From a virus (Duplodnaviria > Heunggongvirae > Uroviricota > Caudoviricetes): a stretch of 32,291 nt of DNA. This document shows positions 1-32,291 of the stretch, piece after piece (positions within the stretch are counted from its first letter, which is position 1; each line of letters opens with the position of its first letter). Both the position numbers and the translations under genes were made by a program. Under the pieces are notes generated by a model. That model was not told the origin of the DNA. It worked only from the letters and a program-made list of their open reading frames with translations, and made no database searches. Where the stretch lies: positions 1-32,291 of IMG/VR virus record IMGVR_UViG_2925939204_000003. One strand, given 5' to 3'.

Positions 1-798
1 TTAATGAACATTCGTCGCCGAAAACGAGTCTGTATCATTAGCGTGATGCAGTCTCTGCAAAGGATCTTGTTGATAAAATTGGCAGAAACGTTGCCACAAT
101 GAAGGGAAACGAGGAGCAAAAAGTTCTGGGGCGCTAAAGAAATATTCAGAAAGTACGGCAAAACATTCAGCAGGATCGCTGGCTGCATAAGCATCAATGC
201 TCGCCGCATTCTCGCCAACCAATTCGATTTCTTCCTGAATGTTGTTCATTGCAGCATGAAGATCGTGTTCCCAGCCAGCAACCTCACGCAACGGAATAAA
301 GGGAACTCCGCTGGCGCGATCGCCGTTACGGGTGTCCAGCTTATGAGCGACTTCATGAATAATCAGGTTAAAACCAGAAGCATCAAAAGAATCTTGTATA
401 TCCAACCAGTTCAAAACGATAGGCCCTTGCTGCCAGCTCTGACCTGACTGAACAATACGTTGGTTATGCACCAGACCGATATCGTCTTCCCATTCATCAT
501 CGACCACAAATGGCGCAGGATAAATTAAGACTTCATGAAAACCATCCAGCCATTCCAGTCCTAACTCCAGAACGGGTAGGCAAAATAGAAGTGCTATCCG
601 GCAGCTTCTTAATGAATCCAGTTCAAAGCCCTGTAAAGGAACAAGCCGCTTTTGCTGTAAAAAACGTTCGGCAAGAGTGACTAATTTGCTTTGTTCCTGT
701 TCCGTCAGACACGTTAAAAGGGGGATCGATAGTGCTTCCTGCCAGGGAAGGGCAGTTTGATGTGCTGATTCTTGTACTTTCCAGGGCCACTTAATCAT
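1..798 (-). CDS. mtfA: MtfA (Mlc titration factor A, zinc-dependent peptidase family); host gene
   Basis: ORF 1..837 minus; product begins at internal MIKWPWK giving 265 aa, the known MtfA length; HEVAH zinc-peptidase motif present. Confidence 0.8.
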
Positions 799-891
799 CG
801 TTTTGCTCGCAAACTCGTCACTTGAACAAAATTGCACGGACAGGGACTGTTAAAATGCCAAATTTCCTGGCATCATGGCAACCATCTGAAC

Positions 892-981
892 GGAGAGATG
901 CCGGAGCGGCTGAACGGACCGGTCTCGAAAACCGGAGTGGGGGCAACTCCACCGGGGGTTCAAATCCCCCTCTCTCCGCCA
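892..981 (+). tRNA. serU: tRNA-Ser (anticodon CGA), 90 nt with long variable arm
   Basis: GGAGAGA acceptor stem pairs with TCTCTCC, then GCCA; anticodon loop CUCGAAA; GGTTCAAATCC T-arm. Confidence 0.85.
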
Positions 982-1026
982 AAATTCAATCACTTACACA
1001 TCATTAAGTCAGTGACAAAAATCACA

Positions 1027-1063
1027 CTTGGAATTACTTGGAATATTTTCTTGGAATATTTTC
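1027..1063. repeat. Direct repeats CTTGGAAT x3, including tandem 13-bp TTGGAATATTTTC x2, overlapping the integrase stop; candidate arm-type Int binding sites in attL
   Basis: Copies at 1027, 1037 and 1050 seen directly. Confidence 0.45.
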
Positions 1064-2059
1064 AGGTAACGGGACATCAAGTGTTGGTGAAACTTTAACC
1101 TTCCTGTCATAGATTAGCACTTGCCCTTCGGTTTTGTGACCAGAGAAAAGTTGCTTATCCCGGCTGCTTCCTTCATAGTCTGAAATTCCTTTCGCCTTCA
1201 GATCATGAAAGGTGAAGTCGGTTAAAATACCTGAAATTTTGCCTGCGCGATTTCTTGCTTCTACCCACATTTCGTTAAAGCCTTTGTACATATATCGGTT
1301 GCCGTATTGATTGCTGATTACATAGGCGGATGTTGGTAACTGTTTTGCTTTTTCGATCGCCGCCTGTAATCGTGGACTCCATGCTTTTATCTGTTTTTTC
1401 CCTGTTTTCCCTTGCTGGATAAAGATCCCGTCGTTTCCAATCTGCTCCCATTTCAGCGATAACACATCGGAAACCCTCGCTGCACACAGATAGGCAATTT
1501 CCATTGCGATAAAAACAGGAAGAGGTGCAACGCTTAATACTGCCTGGTATTCTTTGTCGGTTACATATCGTTCGCGGTTTTTGGCCTTGAATTTACTTAC
1601 ACCTGCACATGGGTTAGCCTTCACGTACCCTCGCTCATACCCCCAACTGTAAACACGGGACATACTGCTTTTTTCATGGTTGGCTTGCGTTTTACTTTGC
1701 TCCCCTCTTTTGTCCATGTATCGACGGATGTGTTCTGGTTTTATGGAATCCGCTGGTACCTTACTGAATACGGCAAGCAACTTTTTTTGATGTTGCAGAT
1801 AATCTTTTTGTGTTCTTGGACTAAGGTCACTGTAATAGGCGCTGGCGAGGAATTTTTCCCACAAGCGACCGAATGTTATTGCACGATCGCGATTATCTAC
1901 AGTTTCCTCATACTTTTTCCATAAAGCAGCTAAACCATCCTTGATGGCGGTTAGTGTGACAGATTCTCTGGATGTTGGTTTCCATACATAACTATATTTA
2001 TTTGGGTATACATTTGGAGGTAATTTTTCGTGTTCAGGATTTTTCCTTCGTCTTCCCAT
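1034..2059 (-). CDS. int: Tyrosine recombinase, phage integrase (lambda Int-like)
   Basis: 341 aa ORF adjacent to tRNA; C-terminal catalytic region with HxxK..GH..Y arrangement (FTFHDLKAKG, SGHKTEGQVLIYDRK). Confidence 0.85.
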   Translation of the reverse strand: MGRRRKNPEHEKLPPNVYPNKYSYVWKPTSRESVTLTAIKDGLAALWKKYEETVDNRDRAITFGRLWEKFLASAYYSDLSPRTQKDYLQHQKKLLAVFSKVPADSIKPEHIRRYMDKRGEQSKTQANHEKSSMSRVYSWGYERGYVKANPCAGVSKFKAKNRERYVTDKEYQAVLSVAPLPVFIAMEIAYLCAARVSDVLSLKWEQIGNDGIFIQQGKTGKKQIKAWSPRLQAAIEKAKQLPTSAYVISNQYGNRYMYKGFNEMWVEARNRAGKISGILTDFTFHDLKAKGISDYEGSSRDKQLFSGHKTEGQVLIYDRKVKVSPTLDVPLPENIPRKYSK

Positions 2060-2262
2060 CAGATCGCACCAAAATTCGGCTCTACCTCGCGTGGTGGTAA
2101 AGTTTTATTGCAGGTAAATAGATCCCGGCTGACAATCGGTTTGCCACTACGATTGGTATAGAACGGAAGCCCGTTTTCCATTAACCATTTTCGCTGGTGG
2201 CTTGCATATTTGCAGCCCGTTAATATTAGCAATTCATCTTCGGTTAAAAATAAGCTGCTCAT
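2059..2262 (-). CDS. xis: Excisionase-like small DNA-binding protein
   Basis: 67 aa ORF directly upstream of int, stop overlapping int start (ATGA); position typical of xis. Confidence 0.6.
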   Translation of the reverse strand: MSSLFLTEDELLILTGCKYASHQRKWLMENGLPFYTNRSGKPIVSRDLFTCNKTLPPREVEPNFGAI

Positions 2263-2280
2263 AGCTATATCTCATAACCG

Positions 2281-2306
2281 CCGCTAACTATATACGGTTA
2301 GCGGCA
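2281..2306. promoter_or_regulatory. 9-bp inverted repeat GCCGCTAAC-N8-GTTAGCGGC between exonuclease gene and xis
   Basis: Perfect inverted repeat seen in sequence; no U-tract on either strand, so more likely a protein site than an intrinsic terminator. Confidence 0.3.
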
Positions 2307-2320
2307 ATTAGGGTTGAACA

Positions 2321-4762
2321 TTAAAAATCAGCCTGACTCGGGATCAGTTTTTGCCAGATAGCTGAAACGTATTTTGCCTGGTAACGAGCGTCATCAAGTG
2401 CATTATGGCGCTCACCTTCGAATGGAATAGCCGTTCTGGCATCGAAGTCTATGGCTTTCCCCAGCTCAACGATTGTGCGTACATCGCGATCGTTGTAGTA
2501 ACGCCACGGGCAGGTGATCCCCTGCCGTTCGTATGAACGGCGCAAAATCGTGTTGTCGAAGTTGGCTCCATTTCCCCAGACCTGAACAAAAAATTCACCG
2601 GAGTTTTCGTCGATAAATTCCCGCAATTGTAACAGTGCATCATCTAACGGGATTTCATCGGTCATAATGGCAGATTGCGCTTCGCGTGATTGCTTAAGCC
2701 ACCATTTAATGGTGTCCCGATCAATGACTCCGCCAGCAGTTTCCAGATCGATAGTCTTACTAAATTCCGGTCCCACATCTCCGGTTTGCGGATCGAAAAA
2801 TATTGCACCTATTGAGATGATCGGGGCATCAGGATTTTTTCCCATGGTTTCAAGGTCGATCATTAGATGGTCACACGTCCTGCTGGTGGATGTGATTTCT
2901 TGATGACCGTTCACCTTAATTGAGTGATCTGCCGTCTCGCCAGTTTCATTATCGCTATCGTGATGCTGATTGCCGCCAGTGTTCTCCTTGTGTGGATGTT
3001 CAGAGCCTTCCATTTTCTCCGGATCATTTTCCTGAACTTCAACCTGATTCTCTTCATCGAATGTTTCCTGGTATGTTGCGTCGCCCATCACCGCGCCACA
3101 ATCAGGGCAGTTGCCGCCACCGCTCTGACCGCAGGCGGTGCTGACTTTTTCCGGTTCCTGTTGCGCTACTGGTTCGGATTGTTTCGTTTCTGGCTCGTTT
3201 TGTAACGCATTTGGGCTGTTTTGTTCCGCTTTTTGGTCGTTCCGTTCCGATTCATGCTGGTTCTGGTTCACAGAATCGCGAGTCTGGATCCCCTTGACCC
3301 ATTTCGGATCATTAGGGTCGCTAATCCCCTCAACAAATTCACCACGCGATACAGCAAGTAACTTATCGGCGTCAGGCTGGCTGATATTGGCTGTCTGCAT
3401 AATTTTGTTTACTTCGTCAGCGGTGACTTTTACTTGGTTAGCGGAACTCACCTGCGACTGAGCATCCAGCGACTGCGCGTTCTGGCCATGTTCAGTTGTA
3501 TCCGGTTCCATTGTTTCAGTTGTTGCCTGTTCACCTGCCATTGCGTCAGATGGTTGTGGTTTTTCTTCTTCTGTTTCACGCTCAGTAACCACCTCGCGGT
3601 TAATTTCTTCCAGGATATCTTTTTCCGGCGTATGCCGGGCAGCTGTGAGAGTTTCCTTGCTGGGGTTCTCGTGATCAGTTTCCGTCAAATAGGCGTTGAT
3701 ATACCCCTGAAGGCGTCCCGGGTAGTGATAAAATTCAGGGTGTGCGCTTCGGATAAGTGCAAAAATAGCGGCGCGGGAATAGTCCAGAATACCCGGGGTT
3801 GCACGAAGTGCTGCGGACCATTCTTTGAACGGACTTTCTTTGTTCAGGACTACTTCTTTTGCGCGACGATAAACGCTGCCCGGAATTTCATAAATATTAA
3901 AATCCATCGGAAGTGTGGCTGCTGCAATCTCCACATCCAGTGTGTCGAGGGTGTGTACTAAATTCGGATTGCGATCGGTTTTGTTCCCACCGCCAGCATT
4001 AGCACCGGAAGCCGTGCGGGTGATGCGTGAAACACGATTTCCTTTCATCCACTCTTTTGTCAGCAGACCCCGATCAGTGTAGTCAGCGTCCAGGTATGCT
4101 TCGAAAAAAGCAGTTATTAGTCCCAGGTCTGAATTACCAGGATTAGGGAAAACTTTGTCAGTGTCACGAACCAGTTTGTGGAGGTCGCGAATCTCCAGCG
4201 AGTCGAGCAGACTGGTTTTATGCGAAATAGCCAGGGCAGTAACAGCCGGTAGTTCTTCAGCCCGTGCAATGTGTAATGCCTGGAGTTCGTCGCGTGAAAC
4301 GTGCGTTACTGGTTTTTCGCTGCCGTGTTGAGCAAGCCAACGAATGGGCAGTTCCTGACCGGAGACAGGCAGAAGCATGCTCTCCTCAATCTCAGTCATG
4401 TCTTCGCCGTTGATGTTGGTATTGTCAGTGCTGGCTGGTTTGTCCTGAACAGAGGGGGAAGGGCCGATAAATGTCATTGTGATGCCATCTTTCCCGCCTT
4501 TTTCATAGCGGTTGCAGAATTCAGTATCAAACACGCCTTCTGGCGGAAGGTCGTCAACAACGGGCAAATTGACGCGGACGGGTTTTTTAAAGTCGTCTTC
4601 ATCATAATCGTTGTCATCCATTGCGGTAATGCAGCGGGAGATTGCAACAGATAATTTTTTTGCTGTAGTCCAGTAAAAACCACCTTTAATTCCCAGGCGT
4701 TTTCTTACTTTGTCATTTTTTGCTTCGCAATATAGTGCAAATTCTTCTTTATCAGTGCTCAT
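2321..4762 (-). CDS. Large early-operon protein with C-terminal DEDDh-type 3'-5' exonuclease domain (position of the Qin ydfE/exonuclease gene)
   Basis: 813 aa; C-terminal [19 protein letters not shown] and [13 protein letters not shown] resemble DnaQ-like exo motifs I-III; N-terminal two-thirds acidic/Q-rich, low complexity; SD GAGGT upstream. Confidence 0.6.
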
Positions 4763-4855
4763 TATTGGTAAACCTCATCACAGATTTAAGGGTGAACAAA
4801 TCTCTGCCATTGCTGACATATAAGAATGAAACTGGATATTTATTACGGTGCTGTT

Positions 4856-5047
4856 TTAAAATCCTGCCGGGATTTCGTTATTATCCTGGTGAATAACTTT
4901 ATCGACCGGATAACAGTTGCCTGGAATTTTCTGTTCGGTTGCTGCTGCCATACATTCCTGCTTTGTTCTGTGAACACTGACTGCAATATCAACTGGCTCT
5001 CCGGAAACAAGAAAAACCGTCAGAATAAGTGCAAATACTGGATTCAT
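4856..5047 (-). CDS. ydfD: YdfD-like small membrane protein (63 aa)
   Basis: Internal start MNPVFALILTVFLVSG with hydrophobic N-terminus; start overlaps dicB stop (ATGA); matches Qin operon order. Confidence 0.55.
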   Translation of the reverse strand: MNPVFALILTVFLVSGEPVDIAVSVHRTKQECMAAATEQKIPGNCYPVDKVIHQDNNEIPAGF

Positions 5048-5232
5048 TGTGCACATCCTTTTGGCATCAGACGTAAACGGGCCAGCATTGAAACAATGCA
5101 TACTTTATTTAATAACTCCCGTTCGTGTTTTCTTTTGTTAATGGCATCTTCAGTAAATACAGGATTACTGATAGTGACACCAATTTCAAAACAACCTTCA
5201 GACGTATTAACGTTTGGTAATAACGTTTTCAT
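5044..5232 (-). CDS. dicB: Cell division inhibitor DicB (62 aa)
   Basis: MKTLLPNVNTSEGCFEIGVTISNPVFTEDAINKRKHERELLNKVCIVSMLARLRLMPKGCAQ matches recalled DicB nearly residue for residue. Confidence 0.75.
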   Translation of the reverse strand: MKTLLPNVNTSEGCFEIGVTISNPVFTEDAINKRKHERELLNKVCIVSMLARLRLMPKGCAQ

Positions 5233-5401
5233 TATCGCGCCCTCAACAATGAGTTTTGTGATGCGGTGCCTGGTGCCTCCAGGTGACGTTAACCAGTTAA
5301 CAATTAACGCCGGATACAGAGAATCCACCCATAACACTGTTTTTGGTTTTAACTGTTCCGCGTGCGCTTAGCCGCATTCACCGCATCACAAAATTCACTT
5401 T

Positions 5402-5459
5402 AAAAAGGGCGGCAGAGCAGTCACGGAGTAAAACTGATACCGCCAAACGTCACCAGAAA
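5402..5459 (-). ncRNA. dicF: DicF small RNA (53 nt, 5407..5459) plus 3' U-tract of its intrinsic terminator
   Basis: Reverse complement reads UUUCUGGUGACGUUUGGCGGUAUCAGUUUUACUCCGUGACUGCUCUGCCGCCC then UUUUU; lies between ydfC and dicB as in Qin. Confidence 0.8.
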
Positions 5460-5799
5460 ATTGATAACAGAGGGCGTTGCAGCGGGGTTGTCACTTAAGC
5501 GTATGGTCAACCTGACAACCCGGTGTCCTCAACGGGGAAGGAATAACCCCGCCATACTTACCGCCGCGCCATTTCGCGGAGTGCCACAACCGGAAGCGCA
5601 CGGTCGACGAAAATTTAACGACAGGCTATCTATGAACCAGCTACCTCGCCGTGCGCTTTCGCGTTATGGTCTGACTTTTCAGGGAAATATCCTTTCAGTA
5701 AACTGTCAGTGCCGGATGCTCACCCGTGTCCGGCGCACGCACTCCACCTCACCCGTGGAGAACTCCTTAATTACCAACCTTAGCTTCGTTGGTTAGCTA

Positions 5800-6018
5800 T
5801 TAACGCGGGTATGTAATCATTCTGGCAATGCTTAATGCCGCTGCTTTTTCCAGATTGGTGATATCCTGCTCCAGAGCGGACAGATTTTCAGCCTGCTTAG
5901 CCCTGGCTTCATTAGCCCATTTCAGATCCTGCGCTGCATTAATTTTCTGGCGCATCCACTCATAAAGTTCATCATCGGTATAGTCTGGCGCGATTATGAC
6001 GGGTTCTCGTTTCTGCAT
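5800..6018 (-). CDS. ydfC: YdfC-like protein (72 aa)
   Basis: 72 aa ORF at the expected position upstream of DicF. Confidence 0.6.
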   Translation of the reverse strand: MQKREPVIIAPDYTDDELYEWMRQKINAAQDLKWANEARAKQAENLSALEQDITNLEKAAALSIARMITYPR

Positions 6019-6047
6019 ACTGATTCCTCGCGGTGCTACTTCGCTTA

Positions 6048-6176
6048 TCAGCCGTTAGATTTTGCCGAGCTGGAAAGCGCCTGTTTAAACTCACTGAAGC
6101 TGAGAGCTTCTTCGCCTTCGGCAAGGCCTTCGAAGTATTCTTCGTAAGCCTTTTCCATGATTGTGTCGAAATCCAT
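6048..6176 (-). CDS. ydfB: YdfB-like small protein (42 aa)
   Basis: Hand translation: MDFDTIMEKAYEEYFEGLAEGEEALSFSEFKQALSSSAKSNG; below the 60-aa ORF-track cutoff; sits between ydfA stop and ydfC. Confidence 0.55.
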   Translation of the reverse strand: MDFDTIMEKAYEEYFEGLAEGEEALSFSEFKQALSSSAKSNG

Positions 6177-6177
6177 A

Positions 6178-6333
6178 TCACTCACCTGAGTTTCTTTCCA
6201 GCCAGCGACGGGCACCATTTTCGGTTTTAAACGTTTTGCTTTTGGTATACGTCATCGCGGTGAACGTACCGTCCTGGTTGGGGAACACGCCACATACCAG
6301 AGATTCGCTGTTGCCAAGATCGATAGTATCCAT
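6178..6333 (-). CDS. ydfA: YdfA-like small protein (51 aa)
   Basis: Internal start MDTIDLGNSESLVCGVFPNQDGTFTAMTYTKSKTFKTENGARRWLERNSGE within ORF 6178..6414. Confidence 0.6.
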   Translation of the reverse strand: MDTIDLGNSESLVCGVFPNQDGTFTAMTYTKSKTFKTENGARRWLERNSGE

Positions 6334-6514
6334 GCTGACCTCATTTCCCCTTAACGCCGGGGTAGCGGAACAAAAACCTGCTGCATAGTTATTAAAGTTG
6401 AACCCTGCCGTCATGTTCTTACGCCTCGGGCTGGCTACTTAACCCCTGACCACTGCCTGGTAACTCGAAGTATTGCCCTGCATTCTGTGGGGCGGGGTGG
6501 GTTGGTATGCCGTT

Positions 6515-6534
6515 AAGGTAACAAGAGTTACCTT
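6515..6534. promoter_or_regulatory. Left operator candidate: palindrome AAGGTAAC-AAGA-GTTACCTT (core GTAAC-N4-GTTAC) with overlapping leftward promoter (-35 TTGACT on minus strand)
   Basis: Same GTAAC-N4-GTTAC core occurs twice in the repressor/cro intergenic region. Confidence 0.5.
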
Positions 6535-6575
6535 TCGAGTCAATACGATGTTGCAAAAGGTACATTTGAGAGCGT

Positions 6576-6600
6576 GAAAAACCCGCAATGAATGCGGGTT
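6576..6600 (-). terminator. Intrinsic terminator downstream of repressor gene
   Basis: Minus strand reads AACCCGCA-ttcat-TGCGGGTT followed by TTTTC. Confidence 0.6.
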
Positions 6601-6605
6601 CTGAC

Positions 6606-7280
6606 TCAGTCTAAGTATTGATGTATTTGTGAAACTTTACCTTTAATGGTGTAACCACCATTCAGTTCGATGGGTTTGTAAAGCGGATTCAGTGACAACA
6701 GATAGATGTTTGGTCCGTCAATCGCAACTTTTTTTAGTGTTACGTTTGGCGTTCCTTCCAATTGGATTAAGATTATTTTTCCCACCAGTTCTCTAATGTT
6801 ACTTGAGCATGGTGTGATCAGCACGGTAGATCCATCGGGGATGGTTGGGAGGCCGTTAGAGTTTGTCATCGCATCTCCCTCAACATGCAATAAAAAAGAG
6901 TTTTCAGCGGTTTTTGTCATGACATCAACCCAATTCTTAATGCCAGGAATCTCGGTTACTGGACAACTCATATCCCAATAACCAGCCTGTTCCCACGTTA
7001 AAACGGGCAACCGGGCGATGTTGTCACTAATGTAAAGATACTGATTCAGACGCAGATCATCGGTTTTATCGTGACCGTCCTTTCCATAAAGAATCCATTC
7101 AGGAGATTTGGAAAGCAATTTTGACAGTAGATGCAAATTCTCACCGTCAGGTTTTGAAGAGCCATTTTCCCATTTTGTTACGGATACACGAGATATGCCG
7201 ATTGCTTTCGCAACCTGCTGTTGGGTTAATCCAACGTCTTTTCGACGATTCCGAATACGTTCGCTGATAGTGTTTTTCAT
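6606..7280 (-). CDS. Prophage repressor, P22 C2 / lambda CI type (N-terminal HTH, C-terminal S24 LexA-like peptidase domain)
   Basis: N-terminus MKNTISERIRNRRK..LTQQQVAKAIGISRVSVTKWENG aligns with recalled P22 C2; S24 domain in C-terminal half; start set at M34 of the track ORF because the upstream extension is TTG-initiated and runs through the operators. Confidence 0.8.
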   Translation of the reverse strand: MKNTISERIRNRRKDVGLTQQQVAKAIGISRVSVTKWENGSSKPDGENLHLLSKLLSKSPEWILYGKDGHDKTDDLRLNQYLYISDNIARLPVLTWEQAGYWDMSCPVTEIPGIKNWVDVMTKTAENSFLLHVEGDAMTNSNGLPTIPDGSTVLITPCSSNIRELVGKIILIQLEGTPNVTLKKVAIDGPNIYLLSLNPLYKPIELNGGYTIKGKVSQIHQYLD

Positions 7281-7294
7281 GTAACCAATGTTAC
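7281..7294. promoter_or_regulatory. Operator GTAAC-CAAT-GTTAC abutting repressor start codon (OR3-like; PRM -10 TAACAT inside it, leaderless arrangement)
   Basis: Perfect 5-bp half-sites with 4-bp spacer immediately upstream of the ATG. Confidence 0.5.
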
Positions 7295-7315
7295 CACCAA
7301 GTGATGTTGCTATGG

Positions 7316-7321
7316 TTGACA
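7316..7321 (+). promoter_or_regulatory. Candidate PR -35 hexamer TTGACA for the cro-like gene
   Basis: Consensus -35 seen; no convincing -10 at 17-bp spacing, so promoter assignment is tentative. Confidence 0.35.
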
Positions 7322-7328
7322 TTGCTAT

Positions 7329-7342
7329 GTAACTATTGTTAC
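7329..7342. promoter_or_regulatory. Operator GTAAC-TATT-GTTAC in repressor/cro intergenic region
   Basis: Second copy of the same palindrome, 48 bp from the first. Confidence 0.5.
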
Positions 7343-7371
7343 TCTCCTGCTCGAAATAACAGGAGAGTTTT

Positions 7372-7587
7372 ATGTTCAAAGATGATGTTCTGCGCTATTT
7401 CAAAAAAAAGCGACTAGTAGCTGAGGCTCTTGGAATTTCACATGTGGCTGTTGTGCGGTGGCAAGCAGTTATTCCCAAACTTCGCGCAATGGAACTGGAT
7501 GAAATTACTAACGGTGAATTGAAATACAACCCAGAACTTTACAAGAAGCAGGATAGCACCTCGAACGAAGGAAAGAATGATTCATGA
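7372..7587 (+). CDS. Cro-like small HTH regulator (YdaS-like)
   Basis: 71 aa, divergent from repressor, SD AGGAGA upstream; HTH-like LVAEALGISHVAVVRW. Confidence 0.6.
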   Translation: MFKDDVLRYFKKKRLVAEALGISHVAVVRWQAVIPKLRAMELDEITNGELKYNPELYKKQDSTSNEGKNDS

Positions 7588-8009
7588 AAATCAAGCATGA
7601 ACACATCCGCATGGCGATGAATGCCTGGGCGCATCCGGACGGCGAAAAAGTACCGGCTGCGAAAATTACCAAAGCGTATTTCGAGCTGGGAATGACGTTC
7701 CCGGAACTGTATGACGACAGCCATCCGGAAGCCCTGGCTCGCAATACCCAGAAAATTTTCCGCTGGGTAGAGAAAGACACCCCTGATGCAGTTGAAAAAA
7801 TTCAGGCGTTGTTACCAGCGATCGAAAAGGCAATGCCACCTTTGCTGGTGGCCAGAATGCGCAGCCACAGTTCAGCTTATTTTCGGGAGCTGGTGGAGAC
7901 GCGGGAGCGACTGGTGAGAGACGCTGATGATTTTGTCGCAGTGGCAATCGCCGGTTTCAATCAGATGAACCGTGGTGGCCCGGCAGGAAATGCTGTGGCA
8001 GTACATTGA
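7584..8009 (+). CDS. YdaT-like regulatory protein (CII-position)
   Basis: 141 aa starting MKIKHEHI; start overlaps cro-like stop (ATGA). Confidence 0.5.
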   Translation: MKIKHEHIRMAMNAWAHPDGEKVPAAKITKAYFELGMTFPELYDDSHPEALARNTQKIFRWVEKDTPDAVEKIQALLPAIEKAMPPLLVARMRSHSSAYFRELVETRERLVRDADDFVAVAIAGFNQMNRGGPAGNAVAVH

Positions 8010-8080
8010 CTGACAATAGCCATATCGAATCGCTTCCGGCAACTCGTGAGTAAAAAGATTCGGTATCAGAAGAGGTGAGT

Positions 8081-9151
8081 ATGGCTAACGCTTGGCTCAG
8101 ATTATGGCATGACATGCCAAATGACCCTAAGTGGCGAACAATTGCCAGGGTGTCAGGGCAGCCAATTGCAACAGTGATGGCAGTGTATATCCACCTCCTG
8201 GTGAGCGCGTCACGAAATGTCACGCGAGGTCACATTGATGTCACGACAGAAGATTTAGCAAGTGCGCTCGACGTGACAGAAGAGGTAATTGATTCAATTT
8301 TGCAGACGATGCAGGGGCGGGTACTTGATGGTGATTTAATCACTGGATGGGAAAAACGCCAGGTGCTTAAAGAGGACAACGGCAATATTTCGCAAACCGC
8401 AAAATCTCCGGCAGAGCGCAAGAGGGCGCAGCGAGAGAGGGAAAGAAAGCGGGAACAAAATGGCGATTGTCACGGCGCGTCACGAAATGTCACGCACATG
8501 TCACGACGAGTCACGACAGATAAAGATACAGATAAAGATACAGATCAAGAAGATCAAAACACTATGGTCCATGGCGTAAAAAACGCCACGAACCAGGCAG
8601 GGGATGTTCAGACCGTCAATCCTGGTCAGCCAGCAGGCACGACACCGGAAGCCGATTCAGCGTATGCGCTGAAAGCCGATTCGGGCGCTGTGCAGCAGGT
8701 GATGACCCCAAGGCCGGAGCAATCACACCAACTGCAGCAGCCTGAAGCCGATTCCGCCATTCAGCGGGAAGCCGATCGGGTAGTCCCGGAAAACACCGGG
8801 CTGTCTGTGGGACGAGTGGATTATCCGGATGTGTTCGAACAGGTCTGGCGGGAGTACCCGTTGCGTGCCGGAGCAAACCCGAAGAAATCCGCTTTCAGTG
8901 CCTGGAAGGCCAGATTACGCGAGGGGGTGCCACCAGAGGCCATGCTGGATGGCGTGAGGCGTTACGCAAGATACTTGGCGGCTACCGGGAAAACGGGAAC
9001 GGAATTTGTTCAGCGAGCGACGACGTTTTTTGGACCGGACCGGAATTTTGAGAACCCCTGGTTGCTCCCGGTAAGCGGCACGAACAACCAGCGTTGTGTG
9101 AATCATATTTCTGAACCGGATAACGAAATTCCGCCGGGCTTCAGGGGGTAA
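8081..9151 (+). CDS. Replication initiator (lambda O-like organisation with origin inside the gene)
   Basis: Early-right position; iteron clusters and AT-rich tract inside ORF; D/K/T-rich linker DKDTDKDTDQEDQ; ATG 8081 with SD AGAGGTGAG preferred over GTG 8075. Confidence 0.55.
   Translation: MANAWLRLWHDMPNDPKWRTIARVSGQPIATVMAVYIHLLVSASRNVTRGHIDVTTEDLASALDVTEEVIDSILQTMQGRVLDGDLITGWEKRQVLKEDNGNISQTAKSPAERKRAQRERERKREQNGDCHGASRNVTHMSRRVTTDKDTDKDTDQEDQNTMVHGVKNATNQAGDVQTVNPGQPAGTTPEADSAYALKADSGAVQQVMTPRPEQSHQLQQPEADSAIQREADRVVPENTGLSVGRVDYPDVFEQVWREYPLRAGANPKKSAFSAWKARLREGVPPEAMLDGVRRYARYLAATGKTGTEFVQRATTFFGPDRNFENPWLLPVSGTNNQRCVNHISEPDNEIPPGFRG
8209..8245. repeat. Iteron cluster 1: four GTCACG/GTCACA repeats at about 10-bp spacing
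   Basis: Repeats at 8209, 8219, 8229, 8240. Confidence 0.55.
8469..8560. repeat. Iteron cluster 2 (five GTCACG repeats) followed by AT-rich tract with direct repeat GATAAAGATACA x2; putative replication origin
   Basis: Repeats at 8469, 8479, 8489, 8500, 8510, then AT-rich 8518..8560. Confidence 0.55.
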
Positions 9152-9191
9152 GTGTTAATTTCTGGTCATGAGGTAATTTTCAGGAGGACTT

Positions 9192-9617
9192 GTGGCAAAA
9201 GTTTTTACACAAGAAGAGCGGGAAAAAATTAAAGGGCAGGTTGTTGAACTCGTACGCCGGAGTGGGCGCGAGACGTTACGGCAACTGGAAGCCAAGACAG
9301 GTGCGACAAGATATCTGATGAGCGTTCTTGCCAGAGAGCTGGTTGCCAGTGGCGATGTATACAACTCTGGTTACGGGTTATTCCCGTCTGAACAGGCGCG
9401 TAAGGACTGGCAAAATGCCCGCAAAAAACTCTCAAGGGCAAAGGTGAAGAAACCTGCAGTGGTTGATCCGGACCTTATCTGGTCGTTACCAGACGGCGAA
9501 ATACGCCGCTACGACAGGCGCCTGAATATAATCTGTCGCGAGTGCCGGAAGAGCGAAGCTATGCAGCGTGTACTGGCATTTTATCAAGGAAATGTTAGGT
9601 ATTTTAGACGTTACTAG
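9192..9617 (+). CDS. Hypothetical protein
   Basis: 141 aa ORF, GTG start with strong SD AGGAGG; no family recognised. Confidence 0.45.
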   Translation: MAKVFTQEEREKIKGQVVELVRRSGRETLRQLEAKTGATRYLMSVLARELVASGDVYNSGYGLFPSEQARKDWQNARKKLSRAKVKKPAVVDPDLIWSLPDGEIRRYDRRLNIICRECRKSEAMQRVLAFYQGNVRYFRRY

Positions 9618-9770
9618 ATTAAAGAGCATTAGTTCAGATGTGAATTGACATTTTCATGGCGCAGGGTAGAGCCAGCGTGGTTGTCCGCTTTGCGTCAAAA
9701 CCAGATATTACCAGATTTAGACATATATTCCCGATAGCCCTGCTCTGATGCTACACTCTGTGCTATTTTC

Positions 9771-10457
9771 ATGACCCCAATAAAAATATTTATGACTATT
9801 GCTGATTTCAAACGGCCTAAATTGGAGCTCCCAAACGGGGCAAACAAACTACTACTGCACTCTTGCTGTGCTCCATGTTCCGGTGAAGTGATGGAGGCGC
9901 TTCAGGCCTCGGGAATCGACTACACCATCTTTTTCTACAACCCGAACATTCATCCTCAGAAAGAGTATTTAATTCGTAAGGATGAAAATATTCGCTTTGC
10001 TGAACAACACGGCGTGCCGTTTATCGATGCTGATTACGACACCGACAACTGGTTTGAACGTGCCAAAGGAATGGAATGGGAGCCTGAGAGGGGGATCCGT
10101 TGTACCATGTGTTTTGACATGCGTTTTGAGCGGACAGCGTTGTACGCTGCTGAAAATGGTTTCAGTGTGATCAGCAGTTCACTGGGCATTTCACGCTGGA
10201 AAAATATGCAGCAGGTTAACGAGTGTGGGCGGCGAGCTGTTGCGCATTATCCGGGTATGGTGTACTGGGATTATAACTGGCGCAAGCAGGGCGGCTCGTC
10301 CCGTATGATTGAAATCAGCAAGCGCGAAAAATTCTATCAGCAGGAATATTGTGGCTGTGTGTATTCTCTGCGCGATACCAATCTACACCGCAAATCTCAG
10401 GGACGCCCTCTTATCAAAATTGGCCAACTCCACTACGGAAAAGAAGAGAAGGAGTGA
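9771..10457 (+). CDS. DUF208 family protein, epoxyqueuosine reductase QueH-like
   Basis: Motifs [44 protein letters not shown] match recalled QueH Cys pattern; start may be the second Met (9792). Confidence 0.6.
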
Positions 10458-10584
10458 TTTTATGGATCACCTTTCTGATTGATTTCATATTGGCGAGGTG
10501 ACGTGAGTTAAGTAGAATGGCTGCGGGTGCTTGAGGCTATCTGTCTCAGGCATGAACACTGAAAGGCAGATAGAGAAAAGCCCC

Positions 10585-10646
10585 AGTTAACATTACGCGT
10601 CCGGCAAGACGCTTAACATTAATCTGAGGCTCAATCTATGAACGGC
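10585..10646 (-). ncRNA. Predicted Sok-like antisense RNA of the hok locus
   Basis: Minus-strand promoter -35 TTGCCT (10676..10681) and -10 TAACCT (10653..10658) at 17-bp spacing, placed as in plasmid R1 hok/sok; extent of RNA approximate. Confidence 0.3.
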
Positions 10647-10694
10647 AAATCTAGGTTAGCCTCTTACGTGCCGAAAGGCAAGGAGAAGCAGGCT

Positions 10695-10850
10695 ATGAAG
10701 CAGCAAAAGGCGATGTTAATCGCCCTGATCGTCATCTGTTTAACCGTCATTGTGACGGCACTGGTAACGAGGAAAGACCTCTGCGAGGTACGAATCCGAA
10801 CCGGCCAGACGGAGGTCACTGTCTTCACAGCTTACGAACCTGAGGAGTAA
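10695..10850 (+). CDS. hok: Hok-family type I toxin (51 aa)
   Basis: MKQQKAMLIALIVICLTVIVTALVTRKDLCEVRIRTGQTEVTVFTAYEPEE matches Hok (HokD/RelF-like); SD AAGGAGAAG; conserved upstream leader motif TAGCCTCTTAC. Confidence 0.75.
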   Translation: MKQQKAMLIALIVICLTVIVTALVTRKDLCEVRIRTGQTEVTVFTAYEPEE

Positions 10851-10993
10851 GAGACCAGGCGGGGGAGAAATCCCTCGCCACCTCTGATGTGTCAGGCATC
10901 CTCAACGCACCCGCACTTAACCCGCTTCGGCGTTTTTTCCGTTGATTAACTCTAGTTATTAGAGAACCGAACTTTTATTGATGGGGCAGGGAG

Positions 10994-11386
10994 ATGAAGA
11001 AACTTGTTTTAGTCGCAGGTGTAATGATTGCAACAGTAATGTTGGGAGGGTGTGCAGCAAAGGTCGATCCAGCGTTGAAAGCAGAAGCAATGAAGCCACT
11101 AACATGTAATGATGAAAAGCAATGTGACTTTTATTGGAAACGAGCGCAATTCTGGTTGGCTAATAATTCCTCATGGAAAATTCAAACGGCGACAGACACG
11201 CTAATTTCCACTTATAATCCCTCTCCAAATAGTCCATTCCTCGCTTATCAGGTGAGTAAAATGCCAAATGAAGATGGATCCTCAAGAATTTTCATCAAGC
11301 CTTTTTGCGATAATATGTTTGGCTGTCAACCAAACCCCTATCAGGCAGTTGTTTCCTTTAAAAACTTCGTTAAAACAGGGCAGTAG
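10994..11386 (+). CDS. Putative lipoprotein, unknown function (cargo gene)
   Basis: Signal peptide with lipobox MLGG-C; AT-rich relative to neighbours. Confidence 0.6.
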   Translation: MKKLVLVAGVMIATVMLGGCAAKVDPALKAEAMKPLTCNDEKQCDFYWKRAQFWLANNSSWKIQTATDTLISTYNPSPNSPFLAYQVSKMPNEDGSSRIFIKPFCDNMFGCQPNPYQAVVSFKNFVKTGQ

Positions 11387-11585
11387 TGTATAGCTTGGAC
11401 GATAAATTATTAGTGAAAACGCCGTAAACCCTCACCCAATGTGGACTAAGTCTATCAAACATGACTGTGATGATTAGTCCGTAGTTGTTGCCTATGAAAT
11501 CTGGATTGAGTCAGGGTTTAATCCAATAATTATTCTATCGTTCCTTTACAAGTCCGGTATATTACTTTCAGTTTGTTTTAGCATA

Positions 11586-11610
11586 CCCGCTTCGGCGGGT
11601 TTTGTTTTTT
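11586..11610 (+). terminator. Intrinsic terminator
   Basis: CCCGC-TTCG-GCGGG followed by TTTTGTTTTTT. Confidence 0.6.
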
Positions 11611-11682
11611 CCTGGCATTCTGGTTTACAATTCGCACGCCAGCCTGAACAACTGGCACCTGCTGCGCCAGCAGAGACAACCG

Positions 11683-11961
11683 ATGGCGCACGATACCAAA
11701 TTACACAATTCTGATGATTCTGCCGTCTTTGCCAGCAGGCACGGGCGGCGTTCCCGCACTTTCAAATCTGACTGGTTCCAGCATGACCCATGTACTGAAG
11801 AACAGGCCGAATGGCTAATTCATAACTATCGCAGACGCGGATACGAGATTAAGAAAGCCCTCAGCCTCGATTATCGTCACTGGATAATCTATGTCAGGCT
11901 CCCTTATTCCGAACGCCCACCGCGCCCATCCCGCACATACCAGCAACGGATCTGGAGGTAA
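11683..11961 (+). CDS. Hypothetical protein, translationally coupled to downstream DUF968 gene
   Basis: ORF 11602..11961; internal Met chosen; stop 2 nt before downstream GTG start; start uncertain. Confidence 0.35.
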   Translation: MAHDTKLHNSDDSAVFASRHGRRSRTFKSDWFQHDPCTEEQAEWLIHNYRRRGYEIKKALSLDYRHWIIYVRLPYSERPPRPSRTYQQRIWR

Positions 11962-11962
11962 C

Positions 11963-13012
11963 GTGCGGATATTACTTCGACCTGTTCTGGTACCGGAACT
12001 CGGGCTGGTGGTCCTTAGGCCGGGCCGTGAATCCATGCAAGTATTTCATAACCCTCGAGTGCTGGTGGAGCCTGAACCGAAAAGCATGCGCGGTCTGCCG
12101 TCCGGAGTCGTCCCTGCCGTTCGCCAGCCGCTGGCGGAGGATAAATCATTACTGCCATTTTTCAGCGATGAGCGGGTGATTCGTGCTGCTGGCGGCGCTG
12201 GGGCACTGTCTGACTGGCTGTTGCGTCATGTCAAATCCTGCCAGTGGCCTCATGGTGACTATCATCACAGTGAAATCGTCATACATCGTTACGGTACCGG
12301 CGCGATGGTGTTGTGCTGGCACTGCGACAACCAGTTGCGTGACCAGACATCCGAATCACTCGGGCAACTTGCTCATCAAAACCTGTCAGCATGGATGATT
12401 GACGTCATACGCCATGCAATGAATGGCACGCAGGAGCGGGAATTGTCGCTGGCTGAATTATCCTGGTGGGCGGTCTGCAATCAGGTGGCGGACGCGCTTC
12501 CGGAGGCAGTATTACGTCGTTCTCTGGGGTTACGTGCGGAAAAAATCCGCTCCTTGTACCGCGAAAGCGACATCGTACCGGGAGAGCAGACCGCCACCAG
12601 CATACTGAAGCAGCGCACAAAAAATCTTGCGCCGTTGCCTCATGCCCACCAGCAACAGAACCCACCACAGGAAAAGACGGTGGTATGCATCACCGTTGAT
12701 CCGGAGTCTCCGGAATCTTTCATGAGGCGACCTAAACGTCGCCGTTGGGTAAATGAGAAATATACGCGCTGGGTGAAGACACAGCCGTGTGCGTGTTGTG
12801 GTCAGCCAGCCGACGATCCCCATCACCTGATTGGTCACGGTCAGGGAGGGATGGGAACAAAGGCCCACGATATTTTCACGCTACCGTTGTGCCGGGAACA
12901 TCACAACGAACTTCATGCGGATCCGCTGGCGTTCGAAGAAAAGCATGGTTCCCAGGTTGATTTAATTTTTCGTTTTCTTGATCACGCCTTTGCAACCGGC
13001 GTGCTCGGGTAA
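11963..13012 (+). CDS. DUF968 family phage protein (YdfU-like) with C-terminal HNH-like Cys/His motif
   Basis: GTG start with SD GGAGG gives 349 aa; C-terminal CACCGQPADDPHH..CREHHNELH; upstream part of the track ORF overlaps the previous gene. Confidence 0.55.
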   Translation: MRILLRPVLVPELGLVVLRPGRESMQVFHNPRVLVEPEPKSMRGLPSGVVPAVRQPLAEDKSLLPFFSDERVIRAAGGAGALSDWLLRHVKSCQWPHGDYHHSEIVIHRYGTGAMVLCWHCDNQLRDQTSESLGQLAHQNLSAWMIDVIRHAMNGTQERELSLAELSWWAVCNQVADALPEAVLRRSLGLRAEKIRSLYRESDIVPGEQTATSILKQRTKNLAPLPHAHQQQNPPQEKTVVCITVDPESPESFMRRPKRRRWVNEKYTRWVKTQPCACCGQPADDPHHLIGHGQGGMGTKAHDIFTLPLCREHHNELHADPLAFEEKHGSQVDLIFRFLDHAFATGVLG

Positions 13013-13024
13013 AAGAGGTTACTG

Positions 13025-13384
13025 ATGCGTATAGAGTTTGTTTTGCCTTATCCGCCGACGGTGAATACTTACTGGCGACGTCGTGGCAACACATATTTTG
13101 TATCAAAAGTCGGTGAGCGTTATCGCCGTGATGTGGCACTAATTGTTCGCCAGCAGCGGTTGAAATTAAACCTGTCCGGAAGGCTGGCAATAAAAATTAT
13201 TGCAGAGCCACCGGATAAGCGCCGCCGCGACCTGGACAATATCCTGAAGGCACCACTGGATGCGCTGACGCATGCCGGACTTCTCATAGACGACGAGCAG
13301 TTTGATGAAATCAATATTGTGCGCGGACTGCCTGTTCCTGGTGGTCGGCTGGGGATAAAAATCACAGAACTGGAGTGCGCATGA
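13025..13384 (+). CDS. rusA: Holliday junction resolvase RusA
   Basis: 119 aa with RRRDLDN catalytic motif, LPxPPSxN N-terminus and GGRL C-terminal motif. Confidence 0.8.
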   Translation: MRIEFVLPYPPTVNTYWRRRGNTYFVSKVGERYRRDVALIVRQQRLKLNLSGRLAIKIIAEPPDKRRRDLDNILKAPLDALTHAGLLIDDEQFDEINIVRGLPVPGGRLGIKITELECA

Positions 13385-14070
13385 ATAACCAGTATTTACA
13401 GTTTGTGCGTGAGCAGCTCATTATCGCTACCGCTGATTTGAGTGGGGCAACAAAAGGTCAGCTTGAAGCCTGGCAGGAGAATGCCATGTTTGATACAGGG
13501 CGTTACAGGCGTAAAAAAATCCGGTACCACGATGAAGTGACTGGAAGAATGATAACGCGGGATAGTCCACCGATACCGGGAAAACAATCACTGGCGAAAG
13601 GCTCATCAATTGCTCTGGTAAGTCAGGTTGAGTTTTCGACATCATCATGGCGACGGGCAGTTCTGTCTCTTGAAGAACATCATAAAGCCTGGTTGTTGTG
13701 GTGTTACAGCGGGAGTATTTGTTGGGAATATCAGATCGCGATAACACAGTGGGCGTGGAATGAATTTAATACTCAATCCGGTACCAGAAAAATTGCAGGG
13801 AAAACGCAGGAACGCCTGAAAAAATTAATCTGGCTGGCGGCGCAGGCAGTAAAAGCAGAACTTTTTGGTGGGGAAGGTTATGAATACCAGGAGCTGGCAT
13901 TACTGGCGGGAGTGACAACTAAAAACTGGTCCAAAACATTTACTCGTCACTGGGTTGCAATGAAACACATTTTTCACCGACTTGATAGTGAGGCTTTATT
14001 GTTTGTAATGAGAACACGTTCAAAACAAAAGGCGGCATTTTCAAAGCAAAGTGTTGCAAAAGTAGATTGA
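13381..14070 (+). CDS. Putative late-gene regulator at the Q antiterminator position
   Basis: Positional only: directly downstream of rusA, start overlaps rusA stop, immediately upstream of pR'/tR'-like elements and lysis genes; no recognised Q motif. Confidence 0.45.
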   Translation: MNNQYLQFVREQLIIATADLSGATKGQLEAWQENAMFDTGRYRRKKIRYHDEVTGRMITRDSPPIPGKQSLAKGSSIALVSQVEFSTSSWRRAVLSLEEHHKAWLLWCYSGSICWEYQIAITQWAWNEFNTQSGTRKIAGKTQERLKKLIWLAAQAVKAELFGGEGYEYQELALLAGVTTKNWSKTFTRHWVAMKHIFHRLDSEALLFVMRTRSKQKAAFSKQSVAKVD

Positions 14071-14082
14071 AAGGCATATATT
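14054..14082 (+). promoter_or_regulatory. Candidate late promoter pR': -35 TTGCAA, 17-bp spacer, -10 TATATT
   Basis: Near-consensus sigma70 promoter spanning the end of the Q-position gene. Confidence 0.5.
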
Positions 14083-14135
14083 TCATGCAAATCTGATATT
14101 TTGCCGATTTTGTACGTGATGGCAAAAGCAAACAA

Positions 14136-14160
14136 AACCCGCCCACAAGCGGGTTTTTTG
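14136..14160 (+). terminator. Intrinsic terminator (tR'-like)
   Basis: AACCCGC-ccacaa-GCGGGTT followed by TTTTTT, about 55 nt downstream of the candidate pR' start. Confidence 0.6.
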
Positions 14161-14264
14161 TGCCACTTATCTCGGATAGACATGGTGAATGCGCTGGTGG
14201 AGGAGATAAGGGTGATTTTTGAATGCTTGCAACATTGATTTCGTAACGTTATTATCCTGCGCCC

Positions 14265-14340
14265 GGCCCTTTAGCTCAGTGGTGAGAGCGAGCGACTCAT
14301 AATCGCCAGGTCGCTGGTTCAAATCCAGCAAGGGCCACCA
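14265..14340 (+). tRNA. tRNA-Ile2 (anticodon CAU, lysidine type; ileX/ileZ-like)
   Basis: Clean cloverleaf; anticodon loop CUCAUAA; close to recalled E. coli ileX sequence. Confidence 0.8.
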
Positions 14341-14341
14341 G

Positions 14342-14418
14342 CCGCCACTAGCTCATCAGGAAAGAGCGTCAACCCTTTAAGTTGAGTGTGCGAGGTTCGA
14401 GTCCCCGGTGGCGGTCCA
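14342..14418 (+). tRNA. tRNA-like gene, anticodon ambiguous (loop CCUUUAA, nominal UUU); possibly degenerate
   Basis: Acceptor, D and anticodon stems pair; position 33 is C not U; one A-C mismatch in T-stem. Confidence 0.45.
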
Positions 14419-14420
14419 GT

Positions 14421-14496
<76 letters not shown>

Positions 14497-14499
14497 TAT

Positions 14500-14574
<75 letters not shown>

Positions 14575-14580
14575 GTTAGA

Positions 14581-14626
14581 GTCTTTCAGTCTGCGATGAT
14601 GGGAAATCCCGGAGTGACTGAAAGAC
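14581..14626 (+). other. Hairpin: 11-bp perfect inverted repeat GTCTTTCAGTC / GACTGAAAGAC with 24-nt loop containing an inner GGGA/TCCC stem
   Basis: Seen directly, just after tRNA-Gly. Confidence 0.5.
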
Positions 14627-14633
14627 GTTTAAG

Positions 14634-14706
14634 TTATGAATGATCGCCTTTTTTTGCAAAATTGCTGTGCAGAAATACTAACCTTCGGGCAGGCGATCAT
14701 TCATAA
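14634..14706 (+). other. 15-bp perfect inverted repeat TTATGAATGATCGCC / GGCGATCATTCATAA separated by 43 nt
   Basis: Seen directly in non-coding region between tRNAs and holin. Confidence 0.5.
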
Positions 14707-14866
14707 GCACTCTGCTTTTATTCCGATTAACTGTGGGTGGTTTGTTGGATAGAGTGCTTTCCTTTCTGTATATATCGTTTCGCCCGCTTTTGCGGTTTTT
14801 TCTTTTCAAATCCCTTTCATTTCTCAGTGTAAAACTACGCCATCCGTTATTTGCGGAGGTGAGGCT

Positions 14867-15082
14867 ATGAAATCCATGGACAAAATTTCAACGGGCATTG
14901 CCTACGGCACCTCCGCAGGCAGTGCTGGCTACTGGTTTTTACAGTGGCTTGATCAGGTCAGTCCGTCACAGTGGGCTGCGATTGGTGTACTGGGGAGTCT
15001 GGTTCTGGGCTTCCTGACTTATCTGACAAATCTGTACTTCAAAATCAGAGAAGACAAGCGTAAGGCTGCACGGGGAGAGTAA
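14867..15082 (+). CDS. S: Class II holin, phage 21 S21 pinholin type, dual-start (antiholin from M1, holin from M4 at 14876)
   Basis: [29 protein letters not shown].. matches recalled S21; two TM segments; Met-Lys-Ser-Met dual start. Confidence 0.8.
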
Positions 15083-15086
15083 TTCA

Positions 15087-15401
15087 ATGACTCAAAACTA
15101 TGAACTGATTGTGAAAGGGATCCGCAATTTTGAGAATAAAGTTACGGTAACTTTAGCGTTACGGGACAAAAAACGCTTTGACGGTGAAATTTTTGGCTTG
15201 GACATCTCGCTGGACCGTGTTGAAGGTGCCGCGCTGGAGTTTTATGAGGCAGCAGCCAGAAGGAGCATCAGACAGGTCTTCCTGGATGTTGCTGCCGGGT
15301 TATGTGAAGGGGACGAGCTGTTGCCAGAAACGCGCCCCTGTTCAGAGGCGCGGTATACCATAAAAATTAACAGTTCTGATAACTCGATTACAGGTTGTTA
15401 G
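15087..15401 (+). CDS. Hypothetical protein inserted between holin and endolysin
   Basis: 104 aa ORF with SD GGAGAG 8 nt upstream; no recognised family. Confidence 0.5.
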   Translation: MTQNYELIVKGIRNFENKVTVTLALRDKKRFDGEIFGLDISLDRVEGAALEFYEAAARRSIRQVFLDVAAGLCEGDELLPETRPCSEARYTIKINSSDNSITGC

Positions 15402-15456
15402 CTTTTTGCAGTTGGCTTTCCAGTATCTTTCATTGGTAGCATCCTGATAAATATCC

Positions 15457-15990
15457 ATGAGCGCAAAAATCAAATACGGCCTGTCAGCTGCTGTTCTGGC
15501 GCTGATTGCTGCAGGCGCGTCTGCTCCTCAAATACTTGACCAGTTTCTGGATGAAAAAGAGGGTAACCACACTACGGCATACCGCGATGGTTCCGGTATA
15601 TGGACCATCTGTCGTGGTGCCACAATGGTGGATGGTAAGCCCGTCATACCGGGAATGAAGCTGTCGAAGGAAAAATGCGACCAGGTTAACGCTATTGAAC
15701 GTGATAAGGCGCTGGCATGGGTGGAGCGCAATATTAAAGTACCACTGACCGAACCACAGAAAGCGGGTATAGCGTCATTCTGTCCCTATAACATTGGCCC
15801 CGGTAAGTGTTTCCCGTCGACGTTTTATAAGCGGCTGAATGCCGGTGATCGTAAGGGCGCATGCGAGGCGATTCGCTGGTGGATAAAAGATGGTGGGCGC
15901 GATTGCCGCATACGTTCAAATAACTGCTATGGACAGGTTATTCGTCGTGACCAGGAAAGCGCATTAGCCTGTTGGGGGATAGATCAGTGA
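15457..15990 (+). CDS. R: SAR (signal-anchor-release) endolysin, lysozyme family
   Basis: N-terminal Ala/Gly-rich segment [17 protein letters not shown] followed by lysozyme-like domain; pairs with pinholin. Confidence 0.8.
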
Positions 15991-16454
15991 GCAGAGTCGC
16001 AGCGATTATTTATACTCTGGTTATCTGCACCATCGTCTGCCTGTCGTGGGCGGTCAATCATTACCGTGATAACGCCATCGCCTACAAAGAACAGCGTGAT
16101 AAAAAAGTCAGTGAGCTGAAGCAGGCGACTGCCACCATCGCTGACATGCAACAGCGTCAGCGTGATGTTGCTGCGCTCGATGCAAAGTACTCGAGAGAAT
16201 TAGCCAATGCGAAAGCTGAAAATGAAACTCTGCGCGCTGATGTTGCCGCTGGTCGTAAGCGCCTGCGGGTCAATGCCAGTTGCTCCGCAGCCGTGCGTGA
16301 AGCCACCGGACCCACCAGCGTGGATAATGCAACCAGCCCCCGACTGGCAGACACCGCTGAACGGGATTATTTCACCCTCAGAGAACGGTTGATGACGATG
16401 CAGAAGCAACTGGAAGGGGCACAGCTATACATTCGTGAGCAATGTCTCAGATAA
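15987..16454 (+). CDS. Rz: Rz-like inner-membrane spanin
   Basis: GTG start overlapping endolysin stop (GTGA) with SD GGGGGA; N-terminal TM then coiled-coil-like region. Confidence 0.7.
16207..16392 (+). CDS. Rz1: Rz1-like outer-membrane lipoprotein spanin embedded in Rz in +1 frame
   Basis: Lipobox VVSA-C and Pro-rich mature region; entirely inside Rz. Confidence 0.65.
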
Positions 16455-16594
16455 AAAACGGCCAAGGATAATCCGCTAAAGATTCGCCGGTGGCGAAAGA
16501 GAGCCAAGGTGTCAACCTACGCTATTACTTATGATAATGCAACAGACGAAGCGGGACATTCAGGTGCATAACAAAGCGTGGCAGGTGAACTGCA

Positions 16595-16622
16595 AACCTG
16601 AAAAGGCGCAAAAATCTGCGCC
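16595..16622 (-). terminator. Intrinsic terminator downstream of GNAT gene (minus strand)
   Basis: GGCGCA-gattt-TGCGCC followed by TTTTCAGGTTT on minus strand. Confidence 0.5.
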
Positions 16623-16632
16623 AGAATGGTAG

Positions 16633-17118
16633 TTATTTTGTGGTTTTGAAAAGTTTCATGTACTGATTGATAGGTTTTCCTGAGTAAGAATCTGTCCCTG
16701 GCTCAGGAGTATCAGATAAAACTTTTGCAGCTAATTTGTTGGAGGCTTGATTACCAACCCCGACAATAGCCTCTACATAGAATTCATTGAAGGAATTTCT
16801 AAATCCGTATTGCATTTCTTCAATGCTGGCGATGAGAAGTTGAGTACCGATGCCTTGCGCTTTATATTCATCGGCTACTGCATAGCCAACGCCAAAGCAT
16901 GGTTTACCTTCAACAAACTCTGCAGGGACATATATAGCAACACCTTTAACATTTTCTCCTTCAAAGAATGCATAAGTAAACCGTGGCGTACCCTCTGCAT
17001 CATCCAAAAGCACCTTCATATTTGGGTGAACTATGCATGGTGAAGGCTTAATCAGACCATTAGAAAAGGCGTATTGAAAACTAATTAATGAGTCTGTTGG
17101 ATCAACGAGTTCTGGCAT
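16633..17118 (-). CDS. GNAT family N-acetyltransferase (cargo gene, opposite strand)
   Basis: 161 aa; acetyl-CoA binding motif AQGIGTQLL; AT-rich; flanked by AT-rich intergenic DNA. Confidence 0.6.
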   Translation of the reverse strand: MPELVDPTDSLISFQYAFSNGLIKPSPCIVHPNMKVLLDDAEGTPRFTYAFFEGENVKGVAIYVPAEFVEGKPCFGVGYAVADEYKAQGIGTQLLIASIEEMQYGFRNSFNEFYVEAIVGVGNQASNKLAAKVLSDTPEPGTDSYSGKPINQYMKLFKTTK

Positions 17119-17362
17119 TTTGAGTCCTATGTATTTTGATATAAGCGATTCAACATACTACTTTCTTACGTTTAATTCTTTAACATTAACGAGCCAGGAT
17201 ACGAAATTTTGAAAAAGAGTAAAGTTTTTAATAATTCATTCAAAGCATATCGCATGTGCACATCTAAGAAAGGCTTTCAGCTGTGAGCCTGGGTAAACCG
17301 TAAACTTTCGGCGACTCTGCCGTGCGACAGGTTCACGTCTAACATGTCTAAAAGGAAGAGTT

Positions 17363-17563
17363 ATGAAGTTTCAGGCCGCTAAACTGTATCGTGGTAAACA
17401 TTTCGCAGGGTATGGGATTGCAGTTGATGGTGAGTTACTGGAAGGGCAGCTTTCCGCCAGGACAGAGTCACGCGGAGGCGAGCCACCAACAGTCACTGTG
17501 ACTTTCAGACTGACAGCAGAACATATCGAGAATCAGCCCGTCATTCAACTGAACAGGGGGTGA
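17363..17563 (+). CDS. Hypothetical small protein
   Basis: 66 aa with SD AAGGAAG; no family recognised. Confidence 0.45.
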   Translation: MKFQAAKLYRGKHFAGYGIAVDGELLEGQLSARTESRGGEPPTVTVTFRLTAEHIENQPVIQLNRG

Positions 17564-17570
17564 GGTATTT

Positions 17571-18122
17571 ATGCCATCACGAATCCCACGCGCCTGCCGT
17601 AAGCGTGGATGTGCAGGTACAACCACAGACAGTTCTGGTTACTGCGATAAACATCGTGGCGAAGGATGGGTACAGCATCAACGCGGACTGAGCCGCCACC
17701 AGCGTGGCTACTTCCTGCACTGTTACCGTCAGTTAATGAGGATAGATGTGATGACTAAAAATATCCGTAATCTGGCACTGGCAGCGATGTCGGGGTTTCG
17801 CCATAAAACTGTTGATGTGCCTGAATGGGAAGGGGCAACGGTTGTATTACGGGAACCTTCTGCAGAAGCCTGGTTGCGCTGGCAGGAGATCGTTAAAGCA
17901 AAAGATGATGAGACACCGTTATCCGTTGCGGAGCTCGCCCGCCGAAATCTGGAAGCGGATGTTGAACTGTTCATCGATGTTCTGTGTGATACCGGACTGC
18001 AACCTGTATTTTCAGTGGATGATCGTGAACAGGTGATTGCCGTGTATGGCCCGGTGCATGCGCGGCTTCTTCGGCAGTCTCTGGAACTGATCAGTGATGC
18101 CGGCGAGGTTAAAAAAAAGTAG
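17571..18122 (+). CDS. Tail assembly chaperone G-like, with N-terminal Cys-rich extension; alternative start 17751
   Basis: Directly upstream of tape measure; ends in slippery A-AAA-AAG then TAG; both 17571 (SD GGTGAGG) and 17751 (SD GAGGA) are plausible starts. Confidence 0.55.
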   Translation: MPSRIPRACRKRGCAGTTTDSSGYCDKHRGEGWVQHQRGLSRHQRGYFLHCYRQLMRIDVMTKNIRNLALAAMSGFRHKTVDVPEWEGATVVLREPSAEAWLRWQEIVKAKDDETPLSVAELARRNLEADVELFIDVLCDTGLQPVFSVDDREQVIAVYGPVHARLLRQSLELISDAGEVKKK

Positions 18123-18424
18123 CGCTTCCGGGGATGCGTTTTCTGATGATGCTGGCGCTCAGGATGGGGCGCACATTGTCAGAGTTACGCCGGGAAATGT
18201 CCGCATCAGAAATCATGATGTGGGCAGAGTTTGACAGGTTCAGCCCGCTGGGGGACGAACGGGCTGATATCCGGGCTGCCCAGATTGTTTCAGCTGTTTA
18301 CGGTGCGCAGGGGGTCAAAGTGCCACTGAATGATGCGCTTCTTCAGTGGGAGAAGGAGCAGACAGAAGGCGTATCAGATCCATTTGCTGGACTGGAAAAC
18401 GCGCTTTTAATAGTGTCTCAGTGA
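17571..18424 (+). CDS. Tail assembly chaperone GT-like fusion made by programmed -1 frameshift at 18113..18119
   Basis: The -1 frame is open from the slippery site through ORF 18134..18424, mirroring lambda G/GT. Confidence 0.5.
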
Positions 18425-18432
18425 GTCAACAT

Positions 18433-18458
18433 AACCGCTTCGGCGGTTTTTTTTCGTC
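18433..18458 (+). terminator. Terminator-like hairpin between GT and tape measure genes
   Basis: AACCGC-TTCG-GCGGTT followed by TTTTTTTT. Confidence 0.45.
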
Positions 18459-18464
18459 CGGAGA

Positions 18465-21400
18465 ATGAGTGTGGCGACATTACGTGAACTGATTATTAAA
18501 ATCTCGGCAAATTCCCGGTCATTCCAGTCAGAGATCTCCCGGGCTTCGCGTATGGGGCAGGATTACTACCGTACCATGCAGAACGGAGGCCGGCAGTCCG
18601 CTGCTGCATCCCGTGAAATGCGGCGTGCACTGGCAGAAGTGACGGATCAGATAAATACAGCTAAATCTTCGGCACTAAACATGGCGGGGGCATTTGCCGG
18701 GGCTTTTGCTACCGGTCATCTTATTTCTCTCGCCGATGAGTGGAATTCAGTAAATGCCCGTCTGAAGCAGGCCTCACAGTCCAGTGATGATTTTCAGTCA
18801 TCACAGCGTGAATTAATGGCGATCAGCCAGAGAACGGGGACGGCTTTTTCTGATAACGCCAGCCTTTTTGCCCGCTCTGCAGCTTCCATGCGGGAGTATG
18901 GTTACAGTTCTGAGGAGGTACTGAAAGTCACCGAGGCGATCTCCACGGGCCTGAAATTATCCGGTGCCAGTACAGCAGAAGCCAGTTCGGTGATCACGCA
19001 GTTCAGTCAGGCTCTGGCGCAGGGAGTGCTGCGCGGTGAAGAGTTTAACTCGGTGAATGAGAACGGCGATCGTGTTATTCGTGCTCTGGCTGCGGGAATG
19101 GGAGTTGCCCGTAAGGATCTGAAGGCCATGGCGGATAACGGAAAGTTGACCGCCGATAAGGTTGTTCCTGCACTGATTAGTCAGCTTGGGGCATTACGTG
19201 ATGAATATGCGGCAATGCCTGATACGGTTTCATCCTCTGCAACCAAAGTTGAAAACGCCTTTATGGCCTGGGTTGGTGGTGCGAACGAGGCAAGCGGAGT
19301 GACGAAGACGCTCTCCGGTGTGCTGAATGGTCTTGCAGGCAATATTGACACCGTGGCAACCGCTGCCGGTGCTCTGGTTGCCGTCGGGGTAGCCCGATAT
19401 TTTGGCAATATGGCGTCGTCTGCTGGATCTGCAACTGCCGGATTAATTACTGCAGCCAGAAACGAAGTGGCTCTTGCTGAAGCGCAACTTCGGGGGACAC
19501 AGATAGCAACCGCCAGGGCGCGTGCGGCGGTTTATCGTGCGCAACAGGCGGTTGTTGCTGCTCGCGGTACCGAAAGGCAGGCCGCAGCAGAAGCGAAGCT
19601 GACAGCTGCCCAGGCGTCACTTACCCGTAATATTGCGGCCAGAACAGCGGCACAGACAACGCTGAATACTGTCACGTCAGTGGGGAGTCGTCTGTTAAGT
19701 GGTGCGCTGGGGTTGGTTGGTGGTGTGCCGGGACTCGTCATGCTGGGGGCGACGGCCTGGTACACGATGTATCAGAATCAGGAGCAGGCCAGAGAATCTG
19801 CACGCCAGTATGCCGCAACAATCGACGAAATTCGCCAGAAAACGTCGGCAATGTCGCTTCCTGAAGCGTCAGATAATGAGGAAAAGACGCGGCAGGCACT
19901 TGATGAGCAAAACAGGTTAATTGACGAGCAGAAAAGTAAGATTAAATCCTTACAGGAAAAAATTGCTGGCTATCAGTATGTGCTGGCAAACCCGGGCTGG
20001 ACAACCGATAACGGTTTTATGATTAACCACATGACGTCGGTAAAAACTGTCACAGAAGGGCTTGCAGAAGCAACAAATCAACTGGCAGTTGAACAGTCCC
20101 GTCTCACACAAATGCAGGGCAAAGCGCAATCCATTCAGGATGTGCTTGCCGGGCTGGAGGAGCGACGGGTGGCGTTGATCCGTCAACAGGCCGCGGAACA
20201 AAACAAAGCGTATCAGTCCCTGTTGATCATGAATGGGCAGCATACCGAGTTTAATCGCCTTCTCGGGCTCGGTAATGAATTACTTCAGCAGCGACAGGGG
20301 CTGGTGAATGTACCGTTACGGCTACCACAGGCAACCCTGGATGATAAACAGCAGACTGCACTGAATAACAGCGAGCGCGAACTGGCTCTGTCCCGCCTGA
20401 AGGGGGAAGCCCGTGAGCGTGCCCGCCTGGGTTATGCTGCGGATGATCTCGGCTTTGTGGGAGAGGCGTATCAGACAGCCAGACAGAATTATATCAATAA
20501 CTCACTGGATGCCTGGCGAAATAACCAGGCAAATAAACCCAAAGCGCATAAAAAGACCGAAGCGGAAAAAACAGAAGATATTTATAAACGGCTGATTAAA
20601 CAGCAAAAAGAACAAATAGCACTGGCAGGGCAGAATACTGAACTGGCTAAGATGAAATATCAGGTCAGTCAGGGCGAATTATCAACCCTGTCAGAAGCGC
20701 AGAAAAAAACGCTTTTGCAGAATGCAGCACTCATCGACCAGAAAAAGATTCGTGAGCAGCTTGCTGCGTATGAAAGCAGCCTGGCGGACAGTAATGCCAG
20801 TGCCCGGGCATCTGACGAAGCGCAGTTGCTGGGATATGGTGAAGGCTCACGGATGCGTGAACGACTCCAGGAAATGTGGAGTATCCGGCAGGCGTTTGAG
20901 CAGAAAAATAACGAGCTGCTGAGACAGTATCAGGCCGGAGAAATTGAAGAAGCTCTGTGGAAACAGGAGAAAGAACTGAATAAAAAATATCTGGAAGAGC
21001 GTCTCAGCGATCAGCAGGATTATTATGCAAAGGCCGATGCTTTACGTAATAACTGGAATGCCGGACTCCAGGAGGGACTGACCAACTGGGCAGACAGTGC
21101 CACCGATTATGCTTCACAGGCGGCAGATGCTGTCGTTTCCACGATGGACGGGCTGGTATCAAATATTTCCGATGCACTGGCCGGGAATGTTGTGGACTGG
21201 AGGAACTGGGGGAGTTCAGTTCTCCGGGAAGTTTCAAAAATTCTGATGAATGCAGCCATTGTTAACGGACTGAAATCACTCTCCGGTGCCGGAGGGTGGC
21301 TTGGTACGGTCGGCGGATGGATTTCGGGGGCAGTGGCAAACGCAAAAGGTGGTGTTTACACATCGGCAAATCTGAGTGCTTACAGTAACACTATTGTGGA

Positions 21401-21698
21401 TACACCGACGTATTTTGCTTTTGCGAAAGGTGCCGGGTTGATGGGCGAGGCCGGGCCCGAAGCAATCATGCCACTGACACGGGCAGCGGACGGCTCTCTT
21501 GGGGTCAGGGCCATTGGAAATGTGAATGGTGGCGGTGGATTTGTTTATTCTCCCGTGTATCACATCAGCATTCAGAATCAAGGGAGCAATGGCGAGATAG
21601 ATGCGCGCTCAGCCAGGGGACTGGTGGATCTGATCGACAGCAGGGTTGTGTCAATTATGCAGTCATCGCGTCGGGATGGAGGATTGTACAGTGCCTGA
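18465..21698 (+). CDS. Tail tape measure protein (lambda H-like)
   Basis: 1077 aa, coiled-coil-rich, C-terminus RRDGGLYSA like lambda H; start could be GTG 18471 (better SD spacing). Confidence 0.85.
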   Translation: MSVATLRELIIKISANSRSFQSEISRASRMGQDYYRTMQNGGRQSAAASREMRRALAEVTDQINTAKSSALNMAGAFAGAFATGHLISLADEWNSVNARLKQASQSSDDFQSSQRELMAISQRTGTAFSDNASLFARSAASMREYGYSSEEVLKVTEAISTGLKLSGASTAEASSVITQFSQALAQGVLRGEEFNSVNENGDRVIRALAAGMGVARKDLKAMADNGKLTADKVVPALISQLGALRDEYAAMPDTVSSSATKVENAFMAWVGGANEASGVTKTLSGVLNGLAGNIDTVATAAGALVAVGVARYFGNMASSAGSATAGLITAARNEVALAEAQLRGTQIATARARAAVYRAQQAVVAARGTERQAAAEAKLTAAQASLTRNIAARTAAQTTLNTVTSVGSRLLSGALGLVGGVPGLVMLGATAWYTMYQNQEQARESARQYAATIDEIRQKTSAMSLPEASDNEEKTRQALDEQNRLIDEQKSKIKSLQEKIAGYQYVLANPGWTTDNGFMINHMTSVKTVTEGLAEATNQLAVEQSRLTQMQGKAQSIQDVLAGLEERRVALIRQQAAEQNKAYQSLLIMNGQHTEFNRLLGLGNELLQQRQGLVNVPLRLPQATLDDKQQTALNNSERELALSRLKGEARERARLGYAADDLGFVGEAYQTARQNYINNSLDAWRNNQANKPKAHKKTEAEKTEDIYKRLIKQQKEQIALAGQNTELAKMKYQVSQGELSTLSEAQKKTLLQNAALIDQKKIREQLAAYESSLADSNASARASDEAQLLGYGEGSRMRERLQEMWSIRQAFEQKNNELLRQYQAGEIEEALWKQEKELNKKYLEERLSDQQDYYAKADALRNNWNAGLQEGLTNWADSATDYASQAADAVVSTMDGLVSNISDALAGNVVDWRNWGSSVLREVSKILMNAAIVNGLKSLSGAGGWLGTVGGWISGAVANAKGGVYTSANLSAYSNTIVDTPTYFAFAKGAGLMGEAGPEAIMPLTRAADGSLGVRAIGNVNGGGGFVYSPVYHISIQNQGSNGEIDARSARGLVDLIDSRVVSIMQSSRRDGGLYSA

Positions 21699-22032
21699 GC
21701 CTGAAGTTTTTAACTGGATCCCCCGTGAGGGGATGGAGACGACACGAAAGCCATCAGTTATTACGGTAAAGTTTGGTGACGGATATGAACAGCGACGGGC
21801 TGGTGGTCTGAATGCGGATCTGAAAACGTTTAAACCGGTATTTCGTGTCACAGATGAATATTCCCGTGCCGCGCTGGACAGTTTTTTATCCCGTCATGCC
21901 GGGATTCGTGCTTTTTTGTGGCGTCCGCCAAAACACAACAGGACTGTCCGGGTTGTCTGCAGGGAGTGGAGCATTTCGGATAATACCATGTATACCGATT
22001 TTAACTGTACCTTTGAAGAGGTCACTCACTGA
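21691..22032 (+). CDS. Minor tail protein M
   Basis: FNWIPREGMETTRKPSVITVKFGDGY aligns with recalled lambda M N-terminus; GTG start overlapping tape measure stop. Confidence 0.75.
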   Translation: MPEPEVFNWIPREGMETTRKPSVITVKFGDGYEQRRAGGLNADLKTFKPVFRVTDEYSRAALDSFLSRHAGIRAFLWRPPKHNRTVRVVCREWSISDNTMYTDFNCTFEEVTH

Positions 22033-22730
22033 TGCAGGATATACAGCAGGAAACACTCAATGAGTGCACTAAAACGGAGCAATCCGCGCTGGTCGTGCTC
22101 TGGGAAATTGATCTGACAGAGGTCGGCGGAGATCGTTATTTCTTCTGTAATGAGCAGAACGAAAAAGGTGAACCAGTCACCTGGCAGGGGCGGCAGTATC
22201 AGGCTTATCCCATTCAGGGAAGCGGATTTGAGATGAACGGCAAAGGAGCCAGTGCAAGGCCAACGCTTAAAGTCTCTAATCTGTACGGCATGGTCACCGG
22301 GATGGCGGAAGATCTGCAGAGTCTGGTCGGCGGAACGGTGGTCCGGCGTAAGGTTTACGCCCGTTTTCTGGATGCGGTGAACTTCGTCAACGGAAACAGT
22401 GACGCCGATCCGGAGCAGGAGGTGATCAGCCGCTGGCGCATCGAACAGTGCAGCGAACTGAGCGCGGTCAGTGCCTCTTTTGTGCTGTCCACACCGACGG
22501 AAACGGACGGTGCTGTTTTTCCGGGGCGCATCATGCTGGCCAACACCTGCACCTGGATCTACCGCGGCGATGAGTGCGGTTATGATGGCCCGGCGGTCGC
22601 GGATGAATATGACCAGCCAACGTCCGATATCACGAAGGATAAATGCAGCAAATGCCTGAGTGGTTGCAAGTTCCGCAATAACGTCGGCAATTTTGGCGGC
22701 TACCTTTCCATTAACAAACTTTCGCAGTAA
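22032..22730 (+). CDS. Minor tail protein L
   Basis: 232 aa like lambda L; start overlaps M stop (TGATG); C-terminal Cys cluster. Confidence 0.85.
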   Translation: MQDIQQETLNECTKTEQSALVVLWEIDLTEVGGDRYFFCNEQNEKGEPVTWQGRQYQAYPIQGSGFEMNGKGASARPTLKVSNLYGMVTGMAEDLQSLVGGTVVRRKVYARFLDAVNFVNGNSDADPEQEVISRWRIEQCSELSAVSASFVLSTPTETDGAVFPGRIMLANTCTWIYRGDECGYDGPAVADEYDQPTSDITKDKCSKCLSGCKFRNNVGNFGGYLSINKLSQ

Positions 22731-22734
22731 ACCC

Positions 22735-23478
22735 ATGACAGAGACAGAATCAGCGATTCTGGCGCACGCCCGGCGATGTGCGCCAGCGGAGTCGTGCGGC
22801 TTCGTGGTGAGAACGCCGGAGGGGGACAGATATTTTTCCTGCGTGAATATCTCCGGTGAGCCGGAGGCGTATTTCCGGATGTCGCCGGAGGACTGGCTGC
22901 GTGCACAAATGCAGGGGGAGGTTGTGGCACTGGTCCACAGCCACCCCGGTGGTCTGCCCTGGCTGAGTGAGGTCGACAGGCGGCTGCAGGTGCAGAGTGA
23001 TTTGCCGTGGTGGCTGGTCTGCCGGGGGGCGATTCACAAGTTCCGCTGTGTGCCACATCTTACCGGGCGGCGCTTTGAGCACGGGGTGACGGACTGTTAC
23101 ACGCTGTTCCGGGATGCATACCATCTGGCGGAAATTGAGATGCCGGATTTTTATCGCGGGGATGACTGGTGGCGTAACGGCCAGAATCTCTATCTTGACA
23201 ATATGGAGGCGACTGGTTTTTACCGTGTCGCACTGACAGAGGCGCAGCCGGGCGATGTGCTGCTGTGCTGTTTTGGTTCATCGGTGCCGAATCATGCCGC
23301 CATTTACTGCGGCGACGGCGAGCTGCTGCACCATATTCCTGAACAACTGAGCAAACGAGAGAGGTATACCGACAAATGGCAGCGACGCACACACTCCCTC
23401 TGGCGTCACCGGGCATGGCACGCATCTGCCTTTACGGGAATTTACAACGATTTGGTCGCCGTATCGACCTTCGTGTGA
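22735..23478 (+). CDS. Tail assembly protein K (JAB/MPN plus NlpC/P60-like)
   Basis: HSHPGG motif and high similarity to recalled lambda K; start MTETESAIL. Confidence 0.8.
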   Translation: MTETESAILAHARRCAPAESCGFVVRTPEGDRYFSCVNISGEPEAYFRMSPEDWLRAQMQGEVVALVHSHPGGLPWLSEVDRRLQVQSDLPWWLVCRGAIHKFRCVPHLTGRRFEHGVTDCYTLFRDAYHLAEIEMPDFYRGDDWWRNGQNLYLDNMEATGFYRVALTEAQPGDVLLCCFGSSVPNHAAIYCGDGELLHHIPEQLSKRERYTDKWQRRTHSLWRHRAWHASAFTGIYNDLVAVSTFV

Positions 23479-24023
23479 AAACGGGGGCCGAAGCCATCCG
23501 GGCGCTGGCCATGCAGATCCCGGCGTTTCGTCAGAAACTGAGTGACGGCTGGTATCAGGTACGGATTGCCGGGCGTGATGCAGGTGAAACCGAATTGTCT
23601 GCCCGTCTTAATGAGCCGCTGGCAAATGGTGCCGTGATCCACATCGTTCCGCGTCTGGAGGGGGCCAAAAGTGGCGGTGTGTTTCAGGCGGTGCTGGGTG
23701 CGGCGCTGATTGCGGTGGCATGGTGGAACCCTGTGGGCTGGCTGGGGGCCGCGGCTGTATCGGGTATGTATGCAGCAGGGGCCAGTATGATCCTGGGTGG
23801 TGTGGCGCAGATGCTGGCACCGAAAGCCAGGACGCCCACGGCAGCCAGTACAGATAACGGCAAACAGAACACGTATTTCTCGTCACTGGATAACATGGTT
23901 GCCCAAGGCAATGTTCTGCCCGTTCTGTACGGTGAAATGCGTGTGGGGTCGCGGGTGGTATCTCAGGAGATCAGCACGGCAGATGAAGGTGATGGTGGTC
24001 AGGTTGTGGTGATTGGTCGCTGA
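23376..24023 (+). CDS. Tail assembly protein I
   Basis: N-terminus MAATHTLPLASPGMARICLYG and C-terminus GDGGQVVVIGR match recalled lambda I; overlaps K by about 100 nt. Confidence 0.75.
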   Translation: MAATHTLPLASPGMARICLYGNLQRFGRRIDLRVKTGAEAIRALAMQIPAFRQKLSDGWYQVRIAGRDAGETELSARLNEPLANGAVIHIVPRLEGAKSGGVFQAVLGAALIAVAWWNPVGWLGAAAVSGMYAAGASMILGGVAQMLAPKARTPTAASTDNGKQNTYFSSLDNMVAQGNVLPVLYGEMRVGSRVVSQEISTADEGDGGQVVVIGR

Positions 24024-24083
24024 TGCAAAATGTTTTATGTGAAACCGCCTCCGGGCGGTTTTGTCGTTTATGGAGCGTGAGGA

Positions 24084-27000
24084 ATGGGTAAAGGCAGCAG
24101 TAAGGGGCATACCCCGCGCGAAGCGAAGGACAACCTGAAGTCCACGCAGTTGCTGAGTGTGATTGATGCCATCAGCGAAGGGCCGATTGAAGGTCCGGTG
24201 GACGGATTAAAAAGTGTGCTGCTGAACAGTACGCCAGTGCTGGACAGTGATGGGAATACCAACATCGCCGGTGTCACGGTGGTGTTCCGGGCTGGTGAGC
24301 AGGAGCAGACTCCGCCGGAGGGATTTGAATCCTCCGGCTCCGAGACGGTGTTGGGTACGGAAGTGAAATACGACACGCCGATCACCCGCGCCATCACGTC
24401 GGCAAACATCGACCGACTGCGCTTTACCTTCGGTGTGCAGGCACTGGTGGAAACCACCTCAAAGGGGGACCGGAATCCGTCGGAAGTTCGCCTGCTGGTT
24501 CAGATACAGCGTAATGGTGGCTGGGTGACGGAAAAAGACATCACCATTAAGGGCAAAACCACCTCGCAGTATCTGGCCTCGGTGGTGGTGGATAACCTGC
24601 CGCCGCGCCCGTTTAATATCCGGATGCGCAGAATGACGCCGGACAGCACCACAGACCAGCTGCAGAACAAAACGCTCTGGTCGTCATACACCGAAATCAT
24701 CGATGTGAAACAGTGCTACCCGAACACGGCACTGGTCGGCGTGCAGGTGGACTCGGAACAGTTCGGCAGCCAGCAGGTGAGCCGTAATTATCATCTTCGC
24801 GGGCGCATTCTGCAGGTGCCGTCGAACTATAACCCGCAGACGCGGCAATACAGCGGTATCTGGGACGGAACGTTTAAGCCAGCATACAGCAACAACATGG
24901 CCTGGTGTCTGTGGGATATGCTGACCCATCCGCGCTACGGCATGGGGAAGCGTCTCGGTGCGGCGGATGTGGACAAATGGGCGCTGTATGTCATCGGCCA
25001 GAATTGCGACCAGTCGGTGCCGGATGGCTTTGGTGGCACGGAGCCGCGCATCACCTGTAATGCCTGGCTGACCACACAGCGCAAGGCGTGGGATGTTCTC
25101 AGTGATTTCTGCTCGGCGATGCGCTGTATGCCGGTATGGAACGGGCAGACGCTGACGTTCGTGCAGGACCGACCGTCGGATAAGGTGTGGACCTATAACC
25201 GCAGTAATGTGGTGATGCCGGATGATGGCGCGCCGTTCCGCTACAGCTTCAGTGCCCTGAAGGACCGTCATAATGCCGTTGAGGTGAACTGGATTGACCC
25301 GGATAACGGCTGGGAGACGGCGACAGAGCTTGTTGAAGATACGCAGGCCATTCTCCGTTACGGTCGTAACGTCACGAAGATGGATGCCTTTGGCTGTACC
25401 AGCCGGGGGCAGGCGCACCGCGCCGGGCTGTGGCTGATTAAAACGGAACTACTGGAAACGCAGACCGTGGACTTCAGCGTGGGTGCGGAAGGGCTTCGCC
25501 ATGTGCCGGGCGATGTCATTGAAATCTGCGATGATGACTATGCGGGGATCAGCACCGGCGGGCGCGTGCTGGCGGTGAACAGCCAGACCCGGACGCTGAC
25601 GCTCGACCGTGAAATCACGCTGCCATCCTCCGGTACCACGCTGATAAGCCTGGTTGACGGAAGTGGCAATCCGGTCAGCGTGGAGGTCCAGTCCGTCACC
25701 GACGGCGTGAAGGTAAAAGTGAGCCGTGTTCCTGACGGCGTTGCCGGATACAGCGTATGGGGGCTGAAGCTGCCGACGCTGCGCCAGCGCCTGTTCCGCT
25801 GCGTGAGTATCCGTGAGAACGACGACGGCACGTATGCCATCACCGCCGTGCAGCATGTACCGGAAAAAGAAGCCATCGTGGATAACGGGGCGCACTTTGA
25901 CGGCGACCAGAGCGGCACGGTGAATGGTGTCACGCCGCCAGCGGTGCAGCACCTGACCGCCGAAGTCACCGCAGACAGCGGGGAATACCAGGTGCTGGCG
26001 CGCTGGGATACGCCGAAGGTGGTGAAGGGCGTGAGCTTTATGCTTCGCCTGACCGTGGCCGCCGATGACGGCAGTGAGCGGCTGGTCAGCACGGCCCGGA
26101 CGACGGAAACCACTTACCGCTTCAGGCAACTGGCGCTGGGGCGTTACACGCTGACGGTCCGGGCGGTAAATGCCCGGGGACAGCAGGGCGATCCGGCGTC
26201 GGTATCGTTCCGGATTGCCGCCCCGGCAGCGCCGTCGCGGATTGAGCTGACGCCGGGCTATTTTCAGATAACCGCCACGCCGCATCTTGCGGTTTATGAT
26301 CCGACGGTACAGTTTGAGTTCTGGTTCTCGGAAAAGCGGATTGCGGATATCAGGCAGGTTGAAACCACAGCACGCTATCTTGGCACGGCGCTGTACTGGA
26401 TAGCCGCCAGTATCAATATCAGGCCGGGCCATAATTATTATTTTTACGTTCGCAGTGTGAACACCGTTGGCAAATCGGCATTCGTGGAGGCTGTTGGTCA
26501 GCCGAGTGATGACGCATCCGGCTATCTGAATTTTTTCAAAGGCGAGATAGGGAAAACCCATCTGGCTCAGGAGCTGTGGACGCAGATTGATAACGGTCAG
26601 CTTGCGCCTGACCTGGCTGAAATCAGGACATCCATTACGGATGTCAGCAATGAAATCACACAGACCGTCAATAAGAAACTGGAAGACCAGAGTGCAGCGA
26701 TCCAGCAGATACAGAAGGTTCAGGTTGATACAAATAATAATCTGAACAGCATGTGGGCTGTGAAGCTGCAGCAGATGCAGGACGGACGCCTTTATATCGC
26801 GGGTATCGGTGCCGGTATTGAGAACACCCCCGACGGCATGCAGAGTCAGGTGCTGCTGGCGGCAGACAGGATTGCGATGATTAATCCTGCAAATGGCAAC
26901 ACAAAACCGATGTTTGTTGGTCAGGGTGATCAGATATTCATGAATGAAGTGTTCCTGAAATATCTGACGGCTCCGACCATTACCAGCGGCGGTAATCCTC

Positions 27001-27563
27001 CTGCATTTTCCCTGACACCGGACGGGCGGCTGACGGCGAAAAATGCCGATATCAGCGGTAACGTGAATGCGAACTCCGGGACGCTCAACAACGTCACGAT
27101 TAACGAGAACTGTCGGGTTCTGGGAAAATTGTCCGCCAACCAGATTGAAGGCGATCTCGTTAAAACAGTGGGCAAAGCTTTCCCCCGGGACTCCCGTGCA
27201 CCGGAACGGTGGCCATCAGGGACCATCACCGTCAGGGTTTATGACGATCAGCCGTTTGACCGGCAGATTGTTATTCCGGCGGTGGCATTCAGCGGCGCTA
27301 AACATGAGCGGGAGAATAACGATATTTATTCGTCATGCCGCCTGATAGTACGGAAAAACGGTGCTGAAATTTATAACCGTACCGCGCTGGATAATACGCT
27401 GATTTACAGTGGTGTTATTGATATGCCAGCTGGTCGCGGCCACATGACGCTGGAGTTTTCGGTGTCATCATGGCTGGTAAATGACTGGTATCCCACAGCA
27501 AGTATCAGCGATTTGCTGGTTGTGGTGATGAAGAAAGCCACCGCAGGCATCAGTATTCGTTGA
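24084..27563 (+). CDS. Central tail fibre / host specificity protein J
   Basis: 1159 aa, N-terminus [26 protein letters not shown] like lambda J. Confidence 0.9.
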
Positions 27564-27584
27564 AATTGTTATAACCCATATAAG

Positions 27585-27608
27585 GGCGCCAGAAATGGCG
27601 CCTTTTTT
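27585..27608 (+). terminator. Intrinsic terminator after J
   Basis: GGCGCC-agaaat-GGCGCC followed by TTTTTT. Confidence 0.65.
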
Positions 27609-27632
27609 ATTGCAGAAAAGCGAGAGGTAATT

Positions 27633-28232
27633 ATGCGTAAAGTTTGTGCAGCCATTTTGTCCGCAGCCATCTGTCTGGCCGTATCCGGTGCGCCTGCATG
27701 GGCGTCTGAGCAGCAGGCCACGCTGAGCGCAGGGTATCTTCATGCCCGTACGAACGCTTCCGGCAGCGATAATCTGAACGGGATTAACGTGAAATACCGT
27801 TATGAGTTTACGGACACGCTGGGGCTGATTACGTCATTCAGTTATGCCAACGCTGAAGATGAGCAAAAAACGCATTACAGCGATACCCGCTGGCATGAGG
27901 ATTCCGTGCGTAATCGCTGGTTCAGCGTGATGGCGGGGCCGTCTGTGCGCGTGAATGAATGGTTCAGCGCGTATGCGATGGCGGGTATGGCTTACAGCCG
28001 TGTGTCGACTTTCTCCGGGGATTATCTCCGCGTAACTGACAACAAGGGGAAAAAGCACGATGTGCTGACCGGAAGTGATGACGGTCGCCACAGCAACACG
28101 TCTCTGGCGTGGGGAGCTGGCGTGCAGTTTAACCCGACCGAATCCGTGGCCATTGATGTCGCTTATGAAGGCTCCGGCAGTGGTGACTGGCGCACTGACG
28201 GGTTCATCGTGGGTGTTGGTTATAAATTCTGA
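27633..28232 (+). CDS. lom: Lom-like outer membrane protein (Ail/Lom family)
   Basis: Signal peptide; C-terminus YEGSGSGDWRTDGFIVGVGYKF matches recalled lambda Lom. Confidence 0.85.
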   Translation: MRKVCAAILSAAICLAVSGAPAWASEQQATLSAGYLHARTNASGSDNLNGINVKYRYEFTDTLGLITSFSYANAEDEQKTHYSDTRWHEDSVRNRWFSVMAGPSVRVNEWFSAYAMAGMAYSRVSTFSGDYLRVTDNKGKKHDVLTGSDDGRHSNTSLAWGAGVQFNPTESVAIDVAYEGSGSGDWRTDGFIVGVGYKF

Positions 28233-28259
28233 TTAGCCAGGTAACACAGTGTTATGACA

Positions 28260-28285
28260 GCCCGCCGGTTCAGGCGGGCTTTTTT
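28260..28285 (+). terminator. Intrinsic terminator after lom
   Basis: GCCCGCC-ggttca-GGCGGGC followed by TTTTTT. Confidence 0.7.
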
Positions 28286-28296
28286 GTGGGGTGAAT

Positions 28297-31200
28297 ATGG
28301 CAGTAAAAATTTCAGGTGTACTGAAAGACGGCACAGGAAAACCGGTACAGAACTGCACAATCCAGCTGAAAGCAAAACGTAACAGTACCACGGTGGTGGT
28401 GAACACGCTGGCCTCAGAAAATCCGGATGAAGCCGGGCGTTACAGCATGGACGTTGAGTACGGTCAGTACAGCGTTATTTTGTTGGTGGAGGGATTCCCG
28501 CCGTCACATGCCGGGACCATCACCGTGTATGAAGATTCTCAACCCGGTACGCTGAATGATTTTCTCGGTGCCATGACGGAGGATGATGCCCGTCCGGAGG
28601 CACTGCGCCGCTTTGAACTGATGGTGGAAGAGGTGGCGCGTAACGCGTCCGCAGTGGCGCAGAACACAGCAGCCGCGAAGAAGTCAGCCAGCGATGCCAG
28701 CACATCAGCCCGTGAGGCGGCAACCCATGCGACTGATGCTGCAGGCTCAGCACGTGCAGCCAGCACATCAGCCGGGCAGGCCGCGACGTCGGCTCAGTCA
28801 GCGTCTTCCAGCGCAGGAACGGCATCAACAAAGGCTACTGAAGCATCAAAAAGTGCTGCCGCTGCAGAGTCCTCAAAAAGCGCGGCAGCTACCAGTGCCA
28901 GTGCCGCGAAAACGTCAGAAACGAATGCGGCAGCGTCACAAAAATCTGCAGCCACTTCTGCATCCACCGCGACCACGAAAGCGTCAGAAGCTGCCACCTC
29001 AGCCCGGGATGCGGCGGCCTCAAAAGAGGCAGCGAAATCATCAGAAACGAGCGCAGCCTCGAGCGCCAGCAGCGCAGCTTCCTCGGCAACGGCGGCAGGA
29101 AATTCCGCGAAGGCGGCAAAGACGTCCGAGACGAACGCCAGGTCTTCTGAAACGGCAGCGGGACAGAGTGCCTCAGCTGCGGCAGGCTCAAAAACAGCGG
29201 CTGCATCATCTGCCAGTGCCGCGTCAACAAGTGCCGGGCAGGCCTCAGCCAGTGCCACCGCTGCCGGAAAGTCGGCAGAAAGTGCTGCATCGTCTGCTTC
29301 AACAGCCACAACGAAGGCTGGCGAAGCCGCTGTACAGGCCAGCGCAGCAGCGAGGTCAGCTTCCGCAGCGAAGACATCCGAGACGAACGCGAAAGCGTCG
29401 GAAACCAGCGCAGAATCCTCAAAAACGGCTGCCGCATCATCCGCCAGTTCGGCGGCGTCATCGGCATCATCGGCGTCTGCTTCAAAAGATGAGGCGACCA
29501 GACAGGCGTCAGCAGCGAAGGGCAGCGCCACGACGGCATCCACAAAGGCGACAGAGGCTGCTGGCAGTGCGACAGCGGCAGCACAGAGCAAAAGTACGGC
29601 AGAATCCGCAGCAACGCGCGCTGAGACAGCGGCAAAACGGGCAGAGGATATTGCATCCGCCGTGGCGCTTGAGGATGCGAGCACGACGAAAAAGGGGATA
29701 GTACAGCTCAGCAGTGCGACCAACAGCACTTCCGAGTCACTGGCGGCAACGCCAAAGGCAGTAAAAGCAGCCTATGACAATGCAGAGAAACGTCTGCAGA
29801 AAGACCAGAACGGCGCTGATATACCCGATAAGGTACGCTTCCTGAACAACATTAACGCGGTCAGTAAAACAGACTTTGCTGATAAGCGTGGTATGCGTTA
29901 TGTGCGGGTTAACGCTCCTGCAGGTGCAACATCTGGAAAATATTACCCTGTTGTTGTTATGCGTTCTGCTGGCTCAGTAAGCGAACTGGCATCAAGGGTC
30001 ATTATCACCACGGCAACGCGAACCGCAGGCGATCCGATGAATAACTGCGAGTTTAACGGATTTGTTATGCCTGGTGGCTGGACTGACAGGGGGCGTTATG
30101 CTTATGGAATGTTCTGGCAATATCAAAACAATGAACGAGCCATCCACTCAATAATGATGAGTAATAAGGGCGATGATTTGCGCTCTGTGTTCTATGTTGA
30201 TGGCGCTGCTTTCCCTGTTTTTGCGTTCATCGAAGATGGCCTGTCAATATCCGCACCTGGTGCTGATCTCGTTGTTAATGATACGACCTATAAGTTTGGG
30301 GCAACAAATCCAGCGACTGAATGTATCGCGGCGGACGTTATCCTTGATTTTAAGAGTGGGCGTGGTTTTTATGAGTCCCATTCGTTAATCGTTAACGATA
30401 ACTTGTCGTGCAAAAAACTTTTTGCCACAGACGAAATTGTAGCGCGTGGTGGTAATCAGATTCGAATGATAGGTGGGGAGTATGGTGCATTATGGCGTAA
30501 TGATGGCGCTAAAACTTACCTGCTGCTTACCAATCAAGGTGATGTTTATGGTGGCTGGAATACATTAAGACCGTTTGCTATTGATAACGCAACCGGCGAA
30601 CTGGTTATTGGAACCAAACTGTCCGCAAGTCTGAACGGTAATGCATTAACAGCAACAAAGCTGCAAACGCCAAGACTGGTTTCTGGTGTTGAGTTTGATG
30701 GTTCCAAAGATATTACTTTAACCGCCGCGCATGTGGCTGCTTTTGCCAGAAGGGCAACGGATACATATGCCGATGCGGATGGTGGCGTTCCCTGGAATGC
30801 CGAATCAGGCGCTTATAATGTCACCCGCTCTGGCGACAGCTATATTCTGGTTAACTTCTATACCGGAGTCGGAAGTTGCCGGACCCTGCAGATGAAGGCG
30901 CATTACAGAAATGGTGGTCTGTTCTACCGTTCTTCAAGAGATGGCTATGGTTTTGAGGAAGACTGGGCAGAAGTTTATACCTCGAAAAATCTTCCACCAG
31001 AAAGCTACCCAGTCGGCGCACCAATCCCGTGGCCATCAGATACCGTTCCGTCTGGTTATGCCCTGATGCAGGGGCAGACTTTTGACAAATCTGCCTACCC
31101 GAAACTTGCTGCCGCTTATCCGTCAGGCGTGATCCCTGATATGCGTGGCTGGACGATTAAGGGCAAACCTGCCAGTGGTCGTGCCGTATTGTCTCAGGAA

Positions 31201-31710
31201 CAGGACGGCATTAAATCGCACACCCACAGCGCCAGCGCATCCAGTACGGATTTGGGGACGAAAACCACATCGTCGTTTGATTACGGCACTAAATCCACGA
31301 ATAACACCGGGGCGCATACGCACAGTCTGAGTGGCTCTACGGGGTCTGCCGGTGCTCATACTCATGGTAATGGTATTCGTTGGCCAGGAGGCGGCGGTTC
31401 TGCGTTAGCATTTTATGATGGCGGTGGGTTCACTTATGTCAAGGATTCACAGTATCAAGTAAGCCCGGGGACTTCTTCCAGTAGATCGTATTATCAACGT
31501 ATTCAGACACAGTCAGCAGGTGCTCATACCCACTCGCTGTCTGGTACTGCAGCAAGTTCTGGCGCACATGCACATACTGTAGGTATTGGTGCGCATACGC
31601 ACTCGGTTGCGATTGGCTCACATGGACACACCATCACCGTTAACGCTGCTGGTAACGCGGAAAACACCGTCAAAAACATCGCATTTAACTATATTGTGAG
31701 GCTCGCATAA
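28297..31710 (+). CDS. stf: Side tail fibre protein Stf
   Basis: N-terminus [26 protein letters not shown] and C-terminus [18 protein letters not shown] match recalled lambda Stf; central Ala/Ser-rich repeats; His-x-His repeats near C-terminus. Confidence 0.85.
28650..29650 (+). repeat. Ala/Ser/Thr-rich low-complexity coding repeats within stf (AAKTSETNA motif x3)
   Basis: Repeated peptide and nucleotide motifs; source of long shadow ORFs on both strands. Confidence 0.6.
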
Positions 31711-32291
31711 TGGCATTCAGAATGAGTGAACAAGCACGGACCATAAAAATTTATAACCTGCTGGCCGGAACTAATGAATTTATTGGTGAAGGTGACGCAT
31801 ATATTCCGCCTCATACAGGTCTGCCTGCAAACAGTACCGATATTGCACCGCCAGATATTCCGGCAGGCTTCGTGGCTGTTTTCAACAGTGATGAGGCATC
31901 GTGGCATCTCGTTGAAGACCATCGTGGTAAAACGGTCTATGACGTGGCTTCCGGCGACGCGTTATTTATTTCTGAACTCGGCTCATTACCGGAAAATGTC
32001 ACCTGGTTATCCCCGGAAGGGGAGTTTCAGAAGTGGAACGGCACAGCCTGGGTGAAAGATGCAGAAGCAGAAAAACTGTTCCGGATCCGGGAGGCGGAAG
32101 AAACAAAAAACAGCCTGATGCAGGTAGCCAGCGAGCATATTGCGCCGCTTCAGGATGCTGCAGATCTGGAAATTGCAACGGAGGAAGAAACCTCATTGCT
32201 GGAAGCCTGGAAAAAGTATCGGGTGTTGCTGAACCGTGTTAATACAACAACTGCACCGGATATTGAATGGCCAGTAGCACCTATAGGGTAA
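31710..32291 (+). CDS. tfa: Tail fibre assembly protein Tfa
   Basis: [37 protein letters not shown] matches recalled lambda Tfa; start overlaps stf stop (TAATG). Confidence 0.85.

Follow-up and report, generated by a model that had tools for sequence, protein, structure and literature searches.

Cryptic prophages such as Qin, Rac and DLP12 classically arise through deletions of structural genes at short microhomologies. In Escherichia coli K-12, these lambdoid elements have lost their morphogenesis genes by deletion (PMC6832061; PMC10448788), with immunity, lysis and cargo genes kept, and pools of defective lambdoid prophages are well documented (PMC2669165). In HK97-type cos packaging modules, an HNH endonuclease gene lies directly upstream of TerS/TerL, followed by portal, protease and capsid genes; in HK97 itself, cos is flanked by terS and by gene 74, which encodes the HNH protein, and its cleavage is promoted by gp74 (PMC9410871; PMC3592412). 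A class with an N-terminal zinc ribbon (CxxxxC + CxxH) is known among terminase-adjacent phage HNH endonucleases (Group 1; PMC3592412), and in lambda it is the T part of gpGT that brings the major tail protein to the tape measure (PMC5009743).

The window considered here (the whole stretch of DNA analysed, 32,291 bp of an IMG/VR record) resembles the K-12 cryptic prophages in being lambdoid, in having lost morphogenesis genes and in keeping immunity, lysis and cargo genes. Judging by its sequence, it is almost certainly a lambdoid E. coli prophage with an HK97-type head module that has undergone one recent internal deletion of 8,063 bp. Genes in common with Qin include dicB, DicF, ydfB/C, DicA/DicC-like regulators, hokD/sok and an rrrQ-type lysozyme. 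Qin, Rac and DLP12 are, however, old and multiply eroded, whereas the window, which a single deletion and one SNP separate from a complete prophage, is a very young defective prophage.

The left end of the window contains the integration site:

1-837, minus strand: mtfA, next to tRNA-Ser(CGA)
892-981, plus strand: tRNA-Ser(CGA), integration site on the attL side, adjoining mtfA

A 341-aa tyrosine recombinase adjoins the tRNA-Ser gene; this integrase aligns end to end, at 98.8%, with integrases of phage records and spans positions 25-165 of 172 in Pfam Phage_integrase. In relatives of the window prophage, PGAP marks the integrase as frameshifted, a flag that has no bearing on the deletion. A candidate attR, observed in CH468 only, is a 78-nt, 91% copy of window positions 920-996 that lies about 860 bp beyond the tail fibre assembly gene and hence outside the window, about 860 bp past its end. 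The window further retains a LexA-family DicA-like repressor and Cro/DicC as regulators, replication genes, the Q antiterminator, a four-tRNA array and the full lysis cassette, together with GNAT, Lom, QueH, hok/sok and dicB/DicF as cargo.

A relative closer than that in EBJ003, found by searching complete genomes with a 25-kb query from the window, is the intact prophage of CH468 (NZ_CM166354.1). Window positions 1-17710 correspond to positions 710-18419 of CH468 L003 without gaps and with one mismatch, and positions 17708-32291 correspond to L003 26480-41063, again gap-free and with no mismatch; when L003 18420-26482 (8,063 bp) is left out, CH468 reproduces the entire 32,291-bp window save base 13529. 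This one difference in the 32,291 bp alters the Q antiterminator, as a missense change (R50H). EBJ003 aligns to the window as the same two gap-free blocks at 99.9%, and a megablast search with positions 14800-18500 against 5,426 complete E. coli genomes returned many 100% matches, all of which end at query base 2911, corresponding to window position 17710.

The difference from an otherwise identical prophage is thus discrete, and the absence of head genes is no chance gap. The initial annotation had concluded from the window alone that the packaging and head module was deleted, and had proposed alignment to complete lambdoid phages with the same tail module as the way to locate the endpoints; on CH468 both endpoints map to the base, and the loss is accounted for by one 8,063-bp block relative to that prophage. 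Its expectation of a lambda-style missing block of about 10 kb has to be revised, since the block measures 8,063 bp and is of HK97 type, with an HNH gene, a P27-family TerS and an HK97-family protease. The lambda head gene set, by comparison, is Nu1-A-W-B-C-D-E.

To the left of the deletion, the following features are found:

14867-16454, plus strand: intact lysis cassette (holin, DUF1327, endolysin, Rz/Rz1), identical in intact relatives
14867-15082, plus strand: holin, within the lysis cassette
15087-15401, plus strand: DUF1327 gene, within the lysis cassette
15457-15990, plus strand: endolysin, within the lysis cassette
15987-16454, plus strand: Rz, with Rz1 embedded at 16207-16392
16633-17118, minus strand: GNAT acetyltransferase cargo gene (Pfam Acetyltransf_1, E 4.4e-6)
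17363-17563, plus strand: 66-aa ORF of unknown function (phrog_10235, E 8e-28)

The intact sister prophages in CH468, EBJ003, MS6192 and MS6193 share with the window their gene order, the tRNA-Ser/mtfA site, the lysis cassette, the GNAT gene, the 66-aa ORF and the distal tail genes, and differ from it in keeping the 8,063 bp, with full-length HNH through major tail genes. The GNAT gene occupies the same place in these relatives and is therefore native to the prophage family; it matched no PHROG, and neither it nor the 66-aa ORF matched a defence system in PADLOC. The 66-aa ORF corresponds to hypothetical protein WP_016240599.1 in relatives, where it normally sits before the HNH gene. Between the GNAT gene and the 66-aa ORF lie about 240 bp of lower-GC DNA, and GC content across 16501-17500 is 42%, against about 47-55% nearby; a promoter and terminator scan of 14000-18600 gave counts no higher than shuffled expectation. 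The Rz stop and the chaperone ATG (17751) are 1,296 bp apart, in agreement with the initial description of a lysis cassette only about 1.3 kb from a G-like gene, all named features of which are present where it had placed them. The spacer itself (GNAT, AT-rich DNA and the 66-aa ORF), which might have been taken for a product of rearrangement, is unchanged between Rz and HNH in the intact relatives.

The content of the missing block can be read from EBJ003, whose copy lies at the same site, tRNA-Ser/mtfA. There, the 66-aa ORF is followed by genes for a 116-aa HNH endonuclease, a P27-family TerS, TerL, a 53-aa ORF, portal, an HK97-family protease and the major capsid protein, and then by head-tail adaptor, head closure, an HK97-gp10-like protein, 'gp17', an Ig-domain protein and the chaperone. 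PHROGs assign the deleted head genes to terminase small and large subunits, portal, head maturation protease, major head protein, adaptor Ad1 and head closure Hc1, and the deleted tail genes to tail completion/Neck1, tail terminator and major tail protein, the Ig-domain gene being the one for the major tail (tube) protein (phrog_158, E 9e-110). Also inside the deletion lie the 53-aa ORF, the 148-bp HNH-terS interval and the 3'-terminal 60% of the HNH gene. A tblastn comparison of the window with the 13 proteins of the intact relative's stretch gave HNH residues 1-47 and the chaperone as its sole matches. No tblastn counterpart was found in the window for TerS, TerL, portal, protease, capsid, adaptor, head closure, Neck1, terminator or major tail protein.

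From its own genes, the window prophage is thus predicted to be unable to build capsids or tail tubes or to cut and package its own DNA, and its packaging site, cos, was probably lost with the HNH-terS interval. The earlier claim that the prophage can neither make heads nor package DNA by itself is in this way borne out by the tblastn result for terminase, portal, protease and capsid, whereas the accompanying statement, that tail and fibres are complete, is not, the Neck1/tail completion, tail terminator and major tail genes having been deleted as well. Nine phage-collection records contain the deleted block at 98-99% identity. We do not take them as evidence of virion production by the intact module, as the 'phage' records of the ON4705xx series are PHASTER-predicted prophages and not isolated particles (10.1101/2022.06.29.498070).

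At the junction, the sequence is organised as follows:

17571-18122, plus strand: chimeric 183-aa ORF, consisting of HNH residues 1-47, 13 linker residues (FLHCYRQLMRIDV) and the complete chaperone
17571-17710, plus strand: 5' remnant of the HNH gene, codons 1-47, with CxxxxC...CxxH and a phrog_144 HNH endonuclease match
17708-17710: deletion junction, a 3-bp CTA microhomology kept in a single copy, with 8,063 bp missing
17711-17736, plus strand: remnant of the major tail gene, its last 26 nt (8 codons + stop), the CDS end in CH468 being L003 26508, equal to window 17736
17751-18122, plus strand: complete tail assembly chaperone, the lambda G analogue, 123 aa, with its own GAGGA Shine-Dalgarno upstream

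On the left, the gene for the 116-aa HNH endonuclease breaks off behind codon 47; on the right, the break spares only the last 26 nt of the gene for the major tail protein. Both genes are complete in the relatives. CTA occurs at both parental breakpoints, and the two aligned blocks overlap by these 3 bp; at the breakpoints no longer repeats or hairpins able to drive homologous or IS-mediated deletion were found, CTA alone being common to both. The ends may have been joined by illegitimate recombination at CTA, for example through replication slippage or microhomology-mediated end joining, although a 3-bp microhomology is weakly informative, about 5% of random joins showing at least 3 bp by our own calculation. 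An HNH gene cut after codon 47 and a major tail gene reduced to 26 nt set the polarity of the change, which is a deletion and not an insertion.

The chimeric ORF records both sides of this event. Its residues 1-47 are identical to the intact HNH protein (47/47), after which the match ends, and the Cys-rich N-terminal extension, initially suspected to be a junction relic, is therefore exactly that. The HNH protein in question has an N-terminal CxxxxC...CxxH motif of the zinc-ribbon type, which HK97 gp74 does not, and this N-terminal part is all that the window keeps of the HNH/TerS/TerL module; the catalytic domain (PF01844), residues 66-112 of the intact 116-aa protein, is lost, and the 183-aa ORF has no HNH match in Pfam. 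Residues 61-183 are identical to the CH468/EBJ003 chaperone (123/123) and form a complete Pfam Phage_TAC_1 domain (E 2.8e-56). By accident, the HNH frame remains open across the 26 nt and a 14-nt spacer and coincides with that of the chaperone, so that translation begun at the HNH start codon would continue past the chaperone ATG. An exact-protein look-up of the 183-aa chimera returned a match on one Logan contig only. For annotation, this means that the 183-aa 'tail assembly chaperone' is a chimera, from which no new domain architecture should be inferred.

Downstream of the chimera, the remaining tail genes are retained:

18113-18119, plus strand: slippery heptamer A AAA AAG, a -1 frameshift site for the G-T fusion, as read from the sequence
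18134-18424, plus strand: T domain ORF (Phage_tail_T), in the -1 frame relative to the chaperone
18465-21698, plus strand: tape measure gene (Pfam TMP_3, Phage_HK97_TLTM, Tape_meas_lam_C)
21676-32291, plus strand: distal tail genes (M-like, L, K with JAB + NlpC/P60, I, J, Lom, fibre genes), kept and 100% identical to CH468
24084-27563, plus strand: J, retained
27633-28232, plus strand: Lom, retained
28291-31710, plus strand: side tail fibre, retained
31710-32291, plus strand: fibre assembly gene, retained

Chaperone and T are identical (100%) to the CH468 copies and form a predicted lambda-type G/GT pair, whose ribosome-binding site and frameshift site are untouched and for which frameshifting is predicted. 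A modelled -1 shift at A AAA AAG yields a predicted 224-aa G-T fusion, and phrog_14766, with 224 positions, is matched by the chaperone at 1-121 and by T at 129-220.

Other explanations of this arrangement have to be weighed against a deletion in a real genome, the first being that contigs were mis-joined or a repeat collapsed during assembly and that the true genome contains an intact prophage. The rarity of the junction is consistent with such an artefact, as a 160-bp junction query found no spanning match in the 5,426 complete E. coli genomes and the exact junction 32-mer matched neither GTDB representative genomes nor JGI metagenomes. However, the independently built Logan assembly of run SRR5168383 contains a 13.4-kb contig that crosses the junction and agrees with the window at every base of an 11,768-bp overlap (100% identity, positions 16355-28122), and this junction contig is reported for three samples, which makes the allele rare but real. 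The same contig is unbroken at the junction, so that an intact allele at appreciable coverage is unlikely, and the 3 bp common to the breakpoints are too short to mislead an assembler. Because the Logan contig spans the junction and a 3-bp overlap cannot cause collapse, an artefact is rated as very unlikely.

PICI-like satellites have small genomes of about 10-15 kb and carry either their own packaging signal or a terS that redirects helper packaging. A shortened prophage might similarly be a helper-dependent, satellite-like element packaged in the capsids of a co-resident phage, for which there is a parallel in O157 Sakai, where defective lambdoid prophages are packaged and transferred through inter-prophage interactions (PMC2669165); with a median of three copies of related lysis cassettes per E. 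coli genome, helper phages are, moreover, likely to be present. Nevertheless, the window, at over 32 kb, has complete lambdoid early and lysis regions and none of the hallmarks of PICI-type elements, and terS and the HNH-terS interval (the presumed cos) lie inside the deletion, which should have left the element without a specific packaging signal. Mobilisation through a cos of its own would not be expected, and the element could be rescued only by recombining with a related prophage, which is possible but would be no property of the window locus. The loss of terS and of the presumed cos region led us to reject a satellite, which we regard as extremely unlikely.

F-type tailocin loci encode tube and terminator proteins and are conserved across strains. 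Like them, the window has lysis genes beside flexible-tail genes and no head genes, the lysis cassette standing directly before chaperone, tape measure, tip and fibre genes, and it could on this basis, as the initial annotation hinted, be regarded as a domesticated tail-only machine, an F-type tailocin analogue that makes headless killing particles. Unlike them, it has no tube or terminator genes and represents a one-off deletion. With the major tail, terminator and tail completion genes gone, no tube can form along the tape measure, and because gpGT acts through the major tail protein, the retained genes cannot build a tail (PMC5009743); the tube gene having been lost with the head genes, tail-only particles are not expected. 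The locus is not a conserved one but a single allele of very recent origin, separated from an intact prophage by one SNP, and the headless junction occurs in 0 of the 5,426 complete E. coli genomes. Missing tube and terminator genes thus lead us to reject a tailocin, a reading that is scarcely credible. An ancestral short form, from which the 'intact' prophages arose by insertion of a head module, has nothing but the formal symmetry of an indel in its favour and a negligible probability, given the damage to two genes where the ends meet (the HNH gene without its catalytic domain and an 8-codon major tail stump) and a long form in at least 105 complete genomes, versus none with the short form; 105 complete genomes hold at least 80% of the 25-kb query, and terminase and portal lie under the match in 30 of the 30 listed.

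A recent deletion in a complete prophage also agrees with what is seen elsewhere in this lineage. A look-up of the Q R50H allele showed that other assemblies carry it, including GCA_045626985.1, AR_0118 and GCA_034330005.1. In GCA_045626985.1, the head module is present as far as the locus reached, into the head closure gene. AR_0118 (CP020048.1) and GCA_034330005.1 match the window at 100% along a left arm of 14,330 bp, Q R50H included, but differ from it in a 10,613-bp deletion, which extends from the 53-aa ORF behind terL into K, with a 2-bp microhomology; this derivative keeps HNH/TerS/TerL and loses portal through L, including the chaperones and the tape measure. This second microhomology deletion, independent of the one in the window, indicates that losses in the structural region recur in this prophage lineage.

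As regards consequences for the host and its other prophages, co-resident lambdoid prophages could supply head or tail-tube functions in trans, and since Q and the lysis cassette are intact, SOS induction may still kill the cell without yielding virions. We give only a slim chance to a deletion derivative that is anything but inert. If it were active, SOS induction would lead to in-place replication, lysis and overproduction of tail proteins, with an excess of tape measure, J, Lom and side fibres; host-range determinants would be donated to co-resident lambdoid phages, in trans or by recombination; cell contents would be released altruistically; and the HNH-fragment::chaperone chimera could shift G:GT stoichiometry or bind nucleic acid.

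Altogether, the window prophage represents the routine decay of an ordinary E. coli prophage, an event and a family that are already known, and no novel type of element. The significance is small outside annotation, where the prophage should be scored as defective, though prophage finders may rate it high. For the prophage family, the locus provides a base-resolved case in which a complete prophage became defective in one step, through an 8,063-bp deletion at a 3-bp microhomology.

The window differs from the intact sister prophage of CH468 at a single base, position 13529, which lies within the late-gene antiterminator gene and produces a missense change, R50H (CGC>CAC).

13381-14070: Q late-gene antiterminator

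The same R50H allele is present in AR_0118, GCA_045626985.1, GCA_034330005.1 and Logan run SRR5168392, and it therefore predates the deletion in the window.

In other strains, the same prophage has undergone an independent loss of 10,613 bp, running from a 53-aa ORF that follows terL to the interior of the K (NlpC/P60) gene, with 2 bp of microhomology (TG) at its endpoints. This event removed the genes from portal through L, including the tail assembly chaperones and the tape measure gene.

L004 (AR_0118, CP020048.1) 17055-17056 and L006 (another locus that carries it) 12157-12158: site of the 10,613-bp deletion, corresponding to 21146-31756 of the CH468 locus (L003)

Within the tail region of the window, two further elements were recorded, of which the hairpin, located downstream of the T ORF and ahead of the tape measure gene, is shared with intact relatives, and the IS009 match falls within the tail fibre assembly gene.

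18433-18448, plus strand: intrinsic-terminator-like hairpin, then a T run, AACCGCTTCGGCGGTT TTTTTTCG
32053-32251, plus strand: full-length match to Rfam family IS009 (225.6 bits)

The integrase is labelled 'frameshifted' by PGAP in CH468 and in another intact relative, EBJ003, where its sequence is the same as that of the window. Nevertheless, integrases from phage records match the 341-aa ORF over its full length at 98.8%, and the ORF spans the greater part of the Pfam catalytic domain.

1034-2059, minus strand: tyrosine integrase, 341-aa ORF

Between Q and the holin gene lies a tRNA array with anticodons CAT, Lys-UUU, Thr-UGU and Gly-UCC, the first of these being assigned to Met by ARAGORN and to Ile by PGAP.

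14265-14574, plus strand: four-tRNA array

The early region is Qin-like, with dicB, ydfB, ydfC and DicA/DicC-like regulators close to DicF. Its right part carries QueH, an uncommon type of prophage-borne cargo, immediately followed by a hokD/sok module.

5407-5458, minus strand: DicF sRNA (Rfam, 76.7 bits)
9771-10457, plus strand: gene for the epoxyqueuosine reductase QueH (Pfam E 1e-65)
10525-10700: sok RNA

The junction-spanning Logan contig (L002) ends on its left at window position 16355, within Rz/Rz1, and related lysis cassettes occupy a median of 3 places per E. coli genome. Such a break fits with further, near-identical copies of the lysis cassette in that genome, carried by co-resident lambdoid prophages.

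Follow-up and report, generated by a model that had tools for sequence, protein, structure and literature searches.

The question raised by this locus is what a single acetyltransferase gene, read against every phage gene around it, is doing in the late region of an Escherichia coli prophage, and how it came to be there. The gene lies in a stretch of 32,291 nucleotides (IMG/VR record IMGVR_UViG_2925939204_000003), to which we refer in full as the window. It occupies positions 16633..17118 on the minus strand, starts with ATG and encodes a GNAT N-acetyltransferase of 161 aa, while all the phage genes flanking it are on the plus strand: holin, DUF1327, lysozyme, Rz/Rz1, an ORF of 66 aa, a chimera of an HNH remnant and a tail chaperone, and the tail genes. 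The holin upstream of the gene is of class II. Our best explanation, to which we assign a probability of about 0.5, is that the gene is a lone moron placed in the bor/iss slot of a defective Qin-like E. coli prophage, and that its product acts in the conflict that opposes phages or mobile elements to their hosts.

The identity of the protein is clear at the level of the superfamily. Its residues 37-132 match the Pfam model PF00583 (Acetyltransf_1) with 27.4 bits against a gathering cut-off of 20.7 (E 4.4e-6), and the whole protein is identical to RefSeq WP_001114684.1, annotated as "GNAT family N-acetyltransferase". These matches and the open reading frame bear out an earlier note, made from the sequence alone, which had described a reverse-strand GNAT protein of this length opposite to all the flanking phage genes. 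Members of the superfamily are recognised by an acetyl-CoA pyrophosphate-binding motif, Q/R-x-x-G-x-G/A, located after strand beta4; the window protein carries it intact as K86-A-Q-G89-I-G91 (K86-x-x-G89-x-G91). In the family consensus, the motif reads R-x-Q-G-x-A, and G89 is invariant among the 37 sequences compared. The AlphaFold model (pLDDT 92) has GNAT topology, and its structural matches are to GNAT folds, as expected for the alpha/beta fold of the superfamily. Beyond this level, annotation resources gave little: the NCBIfam search at E<=10 returned a single stray match of 11.6 bits to Pat, the PHROGs search returned nothing specific, and no family of PADLOC-DB v2 was found at E<=10.

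The search of the PDB with the family profile was more informative. The best match was the archaeal N-terminal acetyltransferase Nat SSO0209 (E 6e-4), followed by Naa30, RimL and RimI. In the profile alignment to SSO0209, the strand "Y-V-E-A-I" of the window protein lies opposite "Y-L-E-V-R", and E116 falls at the position of the "L-E-V-R" strand of the Nat and RimI enzymes, the glutamate of which we take to be their general base. The resemblance to the N-terminal acetyltransferases (archaeal Nat/Ard1 SSO0209, RimI, RimL and Naa30) is nonetheless limited, with no more than about 42 residues alignable by sequence, identity of 14-23% and TM scores not above 0.59. Compared with these enzymes, the N-terminal third of the protein (with the invariant P7, A17 and C28) and two invariant cysteines are specific to the family, and the window gene is mobile and not of the housekeeping kind. 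The protein would bind acetyl-CoA through the K/R-x-x-G-x-G/A motif and would transfer the acetyl group to a primary amine. The target would most likely be a protein or peptide amine, since a specific though weak similarity links the protein only to enzymes that acetylate protein N-termini (archaeal Nat, RimL, RimI, Naa30); this reading draws on a short motif alignment.

Homologues of the protein form 39 clusters in the 90%-identity cluster database. The HMMER scan of 1.84 billion representatives retrieved 421 clusters (at 50% identity) at E<=1e-3, of which 270 at E<=1e-10; nearly all these relatives have a length of about 155-170 aa and align end to end. Among 37 sequences, with identity down to 38%, 18 residues are invariant (P7, A17, C28, D39, R46, Y49, C74, F75, Y79, A80, G89, E116, A117, G120, N123, S126, S146 and G147), and Y153 is nearly so. 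Judging from these comparisons, the window protein belongs to a distinct, uncharacterised family of about 160 aa, for which the literature search by accession and by combinations of terms found no paper. The dN/dS values of the gene against seven orthologues range from 0.10 to 0.16, and the gene is under purifying selection. The stretch 16400-17700 is found with 99.9-100% identity in the chromosomes of 62 of the 5426 complete E. coli genomes. Conversely, the tblastn search of the protein against 50,697 GenBank phage records yielded no homologue, which fits a gene so far seen solely in integrated prophages.

The gene differs from its surroundings in base composition. The GC content is 39.9% in the coding sequence (GC3 30.9%) and 36.9% in the adjoining 5' region (17119..17362, minus strand), against a window mean of 50.7% and about 52% in the flanks; on the AT-rich upstream DNA the earlier note was thus correct. 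A Shine-Dalgarno sequence, AGGA (17128-17125, minus strand), precedes the ATG by 6 nt. The earlier note had also considered this region to be the gene's own promoter region. AT-richness and conservation across the alignment of 14 loci hold, whereas the minus-strand scan of the 5' region for the sigma-70 consensus gave no match of 9/12 or better. The best conserved candidate is a weak one on the minus strand, with a -35 element TTGAAT (17243-17238) and a -10 element TACTCT (17221-17216) separated by 16 nt, and it matches 7/12 of the consensus. The presence of an own promoter is therefore something that we infer. Two further candidate features of the region were discarded. For a structured RNA or riboswitch in 17119-17362, Rfam gave nothing significant and RNAalifold a positive, i.e., unfavourable, covariation term; similarly, the RNA structure suggested by an imperfect inverted repeat (17283-17291 / 17328-17336) is unsupported, its pairs being broken in divergent sequences.

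On the other side of the gene, a terminator-like hairpin, GGCGCAG-AUUU-UUGCGCC, begins 10 nt past the stop codon (16622..16601, minus strand; 5' arm 16622-16616, loop 16615-16612, 3' arm 16611-16605, UUUU 16604-16601). Its stem is GC-rich and of 7 bp, and a 56-nt stretch including it folds at -13.6 kcal/mol (z = -2.6). The stem GGCGC/GCGCC is kept in relatives; in the group at 57% identity, its position is taken by a hairpin with another sequence. The downstream terminator of the earlier note therefore survives as a conserved terminator-like hairpin, but the consensus terminator scan downstream of the gene found none; the hairpin escaped that scan because its U tract is of four U and the scan requires five.

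In 14 orthologous loci of other Enterobacterales (57-92% identity), nucleotide conservation extends from the hairpin to about 240 nt upstream of the gene. On the upstream side, it breaks off precisely where the start codon of the following plus-strand gene begins, and this gene differs among the loci. From these limits, the cassette proper can be placed at about 16600-17362. The gene thus forms a cassette of its own, oriented against the late operon and composed of the terminator-like hairpin, the coding sequence with its Shine-Dalgarno sequence and the AT-rich 5' region. This anatomy suggests that its expression would be independent of the late operon, as for bor and iss, with transcription in the lysogen from its own promoter as in those genes.

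The cassette sits between two recognisable flanks. On the left is the Rz (i-spanin) gene (15972..16454, plus strand; Pfam Phage_lysis, 1.9e-49; RefSeq "lysis protein"), in which Rz1 is embedded (16207-16392, plus strand; an ORF with a lipobox, RefSeq "Rz1 family lipoprotein"). On the right is a chimeric ORF (17571..18122, plus strand) made of an HNH N-terminus of about 47 residues and a Phage_TAC_1 domain (residues 61-183). In related E. coli prophages, the same interval between Rz and HNH carries on the reverse strand either iss, the serum-survival lipoprotein gene, or a YfbU-family gene accompanied by a small ORF; alternatively it is empty, with 42 bp from the Rz stop to the HNH start. The alignment of the four versions of the slot (GNAT, iss, YfbU and empty) showed common flanks and unrelated cargo. 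The interval is therefore the classical slot in which lambdoid phages carry the bor/iss morons.

The gene is a moron, being a single opposite-strand gene between Rz/Rz1 and the packaging genes that is replaced or absent in related prophages. It shares with lambda Bor and E. coli Iss the slot after Rz/Rz1 and before the packaging genes, the reverse orientation, the single-gene organisation and, putatively, signals of its own. The products differ: Bor and Iss are outer-membrane lipoproteins of about 97 aa, whereas the window gene encodes a presumably cytoplasmic enzyme of 161 aa that is unrelated to them in sequence. A 10-nt direct repeat, ACTGGAAGGG (at 16409 and 17437), was considered as an insertion scar and is treated as a chance occurrence, since the 3' ends of Rz, once aligned with the empty slot, prove to be simply divergent.

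The ORF of 66 aa that is divergent from the GNAT gene (17363..17563, plus strand; WP_016240599.1, no Pfam match) is a piece separate from the cassette. It accompanies the gene in E. coli and is missing from the Enterobacter-type relatives and from the slots that carry YfbU or iss or are empty. Further right, relatives carry an intact HNH gene and a terminase, and the identity of the window to them ends at about 17710. The source prophage is without terminase and head genes. In E. coli AR_0128, the prophage that carries this gene adjoins tRNA-Ser/mtfA and has an early region of the Qin type (dicB, ydfC, hokD, Q and a tRNA cluster), followed in order by holin, lysozyme, Rz, the GNAT gene, the 66-aa ORF, an HNH endonuclease and a P27-type terminase. 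The window itself comes from a defective E. coli prophage of the Qin-like lambdoid kind.

Between Rz and the cassette, the window retains a relic of a lipoprotein gene of o-spanin type that belonged to another lysis cassette; what is left is the gene's 3' end, recognised by nucleotide alignment (16531..16632, plus strand; an ORF of 33 aa). Its intact homologues are lipoprotein genes of 74-78 aa that are convergent on the GNAT gene in prophages of Enterobacter and Dryocola (loci L003 and L011). The stub is kept although the prophage has its own Rz1 inside Rz. Phage 689R5, which carries YfbU-type cargo, has a segment in common with the window that includes the stub up to about 16562, and the stub (16531-16632) appears to be a left-hand homology anchor for cargo exchange.

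The placement of the gene is repeated in other prophages. In Enterobacter hormaechei, Dryocola, E. mori and IMG/VR proviruses it lies opposite to the late genes, between spanin or endolysin and HNH or terminase; Leclercia-type prophages likewise have it reversed between lysis and packaging genes; and in Yersinia prophages, which have a different packaging module, it is reversed between the small and the large terminase genes. The prophages that share this placement (Enterobacter, Dryocola, Leclercia-type and Yersinia) have differing terminases. The cassette was imported by recombination from a prophage of the Enterobacter/Dryocola type, together with a stub of the donor's o-spanin gene. The polymorphism of the slot (iss, YfbU or 42 bp), the foreign composition and the foreign o-spanin relic all agree with the horizontally acquired moron that had been suggested earlier.

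Outside prophages, members of the family are found on plasmids, integrative elements and variable islands. PLSDB contains 34 plasmids with relatives of the gene, 17 of which are conjugative. In the Pseudomonas-type plasmid loci, the gene follows a small tyrosine recombinase and is embedded in a series of short, co-oriented hypothetical ORFs. The family is thus confined to mobile elements and variable islands, which does not agree with a housekeeping-type acetyltransferase.

Many of these loci contain immune genes. Considering neighbours within about 7 kb that were recognised by PADLOC, Pfam or PGAP, a defence gene accompanies the relative in about 16 of the 30 loci outside prophages. This is a raw count without a background rate; its first six loci were selected by eye, and some matches are generic (kinase, QueC) or weak (PDC-S31). 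Pycsar lies beside a relative in a Hyphomicrobiaceae MAG (L018) and in P. aeruginosa p382 (L069), an ApeA-like HEPN protein with an HNH effector in L021, Drt3b in L028, DUF4917/PDC-S21 in L014, an ABC-3C pair (PDC-M68B) in L017 and nSTAND3 in L066. An AAA ATPase and S8 peptidase pair, which we take to be of ietAS-like architecture, is found in L065 and L070. Abi genes are beside relatives in L063, L072 and L073, a methyltransferase gene is near a relative in this set of Abi-type loci, and a TIR protein gene is near another relative. In some cases the packing is tight: the DUF3644/PDC-S19 gene of L016 ends 9 nt upstream of the GNAT start, the PLD protein gene of L073 ends 3 nt before it on the same strand, and a QueC-like gene overlaps the start of a further relative.

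In one metagenomic protein, an Mrr-nSTAND1 NTPase (P0092) is continuous with the GNAT domain. We did not retain this fusion as evidence of an effector role: it is a singleton, and as the approximately 120 relatives of the NTPase, of about 910 aa, are without GNAT, it probably arose from two neighbouring genes read through as one. We count it just as a further adjacency.

A location on mobile elements and close to immune systems points, by guilt by association, to a role in the conflict of hosts with phages or mobile elements. In the likeliest version, the enzyme would modify a protein of the host or of an incoming phage and thereby shield the lysogen from other phages; we favour lysogen protection because of the lysogen-type placement of the gene and of the tight packing of relatives with defence genes. 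Phage acetyltransferases that act on proteins offer terms of comparison. AcrVA5 and AcrVA5Bsp are phage-encoded GNATs that inhibit Cas12a by acetylating it (PMC10799925); like the window protein, they are small stand-alone prophage GNATs, and they act in phage-host conflict by protein acetylation. Rac of the phiKMV-like phages is reported as another predicted GNAT of phage origin that has a host protein as its target, triggering the cleavage of the alpha subunit of RNA polymerase (PMC7552054). Rac belongs to the early genes of lytic Pseudomonas phages, whereas the window gene is a prophage moron, and the two are likened by description only.

The precedent of AcrVA5 and AcrVA5Bsp belongs to a rival reading. 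The enzyme could serve the mobile element against its host, inactivating a host immune protein by acetylation and so protecting the prophage or plasmid during entry and residence. Coherently with this possibility, the GNAT gene of L062 lies among an AcrVA2-like gene, an ADP-ribosylglycohydrolase, a RecA-dependent nuclease and a set of NAD-salvage genes. Anti-defence genes of conjugative elements tend toward runs of small co-oriented ORFs, and the Pseudomonas-type plasmids carry the gene in long runs of this kind after a small recombinase. On the other hand, the prophage gene is reversed within the late region, in the bor/iss slot of lysogenic conversion and not among the early genes, and many relatives are chromosomal and abut defence genes, some at 3-9 nt on the same strand (L016, L073). 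The comparison with AcrVA5 itself is also unfavourable: the window protein is larger, has no detectable specific similarity to the AcrVA5 proteins, and AcrVA5 is not among its best structural matches; many of its relatives, unlike the AcrVA5 proteins, are chromosomal and beside defence genes. Moreover, E. coli is not known to have Cas12a. The specific structural similarity and the cognate immune target in the host that would mark an AcrVA5-type inhibitor were thus not found, and we consider an action against host immunity rather unlikely.

An equally doubtful reading is that the gene benefits the host directly, as a lysogenic-conversion function of detoxification or resistance in which a small molecule would be acetylated (for example a polyamine, an antibiotic, a microcin of the peptide-nucleotide type or a toxic analogue of an amino acid). 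The morons of the same slot, iss and bor, are indeed host-benefit genes, and one plasmid relative follows qnrS at a distance of about 0.8 kb. The models that NCBI uses for resistance acetyltransferases are part of NCBIfam; the only match there was the 11.6 bits to Pat mentioned above, and the protein matched no curated resistance-enzyme model and no solved AAC. The best aminoglycoside enzyme in the PDB search with the family profile had an E value of 0.62, and the structural scores do not exceed those obtained with every other GNAT. In addition, the neighbourhoods consist mostly of defence, toxin-antitoxin and mobile-element genes, not of resistance cassettes.

Far less probable is a type II toxin acetylating charged tRNA, as TacT, AtaT, KacT and ItaT do, either orphaned or with an unrecognised antitoxin. 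These toxins share with the window protein the GNAT fold, a length of about 160-175 aa and the location on mobile elements, but the window gene is without an antitoxin gene and its product is without sequence similarity to them. No tRNA-acetylating toxin was found in the PDB sequence searches at E<=10, either with the single sequence or with the family profile, and the protein is not closer to TacT, AtaT, KacT and ItaT than to other GNATs by sequence or by structure. As regards a partner, the window has none upstream or downstream of the gene: a search for short upstream ORFs (below 60 aa), proposed in the earlier note, found on the minus strand of 17119-17362 only ORFs of 29 and 22 aa, which are interrupted by stops in relatives. 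The clustering of neighbouring ORFs in 30 loci and in 15 plasmid-type loci (about 45 altogether) revealed no conserved adjacent gene, and no DUF1778 was present among the Pfam-annotated neighbour products; nor was an RHH/DUF1778 antitoxin gene found. The family always travels without a partner gene, as the earlier note had supposed for this locus. Lastly, an unpaired constitutive toxin is hard to square with a dN/dS of about 0.12 and with 62 near-identical copies in E. coli. In view of the negative partner, PDB and NCBIfam searches, the toxin and the resistance enzyme that the earlier note had mentioned as possibilities are unsupported, and the protein is probably neither a toxin of a toxin-antitoxin pair nor a known antibiotic-modifying enzyme.

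That the gene is a decaying passenger without current function, as the loss of terminase and head genes from the prophage and the adjoining spanin stub could suggest, is very improbable given the full-length intact frame, the intact acetyl-CoA motif, the 18 invariant residues, the low dN/dS reported above and the presence of the intact gene also in prophages that retain all their packaging genes.

A lone moron acting in the conflict between mobile elements and hosts is therefore the reading that we retain. Taken by itself, the gene of the window is of an ordinary kind: it is a moron that already bears the annotation GNAT, and the slot that it fills is the one best known for morons in lambdoid phages. 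The interest lies in the family, which is compact, conserved, partner-less and confined to prophages, plasmids and variable islands, and which recurs beside Pycsar, ApeA, DRT, STAND and AAA+S8 systems, yet has no entry in the PADLOC catalogue. Tentatively, and with less confidence than in the conflict role itself, we propose that the family could be an unrecognised single-gene player in immunity based on acetylation, either as a stand-alone anti-phage enzyme, which temperate phages would carry as a moron and plasmids and defence islands as cargo, or as a broad anti-defence enzyme unrelated to AcrVA5. If acetylation by the enzyme shields lysogens or disables host immunity, this would be a new chemistry for single-gene immunity, and the 161-aa protein would offer a simple model that can be tested in E. 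coli.

Immediately left of the GNAT gene, a 33-aa ORF (16531-16632, + strand) was recognized as the C-terminal stub of a separate o-spanin-type lipoprotein gene, whose 74-78-aa parent is intact in Enterobacter and Dryocola prophages. The prophage's own Rz1 (16207-16392, embedded in Rz) is present besides this stub, which appears to be a homology anchor for cargo exchange in the slot, the moron interval between Rz/Rz1 and the HNH genes. Most of the cargo also lies between two copies of an exact 10-nt direct repeat, ACTGGAAGGG, one at the Rz 3' end (16409-16418) and one inside a 66-aa ORF (17437-17446). Comparison with the empty slot gave no sign that this repeat is an insertion scar, and it is probably due to chance.

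The 66-aa ORF (WP_016240599.1, 17363-17563, + strand) has a normal GC content and no Pfam match. In E. coli it is found together with the GNAT gene, and it is missing in the Enterobacter-type relatives and wherever the slot holds iss, a YfbU-type gene, or nothing. The YfbU version is represented by a reverse-strand gene for a 179-aa YfbU-domain protein, located at 4483-5022 of the phage vB_EcoS-689R5 locus (L002) and also present in H39 and H40, two of the hits in E. coli. This protein faintly resembles the Cfr10I/Bse634I restriction endonuclease family as well, and the gene is another uncharacterised moron, an alternative cargo of the GNAT's slot.

The conserved 5' region of the GNAT gene is AT-rich except for a GC-richer block, which extends to the ribosome-binding site of the + strand gene that follows. 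This block contains an inverted repeat of 9 bp with imperfect arms (17283-17336, GTGAGCCTG ... CAGGTTCAC), whose sequence is kept in close relatives. A search for covariation support found none, and Rfam gave no match; the repeat may be an operator, an insulator, or nothing.

Defence genes were found near GNAT relatives in other genomes. A pair of AAA ATPase and S8 peptidase genes, an ietAS-like architecture, lies within a few kb of a GNAT relative in two unrelated loci (L065, 889-4411, and L070, 1-2686), a metagenomic contig and the Agrobacterium plasmid pAt2; Pycsar is likewise close to GNAT relatives in two loci (L018 and L069). In locus L062 (GCA_015665085.1, contig JADGMW010000005.1, 1-14486), the GNAT relative is inside what looks like an anti-defence island, which adjoins HsdR and encodes an AcrVA2-like protein, an ADP-ribosylglycohydrolase, a RecA-dependent nuclease, RNase H, CYTH, and a full NAD-salvage set (NadE, NAPRTase, a nicotinamidase-type isochorismatase, a nucleotidyltransferase, and NUDIX).

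Elsewhere in the prophage, four tRNA genes (CAT, Lys-TTT, Thr-TGT, and Gly-TCC; 14265-14574, + strand) form a cluster with the Q antiterminator on one side and the holin on the other; the CAT tRNA is called Met by ARAGORN, whereas RefSeq annotates it as Ile in the identical AR_0128 prophage. Finally, the ORF at 17571-18122 (+ strand) is chimeric: residues 1 to ~47 are the N-terminal part of the HNH endonuclease that related prophages encode, joined to a complete Phage_TAC_1 tail assembly chaperone (residues 61-183). This chimera, together with the match to intact relatives stopping near position 17710, shows that a deletion has taken the remainder of HNH, both terminase subunits, and the genes for the portal, protease, capsid, and head-tail proteins, and the prophage is therefore unable to package DNA.

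Follow-up and report, generated by a model that had tools for sequence, protein, structure and literature searches.

A conserved -1 frameshift of the G/GT type in phage tail assembly chaperone genes was reportedly described by Xu, Hendrix and Duda in 2004. In phage lambda, where neither protein is retained in the virion, tail assembly depends on a fixed ratio between the short product, G, and the frameshifted product, GT. This ratio, about 30:1, is critical for the assembly of the tail, in which the binding partner of lambda G is the tape measure protein and that of T the major tail protein (PMC5009743). Equivalent pairs are recorded in other phages: HK97 gp14 is annotated as "translated due to a -1 frameshift", and the HK106 record has a joined CDS.

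Antonov et al. (2013) described a cluster, named "phage tail assembly chaperone", of 41 genes with similarity to a protein of HK97, and two cassettes of this cluster were tested with a GST-MBP reporter in E. coli (PMC3711429). Frameshifting reached 7 +/- 0.79% in E. coli for the cassette with A AAA AAG TAG, and 6 +/- 0.61% for the one with G GGA AAG CCG TAA (PMC3711429 Table S2). The 7% cassette is an exact match to phage YYZ-2008 (locus L085), an Stx-type E. coli prophage that shares 64-67% identity with the locus studied here. No heptamer is more shift-prone in E. coli than A_AAA_AAG, the single tRNA-Lys pairing weakly with AAG, and NNA_AAG alone is enough for the slippage of a single tRNA (PMC5009743).

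We analysed a stretch of viral DNA of 32,291 nucleotides (IMG/VR record IMGVR_UViG_2925939204_000003), called hereafter the window. The first-pass annotation had proposed that a programmed -1 frameshift joins a G-like and a T-like frame around position 18,113, and the gene identities, the gene order, the frame relation and the in-phase heptamer all support it. The site is very probably a programmed -1 ribosomal frameshift of a siphovirus chaperone pair of the HK97 gp13/gp14 type, functionally equivalent to lambda G/GT. The kind of shift, the family and the motif are already known, and a homologue with A AAA AAG TAG has already been measured.

Genes and frames around the slip site

The G-like tail assembly chaperone gene is located on the plus strand at 17751-18122 (123 aa, then TAG) and belongs to the HK97 gp13 family. 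Its product matches Pfam family PF06222 (Phage_TAC_1) over its full length, with an E value of 7.7e-57 and 191 bits for a cut-off of 25. The start codon, ATG 17751, stands 8 nt after a Shine-Dalgarno-like GAGGA (17738-17742, plus strand) and agrees with the annotated 372-nt CDS (123 codons) of 100% identical E. coli copies. The longer ORF that is called mechanically at 17571-18122 (183 aa) is a chimera, and exceeds the real G-like gene.

The T-like ORF of 96 codons (18134-18424, plus strand) is called both mechanically and by PGAP in identical copies, and it matches PF06223 (Phage_tail_T, E 3.5e-19, 69.4 bits for a cut-off of 25.9). It is followed on the plus strand by the gene of an HK97-type tape measure protein (18465-21698, 1077 aa; PF06120 Phage_HK97_TLTM with E 1e-93, PF20155 and PF09718), which is, by analogy, the putative partner chaperoned by G and GT. 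Homologues of tail proteins M and L are found further downstream, and those of K, I and J also remain. On the other side of the pair, intact copies with 100% identity have the major tail gene immediately before G.

Between the T stop and the start of the tape measure gene, a terminator-like hairpin, AACCGCTTCGGCGGTT, is followed by TTTTTT (window 18433-18456). At this place HK97 and HK106 have a moron (gp15) and an annotated terminator, where the window has the hairpin only.

Direct reading of the 3' end of the G-like gene on the plus strand gave, in the zero frame, ...GGC GAG GTT AAA AAA AAG TAG CGC TTC CGG GGA TGC... The slippery heptamer A AAA AAG (18113-18119, plus strand) is in the X XXY YYZ phase of the G-like ORF, and forms part of a T-A8-G run (18110-18119, with A8 at 18111-18118). 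The zero-frame stop TAG (18120-18122, plus strand) abuts the 3' end of the heptamer, a "shifty stop" context, and a TAA (18110-18112, plus strand) shuts the -1 frame just 5' of it. The -1 frame reads GGT TAA AAA AAA GTA GCG CTT CCG GGG ATG... and stays open from 18113 for 103 codons, up to the stop (18422-18424); these codons include the 96-codon ORF. The stretch open in both the zero and the -1 frame coincides with the 7 nt of the heptamer, bounded by the TAA, and therefore a -1 shift can be productive only at this A AAA AAG. The first-pass annotation had described a G-like ORF ending with AAA AAA AAG TAG and a -1 frame open from the heptamer through the next 96-aa ORF, and direct reading and frame analysis agree with this description.

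The frequency of the heptamer was dropped as evidence: 12 copies of A AAA AAG occur in the window for 7.5 expected, a number that 8 of 100 shuffles reach and that is not significant alone. A test of geometry was used instead, which called for no fewer than 100 open codons in the zero frame before the heptamer, and for a -1 frame that runs on past the zero-frame stop for 80 codons or more. Out of 296 X XXY YYZ heptamers counted in the window in any phase and on both strands, a single one passes, the one at 18113. The locus shows the traits of the G/GT type: two overlapping ORFs placed before the tape measure gene and, in intact copies, after the major tail gene, the second ORF in the -1 frame, and a slip sequence in phase within the overlap.

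The predicted GT, join(17751..18119, 18119..18424), would be 224 aa long, with residues 1-123 from G joined through VALPG to the product of the 96-aa ORF. Its trans-frame segment in the -1 frame (18119-18424, plus strand) comprises the VALPG linker, the T domain and the TGA stop. The conceptual fusion carries both domains, PF06222 at residues 1-123 and PF06223 at residues 151-219.

Identity to HK106 is 65% for G and 63% for T; with HK97 gp13/gp14 the pair shares about 62-65%. HK97 gp13/gp14 and HK106 gp12/gp11 have in common with the window the PF06222 and PF06223 families, the -1 direction, a position of the G/T pair just upstream of an HK97-type tape measure gene, and a shift placed at the homologous C-terminal Lys codon of G. 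They differ from it by the slip sequence, CGG GAA AAG located five codons before the stop, whereas the A AAA AAG of the window abuts the stop. In HK97, moreover, the moron gp15 intervenes between gp14 and the tape measure gene, and the window has no moron there. The YYZ-2008 cassette and the window share the 10-nt core A AAA AAG TAG at the homologous position. They match at 51 of 75 positions, the whole core included, and differ in the flanks at the other 24 of 75; the A run is 6 long in the cassette (AGA AAA AAG) versus 8 in the window (GTT AAA AAA AAG).

The likeness to lambda that the first-pass annotation had put forward holds for the arrangement and for the T domain, PF06223, but not for the G family. 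The window G belongs to PF06222, whereas lambda G matches only PF06894 (Phage_TAC_2), and a BLASTP comparison of the two proteins revealed no similarity (E 8.9). In both lambda and the window, a heptamer stands in phase close to the end of G, the shift is low (predicted in the case of the window) and no strong stimulator is known. The lambda heptamer is G GGA AAG and not A AAA AAG, a difference that had been correctly pointed out, and it is located five codons before the G stop, whereas that of the window abuts the stop. By analogy, the role of the window pair is presumed to be that of lambda G/GT.

A truncated prophage

Two segments of the window have 100% identity to E. coli EBJ003, 16400-17710 to its positions 212196-213506 and 17708-18500 to its positions 221567-222359, with 3 nt common to both at the junction (17708-17710). 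The intervening segment of EBJ003, about 8.06 kb and 12 genes, is missing from the window. It contains the rest of an HNH endonuclease gene, the genes of both terminase subunits, a hypothetical protein, the portal, the protease, the major capsid, the connector and closure proteins, a gp10-like and a gp17-like protein, and the major tail protein. At the junction, the initial 140 nt of the HNH endonuclease gene run directly into the final 29 nt of the major tail gene; this yields the chimeric 183-codon ORF (17571-18122), which continues in frame into the G-like gene. The junction was found in none of 5,426 complete E. coli genomes. The window is left without any of the head genes and without the major tail gene.

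Two other features lie upstream of the junction. A GNAT acetyltransferase gene (window 16633-17118, minus strand), with the lysis cassette (14867-16454) on one side and the packaging/HNH region on the other, resembles moron-type cargo and is present in intact relatives too. Just upstream of the HNH remnant, a 66-codon ORF (17363-17563) corresponds to a hypothetical protein in identical E. coli prophages, and has no Pfam match.

Because the major tail gene, partner of T, and the head genes are missing, the frameshift signal of this window is probably an intact relic that was recently orphaned. We lean towards the reading that the signal is intact but idle, the prophage having lost the genes whose products would be the targets of GT, so that it would have no current function here. 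The argument for it is the terminase-to-major-tail loss at 17708-17710, by comparison with the otherwise identical EBJ003 prophage. However, the G/T segment shares 100% identity with intact copies and so exhibits no decay, the homologues of the tape measure protein and of M, L, K, I and J are still present, and another prophage in the host cell could provide a compatible tail tube. This reading concerns the usefulness of the signal and not its mechanism, and it is compatible with a programmed ribosomal frameshift.

Stimulatory elements and proposed mechanism

In the E. coli dnaX gene the shift amounts to about 50%, helped by a Shine-Dalgarno-like element placed 10 nt before the heptamer and by a stem-loop a few nt after it. 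The dnaX heptamer is identical to that of the window, A AAA AAG, but the outcome differs: the protein is extended in the window and truncated in dnaX. The downstream hairpins that stimulate frameshifting are usually spaced by 5-9 nt from the slip site. The site had been called "dnaX-type" in the first-pass annotation, and this is accurate for the heptamer, whose shift relies on the single tRNA-Lys of E. coli (PMC5009743), but not for the Shine-Dalgarno-like stimulator nor for the spaced stem-loop.

Upstream, no Shine-Dalgarno-like element was found about 10 nt before the heptamer. The sole candidate is GAGGT (18105-18109), 3 nt away, and it was rejected as an upstream stimulator of the family, being absent from the Stx-type, Proteus and most other relatives. 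Downstream, no stem-loop is located 5-9 nt after the heptamer, the predicted hairpins beginning 1 nt and 21 nt after it. The fold of the single sequence is stable (-55.2 kcal/mol, z = -3.4), with mis-spaced stems, and RNAalifold on 23 relatives gave zero consensus pairs downstream of the site. A 6-bp stem, GCGCUC/GGGCGC, is recurrent; it shows neither covariation nor compensatory change, and it coincides with a conserved peptide, LALRMGR. A downstream stimulatory RNA was rejected on the spacing of the stems, the null result of RNAalifold and the lack of compensatory changes. A low, unstimulated shift of a few percent would be the expected behaviour.

The mechanism that we propose is as follows. 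Most ribosomes would start at 17751 and stop at the TAG at 18120, giving the 123-aa chaperone. A minority would slip one base back on A AAA AAG (18113-18119), presumably at a few percent, judging from the roughly 7% obtained for the homologous cassette that has the heptamer and the stop in common with the window. The tRNA-Lys, single in E. coli and with a preference for AAA over AAG, would re-pair in the -1 frame, either by a tandem slip in the P and A sites or by a slip in the P site while the adjacent TAG waits for its release factor. Translation would then proceed through GTA GCG CTT CCG GGG ATG... down to 18422-18424, and produce the 224-aa GT with the junction ...GEVKKK-VALPGMRFLM... If the analogy with lambda holds, the tape measure protein would receive a coat made of G and of the G part of GT, and the T domain would recruit the major tail protein.

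Conservation of the site and rival routes to GT or T

A tblastn search with the GT fusion retrieved 235 phage records, and in 198 of them the two parts were adjacent in two frames. Segment 17708-18500 shares 99-100% identity with numerous prophages of E. coli and with induced phages such as PhiR49_2. T-A8-G-TAG was invariant in all 80 near-identical viral contigs, while nearby synonymous positions varied.

More distant relatives were collected as a species-level set of 80 loci, one genome per species, found via the alignment of T; 79 were usable. The site was A AAA AAG in 46 of these loci (31 with the stop directly after), A AAA AAC in five, G GGA AAG in five and G GGA AAC in one, so that a canonical heptamer stood at the homologous place in 57 of 79. 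The 22 others had NNA AAG only, 13 of them with the stop directly after. A_AAG or A_AAC was in phase at the homologous position in 79 of 79 loci, with a -1 relation throughout, and a stop immediately 3' of the site was present in 49. The length of the A run ranged from 3 (17 loci) through 4 (11), 6 (11), 7 (32) and 8 (7) to 9 (1 locus).

Individual phages illustrate this diversity. Stx-type prophages and Proteus phage Pm34 have A AAA AAG TAG positioned as in the window, and Burkholderia phages phi1026b and phiE125 have A AAA AAG ten codons before the stop. A Halomonas phage has A AAA AAA / A AAA AAC, LMessi and ECP1 have G GGA AAG as in lambda, HK97 and HK106 have CGG GAA AAG, and Klebsiella phages have GCA AAG TAA. 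In the HK97-type relatives (L086, L095 and the L096-L105 set), CGG GAA AAG places G GAA AAG in phase, which is non-canonical with respect to X XXY YYZ; the Klebsiella- and Pantoea-type members have just GCA AAG, with TAA directly after. The invariant of the whole family is A_AAG, and not a heptamer.

One locus (L110:1180-1200), from Candidatus Symbiopectobacterium endolongispinus, has nine A at the homologous site instead of eight. The additional A brings T into the frame of the C-terminal part of G already in the DNA (...AEIAKKKVTQPGMQFLM...), so that the junction predicted for the trans-frame product is reproduced. A different frame encodes the N-terminal part of G; the gene resembles a pseudogene, and the symbiont genome is a degenerating one.

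The switch of frame was inspected at the level of codon positions, by computing the mean column entropy per codon position over 42 distinct sequences with the stop-adjacent architecture. Upstream of the site, positions 1, 2 and 3 of frame 0 had 1.02, 0.92 and 1.39 bits. For the eight linker codons that separate the site from an invariant F-L-M motif, positions 1, 2 and 3 of frame -1 had 0.69, 0.85 and 1.46 bits. Peak variability is thus at the third codon position of the 0 frame before the site, and of the -1 frame after it. Within the linker, V-x-x-P-G/x-x-x-F-L-M, the Pro is kept in 41 of 42 sequences and the Met of F-L-M is invariant. The Met of ATG 18134 is present in 20 of the 42 and replaced by Thr or Ile in the rest, and in this set the sequences devoid of it have no ATG, GTG or TTG before the linker Pro. 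Since the Pro is conserved and no start codon precedes it, the linker can be read only by ribosomes that come from G in the -1 frame.

The survey bears on several ways in which GT or T could be produced. In the first, the essential signal of the family would be, in place of the tandem heptamer, the slip of the P-site tRNA-Lys on A_AAG during a pause of the ribosome at the neighbouring stop codon (a "shifty stop"), and slippage of the polymerase on A8 would be a second layer in the lineage of the window. It is suggested by the 13 of 79 loci that keep NNA AAG and the stop without a heptamer, and by the stop placed directly after the site in 49 of 79; we nevertheless hold it to be rather unlikely. 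If it were true, the G:GT ratio would be set by competition with the release factor, which for the TAG of the window means RF1 only.

Alternatively, GT could arise mainly by transcriptional slippage, RNA polymerase adding one A in A8 (18111-18118) so that an A9 mRNA reads from G into T. The resulting protein would be identical (VKKK-VALPG). The window lineage has eight consecutive A, and runs of at least 8 A are listed as slippage-prone, other cassettes having given 10% with 7 A, 40% with 9 A and 63% with 11 A (PMC3711429). High-efficiency slippage is also documented for runs of 9 A/T (PMC5009743). However, what the family conserves is a phased A_AAG or heptamer and not a long A run, as the lengths of 3 to 9 among the 79 relatives attest. 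In addition, the homologue with 6 A gave 7% and the G GGA AAG member 6% (PMC3711429), and the shift is -1 in every relative, the pattern expected of ribosomal frameshifting. We consider it improbable that GT is made mainly in this way, and slippage of RNA polymerase would be an add-on at most, in the lineage of the window.

Even less credible is the production of T as a free protein of 96 aa (or 92 or 91 aa, from ATG 18146 or 18149) by termination and reinitiation after the G stop, the heptamer being incidental. ATG 18134 does lie 11 nt past the TAG, T is annotated as a gene of its own, by PGAP and by phage annotators, in identical copies, the methionine of FLM is invariant, and Klebsiella relatives without a canonical heptamer have an ATG soon after the stop. 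Yet ATG 18134 exists in just 20 of 42 distinct relatives, and the Pro two codons before it is conserved together with the periodicity of the -1 frame, so that translation in the -1 frame takes place ahead of every ATG. There is no usable Shine-Dalgarno sequence either: GGGG abuts ATG 18134 with zero spacing, and is 12-15 nt away from ATG 18146/18149. The phased A_AAG or A_AAC of 79 relatives out of 79 also argues against an incidental heptamer, and the Phage_TAC cluster is not among the clusters of Antonov et al. that combine internal initiation and frameshifting (PMC3711429). The 96-codon ORF (18134-18424) is probably not an independent gene.

Phase variation through the length of the A run in the DNA was ruled out, exactly A8 being present in 80 of 80 close copies.

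The programmed ribosomal frameshift remains the best explanation of the locus. It is a textbook recoding signal, and its recognition here brings no new biology. Its main practical consequence is for annotation: in the records of 99-100% identical copies, G and T appear as separate genes with no ribosomal slippage, and the 224-aa GT is omitted, both by PGAP in E. coli genomes and in several phage records, so that this product is absent from the public records of identical sequences. For the family as a whole, the survey of relatives points to a slip site that drifts, between A AAA AAG, A AAA AAC, G GGA AAG, G GAA AAG and NNA AAG followed by a stop, around an A_AAG that stays fixed.
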